Origin: a virus
Taxonomy: Duplodnaviria > Caudoviricetes
IMG/VR virus record: IMGVR_UViG_3300050016_000156
Coordinates: 522-64,521 of that record
Reading direction: 5' to 3' (one strand)
DNA: 64,000 bases
In this document: positions 1 to 64,000 of the stretch, one piece after another
How the letters are laid out: every line of letters begins with the position of its first letter
Numbering within the stretch: the first letter of the stretch is position 1
Position numbers and translations under genes: made by a program
The notes under the pieces: generated by a model
The model's database searches: none
What the model was told of the DNA's origin: nothing
The model's input: the letters and a program-made list of their open reading frames with translations, nothing else

Positions 1-694
1 CACGACCGGCCAAAGTCATGAGAGAAATGCTGTTCAGTGTGATGGATGTGTTGGCAAGAATGTTTCCAGACCAAACGTGGTTGTGCGCATCAAAAGTAAC
101 CGAACTTCCAGAAAGCCAATAAACATTGTCGGCTTTAGCGCCATTAATCAGGGCAATCGTGGTTGCGGCGGTAGTTACGTTCAACGCCGAGGGAACCTGA
201 AAAACGAACATAGGATTTACGAGGCCAGCGCCATCCAATGTGACCGTGCCGCCCGAGAAAAGCAGCGTACTCGTAGCCGCACCAACGAAACCAGGGCCTC
301 CGTTGAATCCTGTAGGCGTAGCGGTGAAGGTGGTCGTCCCAAAAGACGCGGCGATAGGGGTTGAAGTCAGCCCGTTCAAAAAGGTGTATGCGGCCAATCC
401 GGCTATGCGTGCTGCCGCAGCATCCGCGTTGTCGATCCCGTACGGGGGAACAACTACGCCTGGAGGAAAGCCCACAATCGACATGGTCGGCGCGGAGCCG
501 ATGTTTCCGCCATTAATTACGGAGTTGCCTGTGTTGGTGATCCCGGCGTACGCCAAAAGTGAGTAGTTACCCGCCGAGCCCAGTTGCGGGTTCGACGAAC
601 CGGGGATAGTCCCAAAATCAGAGGCAAGAATTTCAAAATACGCGCCGGGTGCCACAGACCCGCGAAACGAACTTGTATACCCTTTGCTTGACAT
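1..694 (-). CDS. DUF3494 / IBP-1 ice-binding-like protein (3' end truncated by window edge; not in ORF track)
   Basis: Manual translation from ATG at 694 (SD-like AAGGAA upstream) is open to position 1: ...LGSAGNYSLLAYAGITNTGNSVINGGNIGSAPTMSIVGFPPG...VTLDGAGLVNPMFVFQVPSAL...LINGAKADNVYWLSGSS...GNILANTSITL...LAGR, matching the hallmark DUF3494 blocks. Confidence 0.85.
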   Translation of the reverse strand, partial: MSSKGYTSSFRGSVAPGAYFEILASDFGTIPGSSNPQLGSAGNYSLLAYAGITNTGNSVINGGNIGSAPTMSIVGFPPGVVVPPYGIDNADAAAARIAGLAAYTFLNGLTSTPIAASFGTTTFTATPTGFNGGPGFVGAATSTLLFSGGTVTLDGAGLVNPMFVFQVPSALNVTTAATTIALINGAKADNVYWLSGSSVTFDAHNHVWSGNILANTSITLNSISLMTLAGR

Positions 695-749
695 GATATT
701 TTCCTTTTACCATCGGGAACCGATGGGACGCCCACAAATGTTAGGCATC

Positions 750-771
750 TCTACTTATGGATTGATAAGTC
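750..771 (-). promoter_or_regulatory. 22-bp putative late promoter motif, copy 1 (GACTTATCAATCCATAAGTAGA)
   Basis: One of 8 equally spaced copies; upstream of the DUF3494 gene and just after a terminator. Confidence 0.75.
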
Positions 772-781
772 AGTTTTCTCT

Positions 782-824
782 AAAAAAGAAAACAGCCCCC
801 AGAGGAAACTTTTCTTCTGGGGGC
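782..824 (-). terminator. Rho-independent terminator
   Basis: Minus strand GCCCCCAGAAG/CCTCTGGGGGC stem followed by TTTTCTTTTTT. Confidence 0.75.
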
Positions 825-848
825 CGCCCCTATCACGGTGCCGTTACC

Positions 849-1565
849 TTAAAACTTGTCGTTTTCCGTTGCCTTGTGGCGCGGGAACTCCATCACGAAG
901 GAAAAAGTTGATCCGCCGCCGAGGGCTCCTGTCCGATAGCAAGTTCCGTTCGGGCCGTTGCCGCCGGTGATACCATATGTTCCGTCGCACCGAGGATTCG
1001 ACTGAGTTAGCACGTGCCCCCCATCGAAGCTGAATGAGAGACGAGTACAAACCGCCCCGAGACAGCCGAAGCGAGCCGTGACTCCCAGTTCTACACCCTT
1101 CAAATGCGCTGACTCTAAACCGCTGGGGGTAATCCCATTATTGAACTGACTGACGTATTTGATGGAGACCCTGGTTGGCAAACCGCCGATGTATCCTCGG
1201 TGAATAAAACCGCCCGAAGCGAAGTCGCCGTCTTTGGTGACCTTCGTAACATCATACATCGAGTCGGCGACTGAGCCCGTCAGACCCCAGTTCTGGCTCA
1301 GCCAGATAATGCCGCCCGCTGTGGTGATATTCGCGCGTCCGCCGCCGAGCGCAACGTGAGTTTCAATCGGCGAAAATGTGTCTTTCAAATCCAGTTCAAA
1401 ATGTTTGGCGAAAGGAACTTCGACCGCCGCCATAACCCCAACCGATTTGTTGTCATAATCCAGCGCGCCTTCGGGTCCCAGTAGCCATCGGGTTTGAGCG
1501 TGCGTGGTTGGCGTGAATGCCAGGAAAGACAGAAGCACAAACAGGAACGAAAGAAATCTGCTCAT
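849..1565 (-). CDS. Secreted, probable outer-membrane beta-barrel protein
   Basis: Likely start MSRFLSFLFVLL at 1565 with GGAGG SD; signal peptide ending THA-Q; alternating amphipathic beta strands; Cys pairs. Confidence 0.55.
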   Translation of the reverse strand: MSRFLSFLFVLLSFLAFTPTTHAQTRWLLGPEGALDYDNKSVGVMAAVEVPFAKHFELDLKDTFSPIETHVALGGGRANITTAGGIIWLSQNWGLTGSVADSMYDVTKVTKDGDFASGGFIHRGYIGGLPTRVSIKYVSQFNNGITPSGLESAHLKGVELGVTARFGCLGAVCTRLSFSFDGGHVLTQSNPRCDGTYGITGGNGPNGTCYRTGALGGGSTFSFVMEFPRHKATENDKF

Positions 1566-1620
1566 AAAAAATCCTCCGAGTGTCAGTGTAGCCACTCGGA
1601 GGGAAGATGTCAAGTTATTT

Positions 1621-2103
1621 TTACTGTTGTTCTTTTTGCCGAATGGCGAGCCCGACCAGCCGATACTGCGGATGGGCTTCAACGATATGCGGGTTCCCGT
1701 CCAAATGTTCATCGGATGGTGCATTAAAGGACCACTCGCGAGGCGCAAACCATTCTTGGCAAATCATGCAAATGCCGCGTTCACGGTTGTCGGGGAAATT
1801 TCGGACGGCAGAAATGGCAAGTTTGCCCGTCGTGATGTAGGTGTGGTCGCACTGCTCGCGGCGCAGACGCTTGTCTTTCTCGCCTTGAATCTCGTCCGCC
1901 TTGAACTTCAGCTTGTCGCGCAACTTCCGCTGCTCAACAATCGGGTCCACGTACGGCTTGTTCAGGTCGCGCAGCATGGGCGTAAACTGCGACAACATCT
2001 CTTGCATGGCCGTCCGAATACCATCCGTGATGGCTGCGTTAACGTGCGCCGCAATTTCGGGTGTTATTGCCGTACTTCTGTTATTTTCATTTTCATGTCC
2101 CAA
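1621..2103 (-). CDS. Hypothetical protein, Cys/His motif, behind late motif
   Basis: 160-aa ORF; CDH...CMIC; AGGAG SD. Confidence 0.6.
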   Translation of the reverse strand: MGHENENNRSTAITPEIAAHVNAAITDGIRTAMQEMLSQFTPMLRDLNKPYVDPIVEQRKLRDKLKFKADEIQGEKDKRLRREQCDHTYITTGKLAISAVRNFPDNRERGICMICQEWFAPREWSFNAPSDEHLDGNPHIVEAHPQYRLVGLAIRQKEQQ

Positions 2104-2137
2104 GGTAGTGCTCCTAAGAAACTCACTGCTGGATGCT

Positions 2138-2159
2138 TCTACCTATGGAATGATTAGTC
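2138..2159 (-). promoter_or_regulatory. 22-bp putative late promoter motif, copy 2 (GACTAATCATTCCATAGGTAGA)
   Basis: Repeat copy; identical to copy 4. Confidence 0.75.
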
Positions 2160-2748
2160 AGTTTTCCGTAAGAAGTTGTAAGGAGTTTGCTCGTTTAGCC
2201 GCTTCGCGAGCAAAGGCGGCGCGGGACATTTTTGCGCGAGTTTCGAGGGATTTTGGCTCCGTATGCTTTCCGAGATGAGCGACCCTCATCTTCGCTTTGG
2301 CTTCAGGGGAATGAAAATGCCCGAGGTGGCCCGTATATCCACGCAATCGCGCCACCATCTTCTCTCGAATTTGCTCGCTAAACCTACGACCCCGATTTTG
2401 TGTGTGTCCTTTGTGGGAATCACTCATGCGGCGACGAGTTTCATCAGACGGCTTAGCCATCCCTTCCCCGCCCGCCGTCAGATTATATCCGCAGCTTGGG
2501 TCTTGAGTATTAAACAAAGCAATCAGAAACCGCTCATACGCATCGGTTGTTTTTCGGTCACCCGATTGCGAAACTAGCACACGCCATGTAAAAGCAGCGG
2601 CCCCATATTTCCGCAAAGCAGAATAAAAACGACTTCGCCGCCCACCCCGAGCGTTTTTCTCGTGCTGCAGCCGCCGCTGTTCTAAAAGTTTGCTGGTTTG
2701 ACCAACATAACTTTTAAAAGTATAGCTGTTTGTGGCAAGATAAATCAT
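2158..2748 (-). CDS. GIY-YIG homing endonuclease with NUMOD3 repeats
   Basis: MIYLATN...YVGQT...R...E...GYNLTAGGEG, then HSPEAKAKM-type repeats. Confidence 0.9.
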   Translation of the reverse strand: MIYLATNSYTFKSYVGQTSKLLEQRRLQHEKNARGGRRSRFYSALRKYGAAAFTWRVLVSQSGDRKTTDAYERFLIALFNTQDPSCGYNLTAGGEGMAKPSDETRRRMSDSHKGHTQNRGRRFSEQIREKMVARLRGYTGHLGHFHSPEAKAKMRVAHLGKHTEPKSLETRAKMSRAAFAREAAKRANSLQLLTEN

Positions 2749-2754
2749 CTCGAT

Positions 2755-2783
2755 ATGCTATCACACTTCAAGCAGATTGGCAA
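2755..2783 (-). promoter_or_regulatory. Sigma70 promoter giving a leaderless transcript
   Basis: TTGCCA-17-TAGCAT-6nt-ATG(2748). Confidence 0.6.
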
Positions 2784-3357
2784 TATTTCTTTGCACTTGC
2801 TGCTCCCCGCCATGGCGGAAATCGGCGAGAGTTTCCGCCCACCTTTGTTCGTTGAAGCCGTCCTGGGGTTCACCAAACTCAGCAAGCACTTGTTCCCAAG
2901 TAACCGCCCCTTTTAATAGACAGTACACAATTACTGTTCGCCATCCGCGCCGTTCTTCGGTCGGAAGATTGCGGTCATCCACTAACGCCCAACTGAATTC
3001 CGTTAAAAAACCTTTAGGCACGCCCGTTAGAAACTGCACACAGCCAAGGGCAGATGAATACAACCCCCAATCTTCGGGAAAATTATAGGACTGTTGAACG
3101 AAAATGTGCGGATTTAGTTTCTGCAGACGAAAAATCAAATCACTATGATGCATTACCTCGCCTTTACGCCGCGACCAATCCTTGAACCAATCATGGTCGG
3201 ATTGCCGATATGTCTGGAGCGTCGGCTCAATCCTAGTTTGGATATACCGCTCGCGCGCTTCCTCCCACGGCTCGAAGTCTGCAGGCTTCATCGAGGCGAG
3301 ACGCTGGCGCTGCTTCTGCTCAAAATGTGCTGGCGACCACAGGTCCTGCGGCATCAC
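2761..3357 (-). CDS. Hypothetical protein
   Basis: 198-aa ORF in a tightly packed minus-strand run. Confidence 0.65.
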   Translation of the reverse strand: MMPQDLWSPAHFEQKQRQRLASMKPADFEPWEEARERYIQTRIEPTLQTYRQSDHDWFKDWSRRKGEVMHHSDLIFRLQKLNPHIFVQQSYNFPEDWGLYSSALGCVQFLTGVPKGFLTEFSWALVDDRNLPTEERRGWRTVIVYCLLKGAVTWEQVLAEFGEPQDGFNEQRWAETLADFRHGGEQQVQRNIANLLEV

Positions 3358-4023
3358 GATTCCTTTATCTGCTCAACTAGATGCAACCAATCACTAAGGG
3401 CCTGCGATTGTTCGGCACTCGCCCCACAAGTGCAGGGAACCGCCGGGCTCAGCTTTGGACAACCCCGACCCATCCTGTGGCCAATGGCGCGGGCGAGCGC
3501 GGACCCAGTCTCAATCAGTTTTTCTTCGGTCGGAGTTAATCCCATCGGATGTGTGCCTCTGCCAGCATGGCTTTGTCTTCGTCTGAGAGCGCGGGCAGGA
3601 TAGTGCCCCGCTTAGTGGTTGTGCCGTGCGGCTCGGTATATTCATGACGCACGAGCGCCTGCGAGGGCGGCGCGCCGTAGTTTATAGATAGCACGATGTT
3701 GTCTGGGTTCCAACTCGAAAAATCGGCGGGGTGGAAAGAGATGGCGTGGTAGTTCGTAGCCTTCGCCAACTCCGCGAGGTTTTCGCCGTACATGAATCGG
3801 TCGCAGCGATTGCAGTAAAATCTGTGAACAACTCCGCTCATTTTTTGTGCTCCGAAGTCCAGCCCGCAAACACGATGTATGCTGTTTTCAGTTCGCCGTG
3901 GCCCAAGCATTCCTTGCAAGTCGTCTCGTCATAGTCATCTATTCGAGTGCCGAGTGGATACGATTTCGTCGTCACATGCCCGCTAGGGCATTTGTATTTG
4001 AATAAACTTCGTGTCGCTCCCAT
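3354..4023 (-). CDS. Cluster of three small overlapping Cys-rich hypothetical genes (3354-3545, 3536-~3841, 3838-~4023)
   Basis: Overlapping start/stop junctions; CxxC motifs; the last is zinc-ribbon-like (YKCPSGH...CKEC). Confidence 0.5.
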
Positions 4024-4151
4024 CGGGGACCCCCTACTGCTCGACAAGAAAAGGTGACGGCGTATTTATTTGATTGGCCTCGATTTCAGATAAGCCTTGT
4101 GCCCGCCGACTGGCTCAAATTTGTGCTCCTATTTGTAAATGAAAAGTCTTG

Positions 4152-4661
4152 TTATGACTTAATCCTCCGAACCCAATCATTCAAGTCCGCTGCGTCATTC
4201 GGATTTGCGGCAGCAATTGCCTGGGCATGCATAATCATTTCCTGCTGAAATATATTCAACAAACGAATCGGGTCCGTTGCGTTTGTTCTCGCCAGAGTGT
4301 TGGGGCCAAAGATGCCGTCCATTTCCAAGTCAAGAACGGACTGCAAATTCTTCACGGCGGTGCCGACACCAAACAAGACGCCTAGATCGGCGAGTTTGTT
4401 GGCGATCCCCTGCACGCTGATTTGAGAATAGAGCGGCTTCCAATAATGTTCAATGTAGTATGCGATAGCTTGCTCGGGCGTGATGTCCGCAATCACAACC
4501 CCAGGCATGTCGAGTGTCGTGATGCCGTACTTCGTCCCGACGAGGGTTCCGACACCGACCTGCCCGCCTGTCCAGTTCGCGCGGTCTTTCGGGTTGTTTT
4601 GGAACCCGCCCTCGTGCGCGAGGTCTATCGTGATTAAAAAAGCTGTTCGTGCGTCTGCCAT
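4152..4661 (-). CDS. Endolysin, glycosyl hydrolase family 108 type
   Basis: HEGGFQNNPKD...GTKYGIT...YWKP...DLGVLFGVG...LQ...DGIFGPNT...WVRRI. Confidence 0.9.
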   Translation of the reverse strand: MADARTAFLITIDLAHEGGFQNNPKDRANWTGGQVGVGTLVGTKYGITTLDMPGVVIADITPEQAIAYYIEHYWKPLYSQISVQGIANKLADLGVLFGVGTAVKNLQSVLDLEMDGIFGPNTLARTNATDPIRLLNIFQQEMIMHAQAIAAANPNDAADLNDWVRRIKS

Positions 4662-4844
4662 TGTGATACCCTCTTCCTATGACCAAGAAAATCGACCCCG
4701 ACGAACCTGGGTGGAGCCAACCTCACGTCTGCAAAATATGCGGGCAAAAGTGGGACTGCATCATCACCCTTTGCTGGGAGCCGCCGCGCACGACTTGCGC
4801 TGCTTGCCCCTGCGGCCCAATGACCTGCGGATACAAAGAAACGT

Positions 4845-5021
4845 TTACTTTGACTTCGTAACCGACTTGGCGTCTTGCTCCCGCGCTTTCTTCGTCGCCG
4901 CCACAAATTTTTCAGCTTCATCTCGGGTATTAAAATGCGCGACGTAGTTCACCATCTGCACATGCCATTGAAATTTATCGCGCTGGGGATTCTCCCAGAT
5001 GTCGAACAACTCCCGCTTCAC
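4845..5021 (-). CDS. Small hypothetical protein (58 aa, GTG start; not in ORF track)
   Basis: VKRELFDIWENPQRDKFQWHVQMVNYVAHFNTRDEAEKFV...; GTGA overlap with upstream stop. Confidence 0.5.
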   Translation of the reverse strand: MKRELFDIWENPQRDKFQWHVQMVNYVAHFNTRDEAEKFVAATKKAREQDAKSVTKSK

Positions 5022-5461
5022 GATTGCACCGTTGCCTGAGACGGCGTGTGCTGCAATATGGCGGAGGCTTCGGGTGCTGCCTCCGCTTCTGGGATTAACG
5101 TCGTCTCAGGCTCGGGTGTAGTGCTGTCTTCTTTTGTTTTATTTGTTAGTGTCGTAGATCGGTAGCCCGCGAAAGTCAAGAGGTAGCGAGCGGTGCGGTG
5201 ATCGGGCAGCATTTCCTGAACCTTAAACTCCCAGAACGGATACAGCGTCTCCAGTTGATCCGCGACCTGCATCAGGATATCATCAATACCGCTAGGACCA
5301 AACCCTTGCCGCGGACCCGCGTGCTGAATGAAATTTTTGTCGGGAAAAATGTTGTCCGGGAATATCACACGGACCTTGACCGTTCGAAATAGTTTGTTCC
5401 CTGCTTTATCTCGCAACATTGAGATTACTCCTGATTCGGGTCCACTGGCTCCATCAACCAT
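5018..5461 (-). CDS. Hypothetical protein (likely start MLRDK)
   Basis: ORF track; AGGAG before internal Met. Confidence 0.55.
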   Translation of the reverse strand: MVDGASGPESGVISMLRDKAGNKLFRTVKVRVIFPDNIFPDKNFIQHAGPRQGFGPSGIDDILMQVADQLETLYPFWEFKVQEMLPDHRTARYLLTFAGYRSTTLTNKTKEDSTTPEPETTLIPEAEAAPEASAILQHTPSQATVQS

Positions 5462-5676
5462 CGCAAATCGCTTTCAATATCGTCCGCTAACACAACCGCA
5501 TCCAAAAGAGGACCGACATCACGCCCGCAAAACACGCAGTGTTCCGTTCTCTGTTGGCCATGCTGGCAGACGAAACAATTGCAGTGGTTGCCGAAGCAAC
5601 CCCCGCATTCTGTGCAGATGCCAACCAAGTATGGGCGACCGGCATTACAGACGGCGCAATTGGGGTCCTGAGACAT
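5425..5676 (-). CDS. Cys-rich small protein (multiple CxxC)
   Basis: CAVC...CTECGGC...CNCFVC...CVFC. Confidence 0.55.
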   Translation of the reverse strand: MSQDPNCAVCNAGRPYLVGICTECGGCFGNHCNCFVCQHGQQRTEHCVFCGRDVGPLLDAVVLADDIESDLRWLMEPVDPNQE

Positions 5677-6024
5677 CTACGCCTCGCCGCCCGCATCCTG
5701 CGACACGACATCCTCCAGAGGGACAGCCACTAACTGCGACTGCAGTATCTCGATCTGCTCGACTGCCGCGACTAGCTTCGCGTAAAGTTCAATCGTCTCT
5801 GCCTGACGCCGACTATCTTCCGCCACCATGTCCGCAATCAGAGACACCCGCAGGTCATACTGCGCCAGCAAGAAAGCGGTGTCCCCGGGAGTCACGGCGA
5901 GATGCGCTTTCAGATTTCCGCGAATCCCCTTGATGATGTCTTCTGCCGAACGAGTTTCTAGGACCTTCTTGCGTTCGGAGTTCTTTACCGCTCGTGCTGC
6001 CTGCTCGCCTACGCTGTGCGCCAT
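5677..6024 (-). CDS. Hypothetical coiled-coil protein
   Basis: 115 aa; AGGAG SD. Confidence 0.6.
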   Translation of the reverse strand: MAHSVGEQAARAVKNSERKKVLETRSAEDIIKGIRGNLKAHLAVTPGDTAFLLAQYDLRVSLIADMVAEDSRRQAETIELYAKLVAAVEQIEILQSQLVAVPLEDVVSQDAGGEA

Positions 6025-6205
6025 AGCATCTCCTGAGCAGTTGAATTTTAAGAGGGGGCTGGGGAGCGTTGCTCATGCGCTCCCCGCCTAGTAGTGCCGC
6101 CGAAAAGGAGGTAACGGCGGTCTTTCGGGCACGACCAGACTCGATGCCTAACATCGAGAGGTTGTATGCAGACAACAGCATGCCTGAAACCAATTCAGAT
6201 GTCAA
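6025..6205 (-). promoter_or_regulatory. Sigma70-like promoter plus ~150-nt structured leader
   Basis: TTGACA-17-CATGCT (6205-6177); several hairpins, one with loop TTACCTCCTTTT. Confidence 0.5.
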
Positions 6206-6645
6206 GTCTTTTCTGCGCGCCCCGTACAAATTCTACAATCAAAAGGGCGGACGCCGTGGCGGCAAACCGTCTCCCCATCCTTGATATTGTCTGTAACGAA
6301 ACCCCTCGATTCGGGGGGTTTTGATGAAGAGAATCGCGTGTTGCGGTCAGCGTGCGCGCGGCGATGGCAGGTCGGGCAAATAAACACAGAATTCTCCAGC
6401 GATATCTCGCCGCCCTTGCCTCGGTGCTTCTGCTCGTGCATATGCCCACCCTTCTCCGTCACCATAGTCCCGCACAGTTCGCAGTTTCCGCATGACCGCA
6501 TAAATATCTGGTGACGAATCTCTCCGACCGCTTTGACGTATTCCATCGTCAGATACTCTATTGAACGAGCGGCCTGTCGATTCTTGAAAATTCGAATCGC
6601 CTGCCCTTGGGTATTTCGTTCCACAATCGCAAGACGTTCTCTCAT
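6202..6645 (-). CDS. HNH endonuclease
   Basis: CELCG...HMHEQKHRGKGG...N...CPTCHRRAH. Confidence 0.85.
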   Translation of the reverse strand: MRERLAIVERNTQGQAIRIFKNRQAARSIEYLTMEYVKAVGEIRHQIFMRSCGNCELCGTMVTEKGGHMHEQKHRGKGGEISLENSVFICPTCHRRAHADRNTRFSSSKPPESRGFVTDNIKDGETVCRHGVRPFDCRICTGRAEKT

Positions 6646-7268
6646 TGTCCGTCTCCGCAGTGCGCCCCGAGGAATTCCTGCGCCAGTTTCGTCATCACGT
6701 CGAGCATCTGTGCCGACTTCGAAATTGTCGGCTTCGTCAGCGGCTCGGTCTTCATTGCCGTGGCAATCGCCTGCTCGAAGAGTTCACGCTGCTCGGGCGT
6801 CACCATGAATTCCATTTCCAAATCCATCCAATCGCCATCTTCCTCGGGCATCTTCAAGGCGGTCGATATGACCTTCTTCAATTCTTTGACGGTGATGTTC
6901 GGGTCGAGCGCGGCCCTCACAACATCAGGAGGTAGCACGAGCGCGTAATCCTTCGCGGCGCGCAAACGAATCGCCTTGGTGATGCCCATTGACGCCAACT
7001 GCTCTTTCGTGAACGTATCACTTAAATCCCTGACTGTTAAAAAGAATTGATGAAGTTGACCCGCCGACTTCTTTGATACGAGAGCCACTGCTCGCAAGTA
7101 ATCACGGAACGTATCATGCTGAACGCGCCATAACTGAAGTTCGGCGACTTCGAACAGCAGCCAGCCAAGGTGAGCATAACCGCTCTCACATGCTCCCTCG
7201 GCGGCGGCTAATGACGCCGCTTCGTAGTTAACAACTCGAAGCCGCTCTTCTGCGTTGATTTCCGTCAT
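6642..7268 (-). CDS. Hypothetical helical/HTH-like protein
   Basis: LGWLL...LWRVQHDTFRDYL motif, similar to the 12680-13342 product. Confidence 0.6.
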   Translation of the reverse strand: MTEINAEERLRVVNYEAASLAAAEGACESGYAHLGWLLFEVAELQLWRVQHDTFRDYLRAVALVSKKSAGQLHQFFLTVRDLSDTFTKEQLASMGITKAIRLRAAKDYALVLPPDVVRAALDPNITVKELKKVISTALKMPEEDGDWMDLEMEFMVTPEQRELFEQAIATAMKTEPLTKPTISKSAQMLDVMTKLAQEFLGAHCGDGQ

Positions 7269-7269
7269 G

Positions 7270-7554
7270 TCAGTTCACCTTCGGGCGGTGGGTGCTCGGG
7301 GCAATCCCAGGATTCTTTTTCTTCTTGATGATTTCCTCGGCGTCGAGGTCTTCAGTGAAGACTGTTCCGACTTGGTTCCGCTTCTGCGGAATAGATTGAT
7401 TCGCAGGCTTCACGCACGACCAGCAGGCGGGTTTCCATGTCCCGCTGGAGTCTTTCTTGGCGTAGCCGCCTTCGATGCCGCCGCAAAATCCACAGACGCC
7501 GCGGTTGTCGGGAGAGGTCCATTCACATCCTGGTTCGATTACGAGTTCTCTCAT
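7270..7554 (-). CDS. Small zinc-finger protein
   Basis: CGFC...CWSC. Confidence 0.55.
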   Translation of the reverse strand: MRELVIEPGCEWTSPDNRGVCGFCGGIEGGYAKKDSSGTWKPACWSCVKPANQSIPQKRNQVGTVFTEDLDAEEIIKKKKNPGIAPSTHRPKVN

Positions 7555-8130
7555 AATTTCTCCCGCAAAATATTTTTGAGTTTGTCTGGCACAACTACCT
7601 GACAGCCGAGACTTCGCAACCAGTCCGCAAGTTCTTCTATACTATGCCCAGTATGCTGTCCCACCAGTCGAATGGTTAAATTATCCGGGTCATTACATGC
7701 CTTACCTTTTGGGCCATGGTGAACCTGCTCGCACTGTTGAAGAGGTCGACCGATAATTTTAGACATAACGTGGCGGTGTTCAAAAACTTCCTTACCTTCT
7801 ACAGTAATTACACGATATCCAGCCTTATTAATAGTCCCATCTCCGTGCGGCGCACATAAACCTCTCGAACCGCCGTTGAGTAAGTTGCTTACATGGACGC
7901 CGAGGCGTGCGCGGCCTTTTCTATCAACACAATCCCAAGTAGTTAGCGTCCCATGTGTGTTCCTCTTCTGCTTTCCCATCTTAACGACGTGCAGATTGGT
8001 AAACCACAAGCCAGTTAAATCAGGAGAATGAGGACCCCCATGACCAGCAAAATAAATACATTCGCGAGGCTCCATCATACTCGCTTTTTTAATTATATTC
8101 TTGCACTTGTCGCGGTTATGTGGCGACATG
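7551..8130 (-). CDS. HNH homing endonuclease
   Basis: GYRVI...EHRHVM...IGRPL...EQVHH...CNDPDNL; start estimated at MSPHNRD. Confidence 0.8.
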
Positions 8131-8613
8131 TTGGTTTCTCCGTCTGCGAGCGAGGATGACGGCGCTCGCTCCGTTCTCGGTGAAGAACATCCGCATCCCA
8201 CTCCGATAATCTTTCTCGTCGAGCGTCTTCACGTATTCCTGCAGCGCGCCGAGAATTTCTTCGGCCTCGCATTCGGTCAAGAGTTTGGCGACCGACCGAG
8301 CGGACGGCAGGACCCCAGTCAGTTCATACGACACCGCCGAGACCGTGGCGATACGCGGGTCGTCCATGTCGGCTTTCTTCTCCGCGAATTCGGGACCCAG
8401 GCGGGCGTCCACGACTTTCACGTATTCGGTCAGCGGATACTTCGGATGGGTGTCTTGAACCTCACGGCACCACGTCTCGAAGTCAGCCTCGACGGCGGCG
8501 CGGCCGTAGGCTTCCTCAATCAGTTCGAACTTCTCTTTCATCCGAGATAGCCCGACGTGGGTGTTGTGGAGAACCCTAGCGGCGATGCGTGGTAGCGACT
8601 TCTGAAGGCTCAT
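8116..8613 (-). CDS. Hypothetical protein
   Basis: 165 aa; GAGGAG SD; TTGACT-17-TACAGT promoter at ~8646-8673. Confidence 0.65.
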   Translation of the reverse strand: MSLQKSLPRIAARVLHNTHVGLSRMKEKFELIEEAYGRAAVEADFETWCREVQDTHPKYPLTEYVKVVDARLGPEFAEKKADMDDPRIATVSAVSYELTGVLPSARSVAKLLTECEAEEILGALQEYVKTLDEKDYRSGMRMFFTENGASAVILARRRRNQHVAT

Positions 8614-8641
8614 GATTTTCTCCTCAAACCTCTACACTCTC

Positions 8642-8819
8642 TGGACTGTACCAAAAACCCCCACTAAAGTCAAGAGAATAAACCCTTTAAGTCAGTCCAG
8701 AAGCAGTCTGGACTGAGCGTGGACTGTCTAGACCGCCAGTCCACAGTCCAGAAGCAGTCCACGATGGGTCTGGACTGCTGTATATTATTGATTTTATATA
8801 TATTTAGATACCCAGTCCA
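8642..8819. repeat. Iteron-like cluster (9 x CAGTCCA/TGGACTG) plus AT-rich tract: candidate replication origin
   Basis: 7-mers at 8642, 8693, 8709, 8720, 8737, 8744, 8755, 8771, 8813 in both orientations; AT-rich 8781-8810; directly downstream of the primase-helicase gene. Confidence 0.7.
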
Positions 8820-10642
8820 GACATTTTTTCATTCTCTCGTGCTCCGACTTCGTTCATCTCTCGAAGTTCCCAGGTGATTCCGCGCGGGCCTTTTATGACT
8901 TGAAGGGCTTCGGCTGCACTATAGAGGGAACTGCGTTGGATGTTCTCTAAATCTCGCGCCAGACGTTCGAGGGTTTTTGGTGTTTGTGGGCCGTCTTGCA
9001 GATGTATCTCCAAAAACCGAATGGCTTTTTGAATATGCTTCGGGAATGGTTCTGGTCCTACCTCCGTGTCGGGGGTCGGCTGCACAGGAGCAAGCCGCCC
9101 GTCTTCAAACTGAGCGGTAAAATGTTCGGCTTTGGCGTTTCTTGGCAGGATGGATATCTCGCGCTGATCGGCGGTGTCGTCTCCCGCGGGGTATTGCATT
9201 GTGATGATGGTTTCACTCATCCGAGACCAAACCGCCGAGCCGAAAATGGTGTCACGTTTTGCAGCGTAGCCCTCTTTCGGTTTGGTTTTTGGAGCGCCGC
9301 AACTGCCGATAATTGCGACGTGGAAGTGGGTGGCAATTTGCTGTATTTCATGCATAAACGGCATCACGATATCCAAGGAGTTAGGGTCGCTGACGAGCAT
9401 GTCAATACCCTCAATGAAGACCACCTCTGGAGTTGGGGTTGTCTGCTCAATCATGTCGATAATCTGCTGAGATGCTTCTCCGTCGACCGCGGCCTTTAAG
9501 AATTTGATTGGGACCTGCTCCATATTAAAGCCGAGGCGTCGCATTGTGCGAGTGTGGGAATCCGCACCGCGGTCAAGCATGAGCACTAGGTATGGTCTCC
9601 CGAAAGTAGCGTGATGGTAGAAGGGGGCTCGCAACGCCTGAGCCACGCATAGGTCAAGCATGAATGTGGTTTTGCCGCTACCTGAAGAACCACCTACGAG
9701 AGACGGACTTCCCAGTGGGAACCAGCCGTCAAATTGCCCGTCGACGGCCTGCAGCACATAATCGAAAGCGGTCCATTCCGATTTTTGTTTTTCGTCGGGA
9801 AATGCATGAAACTCAATAATTTTGCGGGGCTGCTCCACAAACTTATCCCAGGCTTTTGACGACATCGAGAGGCTGCTGGTCGCCTTGTTAAGCGTGAGAG
9901 TGCGGTAGTCTTCGCGGTCGGTCCATTTCTCTCGATGTCCAGGCACAGACGCATTGAAAAACCGCAGCATCTTGGGGATATCACCGTTGAAAGCCCGAGC
10001 AAAAACACCCAGTAACGCGAGGTCCACCCGCGAGTCGTCATTTTCATATTCCGAGGCGTCTCCCATCCAAAGGCGACGAAAGTGGGCGTCAGCGAATTTG
10101 GAAATCAGGAAATAGACGACATCAATGTTCGTGATTGCGGGGATTCCCTCGCCAGAATATCGGTCTCCTGTGATGGTCAGATACCTGCCGCCCTCACGGC
10201 CCGAATAAATCTCAGCCCCATACTTCTCGACACCTTTTTTCTTCGCGGAAAATTTCCTATTCCCTGGGGGAAGCGCGGACCCTTTAACGAACACGCGCAA
10301 ACCCGTGCCTGATGGCGTCACTTCGCAATAGGGGTTGCCGATTTGGGAAACGATATTCAGGACGTATGGTTCAGGCACTCCGTCGTCGACCACACCGTCG
10401 AAGTCGATACCCGTGAGGTCCGAGTCCTTGAGCATGAATCCAACGCCGTCGTAGTTCTGGTCGTTGAGAACTTCCGATGCTTTGGCTGCCTGCTCGAAAG
10501 TCGTCCAAGTAGCGGAGTCGTTTGTTTTGGCGAAGTCATGGGTTTTGGCGTCGTAAGGAACCTTCGTCCATTTCCCATTGCGCTTCTCGGATTTCCACAC
10601 AACCCAGCGCGTCTCGCTCTGCAGTTCGGAGGGAATGTTCAT
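8804..10642 (-). CDS. Primase-polymerase (NrS-1-like AEP) fused to a RecA-like helicase
   Basis: RWVVWK...TKVPY...GIDFD...YCEVTPSGTGLR; DDSRVDLAL helical domain; Walker A GSSGSGKTT. Confidence 0.85.
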   Translation of the reverse strand: MNIPSELQSETRWVVWKSEKRNGKWTKVPYDAKTHDFAKTNDSATWTTFEQAAKASEVLNDQNYDGVGFMLKDSDLTGIDFDGVVDDGVPEPYVLNIVSQIGNPYCEVTPSGTGLRVFVKGSALPPGNRKFSAKKKGVEKYGAEIYSGREGGRYLTITGDRYSGEGIPAITNIDVVYFLISKFADAHFRRLWMGDASEYENDDSRVDLALLGVFARAFNGDIPKMLRFFNASVPGHREKWTDREDYRTLTLNKATSSLSMSSKAWDKFVEQPRKIIEFHAFPDEKQKSEWTAFDYVLQAVDGQFDGWFPLGSPSLVGGSSGSGKTTFMLDLCVAQALRAPFYHHATFGRPYLVLMLDRGADSHTRTMRRLGFNMEQVPIKFLKAAVDGEASQQIIDMIEQTTPTPEVVFIEGIDMLVSDPNSLDIVMPFMHEIQQIATHFHVAIIGSCGAPKTKPKEGYAAKRDTIFGSAVWSRMSETIITMQYPAGDDTADQREISILPRNAKAEHFTAQFEDGRLAPVQPTPDTEVGPEPFPKHIQKAIRFLEIHLQDGPQTPKTLERLARDLENIQRSSLYSAAEALQVIKGPRGITWELREMNEVGARENEKMSGLGI

Positions 10643-10653
10643 AGGTCCCCAGT

Positions 10654-11814
10654 TTAGTCTAAGTCTTCAAACTCGTCAACCTGTTTTCTTGTGACGAGGG
10701 CGTCTCGCATTTCTGGATTCTCCGAGCAGATGCCGCGCATGGCGCAGTTCGGGCACTTTTCGTTCGGGAAGCGCACACCGCTCTGCATCGGCCAGAAGTC
10801 TTTTTCGTTCGCCGCCGCGATATTAATGACATCCCGCTTGATGGACCGCCCGATATCCTGGGCAGACTCTTTGGTGATGCGCGCCATCTTGAATTGGATG
10901 CGCTGTTTGGTCAGTGCCGACTCAACGACGTGCTTGGCGTTGCCCTCGACAAACGCCTGCCGCGCCAGCTTGACGGCTTTAGCCTCGCCAATGAACTGCC
11001 TGGACATTTCGTCGTAGAGTTTCTCGTCTGCCGCGACGTATGCGCCGAATTCATCTGTCGCCATGACAATTGCATCGGTCCCTGCCGCAATTCCTGCGTA
11101 CGGCTCCAACAGCGTGACCTTGTCGCCGCGGGAAATTTCCCGCCCACACTTGCGAAACCACAGAAAGGCGACGAGCGAACGCTCTTTCACCCAGGCGTAA
11201 CTGCGGAGTTGTGGGTCGAGCACGAGTAGGTCGGGAATATCCTTCCCTGACGTTTTGATGTCGATGATGATTTCCTCGCCCGCCTCTGGCGCGATTGGAA
11301 AGAGCGGCATCGGTTGCGGTTGGGTCTTCTTGATGTTTGCCAGCAGGTCGATGTACGACGTGAATTCGATGCCCGCTAACTTCGAACCTGGGAAGACTTC
11401 GAAATTGGTCTGGACTTGGAACGCATCCTTCGGGTTCATGACGATGTAGGGGAAGGTCGGGTATTTCAAAGCGTAGAGTTTGACGAGTTCGCTGCCCGTC
11501 ATGCAAAGGGACGCCCAGTCTTTCTCGGGCTTCGAGTAAATGTATTCTTTATCCTTGTGCTCGGCCCACTGACGGACGAATTCCGCCACCGCGTCCACCG
11601 TGACTTGGCCGTGCTGGTGCCAGAATTGAATGGCGTGTTCGAGGGCGATGCCGAATTGACTCGCGGCGCGCTGTTGCTTCTCGCCCCAGCCCTGCACGCG
11701 CTCAAGGTAGTAACGCCTGTTACAGAAATTGAAGGAATCCCCACCTGAGTAAGAATGCCTTGTCACGGGAAAACCCTTGGAATTAATATAGAGAAATGCT
11801 TTGCCGATGCTCAT
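10654..11814 (-). CDS. PD-(D/E)XK (Cas4/RecB-like) exonuclease
   Basis: HSYS...C.RRYY...YIDLL...IIDIKT...QLRSY...CPNCAMRGIC. Confidence 0.85.
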   Translation of the reverse strand: MSIGKAFLYINSKGFPVTRHSYSGGDSFNFCNRRYYLERVQGWGEKQQRAASQFGIALEHAIQFWHQHGQVTVDAVAEFVRQWAEHKDKEYIYSKPEKDWASLCMTGSELVKLYALKYPTFPYIVMNPKDAFQVQTNFEVFPGSKLAGIEFTSYIDLLANIKKTQPQPMPLFPIAPEAGEEIIIDIKTSGKDIPDLLVLDPQLRSYAWVKERSLVAFLWFRKCGREISRGDKVTLLEPYAGIAAGTDAIVMATDEFGAYVAADEKLYDEMSRQFIGEAKAVKLARQAFVEGNAKHVVESALTKQRIQFKMARITKESAQDIGRSIKRDVINIAAANEKDFWPMQSGVRFPNEKCPNCAMRGICSENPEMRDALVTRKQVDEFEDLD

Positions 11815-11882
11815 GGACGCTCCTTGATGTACGTTTGAAATTTTTCAAATAATCCAGGGAGAGCTTCGAGTGAAACGAAAAG

Positions 11883-12683
11883 TCAAGATTTCACCTCGGA
11901 AATATGAGAAGTGCCTAGACAGTTCTGGCGGCGCGTTGCGCGCTCTTTCGCTAGGAGTTTCTCCTCGGGCGTCCCAACCTTTGTACCTGCCTTCCATGAT
12001 GATTTGTATTCACAATATTGTGGTTCGGTATACCCAGAAATCCACCTACAAAAAACCAACTTTGGTTGAACTTTTGCGCGAGCGAATGACCCCTTCCCGT
12101 CTAGTTTTGGGCTCCCCGTCAAGCCGACCCCGATGTGATTTTTAGTACTGCCGTAAGTCTCCCCGACCATAGTCCAATTATCGGCAAGATAGAGCGCCCC
12201 GACTCGCTGTCGCCCATCTTCTAAATCCTCTCGCAAAACGAAAGTTTCAAATCCATAAGGTTTGACGCCATAGAGGTATTCCCAGTAGCCCACCACTGTT
12301 TTGCGCCACAGCGCAAGACATCGCGTCGCCAAGTTTCGCTCTGGCTTTTCGAGCCGAAAAACTGTATTGTCGATAATTCCGTTCAACACCTGTTCTCGAT
12401 TGTTTTGCGTGATGTCAAAAAATGAGTCTCGGACCCCCGTGGCGTAGACGGCCCCGCCGCCAGAGATGGCTCCGACGTTTTCGCCCTTGTACCAAATAAG
12501 AAAATGAATCTGCTGTCCGTGGTGTCCTCGCGGCATCCCTTCTTTTTTTGACATCGGGCCTAAACGCGCACGCTCTAATTCTGACATTTGCTCTAAGGCC
12601 AGCATCTTTTCGACGTAGTGGCGTTTCTCAAATTCCACGATGGATGAAGAACTGCAGAAAGTTAAATAGAGTTCTGGCTTCAT
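11883..12683 (-). CDS. DUF4338 (DruA-like / Mom-related GNAT-like) protein
   Basis: HY...GQQIHFLI...GAI...RDSF...NTVFRL...NLATRCLA...W...YG...FETFV...GALYLADNW..VGETYG. Confidence 0.7.
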   Translation of the reverse strand: MKPELYLTFCSSSSIVEFEKRHYVEKMLALEQMSELERARLGPMSKKEGMPRGHHGQQIHFLIWYKGENVGAISGGGAVYATGVRDSFFDITQNNREQVLNGIIDNTVFRLEKPERNLATRCLALWRKTVVGYWEYLYGVKPYGFETFVLREDLEDGRQRVGALYLADNWTMVGETYGSTKNHIGVGLTGSPKLDGKGSFARAKVQPKLVFCRWISGYTEPQYCEYKSSWKAGTKVGTPEEKLLAKERATRRQNCLGTSHISEVKS

Positions 12684-13342
12684 GCGAGTTTGCCCTCACA
12701 CACCTTCAAAATTTGCTGATACACTTCCAACTTCGCTTTTTCAATAACAGCTAGGTCAGTCGCATGTTGAAATGAATATTTGGAAAATTTTGCAGCATAA
12801 TAGCCATACGGCTGCATCACAATTTTGGTTACCAACGCCTCGACTGCATCTTCGAGTGTGATTTCCCTCGGCTCTTTAGTTGGGGCGACCGGCTCTTTAC
12901 CGAGAACCGCGTCCACTTTCGCTTTCACCTCTTTGACAGTTGCCTCGGCGAAATCAAACCCTCTCGCCACCTCGCTTTGCTGACTTGGCGTCATCCGCGC
13001 CAACTCAACCGCTTGAGTTAACGAGGGGGAAGTTTGTGCAGTTAAATGCACATTCTCAAACACTTGCCTGGCGGAAATATAGTTGTACGCTTGGCGGCGC
13101 TCGAACCCCCACCGTTTCTCACAATACTCCTCGAAGGTGTTGTACGCGGTTTTGTAGAGGCGTTCACTTTGAATTGCGGTCAGAGCCATGCCGACCGCGA
13201 CATAATCTCCCTGCCCATCGCGAATCATCGTCTCGAACTGCGCGAGCCTATCAGAAGAATTGGAGCGAGAGGGTGGCGCGCCAAGCCGACCTTTGTCTGG
13301 GTGGACCCCAGCCGTAATTTGTGGCATATACGACTCCCGCAA
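12680..13342 (-). CDS. Hypothetical HTH-like protein
   Basis: VGMALTAIQSERLYK..YNTFEEYCEKRWGFERRQAYNYISA, a common phage motif. Confidence 0.65.
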   Translation of the reverse strand: MRESYMPQITAGVHPDKGRLGAPPSRSNSSDRLAQFETMIRDGQGDYVAVGMALTAIQSERLYKTAYNTFEEYCEKRWGFERRQAYNYISARQVFENVHLTAQTSPSLTQAVELARMTPSQQSEVARGFDFAEATVKEVKAKVDAVLGKEPVAPTKEPREITLEDAVEALVTKIVMQPYGYYAAKFSKYSFQHATDLAVIEKAKLEVYQQILKVCEGKLA

Positions 13343-13344
13343 TC

Positions 13345-13857
13345 TCAGACTGACGCCTGAGAAACTTTTCCAAACCGAAAACCGTGCTGCTCAATTAAGT
13401 ACCAGATGTACTCGTTATCATTCAAGACGCCTTTGCCTTTGTCGTAAACTCGTGGATGGGCATCGGCGGGGAATGCAGGTTCAAAGTCTCCGAGCCTGAA
13501 AGTCATTAGTAACTCATCACCCCATTTGTTCTCTTGCTCCGAAATTAAAATCCCTGGGGTCGTTTGGGATAAGCGCACGCCCGTTACATCATAATACCGC
13601 TTGAAAAATTTGTCGGTATCTCGGACCTTCGCGTAGAGAGTATGCTCAAATCTGCGCAGCAGAGCAACAAATTTCTGTCCATCTCCGCTTTTGAGATAAC
13701 GAACAATTGGGTTGCGCTCTACCGATTCAACGCGGAGAGTAGGATTCACAATCCGAGATAGTTGACGCGCCGCTTCGGCGCTGGCTGCCACTACATCAAA
13801 ACGCCTTATCTTTCCTGACCCCAGCGGGGCTTCGTACGTGAGTTCATATGTTGGCAT
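13345..13857 (-). CDS. Hypothetical protein
   Basis: 170 aa; AGGAGG SD. Confidence 0.65.
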   Translation of the reverse strand: MPTYELTYEAPLGSGKIRRFDVVAASAEAARQLSRIVNPTLRVESVERNPIVRYLKSGDGQKFVALLRRFEHTLYAKVRDTDKFFKRYYDVTGVRLSQTTPGILISEQENKWGDELLMTFRLGDFEPAFPADAHPRVYDKGKGVLNDNEYIWYLIEQHGFRFGKVSQASV

Positions 13858-13902
13858 AACTGCCTCCTACCACAATGGCCTCACAGAAGCGGAAACAGGT
13901 CA

Positions 13903-13930
13903 ATAGTACCAAAGTACTACGAGAAGTCAA
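13903..13930 (-). promoter_or_regulatory. Sigma70 promoter overlapped by palindrome TAGTAC-N4-GTACTA
   Basis: TTGACT-16-TACTAT; palindrome 13904-13919. Confidence 0.6.
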
Positions 13931-15504
13931 GCAAAAAGATTGTGTTGCGCCCGCAGGTGGTCGACTTCCTCGGCTTTTTCACGCAGCTTGTCCAAGATGG
14001 AGTCGGGAAGATAGCGCCGCAAATACGGAGAGGGCGTCCCCGAGAAACTGATGCGAAGCATATCAATCGCGCGGCTGATGGCGACGAAATAAATCCTGCG
14101 CTCTTCCTTCGGGTCGCCCTTCACATGTGGAAACCCTTTTGCGTTCACGCCGATGACGAATACATTCTTCCACTCACCGCCTTTTGCTTGATGACACGTC
14201 GAGATAGAAACGCCCTTCGGGTCGTTGCGCCGATGCTGCATTTTATTGGCGTATGTCGTGAAGTCGCTCGCCAATCTGAAATCTTTTCCGATGACACGGA
14301 GCACGCCGAGGTTCTCGATGGCGTCGTTATCGCGCTCGGTCCTGTCGTCGACGGCGTACTTTGCCACCAGTCCAGGCAACGCGAGGCTCATCGCCGCTGC
14401 CGTTTCGAGCGTCGGGTAGTTCTTCAGCAGGTCGACGGCTTTCCGAATTTCGTTCTGCTTCCAGAAGCCCGTCTTGCCCATCAGGTGATAGCGGACGTTG
14501 TGCTTGTTGCAAATCCGCTCCAACAACCCGACCATCCGATTCGTCCTCGCAAGGATGATGGACTGGAGCGGGTCCTTGTTCGCCAGCGCCAGCGCGGATT
14601 CCGCTTCCTGCTCTTCGGACCAATACATCTTGAAATCAATCGGCACACCCACTTCCGCGCGCGACGCCACCATTCGGTCTAGCAACTCCTGGGGGGTGTC
14701 GCCAGGGGCATTCTCGCGGACGAATTTCACGATGGTCTGGGTCGACCTGTAGTTCTTGCCGAGGTAGTACTTCCTGCCTGTCGGAAACCATTGCTGGAAG
14801 TTCGTGATGTTGTCGGGCTTCGCGCCGCGGAATCCGTAGATAGCTTGGTTTGGGTCTCCCACGACCGTGATGTTACCGTGCTTCTCGGCCATCAACTGCA
14901 TCATCCGCCATTGGCAGTCATCCGTGTCTTGGGCCTCGTCCACAATCAGGTACTGGGGCTGCCAGCGAGCCCGTACAGATGGTTTCTCCAAAGACTGGAC
15001 TGCGTCTGCCAGCATGGAGTCAAAGTCCATCCAGCCCTCTTCTGCGCGCGCCCGTTCGTATTCTGAGTATGCCTTCGCCATCACGTAGGACAGGTCATGG
15101 TCGCCGTCCAGCGCCTGCTGCGGGGTGATGTTCTGCCGTCGCATTCTGGCGATAAAGTGGTCCAGTTCTTTGTAGTCGAGGCCGAATCGACGAATGAGTT
15201 TGCACATCAGGCGATGGCGCAGTTCGGGCTCGACGGGCTTGCGCTCGGTCTCCGAACAAATCAGGTAGCCGAGGCTGTGGAAGGTTGAGGCCACACCTTT
15301 AATTTTCAATTTGCGTTCCAACACCCCAGCCATCTCTTTGCTGAACGTCACAGCCCGCACATCGGACGGAGAGACGCCGGATTCTAGAAGATGGCGAATC
15401 ATCCCCACCATAGTGGTGCTCTTCCCCGAGCCAGGCCCAGCCACCACACTGCGGGCTCCATTTGGGTTCTCAATAACCGCTTGCTGGTCTTGATTGAAGT
15501 CCAC
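13927..15504 (-). CDS. UvrD/Rep SF1 helicase
   Basis: VAGPGSGKS; TFHSLG; VDEAQD; VGDPNQAIYGFRGA; NYRST; STCHQAKGGEW; EERRIYFVAISRA. Confidence 0.95.
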   Translation of the reverse strand: MDFNQDQQAVIENPNGARSVVAGPGSGKSTTMVGMIRHLLESGVSPSDVRAVTFSKEMAGVLERKLKIKGVASTFHSLGYLICSETERKPVEPELRHRLMCKLIRRFGLDYKELDHFIARMRRQNITPQQALDGDHDLSYVMAKAYSEYERARAEEGWMDFDSMLADAVQSLEKPSVRARWQPQYLIVDEAQDTDDCQWRMMQLMAEKHGNITVVGDPNQAIYGFRGAKPDNITNFQQWFPTGRKYYLGKNYRSTQTIVKFVRENAPGDTPQELLDRMVASRAEVGVPIDFKMYWSEEQEAESALALANKDPLQSIILARTNRMVGLLERICNKHNVRYHLMGKTGFWKQNEIRKAVDLLKNYPTLETAAAMSLALPGLVAKYAVDDRTERDNDAIENLGVLRVIGKDFRLASDFTTYANKMQHRRNDPKGVSISTCHQAKGGEWKNVFVIGVNAKGFPHVKGDPKEERRIYFVAISRAIDMLRISFSGTPSPYLRRYLPDSILDKLREKAEEVDHLRAQHNLFA

Positions 15505-15701
15505 GGCGGCCTCAGCTAGAAAAATAGTCGTGAATTTTGTGAAACCAGTGCTCTGGGTCTATCTTATGCGCGATTCGCGAATGGAGAATGTGCCAACAGA
15601 CCCAGAGCGTAAGAAACGACAGTTCTATTCCGAAGCTTTGCCCAAGACCAAGCCAGAAGCCTTGGGCAACGATATGCCAAAGATATTTTAGCATAGATAC
15701 C

Positions 15702-16166
15702 TTAGAATCCGATATCATCATCGTTAATAACAGGAGTCGCCTGTCGCTGAGCAGGACGAGCAGGACCCCGGGGGTTTCCCATCTTATTGGTTGATTGCGC
15801 GGAACGCTGTTGCTGGGGTTGCGCATCGGCTGGGGCTGTGACCAGACCTTTGATGTCGGTGATGTTGATTTCGGTCGTGTACTTCTTCACGCCGTCTTTT
15901 TCCCACGAGCGGGTTTGCAATTTTCCCTCGACATAAATCAGGTCGCCTTTGTGGAGATATGGCTGAACATATGCTTCAACTGAGTTTCCCCAAACGACCA
16001 GACTCACCCATTCGGTTTTCTTTTGCTTCTCGCCGTTCGCATCTTTGTAAGATTCATCGCAAGCAATACTAAAATTTGCAACTGCTTTGCCTCCCGCCGT
16101 AAATCGAACCTCTGGGTCTTTGCCCAGCCGCCCGATTCCTATCCATTTATTTACTGATGCTGACAT
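15702..16166 (-). CDS. ssb: Single-stranded DNA-binding protein
   Basis: SVNK..IGRLGKDPEVRFT..G.AVANFSIA...KGDLIYVEGKLQTRSW; acidic tail DDDIGF. Confidence 0.95.
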   Translation of the reverse strand: MSASVNKWIGIGRLGKDPEVRFTAGGKAVANFSIACDESYKDANGEKQKKTEWVSLVVWGNSVEAYVQPYLHKGDLIYVEGKLQTRSWEKDGVKKYTTEINITDIKGLVTAPADAQPQQQRSAQSTNKMGNPRGPARPAQRQATPVINDDDIGF

Positions 16167-16210
16167 AGTACACCATCCTTATTTGAGTTTCCCCCCAAGG
16201 GGGCGTGATT

Positions 16211-17461
16211 CTACTGCTTTGGTTCAATTCCGTTGGCCTTGTTCACGAGCGTGGCGAGCCCGACCAATCCGACTTCGGGGTTTGCCGTCGCGGCGTCAAC
16301 ACGTTTGAAGAAGTTATCCCACTGATTCTTACTTATTTGTTTGGCGTCTGGAGCCTTCGTGATGCTCAGCAGGAAGACATGGACTTTGCGATTGACGGGT
16401 AAACTGCGGCTTGCAGTCAGTTTTCCTTTGGCGGCGAGGTCATCGCCGAGCATCTTGAATTTTGCACGGTACGTCACGAGTTGTTCCTCGGTCGGCAGCG
16501 CGTCGGAATCGGGACCCTCGTAGGCGTCACCGTGCTCAGGAGCCGCAGCCTGTGCAGTCTCCGTTTTCGACGGGGCATCCGCAACGAACACACCAGACGA
16601 TATTGGGGTCGCCATGGACTGGACAGCTTGCGATGACCCAGGCACAACACGTGCAGATGTCGCCGTAGTCTTGGGGTCTACGGCTACAGTAGGGCGGGGG
16701 GCGGGATTGGATTTTACAGGACCGCGCTGAGCATCTTGGAAGTCAGGCACATCGTTCGGGCGCGGATAATCCGTGTAATCACGCAGCGGCGCGCTAGTGT
16801 TATTGTCCACATTCTGGTCAGCCTCGGGGTCGCCGCCATTCGGGTCTCCCTCGTCGGGTATGAGCAGCCCGTTACGAAGCGCATTTTTAATCGCGCCCGT
16901 CTGGGCCTTATAGATGCCCTTATCGCCCGAATCCGCGCCGTCGCCCAAGCCGCTGATGGTCTTCGTTTCATCGGAGTCGGTGTCGTACAACTTGATGGTT
17001 ACTTTCACAATCGCGGTGTGCATATTCCCGCCGCTATTGGTTTTGATGTCATAGAAGCCGAGGTATTCGACGTTTGGTTCGGCATAGATACCATATTTGG
17101 CGAACACATCGCGGACTGGCCGCATGACATCCGCGGCGCGCACGAAGAAATAGTGCTGCTTGGTATTCTCGCCCGCCTTGTCGACGTGGTCGAGTTCCTT
17201 GTAAATTTCCACCAACTTTTGGCGCAGGTTCAGCTTCGGTGTGTCGGTCATTTTTGTCTCCGGGGTGAAATAGAGTGTTGCCAGTTTGATAGGGTCAAAA
17301 TCGTTTGGGTCGAATGGAGGGCGTTTTGTCACTCTCCATTTTTGAATTACAAGCCGCGGCAGGGCGGGCGGAATTGCCTCTTGCACGCCGCACCACTCCC
17401 ATCCGGCCTTGATTGCCAGTTGGGCGAACTGTTCCACTTTGTGTTGGGTTATCAGGTCCAT
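16211..17461 (-). CDS. ERF-family single-strand annealing protein with long C-terminal extension
   Basis: VDKAGEN...YFFVRAADV...GDGADSGDKGIYKAQTGAIKNAL...DPEAD. Confidence 0.85.
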   Translation of the reverse strand: MDLITQHKVEQFAQLAIKAGWEWCGVQEAIPPALPRLVIQKWRVTKRPPFDPNDFDPIKLATLYFTPETKMTDTPKLNLRQKLVEIYKELDHVDKAGENTKQHYFFVRAADVMRPVRDVFAKYGIYAEPNVEYLGFYDIKTNSGGNMHTAIVKVTIKLYDTDSDETKTISGLGDGADSGDKGIYKAQTGAIKNALRNGLLIPDEGDPNGGDPEADQNVDNNTSAPLRDYTDYPRPNDVPDFQDAQRGPVKSNPAPRPTVAVDPKTTATSARVVPGSSQAVQSMATPISSGVFVADAPSKTETAQAAAPEHGDAYEGPDSDALPTEEQLVTYRAKFKMLGDDLAAKGKLTASRSLPVNRKVHVFLLSITKAPDAKQISKNQWDNFFKRVDAATANPEVGLVGLATLVNKANGIEPKQ

Positions 17462-17477
17462 CGCTGCTCACCTGTCA

Positions 17478-17506
17478 ATAGTACCAAAGTACTGGTTTCC
17501 TGTCAA
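17478..17506 (-). promoter_or_regulatory. Sigma70 promoter overlapped by the same AGTAC-N4-GTACT palindrome
   Basis: TTGACA-17-TACTAT; AGTACCAAAGTACT at 17480-17493. Confidence 0.7.
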
Positions 17507-17517
17507 GCCCTTTTTCG

Positions 17518-17800
17518 GGGAATTATATAGATGACTCCCTTAAAGCACATCCACAGAATTCTGTTGCCGTTGATTTAATTGCATACGTTCTTTATCTGAC
17601 ATCCTCGATTTCATCCTAGCCGCACGCTTATTCCTTCGCGCTCTACGTTTTGCAGCCTTCGTCTTTATTTTCGGATGATATGCGAGAATTTCATCCGCGA
17701 TTTTGTCCAGTCCGGGCGGAACAATCCAAGTGAAATTTTGGTTCATGCCGTTAGCCTCTCGAATGTCAGTCGCTTGCCCGCTACAGCATCAATAGAACAA
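17518..17800 (-). mobile_element. IS1595-family remnant (one TIR, passenger ORF, transposase C-terminal tail)
   Basis: GGGAATTATATAGATGACTCCCTT at 17518-17541 is identical to the MITE TIR; ORF 17743-17874 ends IDAVAGKRLTFERLTA; ORF 17540-17746 PPGLDKIADEILAYHPK. Confidence 0.65.
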
Positions 17801-17876
17801 ACCCCGTCTTGTTTGCGTCGGTTACGAATTTTCTTTTGATAAGTCTTATTGTATTCTTTTTCCTTGAACGGCATAT

Positions 17877-20147
17877 TCAACCTTTTTTATAGACTGAACT
17901 AGTATACCCTTCCGCGCCCAACATTAGCCCGGGAGCCCAAGATGGAACCTGAACCATGCACCAGAGCAAATCACGGAGCGTCAGACCGTCCCAAGTATCC
18001 TCGGCTTCGACGGCGATTTCATCGTGAAAGAGGCCCCAGATGTCGAAGCCCATCTCGGCCGCCAGGAGCATGGAGTTGAGTAGGTCATCGCGGGACATCG
18101 CCTGGATGACGTTCTCGCAAAGCTTTCCGCCGTACGTCTTGACACGGCCCCATGTGTGTTTCTTCTTGGCGGTCTTACCGTCCGCGCCTTGCGTGGCGCT
18201 GTGCTCGATGCCCCCGTAGTGAATCGTTTCGACGGTGTATGGGCGGCCGTCGCGCGGACTAGTGCGCGTCTCTTCGTCGATTGAGACATCCAAATAATGC
18301 AGCGCGCGCCCCGAGGGCAGTTCGATGCGAATTGCATATCCCTCGTCCATCTTGACGCGACGAAACGTAAGAACGCAGCCCTGACCTTTGGTCGGATGCT
18401 CGACCCATTCTTTTGTGCGCTTGTCCCAGGTGACTTCGCCGACCTTTATGACGCCCCCACGCTTGAATACCTGTTTGAAGGCCTCTTCTAAATCGTTCCA
18501 AAAGATAACCACTTCAGGCCACGCGTCTCGCAAAATCTTGATGGCTTTATGTGCGAGGTCTTTCGGCATGTCGACGCCGCAGACGTTCAGAGCGTATCCC
18601 CACAGCCCGCCGCGTTTTTGGTCGCCGTGTTCATCAATGTAGAGTTCGCCGCCGCCGAGACAATAGCCTCCACCCAGCACAGGAGGCTTGGAATTCTGGC
18701 GCTTCTCCTCGAAATCGGCGTTCTTTGGTTTGTGATTTCCGTGCTCGTCGATGCGAATCCACTCTTCGTATGGAATGCCATATAGATACGCCCCAAAAGC
18801 CATATAGGGGTCGCGGCCTTTGCGAAAAACATCCAGAATCGCTTCGCAGCCCGCGGCCCAGCCGAGCATTCTGTTTTCGATGGCGTTCTTATCGGCGACG
18901 TGGAAGACCTTGCCCAGCTTCGCCTGAAAGAGCGAGCGCAACAATGTGATAACAAACGCCACGACAGAAACGGAATCCTTCGGACTCGGTGTGTTGGTAA
19001 ACTCCCGAACAATTCCGTCGTAGTCTTCAGCCTCAAGTAACTCCAGAGCGCGCGCGAGGTTCTTCTTGACGAGTTTCGCGCCGCGCGACATATTCTGAAC
19101 TTGCATCGAATCTTCATCACCGCCGCCGCTTGCCCACCGTCCCGTACGCGGCGCGCCCATGAAACGAAGTTGGTAGCGAAGGCGGTCATCTTCGCCTAAC
19201 AGATGCAGAAGATTTTCAATCTTAGTGTAGGACGACTTGCGCGCCAGCATCCGCGCCTTGAGCGCGGTCTTACATTCAGGCGTCATCGCTGAACTGGGGT
19301 TGTTGAGTTCGGCTTCAACAGTGCTCGCCAACAGGGAATTGAGCGTGTACCCCCGCGCTTTTACCCAGCCCTTCATTTGAACATCAGAATTCGGATTCTC
19401 CAGCCCCGTCAGTTGTTTGCAGGTGTCTTTTTGCTCTTTGATATAACGACGGGCCAGTCGGAGCCCTTTTTCGGCGAGGTCTCGCCGCACGGGGATGCCG
19501 AATTCGTTCAACTTCTGGTCGAGCAGCCAACCTCGCCATTCGTCTTCGGGAAAACCAAGTTTGCTGAGTTTGTACCACAGGTCTCGCTCAGCGCGCACGT
19601 CCTGCTTGCAATACTCGACGTACTCGGCGAATTCTCGCGGGTGGCTGTTGTGGTCGCGGAATAGCGGCGTAGTCACACCAAACAGCGTCTGCTCGCCGCC
19701 CATGCTGACAGGCTGAGAAAACATTTTGACGAGTTCTTTGCCGCGCTCATCTTTCTTATTCTGCATCTTGAGGATGATGGCGACCTTCTCCAACTTCCCA
19801 GGCAGCGAAGCGTTGTGAGAAAGCACCATTGGGTCACGAAACTGGTCCATTGGAATTCGGAATTCAGGTGTGATATAGCGCGGCCCTGCAACGCGGTTTG
19901 TGATGTTGTACTCGAACTGGGCGTTCCAAGCGATTTTGATTATGCTGGGGGTCGCCAGCGCGTCACGTAATTTCGCGGGCATCGGTCCCTTGTGCGGGAG
20001 CCACACCTCTACCTCCTCGTCGTCAAGCGCCCAGCCTAGCATAGAGATTCCCGTGCTCGGGTGCTTAGCGTAGTTGTCGAGACCCACTTCCTTCAGGTTA
20101 AGAAGGGAGAAGGTTTCGTAGTCGAGGAATAGTATTTTGTAGTTCAC
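17877..20147 (-). CDS. Family A DNA polymerase with 3'-5' exonuclease
   Basis: ExoI LDYETFS, ExoII AWNAQFE, ExoIII YCKQDV; TGRWAS; motif A ADKNAIENR; motif B RQNSKPPVLGGGY; motif C HDE. Confidence 0.95.
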   Translation of the reverse strand: MNYKILFLDYETFSLLNLKEVGLDNYAKHPSTGISMLGWALDDEEVEVWLPHKGPMPAKLRDALATPSIIKIAWNAQFEYNITNRVAGPRYITPEFRIPMDQFRDPMVLSHNASLPGKLEKVAIILKMQNKKDERGKELVKMFSQPVSMGGEQTLFGVTTPLFRDHNSHPREFAEYVEYCKQDVRAERDLWYKLSKLGFPEDEWRGWLLDQKLNEFGIPVRRDLAEKGLRLARRYIKEQKDTCKQLTGLENPNSDVQMKGWVKARGYTLNSLLASTVEAELNNPSSAMTPECKTALKARMLARKSSYTKIENLLHLLGEDDRLRYQLRFMGAPRTGRWASGGGDEDSMQVQNMSRGAKLVKKNLARALELLEAEDYDGIVREFTNTPSPKDSVSVVAFVITLLRSLFQAKLGKVFHVADKNAIENRMLGWAAGCEAILDVFRKGRDPYMAFGAYLYGIPYEEWIRIDEHGNHKPKNADFEEKRQNSKPPVLGGGYCLGGGELYIDEHGDQKRGGLWGYALNVCGVDMPKDLAHKAIKILRDAWPEVVIFWNDLEEAFKQVFKRGGVIKVGEVTWDKRTKEWVEHPTKGQGCVLTFRRVKMDEGYAIRIELPSGRALHYLDVSIDEETRTSPRDGRPYTVETIHYGGIEHSATQGADGKTAKKKHTWGRVKTYGGKLCENVIQAMSRDDLLNSMLLAAEMGFDIWGLFHDEIAVEAEDTWDGLTLRDLLWCMVQVPSWAPGLMLGAEGYTSSVYKKG

Positions 20148-20587
20148 GGGTGACTTTGTGGGACGCGCGGCCCCGTTAAGTCAAGCACTAAATCTCGAAC
20201 GAGTTCCCACGATTCGAAGTGGCTGACTTCGGGACAGTGATGGAAGATGTTCTCATCTTCTAGGCCGACAACAAAAACAGGCGCATGCCTATGGCGAGCG
20301 TGATTCAGCCCAATCCAAATCCCCAGTTCCGCGGTGCGGCCTTGGCGGATGATAGATTTGGTGGGGTCCGTCCACAGAATGAGAATGTCCGCGGCGGCGA
20401 CATCCTTCACATCTTGGACGGCGTAGCCCTGATTAATGTCGTGCGGGAGGTCTTGCATTTGCGTGTCTGGTTTGTGTGGCTCTTCCAACCACGAGGATGT
20501 GACGATAACGCCGCCTGCTCGAAGTTCCGCGGCATATTTGTTGATTTCATCTTTGCGACTATACGGGGCTGCCAAATAGATTTTCAT
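20144..20587 (-). CDS. Nucleoside 2-deoxyribosyltransferase-like protein
   Basis: MKIYLAAPYS...TSSWL...DVKDVAAADILI...GRTAELG...ENIFH. Confidence 0.75.
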   Translation of the reverse strand: MKIYLAAPYSRKDEINKYAAELRAGGVIVTSSWLEEPHKPDTQMQDLPHDINQGYAVQDVKDVAAADILILWTDPTKSIIRQGRTAELGIWIGLNHARHRHAPVFVVGLEDENIFHHCPEVSHFESWELVRDLVLDLTGPRVPQSHP

Positions 20588-20599
20588 GGTGCTCCTCCA

Positions 20600-21070
20600 T
20601 TAGAATCGTTTGCCGTGTTCCGACGCTCGGGCCTCTGCGGAGTGGTCTGCCCGATTGCGATTGAATTCGTTCTTGGCGAAGATGGCGTCGGCCAGCCGCA
20701 ACTTCCTGTCGGTGGCGTAATTCATGAGTCTGATGACGGCGTCGGCTACTTCGGATTCCTCAGACGTAAATTCAGGAATGTGGGAGTCGGGTCCCAAGTT
20801 CTTTCTGACCGCTTCGAGAGTCTCGCCCAGTTCACCCATGATGAGAGCCAGTTTCAGGCCGACTCGGGCGTTGTGAAATGAAGCCACCAAAGGTTTAAAC
20901 TTTTCTGCGGCTTGGTCGGAGAGAAGCGGTTGAACCCAGCGCCAAAACTCATCAAAAAGCAAATCATCTGTGCTGAACCCGTTCTTCTTGTTGATGGCTG
21001 CAGCATCTGCCTGCAGTTCAGTGAAAGCCTGAATGAATGTCATTGCCTTCATTTCATTTTCGGCGTTCAT
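20600..21070 (-). CDS. MazG-like nucleotide pyrophosphohydrolase
   Basis: KLALIMGELGETLEAVRK...ESEVADAVIRLM...KNEFNRNR...HGKRF. Confidence 0.85.
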   Translation of the reverse strand: MNAENEMKAMTFIQAFTELQADAAAINKKNGFSTDDLLFDEFWRWVQPLLSDQAAEKFKPLVASFHNARVGLKLALIMGELGETLEAVRKNLGPDSHIPEFTSEESEVADAVIRLMNYATDRKLRLADAIFAKNEFNRNRADHSAEARASEHGKRF

Positions 21071-21435
21071 TTTGCCTCCGGTAATTTCGCTCCACGAGCT
21101 AAGGGCGCACCCTCGGCTTCGCATTCGAGTTGCAGCATCGCCAGTACACGCCATGCCAGCTTGGCTGAATGCTTGACGCCGTCCACATCCGTCTTGCCTC
21201 GCTCCATGAAGTGACGGATTATTGTGTCTTCCTGGTCGGTGGACTTGCCGCGAGACCAGTGCAGAGGCTCGCCTGGGTTGTGCTGGTCGTTGCCGACCTT
21301 CGAAACCTTGGCGATTTCAATCAGGGCGTTTGGGAAATAGTCCAACACGCCTGTGGCGATAGGAATGGCCTTGCGTTCCTTCGCATTGGAAGGAAGAACC
21401 GCTTTGACGATTGCGTCTATGGATTGCGCGCTCAT
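21067..21435 (-). CDS. dATP/dGTP diphosphohydrolase-like (DUF5664) protein
   Basis: [46 protein letters not shown]...[12 protein letters not shown]. Confidence 0.8.
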
Positions 21436-22433
21436 AGGGACCCTTTCGGAAAGAATATTGCCCTCAACTTGGTTTCAATCTTACCAGCAATTTCGGGGTT
21501 TTGCAACAGAAAAATACGTGATTGCTCGAATCCTTGGCCGATTTTTTCGCCCTCAAATGCCAGCCACGCGCCTGATTTTTCGAGAACGCCTTTGTCAGCG
21601 CCCAGGAGAATCAGGTCGGCCTCGTGTGAGATTCCATGCCCATAAATAATACGGACTTCGGCCTCGGTGTACGGCGAGGCAACTTTGTTCTTGACGACCT
21701 TGATGCGAGTCTTCGCTCCAACTACCTTGTCGCCCTCTTTGATGAGTTCGGTTTTACGAATGTCGAGCCTGACGGAAGCGTAGAATTTCAGCGCACGGCC
21801 GCCTGTCGTCGTTTCGGGACTGCCGAACATCACGCCAATCTTTTCACGAATCTGGTTGATGAAAATCAGGATGGTTTTCGTCTGATTCGTCATGCCTGTC
21901 AGCTTGCGCAGGGCCTGAGACATCAAACGGGCTTGTAGTCCCATCTGTGGGTCGCCCATGTCGCCCTCAAGTTCGGCCTTCGGGACGAGCGCGGCGACGG
22001 AATCCACAATGATGATGGCGACTTTGCCCGATTCAATCAGCGACTTGGCGATTTCGAGGGCCTGTTCGCCGTTATCGGGCTGCGCGACTAGGAGATGGTC
22101 CACGTCGACACCTAGTTTGCGCGCGTAGACGGGGTCCAGGGCGTGCTCAGCGTCGATATAGGCAGCCTGCCCGCCGAGTTTCTGCGCTTCGGCGATAATC
22201 TGCAGGCAGAGAGTCGTCTTTCCGCCCGATTCGGGGCCGTAAACTTCGACTACGCGCCCGCGCGGGATACCACCGACGCCCAGAGCCACGTCAAGAGCGA
22301 GTGATGATGTTGGAACCACGTCCATCGCTTCAAACTTTTTGCTGCCGAGCATCACAATTGAGCCTTTGCCGTGCGTGCTCTCGATGCCTGCCAGCACATC
22401 GCTCAGTTTGTTGGAGATTTCATCTTTGCTCAC
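21432..22433 (-). CDS. recA: Recombinase A
   Basis: GPESGGKTT; IDAEHALDP; [11 protein letters not shown]; [15 protein letters not shown]; [13 protein letters not shown]; [14 protein letters not shown]. Confidence 0.97.
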
Positions 22434-22451
22434 AAAGTACCTCCGGCAAGA

Positions 22452-23507
22452 CTACACAAAAATTGGGGCGACCATGGTCTTCATTCCGTACTTCTTATTA
22501 ATCAAAAAGAACGTCTGCGATGGCGGTTCCCAACTTGCCTTTATCGACACACCATACGCGGTCATGCCGATCATACTGCCGTTGCAAATGAAGTTTCCGC
22601 CATCAACCCGCGTGTGAAAGTGCCCAAACACGTCGAGAGAAATATCGGACACCGACTTATTCCACTGGGCAATGGCCTTGTTCACGCTGATCGAAATTCC
22701 GCCGACCCCGCCTTGGTAATTCATTTGATGTCCGTGATGGAAGCGGATATTATACGCCCCTTCGAAACAGCGGACATAGGAGTGATATCCCGGCTGCACA
22801 ATAAAAGTGATGCGCTTCTCGCCAGCAAAATAATCTTGCAGCATCTTGTACATGAAGTATTCTAGCGAGTTCCCGGCCTCCGTGGCGATACGTTGCTTCT
22901 TTGTCATGCGCCCATGGTTTCCGCTATGACAGGGGATAATGAACGCCACGTCGCGAGGAGTATGCTTTAGCATGAACTTGATGCCCGTAACGATCAAGGA
23001 GTACGCCTTGTGAATGGCCTCGGCGGGGGACAATTGGTTTCCTTCGGCCAAGTCTTCATGGATACTGCCTGTGATGAAATCCCCGAGCAACGCCAAGATG
23101 ATGGTTTTGATGGACGTATCCCGACTTGCGATCTTCCACCACGCTAGACCGCCATGAAGTAGGTTCAAAAACCGGGTTTCGGCGACTTCAAGATTGTACT
23201 CATTCCGGTTACTGACTTGTTCAAGAAGCACGGTCTCCTCGATATGCCAGTCGGACCACACAAAGCAGGCGATGGACTCGCTCGTGCCTGAAGGCGTTTT
23301 TGACGGGATGTCGATTACTTGTGGGGGAAGATCGCGCAGCGACGAGAACACCTCGTTTTCGGCTTCCAGCGTCACCACTCGCTCTTGCAGCGCCTTGACG
23401 ACCGCTTCTTTCCCTTCGCGCTTATCACGCAGTTTCTGCAGTTCGATATCGACTTTCGCCTTCTCAGAAATGGGTTTGGATTTCTTCACGACATCATTGA
23501 TTTTCAT
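22452..23507 (-). CDS. Calcineurin-like metallophosphoesterase
   Basis: SDWH...LGD...SGNHGR...FHHGH...FGHFH...NGS. Confidence 0.85.
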   Translation of the reverse strand: MKINDVVKKSKPISEKAKVDIELQKLRDKREGKEAVVKALQERVVTLEAENEVFSSLRDLPPQVIDIPSKTPSGTSESIACFVWSDWHIEETVLLEQVSNRNEYNLEVAETRFLNLLHGGLAWWKIASRDTSIKTIILALLGDFITGSIHEDLAEGNQLSPAEAIHKAYSLIVTGIKFMLKHTPRDVAFIIPCHSGNHGRMTKKQRIATEAGNSLEYFMYKMLQDYFAGEKRITFIVQPGYHSYVRCFEGAYNIRFHHGHQMNYQGGVGGISISVNKAIAQWNKSVSDISLDVFGHFHTRVDGGNFICNGSMIGMTAYGVSIKASWEPPSQTFFLINKKYGMKTMVAPIFV

Positions 23508-23796
23508 TGGTATCCTCGGGTTCAGACAATTGCTTGCGCAGCTTTGCGATGCTCGCTCGATTGCCCCAAAACAATTTGTTGTCAACTTTCTCCCGATACT
23601 CGCCGAGGACAGGTTGGTTGGTGAAATTCCCACTCATCGAGAGGCCCAAGCGGGCGCTTACTTCCATGGTGGTCAGGAGTTCGTTGGCAGGCAGAGAGTT
23701 CAGGATGTCCATAATTTTCCTGACCCGCGGTGAAATCGGAATTCGATTCGCATCCAGTTTTTCGCCGTTCACTTTGAATCCGACAGGGATAGGCAT
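23494..23796 (-). CDS. Hypothetical (possible winged-helix) protein
   Basis: 100-aa ORF coupled to both neighbours. Confidence 0.55.
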   Translation of the reverse strand: MPIPVGFKVNGEKLDANRIPISPRVRKIMDILNSLPANELLTTMEVSARLGLSMSGNFTNQPVLGEYREKVDNKLFWGNRASIAKLRKQLSEPEDTNENQ

Positions 23797-24542
23797 CAGA
23801 GCACGCTCCGAAGAATGACGCCCCCGACGATTCCGCCGATGGTCGCCCAGAATCCGCGTTTGCGGTCTTTCTTGGCTTGCGCGTCAACTTCGACTTTGCA
23901 CGCCGCATTGTCTGCTTTGATGGTTTGAATAAGTTCGGTCTTGTCTGCTGCGATGACGTTCTGAGCCGCAGCGGCCTCTACTTTAGCATCGGAAGTCAGA
24001 ATCTGCTGCGCGCCAAGCTGGCCTTGGAGATTATTCACATCGGACTGTGCTTGCTGCAATAGGTCCAAATCGGTGACGACGACCTGGGTGAGAGGTAAAT
24101 CCATAGCTACAAGGTTATTACTCACGGTCACTTGACTGGGTTGCGCTTTGGTCTGAAGAACGAGCCGCGCGGCTGCGGATTGCGCATCGAGGGTAGCGTC
24201 AGTCTTAATCTGCTTCGCGGTTTGGGCGCGTTGCTGAGACATCTGCTGGACAAGGGTCTGAATCAGGGCTGTCTGCTGGGCGTCGCGAGCAGTGTTAGCC
24301 GCCTGAAGTTGCGCTAGTTGCTGCGCGAACGCCGCCTGTGTGGCAGTGTCAACGCCTTCCTTCTGGAGTTGCGCCACGGCAACGCGGGCATCGTGGCGTT
24401 CAATCAAGGATTCAAATAAGCCTATGCCGCCGATGATGATGCCCGCCAGCAGCACCACGGAAAAAACGACAGCAAGAATATGGGCATGAAACCAAGTCAA
24501 ATCTTTTTCGATTGTTGTGATGGGTGAGTCGCTCATAGGCAT
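23796..24542 (-). CDS. Membrane-anchored coiled-coil protein (spanin-like)
   Basis: N-terminal TM helix, long Q/A coiled coil, C-terminal hydrophobic segment; TTGACA-17-TATTGT promoter immediately upstream. Confidence 0.55.
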   Translation of the reverse strand: MPMSDSPITTIEKDLTWFHAHILAVVFSVVLLAGIIIGGIGLFESLIERHDARVAVAQLQKEGVDTATQAAFAQQLAQLQAANTARDAQQTALIQTLVQQMSQQRAQTAKQIKTDATLDAQSAAARLVLQTKAQPSQVTVSNNLVAMDLPLTQVVVTDLDLLQQAQSDVNNLQGQLGAQQILTSDAKVEAAAAQNVIAADKTELIQTIKADNAACKVEVDAQAKKDRKRGFWATIGGIVGGVILRSVL

Positions 24543-24558
24543 TCACAATACCAAAGTC

Positions 24559-25077
24559 CTAGCGTGCTGTCAAGCGATTTCGCAAATATTCGATGACTGG
24601 GAGAAGATTTTCTGGATGCGCGGCGGCGTCAAAGAACCGTTCAACCATACCGAGCCCGTAATTACACTTGCCGCACAGGATACCGCGAATCGACCACGGC
24701 ATCATAATTTGCTTGATAGATGCTCGCGCGAGCGTTTTCGTTTTTGCATGTCGCCAGCCAACGATTTCGCCTTTTTCATCATAGGCTGTTGCGCACCATT
24801 TTAATCCCGCGTTTCGTAACCCTTCGGCGGTTTCGCGCACAGTTTGAATTTTGAAATGGAAATGATCTACGCAGGGGTATCCGTGGGCGTCGAGGGGGCC
24901 GCCGCAGATTTTGCAGAGATTGTTTTGTTGGGCGGCGCGGTGCTCGCGCTCGGCGAGGGTGATTCCGTACTTACGCTGAAGTCCAAGGTCTTTGGCGCGG
25001 TCTTTTTCCGCTGCTGTTCTTGCTTTTCTAATCGCCATTTTTTTCTTTCGTCGAACCGCTCTGCGTTCATGCGCCAT
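24559..25077 (-). CDS. Endonuclease VII-like homing endonuclease
   Basis: KYGITL...Q...CKICG...VDHFH...RGILCGKCNYGLG. Confidence 0.85.
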   Translation of the reverse strand: MAHERRAVRRKKKMAIRKARTAAEKDRAKDLGLQRKYGITLAEREHRAAQQNNLCKICGGPLDAHGYPCVDHFHFKIQTVRETAEGLRNAGLKWCATAYDEKGEIVGWRHAKTKTLARASIKQIMMPWSIRGILCGKCNYGLGMVERFFDAAAHPENLLPVIEYLRNRLTAR

Positions 25078-25176
25078 ACTTCCCTCTCATAGAACCGAAC
25101 AAACTCCCCTTGCACCACAATCCAAATCAGCAGGATAATTTCCAGCAACATGAGGATTCGGTCGAACATAGGCACC

Positions 25177-28100
25177 TTATTTTTTCTTGAGACCTTTGCC
25201 GAGCCCCTTCTGCATCGCTTCCTGTTTCGCCTTCATCATTTCCGCAACCTTCGCGGTGTTCTCGGCGTGGACATCCTTGACGTTCGCACCGAAGTTGAAG
25301 TCGGTGGAACCTAGCTCTTCTTCTGGTACTTCTCGGGGAGTTCCGACTCCAGTTCCCCGTCCAGTTCCGCTGGCGGGTTCCCCAGAAACTCCAGCCGCAA
25401 ATAGTTTTCCCTGGTCAGCGGGAGCCCCAGTTCCTGCAGCATTTTCTCGGTTCCATTCAGTTGCGTAGTCCCAGATTCTGTTTCGGGCTTGGTCGGCTGT
25501 GATTTTGCCATCTGAGTGTTCCTTCCAAATTGCGTCTATCGCTTGCTGGTTCTCGGGCGTCTTAAAATCATCGGTAAATACGTCCCGAATCTTGGTCCAC
25601 GTAGGCGATTGTAGCCTACTTGGGATGGGAATGTCAAGTTCTTTCGCGGCTAGTCGGTAAGCCGCGTCGTGGAGAGCGTACGTTCCCTTGAGTCCATACT
25701 CACCGTTCTTAATGTTGCCGAAGTTGTCCCGAACGGCGGGGATCTTTCCTGACATCGGGCGCAACTGTGCCACGTTGATGGCGTGCGTGTCCATCGTTAG
25801 GTAGCGCGGGTCATCTGGCGACAACATGTTGTTGTAGAAATTCCGAACCTTGTGCCCGTACCCGAGGTTCTTGCTGATGTTTTCGGGCGACCCATCTTTC
25901 AAAATTTCAATCGCTTTCTGAATGTGAGACTGGAAACTCCAACCGACGTTGCGCGGCGACCCATCTTGATTGAGCGCAAGACCGTTCGATGTGCCGTCAG
26001 GATTCCATGTCTGGTACTCGCGAGGATTGTGACCCTCGTCGTACAGGCGCAACCAAATTGCCTGCTGTTCGGTTGTCGGCAGTTCGGCTAGCGTCTTTCC
26101 TTGGACCTTTTTGATGAGCGGTTTGAATGAACTGTTGGCAGGCAGAGACGTAATATTATCCGCCGCGTCCTGCATCTCGGGCGTGAACTTCGTGGCTTGC
26201 TGATTCTTCCAGATATTCGCGGTGCGCTCAGCGAGCGAGGTATTCTGGTCCCAATCCGTCATCGGCGATTCCACGGCGGTCACGCCTGCAATCTGGTGCG
26301 GAGTAAAGCCATGCTGTGCGGCAACCGCCTGCACGCGCTCGTGCGCGCCGACTGGATACCACTTCTCGTCGCGTTTAATGGCATCAGGCAACATCTTGCT
26401 CATTACAAATTTGATGTTGTCCGCCGCATGCCGAATGTATGCATTGGCGTGCGCCAGCGCGTCGCCCTCGGGCGGTGTGAATCCTGGCGTCGTATTCGTT
26501 CGGTTCACCATCTTTTGCAGATACCCTGGCGCGGCCTTCGCGGCGTCCATATCCGAAGTCATATCCCGCTGAGTGTGGTCTTCAACGACTTCGCCCTTGA
26601 CCTTCTTCGTGGGCACACGAGTGCTGACGGTTGGAATGTCTTTCGACGCTGCAGGCGCGGCCCCAGCCGCAGGCGCTTCAGGAGTGCCGCCCGTCGAGGG
26701 CTTGAATACTGCAGCCTGTTGAGCCGCCGCAGCCGTTGCTTTATCCGCGGCTTTCTGTTCTTTCGCGGACAATTTCGGAGCAGGCCCTTCGCCTGTGCCG
26801 CCTGTCTGAATTTCTCCCTCACCGCCGAGATGATATATGGCTTTCTGATTTGCGTCTTTGCCTGCAGCAACCGCTTCAGCGCGGTCGGCATAGGTCTTGC
26901 TGACATCCAACACCGCTTTTCCTGTGTCGGGGTCTTTCCATGTGCCGACAGCGTGGTCACCCTTCTCCAATACATCGGCGTTATCTGCTTTGAACTTCGC
27001 CAGAACTTCGGGCGTGAGCTTGTCGACTTGGACGGTGCGCTCAGGATATGCGCCAACCGAATATAAATCTTTTCCTGCCAGATTTTCTCCCGCAGGCGTG
27101 AAGGTCGAGCCGCCGCCTTCTTCATGAGCGGACAGTTGATCGTCTTCAGGCGTCTTAATCTTTTCTTTCGAGACTATGCCTTTTTTAGCTTCGGCAGGCG
27201 AAGTTCCAGTTGCTTGCGCACTTCCGCCTTCTCCTCGGGCGACATTGCCTTCACGTCCTGTAAGACCTTCTCCGCTAACTGCTCGGTTGTCAGGTTGTTC
27301 TTGTCCTGTGGCATTTGCTATTCTCCTCTGTGCTTCTTGATGCATTGATGTCAATCGGTCGGGGCTAGCGTGAAACTGGCGAGAGAGTCCTGCTTCACGG
27401 AAGCCTGCGTTCTCATTTATGATACCTGAAACAGCGGGATGTTGCAAGTACTCTTTCCCTGCATCAATTGCCTTATGCATGTACTCCATCGCGTCTTCGT
27501 GACTGACTCCCGCCGCCTGCAGAATCTGGTATGCGCGCGACCCATCCCCGCCAGTTCCGAGAAAGAAATTATGATTGGCGCTCCGAGGCAAATCATTGAA
27601 AACCTCATCTGCCGCGATACCGCCCATCAGGGTTTTCACAATTGGGGCCACTTTATCTGGGCGGACCTGCCCTGCGGGGTTAAAGAGTATGTTTTCTCGC
27701 CCAGGCCACCGTACCGCGGCGCGCGCGTCTTTCCCCAGATCGGGATGACTCGAACTGAGCATGCCCCCCGTAACGAGACCTTCGTTTTGTCCAACCATTG
27801 CGTGCCCGAGTTCATGACGAATAGTGTGAATTTCAGGGCGGCCCGCCGATGCTGGCATCTTCGCCAGTTTGCCTGTCGGCACAGAGTACTCTGTCGACGG
27901 CTCGCGCTCACCCATCTTTTCGATGCGCCACGAGTAAGCCCGCGTGCCTGGGAATTTTTTCTGGGCAACCGCAATTGCGTTCTTCGATGAGAAAGCCTCG
28001 ATGGGCTCCATGTGAGTGGTGCCATCAGCATCCGTAATTTCAACGGTGTACTTTTCTTTCAGAGGCGACTGCAGTTCCTTGGAGAGAAGGTCTTGTTGGT

Positions 28101-29949
28101 CAGGATGCGCGCCAATTTGTTTCAGCATAGGTTCGATGTCGGTGTCGGTCGCTAATTCCTTGTACGGGGCCGTCTTGATGTCCCGAGGATTGTCAGCGGT
28201 CTCCATCATCACATTGCCGTAGCCCAACCCCTTGGCGACTCCCTGTTTGAGAGCATCAATTTGCTCGGGGCTGATACCCTCACGAGGCACGGAAATATGC
28301 AATGTCGTTCCACCTTTATCGGTAGTGGGCCGAACACGAACGGCCTTCGAGTCGTTGATGAACGCCACACGGTTGTCGGGGGCTTCCCGAGTCGGGCCTT
28401 TCGAGCCCTGCGCCCAATCAATCGCCATATCGTGGTGGGTGCTGCCGAGCGGAATAAACTTCCCGTCAGGCGCAATGAAAGAAGGACCGTCCGCAATCTT
28501 CGTTGGGTCGGTATGAGTTCCAAACTTGTCCGCAATCTTCTGCAGGTCGGGATGATATGCGACAGCGGGTGCTGGGGGCTCAGGAGTCTTCCCTACAAAC
28601 TTCCCGCCTACGGATGCGAAGGCTTCTGGGTCCACATGACCGGGACCGGGAAGCACTGCAGAAATCGACCCCTCATCCTCGCCGATGTTTTTATAATATG
28701 CTCCGGCGGCTTCCGACTGTCCTTTTATTTTTGCACCGATGCGGTTTGCGCCTACATCCGTCAGAGGACGGGCAGGAGTATTTCGCATCGGACCTGTTAT
28801 CTTCACAGGCATGACGTTGGGTTTTGCGTCTGTTGCGACGGGAGTTTTGTCAGAATACACCGCCTTTCCGATAGTCGGATAGTGGTCTTCTTCGGGCACA
28901 TCAACATTATACCCCGTTACATTATTTCCTGTCGGGTCGAGTTTCGCCAAAGTTTTCTTGCCTGCTAAAAGGGTTTTTCCGTACTCCTGCGTACCATCCC
29001 ATGGTTGTCCATCCGCTCGAATTCCGATGCGCGCCTCAAGGGCTTGAGTTGCAGCCCTCTGCGTACCGACGTGGAGACCCTGCTCGCCGCCCCGCAAATC
29101 CCCGCTGGGTGTTCCATGATAGAGTTGTTGCGGAACAGACCCGACTTTCTTGCCGCCGAGTTTGGCGAACCCTGCTTCGAGACTGCCCTCGGGTGCTTTC
29201 GCTTCGAGTGCGGCCTTGCCTTCTTCCTTGGCGCTGGCAACGGCAGTCTGCGCCAAATCTTTCAAGTGTGTCCCAACTTTTGATGCGACTTCACCCGCAC
29301 CTTTGCCCGCATGCGTGGCCGCTTCAAGAGCCATGAATGAATCCACACCCATGTGCGTCAAGATGCGCTGAGTATCAGCAAAAGCATCCGCCCGTTGTTC
29401 GGGAGTCGTGGCAGCCTTACCTTTTTCAATAGACGCTTTCAATTCAGGGTACTGGTCGTAAACACCTTTGCCCATCTGCAGTGCAAACAGCCCCTCCGCC
29501 ACTTTCTGAATAAGAGCGGGAGTCTCACCGAGCCCGGCAGTCGCCGCAACCGTGCCGATGGTGCCGGGCGATGTCAGACCACCAGCAGATTCCAACGCCC
29601 CCGTCAGGACAGGAGCCTGTTTTTGCTCAGCGGGCGTCAGCGCCTCTTCAGGCGACAGAAATTGCTCACGCCCATACTTTGGATTTTCCACTGTCCGAGA
29701 TGAGTATCGGGGAATGCCTTCCGTGACAATCTTCTTAGCCTTCTGAACAACCGACGGTTCCGGGGCAGCCTCGATAGTTGGGCCGGACGGATTCAAATTA
29801 GTTTTGAGAAAAGGCGCACGGGTATCCTTAGCCGGATCGTACTCAGGATTCAGGTCTATTGGGATGGCCTGAGACGCAGTCGGGTCCGTGATCGGAATAG
29901 AATCCGGCACAGGCGTTGGGGTCGGCGTAACTGGGGTCTCGTTGGCCAC
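25177..29949 (-). CDS. 1590-aa multidomain (polyvalent) protein, probably virion-delivered
   Basis: LYHGT...GLHVGT (ART-like); HELGH...LMGGIAADE...GGD (M41-like zincin); GTWKD...LDVS...NQKAIY domain; WY...SP...KVRNFY...TMDTHA...LQSPTW (DUF7178-like). Confidence 0.75.
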   Translation of the reverse strand: MANETPVTPTPTPVPDSIPITDPTASQAIPIDLNPEYDPAKDTRAPFLKTNLNPSGPTIEAAPEPSVVQKAKKIVTEGIPRYSSRTVENPKYGREQFLSPEEALTPAEQKQAPVLTGALESAGGLTSPGTIGTVAATAGLGETPALIQKVAEGLFALQMGKGVYDQYPELKASIEKGKAATTPEQRADAFADTQRILTHMGVDSFMALEAATHAGKGAGEVASKVGTHLKDLAQTAVASAKEEGKAALEAKAPEGSLEAGFAKLGGKKVGSVPQQLYHGTPSGDLRGGEQGLHVGTQRAATQALEARIGIRADGQPWDGTQEYGKTLLAGKKTLAKLDPTGNNVTGYNVDVPEEDHYPTIGKAVYSDKTPVATDAKPNVMPVKITGPMRNTPARPLTDVGANRIGAKIKGQSEAAGAYYKNIGEDEGSISAVLPGPGHVDPEAFASVGGKFVGKTPEPPAPAVAYHPDLQKIADKFGTHTDPTKIADGPSFIAPDGKFIPLGSTHHDMAIDWAQGSKGPTREAPDNRVAFINDSKAVRVRPTTDKGGTTLHISVPREGISPEQIDALKQGVAKGLGYGNVMMETADNPRDIKTAPYKELATDTDIEPMLKQIGAHPDQQDLLSKELQSPLKEKYTVEITDADGTTHMEPIEAFSSKNAIAVAQKKFPGTRAYSWRIEKMGEREPSTEYSVPTGKLAKMPASAGRPEIHTIRHELGHAMVGQNEGLVTGGMLSSSHPDLGKDARAAVRWPGRENILFNPAGQVRPDKVAPIVKTLMGGIAADEVFNDLPRSANHNFFLGTGGDGSRAYQILQAAGVSHEDAMEYMHKAIDAGKEYLQHPAVSGIINENAGFREAGLSRQFHASPDRLTSMHQEAQRRIANATGQEQPDNRAVSGEGLTGREGNVARGEGGSAQATGTSPAEAKKGIVSKEKIKTPEDDQLSAHEEGGGSTFTPAGENLAGKDLYSVGAYPERTVQVDKLTPEVLAKFKADNADVLEKGDHAVGTWKDPDTGKAVLDVSKTYADRAEAVAAGKDANQKAIYHLGGEGEIQTGGTGEGPAPKLSAKEQKAADKATAAAAQQAAVFKPSTGGTPEAPAAGAAPAASKDIPTVSTRVPTKKVKGEVVEDHTQRDMTSDMDAAKAAPGYLQKMVNRTNTTPGFTPPEGDALAHANAYIRHAADNIKFVMSKMLPDAIKRDEKWYPVGAHERVQAVAAQHGFTPHQIAGVTAVESPMTDWDQNTSLAERTANIWKNQQATKFTPEMQDAADNITSLPANSSFKPLIKKVQGKTLAELPTTEQQAIWLRLYDEGHNPREYQTWNPDGTSNGLALNQDGSPRNVGWSFQSHIQKAIEILKDGSPENISKNLGYGHKVRNFYNNMLSPDDPRYLTMDTHAINVAQLRPMSGKIPAVRDNFGNIKNGEYGLKGTYALHDAAYRLAAKELDIPIPSRLQSPTWTKIRDVFTDDFKTPENQQAIDAIWKEHSDGKITADQARNRIWDYATEWNRENAAGTGAPADQGKLFAAGVSGEPASGTGRGTGVGTPREVPEEELGSTDFNFGANVKDVHAENTAKVAEMMKAKQEAMQKGLGKGLKKK

Positions 29950-29953
29950 GGGC

Positions 29954-30535
29954 TTAGCTTTCCGGGTTCAGGACATGGAGATTCGGGTCAAGCGCCCGAG
30001 CCTGCTCAATATTCTCGGCGGGGATGTCGTGAACGCCACCATCGGACGCTAAAATACGGTGATGCCCGTCAGGAATCGCTGGGAAATGGGGCTGGCCATC
30101 TGGGCGAGGCGCTAGGGGGGTAACAGGAGGCTTTTCGACCTTGGGTGCCTTCGTACCCTTCGATTCGGCGGATGCCCCGCTGGCGGGCGCTGCAGGCTCT
30201 TTTTCAGGGGTCGTGGCGGCAGTCGTGAACGCTTTCAGGAGATTTGGGGATGCTTCCGCAATTTGACGAATTTGGGGGTCCAAACTAGCGATTTTCGTCA
30301 CTGCGGCGGTTACTTTATCGGTTGGACTCGGAACGGGGAGGGAAGCTTGTTTTGCCTGCCAAAGTCGATGTTTCGTCTCATTTGGGATAGCGAGTGCAGA
30401 AAGGTGTTGGGCTAGTTCGTCTGCGTTTTTGGTCGCGAACGCATCCCAGAGGTCTGATCTTTGCTGGTCAGATAGACTCGGATCACCAGAGAGAATGGGA
30501 GCCGCATGATCTATAAAAGGACTATTCATATCCAT
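29954..30535 (-). CDS. Hypothetical protein, probable internal virion protein
   Basis: 193 aa; directly upstream of the giant gene. Confidence 0.6.
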   Translation of the reverse strand: MDMNSPFIDHAAPILSGDPSLSDQQRSDLWDAFATKNADELAQHLSALAIPNETKHRLWQAKQASLPVPSPTDKVTAAVTKIASLDPQIRQIAEASPNLLKAFTTAATTPEKEPAAPASGASAESKGTKAPKVEKPPVTPLAPRPDGQPHFPAIPDGHHRILASDGGVHDIPAENIEQARALDPNLHVLNPES

Positions 30536-30542
30536 GATATCC

Positions 30543-31139
30543 TCACGCCAAAACTTCTAAAAACGCCATCTTTTGATTGTACTCATGTAAGTCTCGCATT
30601 GCGGTTTTACCGCGCTTTTCAGCGCCTTGATCGGCCCAAGTCCCCCAGTCAACATTTCCAGGCTCATAGTCTCCTGTATCCAAGTGTCGGCTAAGAGAAT
30701 GTTTCGGCGAAGGGCGATCACCCATGTCGGCGAGGAAATTCTCAAATGTCAACCAACGCTCGCAAACACCTACATTGCGATACGCTCGCGCCCCATGAAA
30801 ATTTTTATTGGTGGCACGAGTCAACATATTGCTCCAAATACGATAGGTGCCTTGATGCAACTCCGACGCATGTCGGTCTTGTCCACCGTGTCGAAAATTT
30901 CGATTCTCTGCGCCGCGTTGATGTTGATTTCTTATCTGCGCGCGTTCGCTAGATTTTTCGCGGAGCAAACACCCGCACGATTGAGTGCGCCCATCCCGCA
31001 AGCTGCCGCTAGTTGTTTCGCATATCTGCCCGCAAGAACAGACACAGCGCCAGAAAGCACGCCGCTGAACTATTCCCATCAATTCCTGCACCAGTAAACG
31101 ACCGAATTGTTGACCAACCAAATCAATCACTTTGCCCAT
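30543..31139 (-). CDS. HNH-related homing endonuclease
   Basis: DLVGQQFGRL...WRCVCSCG...TQSCGC...W.NM..R...VCERWLTFENFLADMGDRP...YEPGN..W; TTGACA-18-TAGACT-6nt-ATG. Confidence 0.85.
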   Translation of the reverse strand: MGKVIDLVGQQFGRLLVQELMGIVQRRAFWRCVCSCGQICETTSGSLRDGRTQSCGCLLREKSSERAQIRNQHQRGAENRNFRHGGQDRHASELHQGTYRIWSNMLTRATNKNFHGARAYRNVGVCERWLTFENFLADMGDRPSPKHSLSRHLDTGDYEPGNVDWGTWADQGAEKRGKTAMRDLHEYNQKMAFLEVLA

Positions 31140-31183
31140 AGAGCCAGTCTATCACTTAACCTGAACCCTTGTCAAGCCCTAAT

Positions 31184-31801
31184 CTATGAAACCCCCTTAT
31201 CCGAGTCGGTTTGGCCGAGCAGTACCTGAAAGGATATCTCACCTTTCGGATTCATGTACGCGCCAATGATGCCCCCAGGCAAGCAAGCGTCTTTCACGTC
31301 ATGCAGTCCCATGACACATTTGATGACGGAGTTATGCAGGAAGATGGCAGTCGGAAGTTGTTCGTACGGTGTTGCGAGATACTGAAACACGACCTGGACG
31401 CGGTCGTTCAGTTGGTCATGGCTTTCGCCGCCAGGAATCACAAGGGAAGTGTCTTCGAGATACTTTTTGAATTCGGCAATCATCTCGGGCGTCTTCTCTT
31501 TTCCCGTAAAATCAGCAACCATCCACGGCCGCAAGTTCGGGTCGCAACCCATGAACGGGCACTGAACTGCGCCCGTATCCATCAGGTATTGTGCGGTATG
31601 GATTGTGCGCGGAACGTCTGAGGAAATTACGCGACCGATGCGCTCAAAAGATAGCCAGCGCGCCGCGGCTGCGGCCTGCTCACGCCCTTTTTCGGAAAGT
31701 TCCATTCCAGACCAGCCATCCCATACCGACATATCGGTAAGTTCACCGTGGCGGCACAAAAAGCCGATTAATTCAAGCGATGGGTCCATGTTAAAAAACA
31801 T
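31184..31801 (-). CDS. Histidine phosphatase (phosphoglycerate mutase family)
   Basis: LCRHGE...LSEKGREQA...SSDVPRTIHTA...PGGES...RV...FLH. Confidence 0.85.
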   Translation of the reverse strand: MFFNMDPSLELIGFLCRHGELTDMSVWDGWSGMELSEKGREQAAAAARWLSFERIGRVISSDVPRTIHTAQYLMDTGAVQCPFMGCDPNLRPWMVADFTGKEKTPEMIAEFKKYLEDTSLVIPGGESHDQLNDRVQVVFQYLATPYEQLPTAIFLHNSVIKCVMGLHDVKDACLPGGIIGAYMNPKGEISFQVLLGQTDSDKGVS

Positions 31802-31814
31802 TCTATCCTCAATC

Positions 31815-31888
31815 TGGAGCCCAATCGACGAATCGAACGCCAGTCTGCTGAGTACAGGTCAGCCGTCCTACCACTGAACGAATCGGGC
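31815..31888 (-). tRNA. tRNA-Thr(UGU), atypical C33/C38
   Basis: GCCCGAT/ATTGGGC acceptor, D-arm GTTC-AGTGGTA-GGAC, anticodon arm GCTGA-CCTGTAC-TCAGC, TTCGATT T-loop, 3' TCCA. Confidence 0.85.
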
Positions 31889-31978
31889 AATCTGTTTCCA
31901 TCCGCACTTGCAAACGAAACCAGTCTCACGTTTTTGCGAGTCTCGTTGAATCGTTTCTTTACAGCGATGGCACCGCAT
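31868..31978 (-). CDS. 36-aa zinc-ribbon peptide overlapping the tRNA-Thr 5' end
   Basis: MRCHRCKETIQRDSQKRETGFVCKCGWKQIARFVQW*; TTGACC-18-TATCAT-7nt-ATG. Confidence 0.45.
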   Translation of the reverse strand: MRCHRCKETIQRDSQKRETGFVCKCGWKQIARFVQW

Positions 31979-32026
31979 GGAGTCCATGATACCACCCAGA
32001 CCTGCTCGCGGTCAAGCACAATATTG

Positions 32027-32197
32027 GGGAATTATATAGATGACTCCCTTAGCGGCAAACGTGCTCCGCATAACGCTTTCGTCTCCACTTAGTAGGGCAC
32101 TTAGCACAGTGCCTCCTCTAACCGTTGTCGGGCTGAAACGAGCCGCCGCAGTACACACGGCGGTTATCTTTTCAAGGGAGTCATCTATATAATTCCC
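32027..32197. mobile_element. IS1595-type MITE, 171 bp
   Basis: Perfect 24-bp TIRs GGGAATTATATAGATGACTCCCTT; 8-bp TSD CAATATTG at 32019-32026 and 32198-32205; no transposase. Confidence 0.8.
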
Positions 32198-32203
32198 CAA
32201 TAT

Positions 32204-32270
32204 TGGAGCCGAGTGTTAGAGTTACGACCTCCGGCTTCATCCTTGCGCGCAAGGATTTATCCCACTCGGC
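32204..32270 (-). ncRNA. tRNA-like small RNA with 8-bp closing stem and 3' UCCA
   Basis: GCCGAGTG...ATCCTTG-CGCG-CAAGGAT...GGAG-GTCGTAA-CTCT..CACTCGGC-TCCA. Confidence 0.5.
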
Positions 32271-32324
32271 ACAAATCTGGGCCGCAAACTCCTGCCTTAA
32301 CGTGGCGGCCATACGTTTGCAAAA

Positions 32325-32401
32325 TGGTTGGCGGGGATGGACTCGAACCACCGACCTGACGGTTATCGACCGACTGCTCTAACCAACTGAGCTACCCGCC
32401 A
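32325..32401 (-). tRNA. tRNA-Ile(GAU), atypical U32/C33
   Basis: TGGCGGG/CCCGCCA acceptor, AGCTCAGTTGGTTAGAGC D-arm, GTCGG-TCGATAA-CCGTC, GGTTCGAGTCC, ACCA. Confidence 0.9.
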
Positions 32402-32409
32402 TCTGATAA

Positions 32410-32624
32410 TGGACTGCGCGACAGCCCAGGCTCGTGATTTCAGCAACCTTGTTCATGCCGCCGCGCGCCAGTCAGGTGTTTCCACGTTTTGCCGAGGGTA
32501 TCAATTTTGAGCAAACAACTCAGGCTCTTGATTCTCGGCAATCTTGATTACGAGACGGCGGCTGCGGTCATAGGCTTTCGCCAACCATTCCGCACTTCGA
32601 GGGGCTGAGTACCCACGCTCGTAA
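32410..32624 (-). ncRNA. Three tandem structured RNAs between tRNA-Ala and tRNA-Ile
   Basis: Closing stems TTACGAG/CTCGTAA (32548-32624, internal GGC-GAAA-GCC), TTGCCGAG/CTCGGCAA (32489-32541), GACTG-GCG/CGCAGTC-CA (32410-32473). Confidence 0.45.
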
Positions 32625-32627
32625 ATT

Positions 32628-32702
32628 TGGTGGACATGGAGGGATTTGAACCCCCGACTTCCTGCTTGCAAAGCAGGCACTCTCCCGCTGAGTTACACGC
32701 CC
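32628..32702 (-). tRNA. tRNA-Ala(UGC)
   Basis: GGGCGTG/CATGTCC with G3:U70; CCTGC-TTTGCAA-GCAGG; GGTTCAAATCC; ACCA. Confidence 0.93.
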
Positions 32703-32710
32703 GAAGTTGT

Positions 32711-32739
32711 ATTATACCACACGATCTGACGTGTGTCCG
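32711..32739 (-). promoter_or_regulatory. Promoter of the tRNA/ncRNA array
   Basis: CGGACA-17-TATAAT with extended -10 TG, 8 nt upstream of tRNA-Ala. Confidence 0.6.
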
Positions 32740-33432
32740 CTTTGCACTTCCGCCTGATACAAAAGCGCAGCCTGGGCTGTGTCGTTTGGGTCCGAGGGCG
32801 TTGTGGCGAATCGGCCAGCAACCGGATTTGACTGCTGGACAGATGCCAGCGGCCAGCCTGGCGTGATGAGCGCGGACCCGAGTGAAGCGGTTCCGCTTCC
32901 GATATTCGGTGTAATGAGAGCCATGGTGGTTCATCCTTAAAACTTACTTCGTCGGCGCTTGAAGGCCGAAGATCACATTCGCGCCTGTTGGCGAAGGAAC
33001 TCCCTGCGCCGTGACGATGGCAACAGGAGTAGCACTGATTGCGCTATTCGTAGTCGACTCCGTGCCGAATGTCGCCTGTTCCTGTGAAACGCCCTTGCCG
33101 AGCATTTCTGTGCCTTGCGCGTTGAATGGTGCGGGAGTCTGTTGCGCGCTGCCGCCCGTCGCACCGTTATATAGAAATCCTGACATGTTAATTCTCCTTT
33201 TTTTATTTCTAGCTCATTAAAACTGATTCGGTTGTCTCCACAAACCGAGAATTGGAATGCCGCCATTCCCGACCAGTGCCGCTTCGACCAGCACGCGAAT
33301 CGCGGCAGGCGTGGCGACAATGCCGTTCGGAGTTACGCTGAATCCTGTGACTGTATCCACGCCGACTCCAAGACCCTCTTGTCCCGGCCCGTTCGTGTTG
33401 GGAAATCCCGGCAATAAAAGTGACGCTGGCAT
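32712..33432 (-). CDS. Three small G/A/T/P-rich genes (32712-32924, 32944-33186, 33217-33432), probable minor virion proteins
   Basis: Each has an SD (AAGGA/AGGAG/AGGAGG); located downstream of capsid genes. Confidence 0.55.
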
Positions 33433-33448
33433 GTTGCCTCCTTGAAAT

Positions 33449-33482
33449 AAAAAAGCCTTGGACTATTTCTAGCCCAAGGCTT
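33449..33482 (-). terminator. Rho-independent terminator
   Basis: AAGCCTTGGGCTAGAAATAGTCCAAGGCTTTTTT. Confidence 0.75.
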
Positions 33483-33519
33483 CTGGTTGGGCTTGCGCCC
33501 GAAAATATTTCCCGAGCGA

Positions 33520-34128
33520 TTACACCGCGTTCAGTGAAAACTCATCGAGAGTGACGACGTTTCCTGTTTCCGCAACGCCCTGCGTGGCGGTCACGAAGAA
33601 GTTCAGGTCGGCTTCGCCGACGAGACCAGTAACCTGGGTGAGAGCCGCGAAGGGTGTGACGGTATTGAAAGTCTCCCCTTCAAAGTTGCCCGTCAGGTTG
33701 CCCTGCGCGTCCAGTTGGACATACGCGTCGAGGAAAAAGCTGCCGGATGTTCGGCCAGCAGCCAGAGTCCCAGTTGCCGACGTGGCGATCAGGTTCGACC
33801 CGGTGATGACCTGGGCCGAAGTATCGGCCGAAGGCACTGGAAGGAAAGAAGCAGGCACTTGGTACAGCTTGAGTATCAGCGTAGCGACGTTGGCGGACGT
33901 GGCTGTCAGCGTTCCTGCGGCGTGAATCCAGATGACTGCGCCAGTTCCCTGGTACAAGCCAGTGACGCCCGCGACGAGAGGAATGTACCCACCGCCCGTT
34001 AATGTCAAACCATTGTTATTCAACTGAAATACAGTCTCAGTCGTGGTGACGACGGTCCCGAGAATCGGGGCGATTGTCAATTGCTGAGTGCCAGCTACCT
34101 GGCGGCGAATCGTGGATGCGTTAGACAC
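33520..34128 (-). CDS. Probable capsid decoration / structural protein
   Basis: 202 aa, beta-rich, T/G/A-rich; follows the capsid gene and precedes a terminator. Confidence 0.55.
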   Translation of the reverse strand: MSNASTIRRQVAGTQQLTIAPILGTVVTTTETVFQLNNNGLTLTGGGYIPLVAGVTGLYQGTGAVIWIHAAGTLTATSANVATLILKLYQVPASFLPVPSADTSAQVITGSNLIATSATGTLAAGRTSGSFFLDAYVQLDAQGNLTGNFEGETFNTVTPFAALTQVTGLVGEADLNFFVTATQGVAETGNVVTLDEFSLNAV

Positions 34129-34721
34129 GGTAGTTCTCCCTTTTCAAACTTGTATTTCTTCACGTAAGAAATTGCTGCTTCCAAAATTTCTACGCTGTCG
34201 TGGGCACTGCCCAGAAGCGTGTTGCAGTTCGTGCAAAGAAGCCCACGTCTGCATTTGTCGCATGCCGCTCGTTCAGGACAGCAGTCGTGGTCATGATCTA
34301 TTGCTAGACGAAACCCGTTCTGTTGTGGTCTCCTGCAGATATCGCAAAGACCCTGTCGCTTCTCATTCTCGGCTTCGTACTGTTCTGCAGTCCATCCATA
34401 ATATGTGGGGTGGTATTTTCTTTTATACCCCTTCACGGTCTCTGGATTTTCCGCTCGCCAATCCCGCTGCGTTTCTAACTTACGCGCCTTGCGTTCTTCC
34501 TCGCTCTTTTTAGGAGCCAAGGATTGTTCAAGAGCCGCGCCAGTTAACTGCATTCGGCCTTCGGCGTACGCAAGTTTAAGTGATTCACTCTGCTTGCGTT
34601 TGGTCTCTTCGGACGGAACGTAGTTCTTTCGCCCGCGACCTTCAGCGTGTGCTTTTTTAAGAGCCTCGCTGACTTTCCGTCGAGTTTCCTCGGACGGAAC
34701 ATAACCTTTTGAGTTTCCCAT
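34095..34721 (-). CDS. NUMOD3 plus endonuclease VII homing endonuclease
   Basis: PSEETRRKVS repeats; CDIC...LAIDHDH...RGLLCTNCNTLLG; own promoter TTGACA-17-TAGTAT. Confidence 0.88.
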   Translation of the reverse strand: MGNSKGYVPSEETRRKVSEALKKAHAEGRGRKNYVPSEETKRKQSESLKLAYAEGRMQLTGAALEQSLAPKKSEEERKARKLETQRDWRAENPETVKGYKRKYHPTYYGWTAEQYEAENEKRQGLCDICRRPQQNGFRLAIDHDHDCCPERAACDKCRRGLLCTNCNTLLGSAHDSVEILEAAISYVKKYKFEKGELPCLTHPRFAAR

Positions 34722-34790
34722 GACCGCCTCCAAGGTGAATACTAACACCTCAGAAATCGGTTGTCAAGTGCTATTATTCAAATACTAGCA

Positions 34791-35786
34791 CTAGACGGCA
34801 CTCACCTCGCCTCTGATCCGTCTGAAACCTGGGGTGTTGTTGGTATTTGGGCGTGCCACGACCCCAAGGAACCAGTCGTAGCTCACGATTGCGCGTGTCT
34901 GTAACATCGGGTTGCTGAGGTCGATGTCGTTATCGCCGAAGGTCTTGACGTTAACCTTGAAGCTGGGGTTCCGAGGTGCGCGGACGCCCAACAGTTCAGA
35001 TGCCATCATCGCTTCGCGGCCAACGACGTACGTCGCATAGCCCGTCTTGCCGACCGAAGGATAGTTCGAGTAGGTCGGAGTCGTCTGGGTGCGGAGGATG
35101 CGAACGCCCGACCATTCAAGGACGGTGTATCCGCGAGTCATATCCGACTTCAGAACGGCTGCGCCAGCTTCGCTGCGCTTCAGCGTGTCGACGGCAGACC
35201 CTGCGCTGTTGTCCGACATGAAGTCGTACACAACGTACGGGTGCATTGCCGAGGTGTACATTCCGCCATCGCGGCCAGGAACTGCGTTGCCCATCAACTG
35301 GGATTCGCACTTCCGAATCGTGTTGGACAGCATGTACTCGTTGTCGAGCAGGTCGATGCGGGCCGAGGCCTGCGCCGTTGCGGCAGCTTCGAAGCCGTTA
35401 ATCGCAATCAGGTTGCTCGTGAGAGCGCCCCGATACGAGAGGTTGCGGCTGGCATCCAGAGTGATGTCGGCCAAGAACATCGCCTGCGCGACGTTTGAAA
35501 CGCCCAGCCAGTCGCCGTATTCATCAGCGAACGCTGCGCTGAACACTTGGTTCAACTGGAGCGACGGCCCAGGAACGCCTTCAGACAGGTCGTAGGTCGC
35601 GGCAGCGAACGGAGTTTGTCCATAGAACTGGATAGTTCGCCCTGAACGGCGGGGCAGAGGACGGAAGTCACACAGTTCCTCCAAAAAGGGCGTGTTGAAT
35701 TGCCACTCCATAATTGCCATTCGGTCGTAAGCGATTTGTGGGAAGCCCGCCAAAGTGGTGGACTGTACCCCGGGAGGGAGGATCAA
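34791..35786 (-). CDS. Major capsid protein (N4-gp56-like)
   Basis: LPRRSGRTIQF...LSEGVP...EYGDW...MHPYVVYD...WSGVRILRT...GREA...NPMLQ; TTG start with GGAG SD; position after scaffold. Confidence 0.85.
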   Translation of the reverse strand: MILPPGVQSTTLAGFPQIAYDRMAIMEWQFNTPFLEELCDFRPLPRRSGRTIQFYGQTPFAAATYDLSEGVPGPSLQLNQVFSAAFADEYGDWLGVSNVAQAMFLADITLDASRNLSYRGALTSNLIAINGFEAAATAQASARIDLLDNEYMLSNTIRKCESQLMGNAVPGRDGGMYTSAMHPYVVYDFMSDNSAGSAVDTLKRSEAGAAVLKSDMTRGYTVLEWSGVRILRTQTTPTYSNYPSVGKTGYATYVVGREAMMASELLGVRAPRNPSFKVNVKTFGDNDIDLSNPMLQTRAIVSYDWFLGVVARPNTNNTPGFRRIRGEVSAV

Positions 35787-35850
35787 AGTAGTTCTCCTTG
35801 TGAGTCGTGATCGACTCGAATCTGTCGATATCCCTTGCTCAAGGAGACTA

Positions 35851-35872
35851 TCTACTTATGGATTGATTAGTC
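35851..35872 (-). promoter_or_regulatory. 22-bp putative late promoter motif, copy 3 (GACTAATCAATCCATAAGTAGA)
   Basis: Upstream of the major capsid gene. Confidence 0.8.
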
Positions 35873-35955
35873 AAAAACCTAAAGGGAGGGGGGCTGAGTG
35901 GGGACGTGTGAGCGTCCCCGTGTCTCGCCTAAGCGGGTGTGGCCAACACTCGAAA

Positions 35956-37086
35956 TTATCGAATTGCGCTACCGCGATGTGATTCCAAAAATACTTGATT
36001 AGGGTCTTTTCCTTGCGCTACTTGTTCAGCATGATATGCTGCAAGAATCTCTTCAGGCGTAGCATTCGCAGGAATAACCGCTTTTGCGGCGACAACTGCG
36101 GGCGACACAACTGGCGCGCCGCTCGTACCAGAACTTTGGCCGAACAATGAAGACGACATCGAGCGTGCTTTTTCGACTACCGCAGCCGCCGAAGCCGCGC
36201 GCGCCGTAGCAATTGCTTGCGCAGCAGCCGCATCCGCAGCAGCCGCATCCGCAGCAGCCTTTGCAGCACCAGCATTCGCATCGGGCGCGGCAGCCGCAAC
36301 TACAGCATCGCCTTCGGGAAAATACAGGCCAGCTTTCTGCATTTCAGCATACGCCTTTTGAATCGCTTCGACTTTATTGGGAGCGTCCAAAAGGTCCATG
36401 GCCTGAATTTGAAGTTGCAAGATTTGGAAATTGCGATCCCCGCCAGCCCACGATGGAGTCACTCGTTGAAATTCTTCGCCCGCGTCTTTCCATGACTGTT
36501 CGAGTTTCTTACCGATGCTTTCTTCGGTGCGCTCTTTCAGCGCCTCGATAGAGACGCCCTGAGATTCGAGATAGGCTTTGACAGCCCCTGACTGCGTGAT
36601 GTAGTCAGCCGCAGAGATTTCATTCAGTCTGAACTTGCGTTCCAGTTCTGCCTTGGCAGCAACTTCGGCCGCCTGGGCTGCGGCAACAGCCGCGGCATCA
36701 GGAACAACTTCCTGCGCGGGGGCGTTCGCCTTCAAGGTGTATGCGACCTTCAGGGCATTCAATTCCTGACGGTCCAGTTCGGCCTCGGTGTTGGCTTCAA
36801 AATGAAATTCCTGTCCGCCGATTACGGAAGTCCGCTTAAAGATTTCGGGCTCAGCCTGAGCAGCCGCCAATACCGCGGCATCGGCCGCAGCTTTATCAGT
36901 CGCCGCCTGCGTAGCCACTGCCTGCGCGGCGTCGAGTTGATTCTTTTCCGCCATCTGCTTCTCGGCTTCCGCAATCAGCAGGACACGAATGTCCGTGGCG
37001 GAAAGCGCCTTCGAAACAGCGTCAGAAAGTTCAGCGGTCATCTTCACATCGGGAAGAACTTGGATTTCAGGATTTTCAGTGCCCAT
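35956..37086 (-). CDS. Probable scaffolding protein
   Basis: Ala/Glu-rich helical protein between portal and capsid; AAAAD repeats (15-bp unit near 36221-36258). Confidence 0.7.
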   Translation of the reverse strand: MGTENPEIQVLPDVKMTAELSDAVSKALSATDIRVLLIAEAEKQMAEKNQLDAAQAVATQAATDKAAADAAVLAAAQAEPEIFKRTSVIGGQEFHFEANTEAELDRQELNALKVAYTLKANAPAQEVVPDAAAVAAAQAAEVAAKAELERKFRLNEISAADYITQSGAVKAYLESQGVSIEALKERTEESIGKKLEQSWKDAGEEFQRVTPSWAGGDRNFQILQLQIQAMDLLDAPNKVEAIQKAYAEMQKAGLYFPEGDAVVAAAAPDANAGAAKAAADAAAADAAAAQAIATARAASAAAVVEKARSMSSSLFGQSSGTSGAPVVSPAVVAAKAVIPANATPEEILAAYHAEQVAQGKDPNQVFLESHRGSAIR

Positions 37087-37119
37087 TGGAATGCTCCTAT
37101 TCCTCGGTACAAATCAGTA

Positions 37120-37141
37120 TCTACCTATGGAATGATTAGTC
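37120..37141 (-). promoter_or_regulatory. 22-bp putative late promoter motif, copy 4
   Basis: GACTAATCATTCCATAGGTAGA upstream of the scaffold gene. Confidence 0.8.
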
Positions 37142-37160
37142 AGTTTTCCGTAATAAGATG

Positions 37161-37550
37161 TCAGGAGTTTGCGGGGGCGTAACTGCCCGCCGCACGATTG
37201 TCGGATTCCATTTCTTCGAACTTGGTCAGGACGGCCTGACGCACATAATCGCCCTGCTCAAGAACTTCGGCAATCGTTTTACTGTGGAGGTCTGGGCTCG
37301 CGGCCTGCGCGCGAACGCCTGCCTCAATGGCGTCTTTGATTGTGCCGAACAGGAGTTCGTGATGTTCTTTCGCGGCTTGGGCGCGCGCTTTCAGAACCAT
37401 CAACTGTTGCAAGTCCCAGCCAGGATACTCTATGGCGGTGGCGGTAAGGTTTTTTACAAGGTCTTGAGATATTTCCCAGAGGTCAGGAAAGCCCTGATTC
37501 GCCTGCAGACCCATTAGCCTATTAGCTCGCTCGATTGTAGGTGTGCTCAT
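37161..37550 (-). CDS. Hypothetical head-module protein
   Basis: 129 aa, between portal and scaffold. Confidence 0.6.
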   Translation of the reverse strand: MSTPTIERANRLMGLQANQGFPDLWEISQDLVKNLTATAIEYPGWDLQQLMVLKARAQAAKEHHELLFGTIKDAIEAGVRAQAASPDLHSKTIAEVLEQGDYVRQAVLTKFEEMESDNRAAGSYAPANS

Positions 37551-38136
37551 TTACTTGCTCCGTTTTCTTTTTGCCGTTCTGATTTCCCATCATTTTAGTG
37601 GATACAGATGGCATTTTGATTCCTTTGTTCCAAGCCGAGTATTTTTTAGTGGCGCGCCACTGTTTAACCGCAAGACCGATGTTCACCGCGTGTTCGGAAG
37701 ATTTCGGTTTATTCTTCGCTGCCGCAGATTGTTTGGCGCGAGTCTCGAACGAAGCGCACTTACCTTTATGTGCCTCTGCCATCCGTGCTCGGGCTGCTAG
37801 CGAGCGCTTCATCCCGAGATTGATTTTATTTCCTAACTTTGCTTGAGATTGTTTTGCTCTTGTACTGGCCGTGGGATTAGACCCGCCTTCGCCGCCATCA
37901 CTAGTATTATGCAGGCATCCACTTCCTAAATCTTTTCGTCCAAACAACCAAATTAGGGATCGCTCGGATTCAAATGCATCTGCTTCTGAATCCTGCGGAA
38001 AAATAAAAATGCGCGAGCGATCTTTTGGTGCCCAATGGCCTTTGCATCTCTGGTATGCGCGATTTCCAGAACCTTTTCCAACATACCATGGGGTGTCTTC
38101 AGTTGCTCGCAACCAAAGATATGAATAGAAGGTCAT
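37522..38136 (-). CDS. GIY-YIG/NUMOD3 homing endonuclease
   Basis: FYSYLWLR...PWYVGKGSGNRAY...E..LI..FGRKDLGSGCLHNTSDGGEG; TTGACT-17-TATAAT-6nt-ATG. Confidence 0.88.
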   Translation of the reverse strand: MTFYSYLWLRATEDTPWYVGKGSGNRAYQRCKGHWAPKDRSRIFIFPQDSEADAFESERSLIWLFGRKDLGSGCLHNTSDGGEGGSNPTASTRAKQSQAKLGNKINLGMKRSLAARARMAEAHKGKCASFETRAKQSAAAKNKPKSSEHAVNIGLAVKQWRATKKYSAWNKGIKMPSVSTKMMGNQNGKKKTEQVNEHTYNRAS

Positions 38137-38167
38137 CGTTCAATTATACCGATACGAAAGGACCGAG

Positions 38168-40405
38168 TCAACCCCCAAAAGAGCTTTTATCCATGTTTGC
38201 GAACGCGCCCTTGGCTGCACGGTCAAGTCCCTGTTCTTGGGGCGTCGCCGCGAACGCTTTCTCGCGGGCTTGCAGGTCAACATCGTTTGCGTGCTCCGAA
38301 GCCGCGCCGTGCTCGTTGAGGGTGTGCTTGCCTGTTTCAATCAACATGCGGTTTTCGGCCTGATTGTCGTCGATGTTCTTCTTGACTTCACCTTGAGCCT
38401 GAATGGCTCCGATTTTACCTTGCGCCATCGCGGCCTTCGTGTTCGCAGCCAGCCGCGCCTTGTCGTCATCGTTCATCGGGACGATAATCTTTTCCTTGTA
38501 CGGAACGCCATAGGTATCAAACAGCGCCGAGAACATGGCATTATAGTCGATTTTTAGCGCTTGCACTGCTAGGTTTTCAACGGTTCCTGGGGATTGGAGG
38601 AAGGTTTCAAGAATACCCATGTACTTGTTCAGAGCCTCACGAGCCGCCAACTTCGACCCAGCGGAGATATCGACTTTGTATGTGCCGTTCAACATGTTCA
38701 AAGGTGTCGCAACGTGCGCTTCGCCGAGTGTTTCGGACAATAGCATCCGAATTTGCGACGGTTTTAGTTTTTGGTTCTGTCCGATGCAGAATTCTAGGAA
38801 CGGAACGAAGACCTGTTCGGAAATTACGTCAATCAAGTCCTGCAACTTGACGGATTCACCGCCCGTGACCGCCGCCACGCCGCCAGGAGTCCGCATTGCG
38901 CCTGACGAGCCTGGATTTCCGCCCAATGTGCTCGGGCCTGCGCCTGTAATCGACGATGCCCACTCTTTCATCTGCGCAATAACGGCCAGCGGCTCTTGAG
39001 CGTTGACGGCATTGCGTGTAAGCGGCTCCATCTTGTTTGGGCCGTCCGATTTGAAGATTTTTCCAGGGAATATCCACTGGGCCTGCGCAGAGTTGTTCGT
39101 TCCCGCGGGTGCGGTGTATGTTCCCATCAAATTCAAGTTCATGTCGTCCAAAAAGGCGTTGATGACGCCCTGACAGACTCGTTGGAAGTCCGTCAGCCAA
39201 TAAGCGATGCCATATCCGTGCGCGGAGTCAGGCGCATTACGGAAACAGAAGCCCAGGAACGGCGGACGCTTGAAATTGTGTGTTTCATTCAGCAAGCAGT
39301 ACTGTTTTCCAAGAATAATACAGTGTCTGTCGGCAGTCCAGTAGTCGAACGCTTCGAATTTGCGCATCAGCGGATCGTGCGCCGTTCGTTCGGTATAATT
39401 TTCGGGATACGCCTTCTGTGGCGTCGTCGTTTGTTGAAAAATCGGGTTGCCGGTATTCGATCCAAGCGTTTCAAGTGGATTTGTTGGGGCTTGCGCCTGC
39501 ATTTGTGGTGTCGTCAAGGCAACAATCTGCTCACGAGTAGGAATATTCCAACCTTCGGTATTGCGCAGAGCATCCAAATCATACCCCGTGACATAAATGA
39601 TGCGTCCTGCCCACTCAGCGACGCGAGGGTCGCCGCGGCGAAGGTCGGGGGCGTAACGGAAGCGCCGAATCGGCACATGTTCGAATACAGGCTCGTTGAT
39701 TTCACAGACGCCGATGGTTTTTTCGATGATATTGTCTTCGTCCAGAGCAGGAATCGTGACAGCAATGCCGTTGATGACGACCGTTTTCGGGTGCGTCGCT
39801 TGAACTTTCTTGAGTATATTCTTTTTGATTGTCTTCCAGCCGTAGATGGCCACGCCGAAGCCATAGAACAGCCCGTCGTACGTGACTTCCCGCATTTCAG
39901 TCTTGGCAGAGACGCCCTTGTAGCCGCAAGTCTTCAATTGTGCATTGAGAATTGCCTGTTCGGCCTCGGCGCACTCAATCGGAGTGCCTGAAGTCGGGTC
40001 AATCTTGAAAACTTGGTATCCACCGAACAGCGTCTGGTTGACGACGCTATGAATGCTGTAAAATTGTTCTGCAACGAGCGGCACGCCAAGGTTCGAGCGG
40101 AACAGTTCAGAGCCCTTCCACTTGATAGGGTCGACCCACGCGCGCAACATCAGTTCAGCGATGTTCCAACGACCAATCAAACCCCGAGTTGCTATGAATT
40201 GTTCTGATTCCTCACGGTTTAAATTTGCCTCTTTCATGAGGCTTAAGTCACTACGTAATTGGTCAGCAAAAGCGACTTCGGTTGGCCCAATTGGTAGAGC
40301 CGTTTCACCATAAGATACTGCACCCGGCAGTTCTAGCAGGCTGATCTGTCCGCGGTCAGAAAAATGACTGGTTGCTGTAATTCGAGTTGTCGTATCTTCA
40401 GACAT
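38168..40405 (-). CDS. Portal protein
   Basis: 745 aa directly after TerL; DGLFYGFGV, RPPF...P...HGYGI...QRVCQGVINAFLD...PGKIF, podovirus-type portal pattern. Confidence 0.8.
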   Translation of the reverse strand: MSEDTTTRITATSHFSDRGQISLLELPGAVSYGETALPIGPTEVAFADQLRSDLSLMKEANLNREESEQFIATRGLIGRWNIAELMLRAWVDPIKWKGSELFRSNLGVPLVAEQFYSIHSVVNQTLFGGYQVFKIDPTSGTPIECAEAEQAILNAQLKTCGYKGVSAKTEMREVTYDGLFYGFGVAIYGWKTIKKNILKKVQATHPKTVVINGIAVTIPALDEDNIIEKTIGVCEINEPVFEHVPIRRFRYAPDLRRGDPRVAEWAGRIIYVTGYDLDALRNTEGWNIPTREQIVALTTPQMQAQAPTNPLETLGSNTGNPIFQQTTTPQKAYPENYTERTAHDPLMRKFEAFDYWTADRHCIILGKQYCLLNETHNFKRPPFLGFCFRNAPDSAHGYGIAYWLTDFQRVCQGVINAFLDDMNLNLMGTYTAPAGTNNSAQAQWIFPGKIFKSDGPNKMEPLTRNAVNAQEPLAVIAQMKEWASSITGAGPSTLGGNPGSSGAMRTPGGVAAVTGGESVKLQDLIDVISEQVFVPFLEFCIGQNQKLKPSQIRMLLSETLGEAHVATPLNMLNGTYKVDISAGSKLAAREALNKYMGILETFLQSPGTVENLAVQALKIDYNAMFSALFDTYGVPYKEKIIVPMNDDDKARLAANTKAAMAQGKIGAIQAQGEVKKNIDDNQAENRMLIETGKHTLNEHGAASEHANDVDLQAREKAFAATPQEQGLDRAAKGAFANMDKSSFGG

Positions 40406-40413
40406 AAATGGCC

Positions 40414-40435
40414 TCTACTTAAGGCAGGAAAAGTC
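40414..40435 (-). promoter_or_regulatory. 22-bp putative late promoter motif, copy 5 (GACTTTTCCTGCCTTAAGTAGA)
   Basis: 8 nt upstream of the portal ATG. Confidence 0.65.
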
Positions 40436-40454
40436 TTATTGTGCGGCAGATGCC

Positions 40455-42389
40455 CTACTTCCAAGAGTTATACGGGTCACTTGGGTCGAAAGTCCCAGGT
40501 AGTCGATTCTCTTCATCGCCCGCAGGCTGACTGGCGTTCAGTTTCCGTAGCCAGTTCCCGATAGAGGGGTCCGCAGGGGGGTTTTCGAACTGGTATCCAG
40601 TCGGAACCGTCACTACCATGCCCGCCGTATCGGCAAAATCGTCGTGGCGGCCCAACTTCGGCCACTTGATGAGTTGCTGGACGAGTTGGTCATAGCCTTT
40701 CATAGGCGCGAAGAACCAAAGTCGACGCTGGTCGAGCGGTCCCTTGACGGTTCCGATGCGAATCAGCTTCGCGTTCGGGGCCTGCGAGCCCTTCACCCAC
40801 TCAATCGGCACTTTCAGCAGCCCGCGCGCGGAGCAATACGCTGTAATGACGTTGTTGTAGGCTTCCCAACCATTGAACTTTTCCAAATAAACCGTATTCG
40901 GACGTTCGACCGCGACCAAGTTGTAGATATTCTCAGCTATTTGCGCCGAGTCCCACGTTCCAAACTCGCATCGGTAGATAAAAATCTGCCCTCGAAAAAT
41001 TCTGCAGACAAACAAGACAGAGTAGTCGCGCCCTTCTTGGCCGACGTACGCCAAATCTCCGACGACGATAGTCGGACCTGCCATATACGGCGGGATTTGC
41101 ATAACGGTATGCAGTGTTTGACGGCCGATGATGGTCTCAGTGAACGTCTGCGTACCCGTTGCAATGGGTTGGTTCTCGTACTGGTTGGCGAAGAATTCGG
41201 GCGTGATACGAATTCGTTCGCCTTCGAGAAATTGAAGGGTGTGCCCAATCGAACGACCGTCATGCGTACGAGTCTGCGGAAACAATACGTCTTTATTTCC
41301 ACGGTCCTTGTAGCCTGGACATTTGCAGTCCGCAACCGTGCATGGCGGCTGCAGAATGTTCACATCGTAGTCGTGATACACATTGGTGTGCGTGCAGTTC
41401 TGGCAGCCGTGGCTCCAGCAGTCTCGAATCGAGAAGCGCCAGATCGTCCGCCCCATCTCTTTCATTTCGCGCTGGGCGTCTTCTTGAATGCGCTCGTATG
41501 TGTCGCCGAAGGAGTAGCGCGTTCCTGTCACAATCATGAAGCCTGGCGGCTCCAACAAAGGGCAGACGCCGAGGTAATCTTGGTAGCACTTCTCCAATGC
41601 GTCGACTTTGCGGTAGTTCGTTTCGTTCACCAAGTCGTCGATGTAGATGAGGTCAAAGTGGGACCCAGCTTTAACAGACTTCGCCGTGGATATCGCGAAT
41701 GTCGGCTCGGGGAAGATGTCACTCGTCCTACACGGGACGGTGAATTCGTGCGCGGTTCCGAGTTTAGCGGGCTGTGTCTCCCATGCTCGGGGATTCGGCG
41801 AGCCATCTTCGAGTGTTTCCAGTACTCGACGATTGCGCACATCCCGCAAACAAAATTCAGGAAAGAGCCACGAGAAGAGTTTGGTCGGTTTTTCGAAGAA
41901 CTGTTTGATGACAGCGAGTTGGCGCTTGGCGAGTTTGTCGCCGCCCGTTAAAAACAGGATGCGGACGTTCGGATAATTCAAAATCGTCTGGATGATGTCG
42001 ACCCTGACTGCCGACGTTTTGAACAAACCGCGGGACCAGAGAATCATTCTCTTTTTAGTGACCTGTTCTAAATCCGAGAGAACGAAGCCTTCGCCTGGGC
42101 GCTTCTGGATGAATTGATTGAACAGCAGCCGATGCGGGTTCTCTTGGAAGTTCATTCCGAGAATCGGCAAATATTTGACGGGGACGCCTGGGTCGGCGGC
42201 AGCGTCGGGAGGGGTGATGAACCCCGCCAAGTAGAGGGGGTCTTGCAGACAGCGGTATCGCATCTCAAACCATTCGGTTCGTTCTGTATGCGACGCACCG
42301 TCATACCATTTGAGGAATGAACGAGGAAAGTTCGTCAGGTCGACGGACTTGCGGTAGTTTTCAAAAAGAGTTGGGTCTATATCGAACAT
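40455..42389 (-). CDS. Terminase large subunit
   Basis: Walker A SRGLFKTS; GSHFDLIYIDDLV; GTRY; FANQYENQP; nuclease GDLA...DYS...E...HDDFADT. Confidence 0.9.
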   Translation of the reverse strand: MFDIDPTLFENYRKSVDLTNFPRSFLKWYDGASHTERTEWFEMRYRCLQDPLYLAGFITPPDAAADPGVPVKYLPILGMNFQENPHRLLFNQFIQKRPGEGFVLSDLEQVTKKRMILWSRGLFKTSAVRVDIIQTILNYPNVRILFLTGGDKLAKRQLAVIKQFFEKPTKLFSWLFPEFCLRDVRNRRVLETLEDGSPNPRAWETQPAKLGTAHEFTVPCRTSDIFPEPTFAISTAKSVKAGSHFDLIYIDDLVNETNYRKVDALEKCYQDYLGVCPLLEPPGFMIVTGTRYSFGDTYERIQEDAQREMKEMGRTIWRFSIRDCWSHGCQNCTHTNVYHDYDVNILQPPCTVADCKCPGYKDRGNKDVLFPQTRTHDGRSIGHTLQFLEGERIRITPEFFANQYENQPIATGTQTFTETIIGRQTLHTVMQIPPYMAGPTIVVGDLAYVGQEGRDYSVLFVCRIFRGQIFIYRCEFGTWDSAQIAENIYNLVAVERPNTVYLEKFNGWEAYNNVITAYCSARGLLKVPIEWVKGSQAPNAKLIRIGTVKGPLDQRRLWFFAPMKGYDQLVQQLIKWPKLGRHDDFADTAGMVVTVPTGYQFENPPADPSIGNWLRKLNASQPAGDEENRLPGTFDPSDPYNSWK

Positions 42390-42413
42390 GCTCGGGCTGC
42401 TCCCCGTGCCAAA

Positions 42414-43619
42414 TTATCTAATCACGCGCCAGTTCAATGTTGCGGCTGCTGGTGTCAACGCGCCCGCAGTCGGATTCACTACAGAGAAATTTACGTTACC
42501 TGTCGACACAAAAGCGAGAACATGCAGACCGGTAGTATATCCGGTCCCAGGCGTGGCGTTGAACGCCCACTCAATGGAGTCAGTTGAGAGAATGCCCGCC
42601 CCGGCGACGGTCACCACGGTCGCGGCAGTGACGGCAGGAATCGCCGCCGTGTTCAGGACTGCTGTACCGCTCGCGACGAGCGTTGTTCCTGTTAGCGCAA
42701 CCCAACTCGTTTGCTGGGGGTTAGCGCCGTCTGTTTGTAAAAAGGTTCCTGCGGCACCCGTCGCGATTGGCAGGTTGATTCGATTGGGCGTGCCTGCAAC
42801 GGCAGCGACACCGAGAATAGCCTTGCCGCTGGTGGCTCCATCTAAGGTGAGCTGTCCACCAAACTCTGTCCCTTGAGGTCCGCCGAAGAAGTTCTTTCCT
42901 CCCTCGGAGTAGTATGCAAAGTTTGAGGCACCAGATGTTTGATTCACAGCGTAAAAAGCGGCGTTAAGGGTGATAATGCCGCCTGTACCCGCTTGAGCGC
43001 CTGAATAGAAACCTACACTCTTAGCGATAGTGCTTCCGGTATTGGCTCCGTTTGGTTGAGCATAAAATCCGGTAGAAACTCCCGCAGTTCCACTCCCATT
43101 TACATTTGAGTTTCCTACGACACCTGCAACAATACCTGAGACATTGCCACCAGCAAGGTTAGTGACCCCCTGAATTCCATAAAAACTTCCAGAAGTTGTG
43201 CCAAGGGAAGAAGGTTGAACCTCCGCAAAAATACCGACTTCACTAACCCCAGAAGAGGGCGCATTGTTGTTCTGAAGAAATAAAGTATTCTCACCAATTG
43301 TATCAGGATTAACAGAAGAAACTATAGTGAGAAATTCCTTGGTACTATCCCAAAAGAGAGATGCGGAACCAAAAAATGAAGGGCCTGTCCCCCCAATTGT
43401 ATTCGCTCCGGTTCCGAACGCGACCTGACCTGTTGCTATGGTGCCCGCGATAGTTCCAAATGAAGCGATGGTAATTGTTCCAGAGGTGTTCGTTACTGTA
43501 GTGTTTGCGCCCGCGGCAATCGTAATTGCGCCCGTCATGCCGTTGAGCGAAGACACACCACCACTGCCGCTTCCTATACGGAAGCTCGCGAGAATCTCTG
43601 TGCCTCCTATGACTGCCAC
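42414..43619 (-). CDS. Fibre/spike-like structural protein
   Basis: GVSSLNGMTGAITI motif; G/T/A-rich; INLP..TGAAGTFLQTDG tail-fibre motif. Confidence 0.65.
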   Translation of the reverse strand: MAVIGGTEILASFRIGSGSGGVSSLNGMTGAITIAAGANTTVTNTSGTITIASFGTIAGTIATGQVAFGTGANTIGGTGPSFFGSASLFWDSTKEFLTIVSSVNPDTIGENTLFLQNNNAPSSGVSEVGIFAEVQPSSLGTTSGSFYGIQGVTNLAGGNVSGIVAGVVGNSNVNGSGTAGVSTGFYAQPNGANTGSTIAKSVGFYSGAQAGTGGIITLNAAFYAVNQTSGASNFAYYSEGGKNFFGGPQGTEFGGQLTLDGATSGKAILGVAAVAGTPNRINLPIATGAAGTFLQTDGANPQQTSWVALTGTTLVASGTAVLNTAAIPAVTAATVVTVAGAGILSTDSIEWAFNATPGTGYTTGLHVLAFVSTGNVNFSVVNPTAGALTPAAATLNWRVIR

Positions 43620-43631
43620 GATAATACCTCT

Positions 43632-44342
43632 TTAGTAAATGACTGAAATCATTGCTTGCGTTGTACCTGCGGTGCCTGATGTATCTATGAAGAGGCCCTC
43701 GGGCGGGATATTTTCTCCGGCCACCTCGATAGAGAACTGACCAGTAAGCGACAGAGCGGCCATGTACTGCGTTGCGGAAACATTTAGATCGCCGATATAC
43801 AAAACATCGGTGCCGAGCGTCTGCGCACATTCAATTCGAATTACTCTGTAGTGTTGCGCAGGACTCGGAGCCGTCCGACCAGTTGCGTCAGCAGTATTGG
43901 CAACATCTGCGTGCTGAAAATAAAATCGAAACGAATTAGTCGCGGGATTGTTGTCGATCACGGTAATGCGTTTGCCGTTGAAGTACGTGGCGGTTCCGAA
44001 GGCCCACAATGTCACTTGCTCCCCTCGGCCCGGAATACCCGGCGCAATTCCGCCATAAATATTAAAAGGCTGCCCGTTGAGGGCATTGAATTCCTGAGTG
44101 GCGCTTGCAGGAGACGCGGTCTGAACCGGGATGAACCCGTTTTCGCCATTGTACCCGATTACCGGCAGCGTTGTGCTGAGAAAAACTGTAGCAATCCCTT
44201 TCAAAATTGAAAAGGAGGCGACAGGAAGAACCACTCCAGGCGTCGCTAAATTGGCGCTTGTATAGTACGCGGCGGCCAAAACGACTGGCGTCGGCGTTCC
44301 CTTAATCGCTGTGACCAAACCCAACGTTCTAACAGCACCCAT
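43632..44342 (-). CDS. Probable structural protein
   Basis: 236 aa, beta-rich; AAGGAG SD. Confidence 0.55.
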   Translation of the reverse strand: MGAVRTLGLVTAIKGTPTPVVLAAAYYTSANLATPGVVLPVASFSILKGIATVFLSTTLPVIGYNGENGFIPVQTASPASATQEFNALNGQPFNIYGGIAPGIPGRGEQVTLWAFGTATYFNGKRITVIDNNPATNSFRFYFQHADVANTADATGRTAPSPAQHYRVIRIECAQTLGTDVLYIGDLNVSATQYMAALSLTGQFSIEVAGENIPPEGLFIDTSGTAGTTQAMISVIY

Positions 44343-44353
44343 AGAAAATCTCC

Positions 44354-44899
44354 TTACGCCTTCGAAATATTGCTTACCGGCGGTTTCATTTTCGGCGTCG
44401 CATTAATTTCTGGTTTAATTGACCCACTTGGCGCAGCGCCCTTAGTCGTAACATTGTTTGCACCGCCTTCGCCGAATCCACGGTCCAGATTCTTGTCCGT
44501 GAACGTCTTTGGCTTGGCGGGCATGGGGTCTATAGCGCCGACAGATGCGTTGCCTGTTCTTACCCTTGGTCCTGGCGTAGCGAGAGACTTCATGCCGCTC
44601 GCCATAAGCGCGTGACTGCGCGCCTTGGCCGCTTCTGGCGCGGTCAGGACATGCTCACCCGCTTTCAGATTATAGTCGCCGTCTACTTTAACGGTGCCGC
44701 CCTTGTGCATCTTCGGCAGAGCCTGCCGTGCTTTGTCGACCATGGTTTTCTTGGCCGCGAGTTCCTGGCCAAGATTCGGGGCCACGGGTTTGGCAGCGAC
44801 CTTCGGCGCGGGTGCGGCGCTCGATGACGACGCGGAACTGGGAAATGCTTTGTTGGCTGCGTCCAGCGCGGCCTTAGCGTCTGATAGAGCATCTGGCAT
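44354..44899 (-). CDS. Basic Ala/Lys/Pro-rich protein
   Basis: PKMHKGGTV...LKAGEHVLT motif. Confidence 0.55.
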   Translation of the reverse strand: MPDALSDAKAALDAANKAFPSSASSSSAAPAPKVAAKPVAPNLGQELAAKKTMVDKARQALPKMHKGGTVKVDGDYNLKAGEHVLTAPEAAKARSHALMASGMKSLATPGPRVRTGNASVGAIDPMPAKPKTFTDKNLDRGFGEGGANNVTTKGAAPSGSIKPEINATPKMKPPVSNISKA

Positions 44900-44902
44900 A
44901 AA

Positions 44903-45157
44903 TTATCCTTTGTGTCCTGCACCTGGCTTTTTCAGACCAGATAATGCCGAGCCAATGCTCGGGAATTTCGCATGGACTTTGGCGCGAACCGTCGCCTTTT
45001 CAGAGGAACTGCCGAACTGCGACACTCGCGATAAAGCGTTCCTGGCGTGAGCTTTATCGGGCACCGGATAGCCACCTTTGCCGCCCTCGCGCTTGGCGGG
45101 TAGGGCAAAACTCTTTTTGGGCAGGGCCTTGCGAGCCTCTGTAGTTAAAACAGCCAT
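44903..45157 (-). CDS. Small basic phage protein (DUF6582-like)
   Basis: LTTEARKALPKKSFALP...YPVPDKAHARNALSRV. Confidence 0.7.
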   Translation of the reverse strand: MAVLTTEARKALPKKSFALPAKREGGKGGYPVPDKAHARNALSRVSQFGSSSEKATVRAKVHAKFPSIGSALSGLKKPGAGHKG

Positions 45158-45169
45158 GACAGGTCTTCC

Positions 45170-45191
45170 TCTACTTATGGAAAGAAAAGTC
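45170..45191 (-). promoter_or_regulatory. 22-bp putative late promoter motif, copy 6 (GACTTTTCTTTCCATAAGTAGA)
   Basis: Intergenic; 12 nt before ATG 45157. Confidence 0.75.
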
Positions 45192-45958
45192 TTAATTTGA
45201 GGTAGGTGCACAATTTGCACAACGTCCGGCACTGTTGTACCGTGCTACGACCTTATGGCAAGAGACACACTCGATATGGGCCGCGTCATTGACGGCGGGT
45301 ATGGCAGGGGCTGGGCCAGGAATCGCAGAGGCCGATACGCCGTCTTTACCTGCAGGCCCAGGCGCGCCTGTTCGCCCGCGACGACAGATCGCCGTCACTG
45401 ACAAGATGAGACTTGCGCCTGCAATGATAAGACTCGGTTCGACCATATGGGTTCCTTCGTTATAGAGTTACAGTACCAGTTGTCGCTATCAGTTCCTTTT
45501 GGTCGACCCCCTGCGGGCAATGATGCAACAGAAGATACGCAAGGTAATTATTCGCAAGAGCGGCGGTAGAGAAAGAGCCAAGCACTGCGCGACTGGCGTT
45601 GGCGCTTGCGTTCGTGCCATTAACCAATCCCTGTATTATCACGGAGTCCCCGCCGTTCGGTATGATTGCCTTTATTTCAATTATGTGCTTCATAAATCTC
45701 CTATTGGCTGAACGTACCGGCCGCCGTTACGCTCGGGACGGTCACAGGCGGCGTTGGGGCGATGAGTCCTGCGGCTATGGCCGCCTTTAAGATCATGGGC
45801 GCAATAAGATTCTCGACAGAAAGCACGTTCGGTTGCTGATTAATCAAAGATAGCCATGGGGTAATCGTGACCGGGCCAAGGCCGTTCACCGTTGCCACTA
45901 TTTGGCAGACATCGTTGCCGATATTTTCGGCGCTTAGAATAACAAAAGTGTTTGCCAT
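45192..45958 (-). CDS. Three small genes (45192-45446 TM + collagen-like + CxxC; 45460-45693; 45701-45958)
   Basis: Each has an SD; tightly packed. Confidence 0.55.
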
Positions 45959-45967
45959 TTCATCTCC

Positions 45968-47506
45968 TTACGTGTTCTTGATGAACTGCGCGAATATCTG
46001 AGCACCTGTGCTTGTTCCCGTACCTGCTTGGATAGTCCAGTTAGTTGCTGCGGTTGTCTGGGCCAGGGGCGGGTTAAATGTAATCACGAACGGCAGAGCC
46101 GTAGCCCCCACAGGGACATTAAACGACGCGATAGGCGTCCCCGCTGTGGTGTTTCTCAGCGTCCAGACGGTGGCCGCAGTGCTCTGCCCAGAAATAACAA
46201 GCGCACACAGGTCGTTGAACACTCCTGCCGCGCCCGCTGTGACAATAGTCGTCTCCGTGCCGCTGGCGGCTATGGTGGTAGTTTGTGTTCCCTGCAAATC
46301 TCTTACGTGGCCGGAGGTGACAACCAATCTCCCAGCTTTGTCCGCCATCACGCCTACGAGGTTACCGCCCGTGGCGTTAGTTGGATTAGCAGTCGCGGCA
46401 CGGGCCCCTTTATAGAGCGCGTTGACTGGGACAGCGGCCCCGGTTGCGCCATCTAAAATTCCCCCGGCGTTACCTTCGATCTTGACCGGATTCGTAACGG
46501 TCGTCAGCGCAGTCACGGTAGAAACGGTCGTGACAGTCCCGCTCGTGATCGTGACCGCCGGAGTGTTCGTGATGAACGCGTTCACGCCTTCAACCGCGAC
46601 AGCACCGGGGGACGTGCCATAATTCGATGGCGACCCGAGTGCAACTACATTCAATTGCGTAAAATTCACAGGAGTGGTCGGCATCGCGGCAATGCTAACT
46701 GGCTGCGTGGTCTGCCAGAAGGTGCCTGTAACCGCTACTGTGTTGTTCGGGCTGATCGCCACAACTAAAGCAGGGTCCGTTGCGACTGCCGCGGCGGAAG
46801 CCACCTTAACTGCCGCAGGGCCGTGCGTCCCGTCCGTAATAGCTTCGTACCCCGGCGTTCCAAGCGTTTGGTTTACGTTCCAAACGCCGGACTCTGTTGC
46901 CGCTATCGTTCCAGACACCGGCTGTGTTGTCTGCCAAAAAGTGCCGGTAACCGGAGTGCTGGGCATTGATGCGATACTGACTGGCTGAGTTGCTTGCCAA
47001 AATGTTCCCGTGACGGGAGTTGTTGGCATCGTCGCGATACTGACGGGCTGCGTTACTGCTGAGCCGTTTGTAAGCGCATACCCGACCGGCGAATACGGCA
47101 GGTAGGAAATAAATGGCAATATCGAGGCCCCTGCGCCAGTCATCGGCGTAGATTCTAGTGCCCGAACGGCTTGGTAGCCGCCCACTAAAATAAGAAACGA
47201 CTTATTCGTAGAAGGGACGAAAGTATAAGGGTTTGCGATCTGCGCAAAAGTTGGAGACGTTGGATCGAGGACCTGCATCGCAGGAATTGCTACCCAATTA
47301 ATTCCGTCATATGTTCCTTGCCACGTCACCGCACCAGCAGTAATCGACGAGTTCTGATTCAATTGAATCAAAATGGATTGAAAACCAGCGTCTTGCGTAA
47401 CTACAGAAAAGAAGCCTCCGGTCCAATTGGCTGGCGTCCACGACGCAGGAGTCGCAGTAGTGAGCAGGGTAGTAACTTTTAGATTTCCGGCGGCATCAAA
47501 AAGCAT
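45968..47506 (-). CDS. Thr-rich repetitive fibre-like protein
   Basis: VTGTFWQ(A/T)TQPVS x3 plus a beta-sandwich-like C-terminus. Confidence 0.65.
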   Translation of the reverse strand: MLFDAAGNLKVTTLLTTATPASWTPANWTGGFFSVVTQDAGFQSILIQLNQNSSITAGAVTWQGTYDGINWVAIPAMQVLDPTSPTFAQIANPYTFVPSTNKSFLILVGGYQAVRALESTPMTGAGASILPFISYLPYSPVGYALTNGSAVTQPVSIATMPTTPVTGTFWQATQPVSIASMPSTPVTGTFWQTTQPVSGTIAATESGVWNVNQTLGTPGYEAITDGTHGPAAVKVASAAAVATDPALVVAISPNNTVAVTGTFWQTTQPVSIAAMPTTPVNFTQLNVVALGSPSNYGTSPGAVAVEGVNAFITNTPAVTITSGTVTTVSTVTALTTVTNPVKIEGNAGGILDGATGAAVPVNALYKGARAATANPTNATGGNLVGVMADKAGRLVVTSGHVRDLQGTQTTTIAASGTETTIVTAGAAGVFNDLCALVISGQSTAATVWTLRNTTAGTPIASFNVPVGATALPFVITFNPPLAQTTAATNWTIQAGTGTSTGAQIFAQFIKNT

Positions 47507-47510
47507 GGCT

Positions 47511-49856
47511 TTATTCCTCGACGCCTTGCGCTATGATCCTGCAAACTCCCGTTACCAATGCGCTGCTGAGATTTACGTTCAACACGTTATTTGCTGCCGC
47601 GCTCAAAATTCCGAGTGATCCTAAATCCACTTGTATTTCTGCGCCGTCTCCAATAACAGTCGTTACTGCCGTCTGGGGAACGAACACGCTGAAAGTTATG
47701 TTCGTAGAGGTCGTGGCATCTTGAATATCAATAGTTAGAACACCGCCCGCAGCAAGCGAAGCGTTATCAGTGACTTCAATGAACAACTTTAGAAGTCGGA
47801 ACTTGTTTCCCGACCCCGGCGTCCAGATGGCGGTATTTCCTGAGGCTGTTGCCGCAACGGTTCTAAAAACCGTCGAGGCTCGCATCTTGTCCCAGCCCTG
47901 CAAGGCCGCGTTAGGGGTGCCGCTGAACGCGCCACCATAAACTGAATCGGCAACATAGAGCGGTCCACTTATACCAACAGAGTCAACAAATAGGCTAACT
48001 TTTAAATTGTTATCCGCTATCGCGTTAGCCAATCCTACGGAGCGAACACCTATAGCCGTGCCATTAAACAAAGTCGTTATATTAGACGAGCCGTTCACTG
48101 CATTTTCGGCTATGCCAACATTCACGGTGCCGGTTCCGGTAATGACGGTACTTAGCCGGACACGAAAAGCAGCCCATCCCGCGACATTAACTATCCACCC
48201 TTGATTGGCGCTTGCGACAAAGGAGTATGTTGTGCCGGTATTAGCGCTGTTTACCTGCAAGCCTGTGATCGTATACGCGTTCGTAAAAGCGGTCGTATCT
48301 GAAACTTCAAAGGTGACCGCTCCGGCGGTTAAAGTCGTAGTTTGATTGAACGTAACCACGACTTCTGCGTACCCGAGCGTCGTCATAGTTAGCGCAGTGT
48401 TTAACGCCGTCGCCGATGTCCAAGACGCAGTGGCCTCTGGAGGATTTCCACTGATGATTCGCTGACCGCCGTACAAATCAACGGATTCAAGGACCTGATC
48501 CCCTTCTGTCCACAAGGGCGCGAGAGCTTTTGCCAGAGCGGGCAAGGTCCCAATATTCGTAGCGGCGGGAGCGGCGTTGTTGTTCGTTAAGTTGCCGAGT
48601 ACTGTAGTTGTTGCGCCCGCAGCAGGCGAGGTCGATACGCGAAGGTTGCCCGCTATGTCCAAAGACAGGGGGTTAGTCGTGCCGGTTGTGTATGTCGGCG
48701 CAGCCGTAGTCACGGAGCCGCCAACCTGCAAAACCGTTGTCAGAACAGTTGTATTTGAATTCGCAACGGGGAGTTCTTGAACAAGACCCGCAGCATCTAC
48801 ACCGGCAACTACGACAGGGCTGCCGGTAAAGGTGGCATCTATCGGGTTCTGCCCCATGATACGCTGACGACCGCTTAAGTCAACGGATTCGAGAACTTGA
48901 AAACCCTCTGTCCAACTAGGATTTGCGGCGTTTGCGAGAGCGGGTGAAACATTTACTTCAAATGAAGGGGCTGCGGCATTATTTGTTCGAGTTCCTATGA
49001 TGCGTGTATTTCCGTTTAAATCAACGGAGCCCAGAACGAGATTGCCTTCTGTATATGTCGGAGCGACCGCATTGGCAATGTAGTTCAGCGAACTCTGGGC
49101 ATCTCCGGCTGGCGCGGCGACATTGGTGCTAAGCGTTCCACGGACCCGTTGACGACCAGTTAGATCAACGGATATGAGAGTATTAAATCCTTCGGTCCAT
49201 GCTGGGGAAGCGGCGTTCGCAATCGCCGGAAGAACTTCGAGCGCGGCAGCAGCTTCAGGCGCGGCGGCATTATTGGTTTCGTCACCCTCAATCGTGAGGG
49301 CTCCCCCAGTAGTTCCCGTGACATTCACATTCAGTGAAGTGCCTGTCGCCGTAATACCAGTCGTGCCTGCAAAGATCGAAGAATTGACTCCCGGCACATT
49401 CGCTGCGGCAGGTGCTGTTCCGAATGCGGTAACCGCGGTCGCTCCGAGGACGACGCCCGCAACTTGAACCAAATTATCCACCCATGGGGTTGTGCCTTGA
49501 GTGGCGGTAATGGTGCCAGATACTGGCTGCACAGTGGTGCCGGTTGGGTCGATGCGGACAGGGTTGGTTGCGCTGGCCCCGACGAGTAGGCCGCCCGCGT
49601 TAATGACCCCGATCTCAGTTGCGAATGCGGGGGCTGCGACTCCGGTCGCACCGACAGACGGGTTACTTGCTGTGATGGTTCCTGTGATCGGCAGGGGATT
49701 GGCTGCACTGACGCCGACTTCATTTCCCGATGCGTTTATGAACCCGATTTCAGTCGAGGATAGGGGCGCGGGCGCGCCATTTAGACCGACAGACGCGTTA
49801 GACCCGCTACTACCCCCGGTCCCGCCTCCGCCGCTGATTATCACGCTTGATGGCAT
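47511..49856 (-). CDS. Large repetitive fibre-like protein
   Basis: Repeats NAAAP...ANA..P.(W/Y)TEG...SVDL.G.QRI about 4-5 times. Confidence 0.65.
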   Translation of the reverse strand: MPSSVIISGGGGTGGSSGSNASVGLNGAPAPLSSTEIGFINASGNEVGVSAANPLPITGTITASNPSVGATGVAAPAFATEIGVINAGGLLVGASATNPVRIDPTGTTVQPVSGTITATQGTTPWVDNLVQVAGVVLGATAVTAFGTAPAAANVPGVNSSIFAGTTGITATGTSLNVNVTGTTGGALTIEGDETNNAAAPEAAAALEVLPAIANAASPAWTEGFNTLISVDLTGRQRVRGTLSTNVAAPAGDAQSSLNYIANAVAPTYTEGNLVLGSVDLNGNTRIIGTRTNNAAAPSFEVNVSPALANAANPSWTEGFQVLESVDLSGRQRIMGQNPIDATFTGSPVVVAGVDAAGLVQELPVANSNTTVLTTVLQVGGSVTTAAPTYTTGTTNPLSLDIAGNLRVSTSPAAGATTTVLGNLTNNNAAPAATNIGTLPALAKALAPLWTEGDQVLESVDLYGGQRIISGNPPEATASWTSATALNTALTMTTLGYAEVVVTFNQTTTLTAGAVTFEVSDTTAFTNAYTITGLQVNSANTGTTYSFVASANQGWIVNVAGWAAFRVRLSTVITGTGTVNVGIAENAVNGSSNITTLFNGTAIGVRSVGLANAIADNNLKVSLFVDSVGISGPLYVADSVYGGAFSGTPNAALQGWDKMRASTVFRTVAATASGNTAIWTPGSGNKFRLLKLFIEVTDNASLAAGGVLTIDIQDATTSTNITFSVFVPQTAVTTVIGDGAEIQVDLGSLGILSAAANNVLNVNLSSALVTGVCRIIAQGVEE

Positions 49857-50265
49857 TTTGTTTCCTTCCCGAAAAATTTAATGCGGCTGGCGATGCCACA
49901 GGATTGTCGTTCTTTCGTTCCAAATAGACAATCAACTGCCTAAGATTTTCAACACTATCGTGGACGTGCCCAAGAGCCAGATTGCAGTTAGCACAAATCC
50001 ACCCACGAAACTGATTGGTCTTATAATCGTGGTCCCAAACAATCCGTCGTTCGCCGTCGTGGCCACATGCATCGCAGACTGTCGGCTTTGAGCGACCCGC
50101 GCTAGTTTCCATCGTTCTATGGCGATAGCGGGTGCGAGCAGCGTATTCAAGTTTGCGAACCTTCTCAGGGTTCTCCTGACGATACCTTTTATTGTATTCT
50201 CGCCGCCATTCGCGATAAACTGCCCATTCTTCGGGCGTTACATCAGCCTTGCGTAGGCTTTTCAT
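49810..50265 (-). CDS. Endonuclease VII-like homing endonuclease
   Basis: CDACG...WDHDY...RGWICANCNLALG...YLE. Confidence 0.85.
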   Translation of the reverse strand: MKSLRKADVTPEEWAVYREWRREYNKRYRQENPEKVRKLEYAARTRYRHRTMETSAGRSKPTVCDACGHDGERRIVWDHDYKTNQFRGWICANCNLALGHVHDSVENLRQLIVYLERKNDNPVASPAALNFSGRKQNAIKRDNQRRRRDRG

Positions 50266-50331
50266 ATGTCCTCCGATAAAGAACTTGGGGGTGTTATCGG
50301 CACCCCCGCCATCAGGTAATTAAGCTGTGGC

Positions 50332-50353
50332 TCTACTTATGGAATAGAAAGTC
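50332..50353 (-). promoter_or_regulatory. 22-bp putative late promoter motif, copy 7 (GACTTTCTATTCCATAAGTAGA)
   Basis: Upstream of the fibre-gene block. Confidence 0.75.
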
Positions 50354-50826
50354 TTAATGCTTGGCGTTCTTACCCGGCCTACTTAACCCAGCCTTCGAGA
50401 GAGCCACAGCGATCATCATCTTGCGTTTGGCTGCGCCTGTTTTACCTGTCGCAGTCACCGTTTTTGGAGTCTTAGCGTAGACTTCTTTGAAGGCTTCTTT
50501 TTTACTCATGTCGGCCATTATCATTCCTTGTCTTCGGGTCCGCCTTCGAGCGGCTGATTCACGAATTTGCAACATCCGTGGCACATATCAATCTTCGCAA
50601 CAGGCCGCCCATCGAGCAGCACGACGCGGTTCTGCATCGCAGGGTCCGCCAGGACTTTCGGATGAATACAGAACGGCTCGTCGGACGCAGTCTTGTGAAT
50701 GCAGTCTTCGCAGTGGTACGGCCCGTGTTCCTCGTAGCCCGAGTCAGGCGTCCCAGTCTCATCGTAGATGGACCCCAGGCGTGGTTGCCCGAGCACAGAG
50801 AGGCCAGAGATGAAGAAAGGGTCCAT
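50354..50826 (-). CDS. Two small genes: basic peptide (50354-~50518) and Cys-rich protein (50521-50826)
   Basis: KMMIAVALSKAG; HCEDC...C...CHGCC. Confidence 0.5.
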
Positions 50827-50845
50827 ACTTATACTTTCGTTAGTC

Positions 50846-51370
50846 TTATTTCCAGCGGTTGTCGAAATCGGAGGGGGGTTCGGCTTTCGGTGGGCGCTCG
50901 GCCTTCTCGGGCTTCTTGCGCTTTGCTTTTCGTGCGGCTTTGTCTGCTTCGATGACATCAGGAGGAATGACACCAGTCGGCAGACCCGAAGTTCCAGGCA
51001 GGCGACTCGTATACCCAAGGATGTCGCCCTTCAACTTCAGCGCCGAGAGTTGCGCGATGGTGAGTTTTTTATTTCGGATGGCCCGGTCAATCTGAATCAA
51101 AAACTCCTCAATCGGCTCTCGATTAAAATGGCGATTGAGAACAGCAACAATCCGAATGTTCGCCAGCAGAGAATAAGACATCACACGAGCGTTTTCCCGC
51201 GACTTGCATTTATAAGCCTGCATCGTGGCGAAAATCGGATCATAGATTCCCGTATTTAGACCGCTCGCGCAGTAAGTTTCAATGAACATTTGTTGTTTTC
51301 CGGTGAGCACGGCATATTCTTGTGTATTTTTTATTTCGGCCAAGGTTAGGCGCTTCGATTTATCACTCAT
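50846..51370 (-). CDS. Terminase small subunit (probable)
   Basis: LTGKQQMFIETY...A..QAY...ARVMSYSLLANIRI, a TerS-type HTH pattern. Confidence 0.65.
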   Translation of the reverse strand: MSDKSKRLTLAEIKNTQEYAVLTGKQQMFIETYCASGLNTGIYDPIFATMQAYKCKSRENARVMSYSLLANIRIVAVLNRHFNREPIEEFLIQIDRAIRNKKLTIAQLSALKLKGDILGYTSRLPGTSGLPTGVIPPDVIEADKAARKAKRKKPEKAERPPKAEPPSDFDNRWK

Positions 51371-51890
51371 AAAATTTGAGATACCTCACTAGCCCTTCTA
51401 GGATGGTACAACTATCCTGAGCCATCCCCAGCGCCACATTGCATCGACTACAAAGTTCTCCGCGCAACTTTCCTGTCGCATGCGAATGATCGGTAGCGAA
51501 TCCTTTCTTTCCTGGGTTCTCTGTCTGACAGCCAGGATTCGCGCAGCGAAAATTTTGCGTTGCAATGCGTTGTTCTTTCTGTTCTAAAGTTATCCCATAG
51601 GCCGATTTATACGCGGTGTTGCGATAAGAGCGCAACCGAGCGGCGCGCAACTCAGCACTAGCATTGACCTTATTCATGTGTCTTTTTCGTGCTGCTATCG
51701 CTTTATCGGGATTTCGAGCATTCCAGTTCTGTACCGAGCGTTGGCACGACTTTGGGTTGTTTTTTCGTGCTCTGCGGCTATTCATAATCAGACGACAGCG
51801 CGTCGAACAAAATTTTTGCGCCGACTTATTCGATTTGAATGGGCGAACACAGTCGGGTCGCGCGCATAGCCTTGCGATTCGTATCGACAT
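51363..51890 (-). CDS. Endonuclease VII-like homing endonuclease
   Basis: YGITL...Q...CANPGC...DHSHATGKLRGELCSRCNVALG. Confidence 0.85.
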   Translation of the reverse strand: MSIRIARLCARPDCVRPFKSNKSAQKFCSTRCRLIMNSRRARKNNPKSCQRSVQNWNARNPDKAIAARKRHMNKVNASAELRAARLRSYRNTAYKSAYGITLEQKEQRIATQNFRCANPGCQTENPGKKGFATDHSHATGKLRGELCSRCNVALGMAQDSCTILEGLVRYLKFYE

Positions 51891-52171
51891 TACTGAGTTT
51901 TCCTTATGTACGCTTCAATCTGCCCTTCACGCAGAAGACGGAATTCGATTCCGTCAATGATGATGTTCTTTCCAGCCCAAGGGCCGTAGAGAACGATATC
52001 GTTCACGTGAGTTGCGCGACTGACTTCAGGTCCAGTGAAAATAACCATGCCCATCAGCATTTCGCGCTGCTTGACGTTGTCGGGCATTGCAATCCCGTCG
52101 ACGACGAGTTCCTGCAAACCTTCTTTGATGATGACGTGGTCTGTGGCTGGTTCAATGTAACTTTTAGACAT
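51890..52171 (-). CDS. groES: Co-chaperonin GroES
   Basis: IEPATDHVII...GIAMPD...G.VIFTGP...VNDIVLYGPWAG...IDG.E..LLREGQI. Confidence 0.88.
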   Translation of the reverse strand: MSKSYIEPATDHVIIKEGLQELVVDGIAMPDNVKQREMLMGMVIFTGPEVSRATHVNDIVLYGPWAGKNIIIDGIEFRLLREGQIEAYIRKTQ

Positions 52172-53762
52172 TTGGTTTCTCCTGAATTTCTGAAACAGTG
52201 CAGCCCATGGTGATAAAACTGCATGAGACTGCTGATGCATTCCGCAACGATTCGATTACGACCTGAACGGGGTCAATGATCCCAGCGTCGATTAAATTTT
52301 CAAACTGGTCGGATGCGGCGTTATAGCCCAAATCGGGTGTAGCCATCAATTGCGAGACCACCATATCGCCATCAATCCCTGCATTTTTAGCGATTTGTTT
52401 TACTACTGCGCGACAAGCGTTATGGACAATGTCTCGTCCAGTCAATTCAGCGGCAGGTAGCCTTAAGCTTGCCAAAACCGTCGACGCTTGCAAAAGGGCG
52501 ATACCGCCCCCCGCCACAACGCCAGATTCCACCGCGGCCTTTGCCGCAGACATTGCATCAACTACCCGATCTTTCTTTTCTTCCATCTCGGTGACAGTTA
52601 CTCCTCCCACTTTAATCATGGTGATGCCACCAAGCAGTGCAGCAAGCCGTTGACGAAATGGTGGGCGTTCAGCAGGGGCTGCGCCTTCAATACATTTTTT
52701 GATTTGAGCAACTCGCCCAATCAGTTCTTCCTGGTTCCCTTTCCCTTCGATAATTTGGGTCTTTGACATGGTCGTGATGACCTTACGTGCCTGTCCCAAC
52801 TCCATCAGCTTCACGGTTTCAATTTTCAAGCCCATGTCTTCGGTGTACGCTTTGCCGCCTGTCAGCGCGGCTAAATCGCGAAGAACTTCTTTTCGGCGGT
52901 CCCCATAAGCATCGAGTCGAACCGCAATTAAAGGTAACGCGAGACTCGCCTTGTTTTTAATAATACAAGCCAACGCCTCGGCCTCGTAGCCCCCCGCTAT
53001 AATCAGCAGAGGTATTCCGCCAGCCGCGAGCGACTCATTCACCTGCTTCAAAAGCGGCACGATAGATTTAGCGGTTGCGATCACACCCTCCCACAACAAA
53101 ATCCGACAATTGTGAAGCTCGGCAGACATGGTTTCGGGGTGCGTGATAAACACGCTGTGCAATAAATTCGATTTTGGGAGTTCCAAACCCGCGACGGATT
53201 CGACATAGGTGTCCGATGTCGATGAAGGTTCGGCGGTGATGACGCCATCTTTTCCTGCTTTTTGAACAGCATCTGCGACGAGGCGTCCAATCTCCGTATC
53301 CCCATGTGCTGAGACCGTTGCCACTTGAAAAACTTTCTCTGGCGATACCTCAACAGCCATAGATCGTAATTGTTTGATAACGGCATCAGTCGCTTTGTGT
53401 ATCCCCCGCTCCATCGCTATTGGGTTTGATCCTTGGGAAATCAAATCAAAACCAGTATGAATCATGGATTGAGCTAGAGTAACCGTACAGGTTGAGCCAT
53501 CGCCTACCAGATTATCGGTTTTTTGGCTTGCTTCTCGAATTAGATCACAAGCCAATTGCTCTGTTGCATCGGCAGGGTCTAAATAATTAGCCACGGATAT
53601 TCCATCCCGAGAAACACGGGGGGTCTGGCCCAAGGCTCGTTGCCCGAGGATCGCAGTACGCCCGCGCGGGCCTTCCGTTAGAACCACGGCGTCGGCAATA
53701 AAATCTACTCCTCGAAGAAGCGCGGTGCGAGCATCTGCTCCATGTTTCACTATTTTTGGCAT
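52164..53762 (-). CDS. groEL: Chaperonin GroEL (divergent)
   Basis: GADAR..LLRGV...GPRGR...DGISVA...VGDGST...GKDGVIT...YGDRRK..L.DLA.LTGG...EKKDRVVDA...GVVAGGG...GIIDP. Confidence 0.95.
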   Translation of the reverse strand: MPKIVKHGADARTALLRGVDFIADAVVLTEGPRGRTAILGQRALGQTPRVSRDGISVANYLDPADATEQLACDLIREASQKTDNLVGDGSTCTVTLAQSMIHTGFDLISQGSNPIAMERGIHKATDAVIKQLRSMAVEVSPEKVFQVATVSAHGDTEIGRLVADAVQKAGKDGVITAEPSSTSDTYVESVAGLELPKSNLLHSVFITHPETMSAELHNCRILLWEGVIATAKSIVPLLKQVNESLAAGGIPLLIIAGGYEAEALACIIKNKASLALPLIAVRLDAYGDRRKEVLRDLAALTGGKAYTEDMGLKIETVKLMELGQARKVITTMSKTQIIEGKGNQEELIGRVAQIKKCIEGAAPAERPPFRQRLAALLGGITMIKVGGVTVTEMEEKKDRVVDAMSAAKAAVESGVVAGGGIALLQASTVLASLRLPAAELTGRDIVHNACRAVVKQIAKNAGIDGDMVVSQLMATPDLGYNAASDQFENLIDAGIIDPVQVVIESLRNASAVSCSFITMGCTVSEIQEKPNV

Positions 53763-54202
53763 GAATCCTCCCAAAGAGCCTGAATTTCTTTCCAAGACAT
53801 GTCACGCTTGCAGCGATTCGCCCTATCTGAAACAATTCGCACATTGCCTGGGGTATACCCCAATGCGTTGTTGATGCGGTCCAATGACGGAGAATTATCA
53901 TGCAATCCTGTCCCGATGTGGCGTTCTAATTTAATCCAAGGAAAGACAGGACAAAATTCTGGCATAGCGGGAATGTCCGCCAAAACTAATGTACACATCA
54001 AACCTTTCTGTTTCGCGCGAGAGCGCGCCTGGTATAGCATGACTGCATCAGGACGATTCCGCCGTTTATTTAGTCCCTGTGCGCGGACTTTCTCTGGATT
54101 CGCTAGTCTCCACTGGCGAGAGTACTCTCGCGTATGCCGCTTATGACTATCTCGCCAGCGCTGAGTCGCTGCAAGGGCTGTCTTGGGTGTTGGTTTGCTC
54201 AT
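53750..54202 (-). CDS. HNH-like endonuclease
   Basis: ARSRAK.KG...CPVF...SPSLDRINNALGYTPGNVRIVSDRANRCK. Confidence 0.8.
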   Translation of the reverse strand: MSKPTPKTALAATQRWRDSHKRHTREYSRQWRLANPEKVRAQGLNKRRNRPDAVMLYQARSRAKQKGLMCTLVLADIPAMPEFCPVFPWIKLERHIGTGLHDNSPSLDRINNALGYTPGNVRIVSDRANRCKRDMSWKEIQALWEDSCQK

Positions 54203-54232
54203 AGCTCATTTTACTCCGTCAGCGTAGCAATG

Positions 54233-54544
54233 TCAATTCGCCTGAACATTCCCTGCTCGCAAAGACGCCAAGTCGATATTATCCTCGGGCTCGTTGGCGG
54301 GCGACGGCAACGCCAACTTGATGGCGGCTGCAGGCACGCACGGGAGTGAGCAGGCGTTGGACTGGACCTTGGTGAATCGGGGTCGGCCCGTTTCATCAGG
54401 AAGAATAACATTGCGTATCACCAGATACCAATCCTGCATTTCGTTGATGGCCTGCTCGGACGCGCCGACCAGTTCCCACTCCACCTCTTTGCCGCACCCA
54501 TCACAACCACGCTTCATCTTCTGGCTCACCATGGCTTCGCTCAT
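54233..54544 (-). CDS. Small Cys-motif hypothetical protein
   Basis: CDGCG...ACSLPC. Confidence 0.55.
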   Translation of the reverse strand: MSEAMVSQKMKRGCDGCGKEVEWELVGASEQAINEMQDWYLVIRNVILPDETGRPRFTKVQSNACSLPCVPAAAIKLALPSPANEPEDNIDLASLRAGNVQAN

Positions 54545-54945
54545 ATCTTTTCTCCCTTATGTTTTTTGATGTAGATAAGTGCCGCTTCAATTTCTTCGAC
54601 CGAATCGTGAAACCCGCCAAGAGCGGCATTATGTGTTCTACACAGCACGTCTCGGTTCTTACCTGTCTCATGGTCGTGGTCTTGCGCGGGGGCGTTCCAT
54701 TGCTTACCGCTGCCAAATTCGTGATTGCCGATAGGACAGCGATTATTTTGAGCCGCTATTTTGGCCTCAAACTCCACCAGAGTAATGCCTCGCCGTTTCC
54801 TGTACATCAAATCTCGCCCGTGTTTCGCCCACCAGTCTTTCGCGGACTGTTTGCGACTGGCCCAATATGCTGGGTCATCTTTATGGCGCTCTTTCCATCG
54901 CCGAGAGGCCGCACGGTTGAGCCTCAGTTGGTGCTCCGACAGCAT
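54541..54945 (-). CDS. Endonuclease VII-like homing endonuclease
   Basis: GITL...QNNRCPI...DHDHETGKNRDVLCRTHNAALG. Confidence 0.8.
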   Translation of the reverse strand: MLSEHQLRLNRAASRRWKERHKDDPAYWASRKQSAKDWWAKHGRDLMYRKRRGITLVEFEAKIAAQNNRCPIGNHEFGSGKQWNAPAQDHDHETGKNRDVLCRTHNAALGGFHDSVEEIEAALIYIKKHKGEKI

Positions 54946-55262
54946 TTGAGTATCTCCCGTAGTCCGTGTAGGATGATTAGAACTGCGTTCTTAAAACGAA
55001 ACTTTCGCGGCATGGGAGCCAGCATTTTCGGCTCCTCGATTTGGTAGCGCACGGACCCGACCGTTCGCCCGACTTCCCGCCCCTGATCGTTCAAATAGAC
55101 CGTGACAACATTCTCGCCGATGACCTGCAGCGTATCTGGCTTGTAGACGGCTTGATTGTAGGTCAGCCTCATATATGCGCCGTCCGTCTCCGCATTCCTG
55201 AAGGTATAGCCTTCGGGCGGGACGAGCGTCTTGTTCTTGTCTTCGAACCTCATGGAATCCAC
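54924..55262 (-). CDS. Hypothetical protein
   Basis: ORF overlapping both neighbours. Confidence 0.5.
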   Translation of the reverse strand: MDSMRFEDKNKTLVPPEGYTFRNAETDGAYMRLTYNQAVYKPDTLQVIGENVVTVYLNDQGREVGRTVGSVRYQIEEPKMLAPMPRKFRFKNAVLIILHGLREILKCCRSTN

Positions 55263-56389
55263 ACTTGGACTCGGACGCCCGGATGCGCGGGCGAGTACAT
55301 GAAATAGTATTCACCATCCATGTCAATGAAGACATCTTCGGCGGGATAAGGCCACTGGTTTTCGAAGTCAAACCAGAATCCAGCGTAATATACACTATAG
55401 AACCCGCCATTGAAATAAATTTCAGGGCGGAAGTAGTGCGCGCGTCCGAAATGCCGCGCAAAGACTTCATGGTCAATCGAGCGCCCGCCTTCGTGGTGAT
55501 GTTCGCTAGGGCGCGATGTGGAGTGCGAGTTTGATGATTTGCCACCCGAACCATGCCCAGAATGCGAGCCATGCCAGCCAGCGAATAATGAAGTTTCGCC
55601 GAACAGGTAGTACTCCTGTTCGTTTCGCGGGACGTTTGGGATTGACGGCTTCGTGATAAGGTCGAGAATATTCACGCTATTTAGGTCTGCTTCGACAAGG
55701 GAAATCGGTTCGACCCAATTCGGAAGCGTCTCACCATCATCGCCCGCGATTATCAGTCCGACGATTTTCTTTGTCTTCGGGTCCACAACCGAAGAGCCTG
55801 ATGCGCCATGGCTGGCAAACTCCTGCACGCCGAAGAAGCCATTCATCACGCCTTTGGTGATGGTGAGTGTGGATACGATGCCGGGGCTGACGTACTTCGC
55901 TTGCCCTTCGGAGAAGTTCACATTTAAGGTTGGACTACCGATATGCAGACTGTTCTCATTGCCGACTTGGATGGTCGGAATTTTCTCAGTCGTCTTCAGA
56001 TAGAACAGAGCGTAGTCATAGGCAGTCGTAATGGGAGTCGTTGTCGGGATGCCGAATTGCTCCGTAAACCTCGCTGTCAACAGTTCCACAGAGACAGGTG
56101 TCCGCTGCAGGTCTGTCTCGACGAAAAATTTCATGTCGTCGGGCAGGTCAGGATTCACAACCGTGCAATGGCCCGCGCCAAGGAGCAGATACCCATCCTG
56201 AATCTTCTGGATGGCGGTGACGGTGCAGATGAATTTCGGTTCGGAGAAGCCGCGGTCGACGCTCGTGGCGTAGAGCGCGTAGGATGCATCGTATACGTGT
56301 TTGGTGAACCCCTTCGGGGGTTTGATAGACCCAGCGAAAAGACCGATTGCGAAAATCAGAGATAGGGCCAAGGATAGAAACTTCTTCAT
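55250..56389 (-). CDS. Secreted trypsin-like serine protease with His-rich linker and aromatic C-terminal domain
   Basis: Signal peptide; CT...AGHC (His), DYAL (Asp), HGASGS (Ser). Confidence 0.8.
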   Translation of the reverse strand: MKKFLSLALSLIFAIGLFAGSIKPPKGFTKHVYDASYALYATSVDRGFSEPKFICTVTAIQKIQDGYLLLGAGHCTVVNPDLPDDMKFFVETDLQRTPVSVELLTARFTEQFGIPTTTPITTAYDYALFYLKTTEKIPTIQVGNENSLHIGSPTLNVNFSEGQAKYVSPGIVSTLTITKGVMNGFFGVQEFASHGASGSSVVDPKTKKIVGLIIAGDDGETLPNWVEPISLVEADLNSVNILDLITKPSIPNVPRNEQEYYLFGETSLFAGWHGSHSGHGSGGKSSNSHSTSRPSEHHHEGGRSIDHEVFARHFGRAHYFRPEIYFNGGFYSVYYAGFWFDFENQWPYPAEDVFIDMDGEYYFMYSPAHPGVRVQVWIP

Positions 56390-56715
56390 TGTTGTGTACC
56401 GCTTTCGTTAGATGCCGCTGGCGGTATTGGCGCTTGCGGGGGCTGACTGTTCTGTTGCGCTCTCTGCGCACGACGGTCTTCAAAGTAATCTTCCTTGAGC
56501 GAGTGCCCCACAACGCCCGTGAAAATTGCCGCAACGAACGCCGCATACGAAGTTAAGTCGTACTTCTTGAAAAAGCCGATGATGCCAACCACAGTGAACA
56601 CGATTGCAAAGGCTGTCGCGCGTCCCTGGAAGAACGAGAAGAACGATGCGGTCAAGCCCAGACCTTTGTAGGTCGAGACTGCTGTCTGAATGTCGTTCTT
56701 AATTGCCTGAAGCAT
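56386..56715 (-). CDS. Holin-like membrane protein
   Basis: Two TM helices, charged C-terminus, 109 aa. Confidence 0.5.
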   Translation of the reverse strand: MLQAIKNDIQTAVSTYKGLGLTASFFSFFQGRATAFAIVFTVVGIIGFFKKYDLTSYAAFVAAIFTGVVGHSLKEDYFEDRRAQRAQQNSQPPQAPIPPAASNESGTQQ

Positions 56716-57458
56716 CTTTCGCTCCTATCCGAATTTCAATCGCGCCGTCCTGCGCACGAACACATACTCCCCAGACCGCCAACTCCCAGGGCTTCTCGCC
56801 CTCGTTCGAAACTCGAAATAACTCTCGAATCGGAACCCCAGCAACTCGCACATCGGCAGCATGCCAAATAACCCTCTCGCTATCGGGCAAATCGTTTCCG
56901 CCGCGCTTCTCGCACTGCTCCACTTCCCATAATTTCTTCGGGTCGACCTGATGCGTTAGCGCGCTGACGGACTTTGGGTTCCAGCGAACGATGTATTTCA
57001 TTAGTCTACTTTCGGCAATACTTCCGTGGTGGTCTGCACCAACCGTTCGGCTGCTGCCTTTCGCAACTTTGAAACCTTCTGCAACTCGCCCATGATGGCT
57101 TCGTTGAGCTTATGCTGCGCCCATGGAATCGCAAATTCCAGTATCAGTTGCTCTGTAGTTGCGTCCGCGGGGTCCGAGGGCTCTCGCTCTACAGTCCAAC
57201 CCTCGACGCGCACTGCCTGCTCGATTAAAATTACCACGCCGTATTGATTGACTTTCATTGCCCGCCGCTCCGAACTTGCTTGATGCGTCGGACGAGGCCT
57301 TTATAATCATCCGCATATACAGCGGTCCAACCGAAGTACCCACTCAGGTCCGCCTTGATGTATCCTGGCCGCTGGGTGACGGCGTACGATACTCCATTCA
57401 CAAATACTCGGGGCAATTTAAGTCGCCGCATGGGGTCTCCCGAAACGTCAAAAGCCAA
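56699..57458 (-). CDS. Three small coupled hypothetical genes (56699-57001, 57001-57258, 57255-57458)
   Basis: TAATG/ATGA overlaps. Confidence 0.5.
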
Positions 57459-57597
57459 GTTTCCAATGCATCAATCAGAGCTTGCTTTTGCCAGTACACA
57501 CCTTTGCTTACGAGTTCTAGTTCGATATCGGTCGTGACTGTATCCAGTTCGGCTCGTTTGCTGATGCATAACGGACCCCGCCAATGAATAGAATTGC

Positions 57598-58200
57598 TCA
57601 TCGGGTCATAATCTTTTCGAGACCAGGAATCGGGAACGGCGAAAGGATGACACGATTCTCTGGCATCAATGATGTCAGGACCCAGCGAGTGTTGGACCCA
57701 GGCATCGTCACGACGCCATTCGGGACCTTGTCGCCAATCCATTGGTATTGGGCCATCGTCTTTGGGTGCATGTATCCGAACGGCGTGATAGCGCGCTTGA
57801 ACCAACTCGGCCCCTCGAATTTGCTGGGGGCATCCATCATCGGCGCGCTGGCCAGCAGGAACTTTAGTTGTACGATATCGGAATGCGCAGCGGCGAGGGC
57901 GTCTGATACAGGCTGCAAGGAACTAAAAGTTTTTCCCGCTACCCGCACAACGTCGTTCGGGATAATCAAAGGGCGCTCGGACTTCCAACCCGTGGCTTCC
58001 TTCAGCCCAGACGCTAAGGCGACGAAGTCTATGGTTTGGCCATTCGCTGCGAGTTGCGGCGCGAGAGAGACCATCGCAGGCGACTCCAGATAGGACTTGA
58101 GGGTCGCCATGAACTTCTGTAAGCTTTTACGTGCCCTGCGCTTCACAAGAAATGACTTGATGCTCACTTGCGTGCTCCCGAGGGCTCCGTCAGGAACCAT
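57598..58200 (-). CDS. Hypothetical protein
   Basis: 200-aa ORF behind late motif copy 8; start uncertain. Confidence 0.55.
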   Translation of the reverse strand: MVPDGALGSTQVSIKSFLVKRRARKSLQKFMATLKSYLESPAMVSLAPQLAANGQTIDFVALASGLKEATGWKSERPLIIPNDVVRVAGKTFSSLQPVSDALAAAHSDIVQLKFLLASAPMMDAPSKFEGPSWFKRAITPFGYMHPKTMAQYQWIGDKVPNGVVTMPGSNTRWVLTSLMPENRVILSPFPIPGLEKIMTR

Positions 58201-58203
58201 CGC

Positions 58204-58225
58204 TCTACTTATGAAACCAAAAGTC
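58204..58225 (-). promoter_or_regulatory. 22-bp putative late promoter motif, copy 8 (GACTTTTGGTTTCATAAGTAGA)
   Basis: Head of the protease/GroEL/TerS block. Confidence 0.7.
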
Positions 58226-58298
58226 AGTTTTCTGTAATGAGGGTGTCAGCATGCTCCTGATAGAACGCCCGAGCCGTCCCGGGCGCTCGACTGAAGCA

Positions 58299-58832
58299 CT
58301 AACGAATCGAAAGCGAATCCTCGAACTCAAACCACTGGGGTTGATCCCCAGAGCCTACAGGACCGTCGGTGAAAGGCGCAATCTGCATGATAAAAATAAC
58401 TTCGCGTGAGTTGACGATAATGAAGCGCGTCCGCTTGGACAGTTCAACCCCGTTGTCGACATAGTCTCGGCGAGTGTAGGTGAAAGGATGCCCTTGATAT
58501 TCGCCAGTCGAGCGGTTCGTGATGGTGCCGCCCGTCCTGTCGTCATCAGCGTAGAAGTCAGATGAAGTGAGGTCGACCGGGATATCATGATTAACGATAC
58601 GGACAATAACAAGTTGTCCGACGGTTTGCGTCGGGTTGTAAGACCAGAACGAGTAGTTCGTGCTCTGATTATCATCGCTCGCCACCGGAGCGTCAGCGGT
58701 CACATTTGCGTTGAACGTCGCGGAGAAGCTGTTGGTCGAGTACGGGGTGTTTTGAAAAGTCCCCGCGCCAGCCATCCCCGCGATTGCGAGAACTGAAAAA
58801 GCAAGAGCCAGAAATAGTGCTTTGATTTTCAT
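58299..58832 (-). CDS. Secreted protein (possible PsbP/DcrB-like fold)
   Basis: Signal peptide MKIKALFLALAFSVLAIAG; FSATF...FEDSLSI ending. Confidence 0.55.
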   Translation of the reverse strand: MKIKALFLALAFSVLAIAGMAGAGTFQNTPYSTNSFSATFNANVTADAPVASDDNQSTNYSFWSYNPTQTVGQLVIVRIVNHDIPVDLTSSDFYADDDRTGGTITNRSTGEYQGHPFTYTRRDYVDNGVELSKRTRFIIVNSREVIFIMQIAPFTDGPVGSGDQPQWFEFEDSLSIR

Positions 58833-58834
58833 TT

Positions 58835-60631
<1,797 letters not shown>

Positions 60632-60730
60632 AGACGGCCACGATTGCTTTCATTACTCTGCTCCTCTCGGGCAAGTCCCCGTTGGGGTTTTACTATTCGT
60701 AGGGGAGTTTATAGGGACCCCGACGATTTG

Positions 60731-61171
60731 TCAAGAAGATTCGTACTTTGCTAGGCGGTCTTTCAACTGCCGATTCTCAATCAACAGTTTGGTAAGCATC
60801 TCTTCCCTCTTATGCTCGCTGCGGGGAACCCACGCCAAGTTCCACGGCACAAAACCGAGTCGTCTGTCAATGATGTGCAATTCATAGTCTCGGGATGGCT
60901 TGCGCCCGATGTTCTCGATTATCCAGCGTGCTCCGTCAGTATACGTTCCACCTTTGTCGGGGTCCCATCCCACATAGAATGGCATTCCTCTATAGGTGGC
61001 GTGCTTGGTCTTGTAACTCGTCTTCATGCTTTGGTGATGGGTGTTCACCGACGCGTACTCAGGAGTTCCCGAGTACCGAATAAATTTGCGCGGACGCCCG
61101 GTCTTACGCGACTGGACAGATACGTCGGGGTTTGAAACCATGGGGGTGAGTTCTATCTCTATAGATGCCAT
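60731..61171 (-). CDS. HNH-related endonuclease (divergent)
   Basis: Y.G...W...WIIENIGRKPS..Y.L..IDRRLGFVPWNLAW; TTGACA-17-TATATT promoter 8 nt before ATG. Confidence 0.65.
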   Translation of the reverse strand: MASIEIELTPMVSNPDVSVQSRKTGRPRKFIRYSGTPEYASVNTHHQSMKTSYKTKHATYRGMPFYVGWDPDKGGTYTDGARWIIENIGRKPSRDYELHIIDRRLGFVPWNLAWVPRSEHKREEMLTKLLIENRQLKDRLAKYESS

Positions 61172-61828
61172 AGAGTTATAATATATCAAATCCTGCAAGA
61201 TGTGTCAAGCAAAATCGCAAGAACGGTGTAATGAGTTTTCATGGATATTGTTGCAAGGGAAAAACAAGACATGATGGTGCTGCCAAGCTAGGCTCGCCAG
61301 GAGACCCGTCTGGGGTTTTTGAATTTCAAAATAAATTCTCTAAGGGACCCCTACTTGCTCCCCCTGCACGCCTCATGCCACGACACGCCGCCCGCCAAAC
61401 CGGAAACTATTTCGCATCTCGTTGATTCAATTGGTGTTGTGGGGCGTTCTGCTGTGCGTCTTTCGAAGCGGTCATTTAATCAGACATTAAATATGACCTG
61501 CTCATTAAACATGCCTGCATTATCAAGCACTTAGCCATGCGCACGCTGCGGACATTCAAGCGGCCACGACTATGACAAAATCCTGAAAAGGAACAAGTTG
61601 TTGCAAACAAACGAGATTTTCGATTCGATGTCGGCGCTCGGCGACTTTCCAAGATGTCGGCGCTCGGCGACACGTTTGTGCGCTCATCAAACTGTGGCGT
61701 ATTGACCACAAATACAAAAATCTGTACATCTGGCGACCGATATTCCATTTTTCATAGCCCAAATATCGGCAGCGAGCGATATGTTGTGCCCAAATAACGT
61801 CACTACGCTTATCGCCCCGCTGTATAAT

Positions 61829-63001
61829 TTATACACGCTTGCTGCTTGCGAATGCCTTCCAATACGCGGCATGCTCTTCATCCGCCGTCCGATACTCAGT
61901 GCGCCAGAATGGCAGGTCCGCGTGCCTTGCCTCCCCGCACCGCCACCCCAAATACAGATACGAGCCTGCTACCTTCGATTGCCATGTCATGCAGCCACAG
62001 AAGTGGCAGAACGCGCGCCGACGCTCCATCACATCCCCCTCTCGTCATCTATCGCCGCTATGCAGCGGTCTATCTTCTGCAGGTCCGCATGCGTCAAGCC
62101 TAGGCGCGCCGCCTCCGCAGCCACTTCGGTATTCGCATCCATGAACAGAGCGAGATATGGAATCACCTGCCGCACATCCAATTCTTCAGCCATCACATCA
62201 TCCTCGTGTTGTACAGCCACCGATAGGCTATACTCGCCCGAACACCCGCCTGACTATCGCAGGCTGTTCGGTCGCCGCAACGCTCAATGCATTGACGCTC
62301 ATGTTGCCCCAAACAGTCCAGACAAACCTTCGCTTCACATCCCTCACCATTGCACCTAACCGTTGGACGGTCGGCACCGCACACATCACACTCGAATCTC
62401 GGTGTCTTAGCCATACCTATCTGTCTCTCCTGTAATTGCCAACTATATCCTTGAACGTGCACCAGTTAGCGTGCGCTGTTTGTTTGAAACTCGACGTAAT
62501 GAAATAGCCCCGAGGTCAGTCTGTGAACGCCGAACCGCACTTAGCACCACGGCTTTGGCGGACCCATTCGCTCGATTATTCGATACCACATGTGCCGAGC
62601 CATCAGATGGGCCTCTTGGATGGGCGCATCCTTCAGCCAGTCATAGTCGGCCACACCTTGCGGTATGCGCGTGCTGAATTGGTTCGCTGCCCACGTCGCC
62701 AAGAACTGCGTCATGAACTGGTCAATGAATGTCTCTTGTTCCATCACATCCTCCTACAAGAGTCGCAGTACACATCGAGCGCACGCATATGCACGCACCG
62801 CTCGGGATACCCACCTAGGTTGTCGGGATATTGAAAGACGATGGTGCGCCCAGGCCCAAGATGTCGTTGCGGCGCGGCCATTAATTGCCGCTTGCACGCT
62901 CGAATCATGTCCACTGTCAGGACTGGATACTCGCGGTCACACGCATCGCAATGGCTGTCTGGACCCAGGCTATGCTGACACTCTGGATGCTCGCACATCA
63001 C
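61829..63001 (-). other. Cluster of very small hypothetical genes, many with CxxC
   Basis: 61829-62032, 62029-62220, 62193-~62414, 62541-62747, 62744-63001 with GAGG/GGGG SDs. Confidence 0.5.
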
Positions 63002-63288
63002 ATCCCCCCTGATGAGCGCCTGTTTAGCCCGCTACGATCCTCGGCCAGTGCCTGAGCAATCGCATCTTCAACCACCACCATCTGCGCATCTAAGCTGCCG
63101 TTAGTCACATGCCCGCTGAACTTCTTTCCTTCGACAGCCAGCCGCTCCCTCAACTCTTCTCTGGTCTCCATATGTTTCTCCTCTGCCTTGGCTCTTGAAC
63201 GAGCATCGTGTAGCGTGCGCTGTTTGTTCGAAGCGCAGCATACCGAAACAAGCCCGCTGCCCCTCTGAAATGCCGACCGCGCGTTGCG

Positions 63289-63567
63289 CTAGGCCGCGTC
63301 GTATGTCGCAACAAAGATATCAGGCTTGCAGGGATACAACTCTCCTGCGACACCTCGAATAATCCAGTCGTTTGGACTCGCTAGCGTTTGTCCTTCCTTT
63401 GTGCCGACCGTTACGCCACTACCATCGTCCCGCTCGAAGAATGCGCCCTGCATTTTATCGCCGAACTTCGTCCGCAAGGCTATATGCCAGTCCCACACCG
63501 CCAACCAATTGCTGCCTGTGTATTGAATCGCATTGATAACTATGGGTTTCTTTCTGAATTCACTCAT
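63289..63567 (-). CDS. Conserved phage hypothetical protein
   Basis: FRKKPIVINAIQY...TKEG...ASPNDWIIRGVAGELYPCKPDIF..TY, a widespread phage family. Confidence 0.8.
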   Translation of the reverse strand: MSEFRKKPIVINAIQYTGSNWLAVWDWHIALRTKFGDKMQGAFFERDDGSGVTVGTKEGQTLASPNDWIIRGVAGELYPCKPDIFVATYDAA

Positions 63568-63634
63568 CACATCCTCCCGCTCGTATTTATGATGATTTCT
63601 CTCTCGCAAGTCTCACAAATCGCTGGGCTCATGG

Positions 63635-63859
63635 CTATAGTGCCTCGGTAACAACTTCGCCTTTGGTATTCAGGCGATAGAGCGTACGTTTTGCGGCCAG
63701 GGGAATCTTCATTCCGACCTTGTAGTCGTCGAACGGCTGCACGATGATAGTCTCAACGATAGTGTCACCCAGCGTCATTGGTTTATCGCCGACCAACGTC
63801 ACGACCCAGCCGTCGCCTGTCAGCAGACTCAGCGCGTATTGTTTCTTGGCGTCGCTCAT
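63635..63859 (-). CDS. Hypothetical protein
   Basis: 74 aa; GAGGGG SD. Confidence 0.55.
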   Translation of the reverse strand: MSDAKKQYALSLLTGDGWVVTLVGDKPMTLGDTIVETIIVQPFDDYKVGMKIPLAAKRTLYRLNTKGEVVTEAL

Positions 63860-64000
63860 ATCCCCTCAATTCACAACCGCTGAAGTCTGGACAACCACCA
63901 TCCAAATATTCGCAAGTGGCCAGATGGCGACGCGCGCAGATGGCTGCATTTGATGCTGCGCATGCTCCATCGCCTGGGCGAGCGAGTCATAGCGCCATGT

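Follow-up and report, generated by a model that had tools for sequence, protein, structure and literature searches.

What does a DUF3494 protein do in a phage? DUF3494 is the commonest microbial ice-binding fold, and ice-binding proteins are usually, though not universally, exported to the cell exterior; to our knowledge, the virus-encoded copies have so far been read as auxiliary genes that protect the host. The window analyzed here, 64,000 nt of a contig from a peat phage (G000:C1:522-64521), opens inside such a gene (Table 1). A sequence-only reading of the window proposed a late-expressed, possibly virion-displayed protein that shields particles during freeze-thaw cycles or attaches them to ice, and we asked which parts of that proposal hold.

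The minus-strand reading frame translates as described in that reading, with at least 231 aa from the ATG at 694 to the window edge (ORF 2..694) and with all four of the quoted DUF3494 sequence blocks (4 of 4). Leftward extension, which had been suggested as a check, adds 521 nt and carries the frame to base 1 of the contig, where it is still open, lengthening the protein from 231 to at least 405 aa. The nearest homologue (P0001, 99% identity) has 409 aa, so about four residues are missing from the contig's protein. Three things set out below are absent from the sequence-only reading: the 170 residues at the C-terminus, the insertion of the solenoid into another domain, and a family of paralogues.

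Table 1. Features of the locus and copies of the promoter-like motif, in window coordinates (residue numbers refer to the DUF3494-form protein).
Feature	Position	Strand	Remarks
DUF3494-form gene (window part, residues 1-231)	1..694	minus	ATG at 694, open at window edge
Conserved N-terminal peptide	residues 1-35
Inserted DUF3494 solenoid	residues about 36-250
Conserved C-terminal base domain	residues about 263-405		outside window
RBS-like AAGGAAAA	699..706	minus	4 nt 5' of ATG; read from sequence
Promoter-like motif, GAAAACTGACTTATCAATC then core CATAAGTAGA	750..779	minus	55 nt before DUF3494-form ATG
Intrinsic-terminator-like element	780..829	minus	hairpin 790-829 and U-tract 780-789; ends upstream inserted gene
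160-aa gene, no assigned function	1621..2103	minus	48% identity to L006 3221-3727
Second motif copy, before 160-aa gene	2138..2167	minus
Motif copy before major capsid gene (34791-35786)	35851..35880	minus	BLAST match 35851-35873
Motif copy before scaffold-like gene (35956-37086)	37120..37149	minus
Variant motif (TAAGACTTTTC box and core with 1 mismatch)	40414..40443	minus	8 nt before portal ATG (40405)
Variant motif copy before small ORF	45170..45199	minus
Variant motif copy before EndoVII-like gene (49810-50265)	50332..50361	minus	leads into 781-aa and 512-aa genes
Motif copy before 200-aa gene (57598-58200)	58204..58233	minus	BLAST match 58203-58237

By both profile and fold, this is a true DUF3494 protein. 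PF11999 matches residues 47-247 of the 405-aa product over profile positions 2-205 of 208 (E = 8.6e-27; 94.6 bits, well above the gathering cut-off of 28.7 bits), and matches the window part alone (231 aa) at E = 5.9e-26. The AF2 model (pLDDT 77.8 overall, and mostly 74-92 in 10-residue block means across the solenoid) predicts the IBP-1 fold, a triangular beta-solenoid with a long alpha-helix at residues 92-107. A Foldseek search of the PDB with this model gave 31 matches at E<=1e-3, and all those listed, to rank 31, are DUF3494-type ice-binding proteins, the best being 6eio (TM 0.80, 33% identity) and 7bwx (TM 0.86). The profile search and the structure prediction, both proposed as checks by the sequence-only reading, thus upheld its DUF3494 assignment, the model superposing on solved ice-binding proteins at TM 0.80-0.86. 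At the sequence level, the domain is 31-33% identical to AnpIBP (7bwx, E = 1.2e-18) and EfcIBP (6eio, E = 6e-18), both of which have measured ice activity.

This kinship raises the explanation that the solenoid is a working ice-binding domain on the particle, tethering virions to ice or its liquid veins, or limiting recrystallization damage during freeze-thaw in peat or permafrost. AnpIBP binds ice through its b-face, and either of the substitutions S153Y and T156Y leaves only 17% of its thermal hysteresis (PMC7277481). By HMMER alignment these two critical residues correspond to S197 and T200 here; across 23 aligned rows S197 does not vary, and conservation of T200 reaches at least 90%. On the putative b-face, mapped by alignment and by the residue list for AnpIBP, A, G, S, or T make up 14 of the 20 residues that face outward, in rows that include AGITNT, SSVTFD, and TSITLN, and this surface appears compatible with an ice-binding site. 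Against this, the S/T positions belong to the general DUF3494 family consensus, the same mapping also turns L144, F146, and R231 outward, and DUF3494 proteins from many environments are described as both ice-binding and substrate-binding or adhesive (PMC12337378).

A peat run, outside the possible source run, contains a 2489-nt contig over window positions 1-2098, and a permafrost run from a different study contains identical small contigs at positions 1-110 and 189-339. A peat or lake label is, however, no evidence that a site freezes. Reads of the freshwater run X6 did not cover the DUF3494-form gene at all, and those of the RNA run X23 reached just 35 nt of it, at 4 differences. Together, the putative b-face, the conserved S197 and T200, and the occurrence in peat and permafrost would favor ice binding over the more general adhesion for which we argue below.

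The setting of the solenoid within its protein bears directly on this choice. It is an insertion within a conserved phage scaffold domain, whose family occurs in three forms: a base of ∼175 aa, the base with an insert of ∼130 aa, and the base with DUF3494, all of which carry the conserved N-terminal peptide and a C-terminal domain of ∼145 aa. In base forms of 174-194 aa (P0121, P0122), the N-terminal ∼25 aa are joined directly to the C-terminal ∼145 aa, and the forms of ∼305 aa carry an insert different from DUF3494 (its Atlas model resembles parts of various phage structural proteins at TM 0.60-0.67, a lead only). In one protein, P0155, an entire base form is fused with a GDSL esterase (PF13472, 34.6 bits). 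The N-terminal peptide is near-invariant (S3, G5, Y6, T7, S8, S9, and R11 in 23 of 23 rows), yet its residues 1-12 are modeled as disordered (pLDDT <50), a combination that would fit a docking peptide. Fold matches to the whole base domain are weak (Z 3-5), and Foldseek with the base model found 0 PDB matches at E<=1e-3; the subdomain at base residues 87-148, in turn, resembles the receptor-binding domain of the cyanophage Pam1 tailspike (Z 8.0, rmsd 1.6, 56 residues aligned), the Carin-1 tail fiber (Z 6.5), and chitin-binding modules (Z 4-4.8). A three-copy complex prediction for the base form scored 0.41 against a mark of 0.42.

The distribution of the scaffold family is phage-only. Among 185,579 species genomes no family member was found, with 1 of 69 candidates matching over a 42-aa motif only, and neither the DUF3494 form nor the base form hit any PHROGs family (0 families), no family member matching a PHROG of known function. 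Protein Atlas rows for the family are viral hypothetical clusters, all below thresholds and treated as leads only. Three other candidate relationships were set aside: “head closure Hc3” PHROG rows on the ∼305-aa insert, which are weak (E = 9.5e-4 and 3.9e-5); DUF7723 for the base forms, which is not significant (8 of 27 at E<=1, best E = 0.03, Pfam); and a sortase, the sole row of a PDB profile search (E = 0.1). In tblastn searches of 50,697 deposited phage genomes (INPHARED), the DUF3494 form had no match and the base form P0138 had chance-level rows only (E = 0.9); the nearest terminase in deposited phages aligns over 32% of the query, at 32% identity.

Within the family, the solenoid itself is mosaic. 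Residues 108-235 are 37% identical to those of 19 family members, in contrast to 75-80% identity to P0024-P0026, proteins whose architectures are unrelated to the scaffold family, whereas the regions that flank residues 108-235 are 66-69% identical to family members. On other viral contigs, two proteins, of 2098 and 577 aa, contain the same solenoid subtype, and these identities indicate that the C-terminal half of the solenoid is exchanged with other phage proteins, the 2098-aa giant included. Against the deposited phages, P0026 gave one 94-residue tblastn match, to a hypothetical protein, and two neighbors of the L021 gene gave none.

These patterns sit poorly with ice as the ligand. Ice is invariant, yet the half of the solenoid that bears most of the b-face rungs has moved between phage proteins of unrelated kinds and diverges strongly inside its own family, and in sister genes the same scaffold bears a non-solenoid insert or none. 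The virion context would be the same for ice binding as for adhesion to another surface, and on the whole we consider a particle-borne ice-binding domain unlikely. In the fuller version of that account, phages of permafrost and seasonally frozen peat would bear on their particles a solenoid that does bind ice, carried by a dedicated scaffold and made with the structural genes; their virions would adsorb to ice grains or to the brine veins in which freezing gathers their hosts, or would resist damage by recrystallization, and the module would be traded among several phage lineages as a cold adaptation of the particle and not of the host. We find this version somewhat more doubtful still. Taken together, the insertion, the choice of inserts, and the solenoid's recombination with other large phage proteins fit a swappable adhesin module better than a dedicated cryoprotectant. 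The sequence-only reading is supported in part: it was right about the DUF3494 identity, the lack of a signal peptide (by inspection), and a motif shared with head genes, whose portal copy is, as described below, a variant.

A structural role without ligand binding has also to be weighed, in which the solenoid would be a rigid spacer or shaft in a fiber or decoration protein and the CBM5/12-like subdomain or other proteins would do the binding. Beta-solenoids are common rigid elements of phage fibers, the base domain appears to have a subdomain like a carbohydrate-binding module, and base forms without any insert exist. However, the first and last coils of the canonical DUF3494 fold lie side by side (PMC11645318), so an inserted solenoid would project as a side knob and would not lengthen a shaft. 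Recombination targeted to the solenoid surface further suggests selection on binding, and we regard a purely structural role as very unlikely.

The gene neighborhood suggests a role in the virion. The contig ends inside the DUF3494-form gene, short of the region downstream, and we infer the downstream tail block from relatives. One of these, G001, is a complete 99,668-bp genome with terminal repeats, whose portal and capsid proteins are 74 and 91% identical to those of this phage. Its DUF3494 form, the sole family member there, stands at the head of a block whose further genes, in the same orientation, encode 107, 489, 489, 383, and 1790 aa, and the 383-aa protein, encoded three genes downstream, matches 14 PHROGs, of which 9 are tail-fiber families (best E = 4e-27). 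Similarly, a tail-fiber C-terminal match lies three genes downstream of the DUF3494 form in L007, so that in both relatives the gene sits within the tail/tail-fiber block. L011 and L012 both carry the ∼310-aa form ∼3 kb downstream of capsid, with 4-5 ORFs between, the order in L012 being portal, scaffold-like, capsid, intervening ORFs, and the family gene of ∼310 aa. Four G001 proteins downstream of the DUF3494 form gave nothing usable against PDB sequences, a TonB-receptor row for one downstream protein (E = 0.0076) being rejected. On the other side, the homologue of the 160-aa gene is the upstream neighbor of the DUF3494 form in relatives, directly so in L006 and G001, and separated from it in L007 by a small ORF resembling a homing endonuclease. 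The proposed role in the virion thus gains support from gene context in relatives; presence in the virion, late timing, adhesion, and the ligand are all inferred.

The region upstream of the gene carries a motif in common with head genes. A terminator-like element is present where the sequence-only reading noted a terminator, its hairpin having a dG of -27.4 kcal/mol (z = -3.65) that 1 of 200 shuffles equals. The adjoining promoter-like motif is overrepresented in the window: its 22-mer, at <=3 mismatches, has 3 matches against 0.00 expected, and its 10-nt core, at <=1 mismatch, has 10 where 2.69 are expected, a count that none of 100 shuffles attained. A GACT box lies upstream of the core in 8 of 9 minus-strand cores, and the 8 boxed copies precede the IBP-like, 160-aa, capsid, scaffold-like, and portal genes and three others, none (0 of 8) falling in the lysis and replication stretch at 2.2-35.8 kb. 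It had been claimed that the same 22-bp motif stands before the capsid, scaffold, and portal genes; this holds for the capsid and scaffold genes, and the portal copy is a variant and not the same 22-mer. Some copies of the motif stand before genes without an obvious structural role, namely the EndoVII-like gene and ORFs with no assigned function. The motif core is similar to the 3' end of T7-type promoters. The window showed neither a phage RNA polymerase nor a sigma factor, and a sigma-70 scan placed no site before the DUF3494-form gene (2 sites in 3 kb, with 1.9 expected).

The exact motif core was not found in G001, where a variant, read from upstream regions, precedes the DUF3494 form, the first 489-aa gene, and the portal, scaffold, and capsid genes; judged from these sequences, the motif positions before the DUF3494 form and the three head genes are kept. 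Counts from a loose regular expression did not exceed those from shuffled sequence (9 vs. 6.2 in G001, 7 vs. 4.5 in the window), so that the motif statistics rest on the counts of the 22-mer and the 10-nt core.

Neighborhood and motif bear equally on the possibility that the gene is auxiliary and its product no part of the virion, building up in the infected cell and being freed at lysis to shield the host or the lysate from ice. The gene does follow the lysis region, with a GH108 endolysin at 4152-4661, and three Arctic vOTUs with PF11999 genes are read as carrying cryoprotective auxiliary genes (PMC11515562). Yet the solenoid is embedded in a phage-only scaffold family of structural blocks, there is no full-length cellular homologue in the 185,579 species genomes, and the motif upstream of the gene is the same as that of the head genes. 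As had been noted from the sequence, the N-terminus (MSSKGYTSSFRGSVAPGAY...) lacks a hydrophobic segment, and inspection found no signal peptide or anchor for export, so the protein would not be exported before lysis. A host-protecting auxiliary gene seems to us very unlikely.

The explanation that we prefer, with middling confidence, is a late-expressed, virion-associated surface protein of the structural (tail-fiber) block that acts as a reversible adhesin. Its core would be a phage-specific base domain, made up of an N-terminal peptide that is conserved and probably flexible, a beta-sandwich, and a small CBM5/12-like subdomain such as is known from the C-termini of phage tailspikes and fibers. 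A loop of this base domain accommodates a complete DUF3494 (IBP-1 fold) beta-solenoid, which would project from the scaffold and offer its flat b-face as a binding surface. The likeliest role would be reversible adhesion of the particle to a repetitive surface, for which a host or matrix polysaccharide may be the likeliest ligand and ice a possible one. The 50,697 deposited phage genomes contain no relative whose proteome or structure could bear on this proposed placement on the virion. In the literature searched, mostly outside subscription journals, no DUF3494 protein described as a phage structural protein was found; PMC12923769 and PMC10405475 mention ice binding only in their reference lists.

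Among known systems, the nearest are the DUF3494/IBP-1 proteins (AnpIBP 7BWX, EfcIBP 6EIO, FfIBP, TisIBP), which are alike in the PF11999 domain, the predicted fold, and a putative b-face rich in small and hydroxyl-bearing residues. The present protein differs from them in that, by inspection, it has no signal peptide, its domain is inserted where theirs is free and secreted, and it belongs to a phage structural block. SfIBP_1 of Shewanella frigidimarina (6BG8; matched at E = 4.4e-8 by fold and 3.2e-9 by sequence) likewise holds DUF3494 on a non-ice-binding support in a multidomain protein; its DUF3494 domain is linked to beta-sandwich domains in tandem, and it has reportedly been put forward as an ice adhesin. 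It is, in contrast, a cellular surface protein with its domains in series, and its support domains are unrelated to the base domain here.

Virus-encoded copies have been reported as well. PF11999 “auxiliary metabolic genes” are described on Arctic viral contigs, with homologues in Synechococcus phage S-SKS1 (PMC11515562); these are alike in being virus-encoded and from cold habitats, and are reported there as host cryoprotection without structural context. Given the lack of any tblastn match in the 50,697 deposited phages, our protein is not a close relative of the Arctic and S-SKS1 proteins. An auxiliary metabolic gene would have a whole-protein cellular homologue and a position outside structural modules; the 185,579 species genomes contain no full-length relative of this one, and members of its family sit in structural blocks. 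The question accordingly shifts from the freeze survival of the host to what the particle itself sticks to. If the virion does bind ice, particles in frozen soils would be adapted in a way not described before; if the ligand is something else, the protein would offer an experimental handle on the many DUF3494 proteins outside icy habitats.

With the Pam1 tailspike (7EEA) and the Carin-1 fiber (8CK1), the protein has in common the apparent fold of the subdomain, tail-fiber neighbors in relatives, and the exchange of its putative binding part, but it belongs to neither sequence family, has no long trimeric shaft, and carries a solenoid of the IBP-1 type and not of the pectate-lyase type. The base protein, which accepts no insert, one of ∼130 aa, or one of 215 aa, is a naturally permissive display scaffold. 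Accessory Ig-like and FN3-like domains on phage structural proteins are dispensable and exchangeable and are thought to give weak adhesion. The logic here is the same, a conserved structural protein bearing a swappable surface domain, except that the domain is a 215-residue DUF3494 solenoid and that it is inserted in a loop instead of being appended.

The minus-strand ORF starting at the ATG at position 694 encodes 231 aa inside the window and is open at the window edge; in the source contig, a linear viral sequence of 64,521 bp with an estimated completeness of 65%, of which the window takes up bases 522-64,521, it stays open up to base 1, for a product of at least 405 aa. Since the closest homologue (P0001, 99% identical) has 409 aa and the 22 full-length homologues have 401-415 aa, about four residues are missing. 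The contig begins 521 nt to the left of the window, so that the frame is cut four codons short of the expected stop, within the C-terminal domain. The sequence-only reading had quoted DUF3494 blocks from this ORF, all of which are found in its translation, and the profile search it proposed was positive: PF11999 matches residues 47-247 of the 405-aa product over profile positions 2-205 of 208 (E 8.6e-27; 94.6 bits, cut-off 28.7). The overall observation is thereby confirmed, and is extended here. An AlphaFold model (23 input sequences, pLDDT 77.8) has 31 Foldseek matches in the PDB at E<=1e-3, those listed to rank 31 all being DUF3494-type; the best superpositions are with EfcIBP (6eio; TM 0.80, 33% identity) and AnpIBP (7bwx; TM 0.86). 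Against the viral structure library, the model's only matches at E<=1e-3 are three DUF3494 proteins of giant viruses, with no phage protein among them.

The chief new result is that the DUF3494 solenoid is an insertion in the scaffold of a phage-only family, which homology searches resolve into three forms. In the base forms (174-194 aa, 27 aligned), the conserved N-terminal ~25 residues are joined directly to the likewise conserved C-terminal ~145 (e.g., P0121, P0122); the ~305-aa forms carry an unrelated insert of ~130 residues at the same insertion point, and the DUF3494 forms reach ~405 aa. A search of 185,579 prokaryotic species genomes returned no family member. The N-terminal peptide hardly varies (S3, G5, Y6, T7, S8, S9, and R11 in 23/23 rows) while residues 1-12 are modelled as disordered (pLDDT <50), as would be expected for a docking peptide. 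Canonical DUF3494 proteins have their first and last coils next to each other (PMC11645318, in part), so the domain suits insertion into a loop. The base-form model (pLDDT 81.5) has 0 Foldseek matches at E<=1e-3; an exhaustive structural aligner picks out residues 87-148 as a subdomain (56-62 residues) similar to the receptor-binding domain of the cyanophage Pam1 tailspike, in its C-terminal part (Z 8.0, rmsd 1.6), to the tail fibre of Carin-1 (Z 6.5), and to CBM5/12 modules that bind chitin (Z 4-4.8). For the domain as a whole the matches are weak (Z 3-5), comprising tailspike and fibre C-terminal domains and other things too. Remote profile matches to the base form fall on a repeat of ~45 residues that occurs in large proteins; one of these proteins has Pfam CBM_5_12 over cut-off. 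Additionally, the metagenomic protein P0155 (558 aa) has a GDSL-type esterase (PF13472) fused upstream of a complete base form, including the N-terminal peptide, which suggests that the scaffold can carry an enzyme too.

Within the 23-row alignment, the window protein was compared with 19 more distant members. Identity is 66% in the N-terminal part, 67% in the first half of the solenoid, and 69% in the C-terminal domain, and only 37% (range 32-41%) in solenoid residues 108-235. This stretch, which holds five of the six mapped strands of the b-face (the flat solenoid face; beta2-beta6), is 75-80% identical to P0024-P0026, proteins whose N- and C-terminal regions differ from those of the family. 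P0026 has relatives on further viral contigs, 42-186 kb long. Three near-identical contigs (L023 3442-9738; L022, L024) encode a 2098-aa protein with the same DUF3494 subtype mid-protein (residues ~880-1052), between genes for 1125-aa and 935-aa proteins, and another viral contig has the same solenoid in a 577-aa protein; the window protein aligns with these at 55% identity over 256 residues and 53% over 233. Such exchange of the binding part among unrelated phage surface proteins would be the usual signature of host-recognition modules.

The genomic neighbourhood was read from related contigs. L006 and L007, syntenic with the window by local BLAST, share the order endolysin, gene of 195-216 aa (sharing 66-76% identity with window 2761-3357), 160-aa gene, DUF3494 form; a base-form gene follows directly and then larger genes, one of which in L007 has a tail-fibre C-terminal match. 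Because the longest contig given for P0001 and that given for the base form P0138 are each 4127 nt, we infer a base-form gene in this phage as well, immediately past the contig end; the assembly break may reflect the C-terminal domain being a repeat in that paralogous gene. In G001, a complete relative (99,668 bp, direct terminal repeats; portal 74% and capsid protein 91% identical), the DUF3494 form at 5692-6939 is the sole family member, and the genes after it on that strand encode 107, 489, 489, 383, and 1790 aa; the 383-aa product matches 14 PHROGs, 9/14 of them tail-fibre (best E 4e-27). Two more viral contigs carry the ~310-aa form in another structural position: L012 runs portal, scaffold-like, capsid, five ORFs of 135-228 aa, family member, and L011 begins at the scaffold-like gene with four ORFs intervening. 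The family thus occurs in structural blocks of two kinds.

The terminator noted upstream in the sequence-only reading was recovered as a hairpin with a U-tract, and the 22-bp motif said to be shared with virion genes does precede the DUF3494-form, capsid, and scaffold-like genes, the portal copy being a variant box. The 22-mer has three matches with <=3 mismatches (0.00 expected), and its 10-nt core ten with <=1 mismatch (2.69 expected; ten reached in 0/100 shuffles). Nine of the ten cores lie on the gene strand, eight of these with an upstream GACT box, and the lysis and replication stretch (2.2-35.8 kb) holds none of these eight. A variant, GACTAATCA..CTATAATTGTAGG, precedes 7/9 of the G001 genes whose upstream regions were read, including the DUF3494 form, the first 489-aa gene after it, portal, scaffold, and capsid. 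Retention of position across phages with proteins about 50-90% identical argues that the motif is a genuine structural-class promoter. The motif does not, in our reading, fit sigma-70 spacing, and a sigma-70 scan returned no site at the motif before the DUF3494-form gene.

Features of the phage and of the DUF3494-form gene region (window coordinates)
Feature	Position	Strand	Details
Large terminase gene			
Portal gene, SU10-type			PF23899
Capsid protein gene			
Replication and recombination module			DNA polymerase, helicase, primase, SSB, Erf, UvsX-like recombinase
GH108 endolysin gene			
Terminator-like hairpin + U-tract	790-829 (hairpin)		Closes upstream gene; dG -27.4 kcal/mol, z -3.65
Motif, ~30 nt, GAAAACTGACTTATCAATC-CATAAGTAGA	55 nt 5' of DUF3494-form ATG	gene strand	After hairpin/U-tract
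Ribosome-binding site AAGGAAAA	Between motif and DUF3494-form ATG		
Motif copy	Before DUF3494-form gene		Core + GACT box; the ~30-nt motif listed above
Motif copy	Before conserved 160-aa gene 1621-2103		
Motif copy	Before capsid gene		
Motif copy	Before scaffold-like gene		
Motif copy	8 nt before portal ATG		Variant box
Remaining three of the eight GACT-box motif copies	Before three other genes		
238-aa ORF	849-1565	minus	Clear signal peptide MSRFLSFLFVLLSFLAFTPTTHAQ; between 160-aa and DUF3494-form genes; own terminator after
266-aa protein, replication module	11883-12683	minus	Pfam DruA (Druantia defence protein), 27.5 vs cut-off 27 bits, E 2.1e-6
1590-aa protein	25177-29949	minus	C-terminal DUF7178, E 9e-21
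tRNA genes Thr-TGT, Ile-GAT, Ala-TGC	31815-32702	minus	Just downstream of head genes
GroEL-type chaperonin, phage-encoded	52164-53795	minus	phrog_5725 E 8e-116; PF00118
Homing-endonuclease-like genes (n=10)	2158-2748, 6202-6645, 7551-8201, 24559-25077, 30543-31139, 34095-34748, 37522-38136, 49810-50265, 51363-51890, 53750-54202		GIY-YIG/NUMOD3, HNH, EndoVII

Nearly all genes in the window are on the minus strand. Among the terminases of 50,697 deposited phages, the closest shares 32% identity across 32% of length, and the lineage has no studied relative. The chaperonin is 68% identical to its G001 counterpart; the 1590-aa protein is highly variable, as the G001 gene at its position encodes only 953 aa with a common stretch of just 63 residues. 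The homing-endonuclease-like genes are dispersed among core genes, in one place between portal and scaffold, and their positions are not the same in the window, L006, L007, and G001. The DruA match is barely over cut-off. G001 has a minus-strand block at 24.4-32.4 kb (L019 7467-15424), without counterpart in the window, that includes a GtrB-like family-2 glycosyltransferase (PF13641, E 4.9e-22). The 238-aa ORF, with no match in Pfam or PHROG, is missing from the same position in L006, L007, and G001 and so looks like an inserted moron, its product perhaps located in the outer membrane or the periplasm. Positions 1174-1433 are covered, with one difference, by a metatranscriptome contig, and several contigs of a freshwater run cover the ORF.

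We give an even chance to the DUF3494 form being a surface protein that is made late, associates with the virion, and belongs to the tail-fibre block, in which the conserved scaffold would hold the solenoid outward on the particle as an adhesin whose ligand may include ice. The original proposal, a particle-borne ice binder, we consider unlikely, and it is cheap to test. The DUF3494 domain aligns with AnpIBP (E 1.2e-18) and EfcIBP (E 6e-18). In AnpIBP, as described in part of PMC7277481, the ice-binding site is on the b-face, whose strands are given; the site is 70% A, G, S, and T, and S153Y and T156Y keep 17% activity. In our own mapping, which transfers that numbering through a HMMER alignment, the b-face rows are A50-GITNT, T143-LLFSG, S169-ALNVTT, S197-SVTFD, T216-SITLN, and R231-ALAV; S153 falls on S197 (family-invariant) and T156 on T200 (at least 90% conserved), and A, G, S, or T account for 14/20 of the residues that map outward, with L144, F146, and R231 also outward. 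These residues are compatible with ice binding and are no proof of it, since they sit at consensus positions of the family in general. As to habitat, a peat run yielded a contig of 2489 nt that spans window 1-2098 and has 71 differences from it (a possible source run aside), and a permafrost run has the gene stretch in identical small contigs, the two runs coming from two studies.

Literature searches returned no publication on the insertion of the solenoid, the scaffold family with its three states, its place in structural modules, or module exchange among phage surface proteins. The DUF3494 domain and virus-encoded copies of it are already known: the domain is described as ice-binding and substrate-binding/adhesive alike, in many environments (PMC12337378, in part), and PF11999 genes on three Arctic viral contigs have been interpreted as host cryoprotection (PMC11515562, in part).
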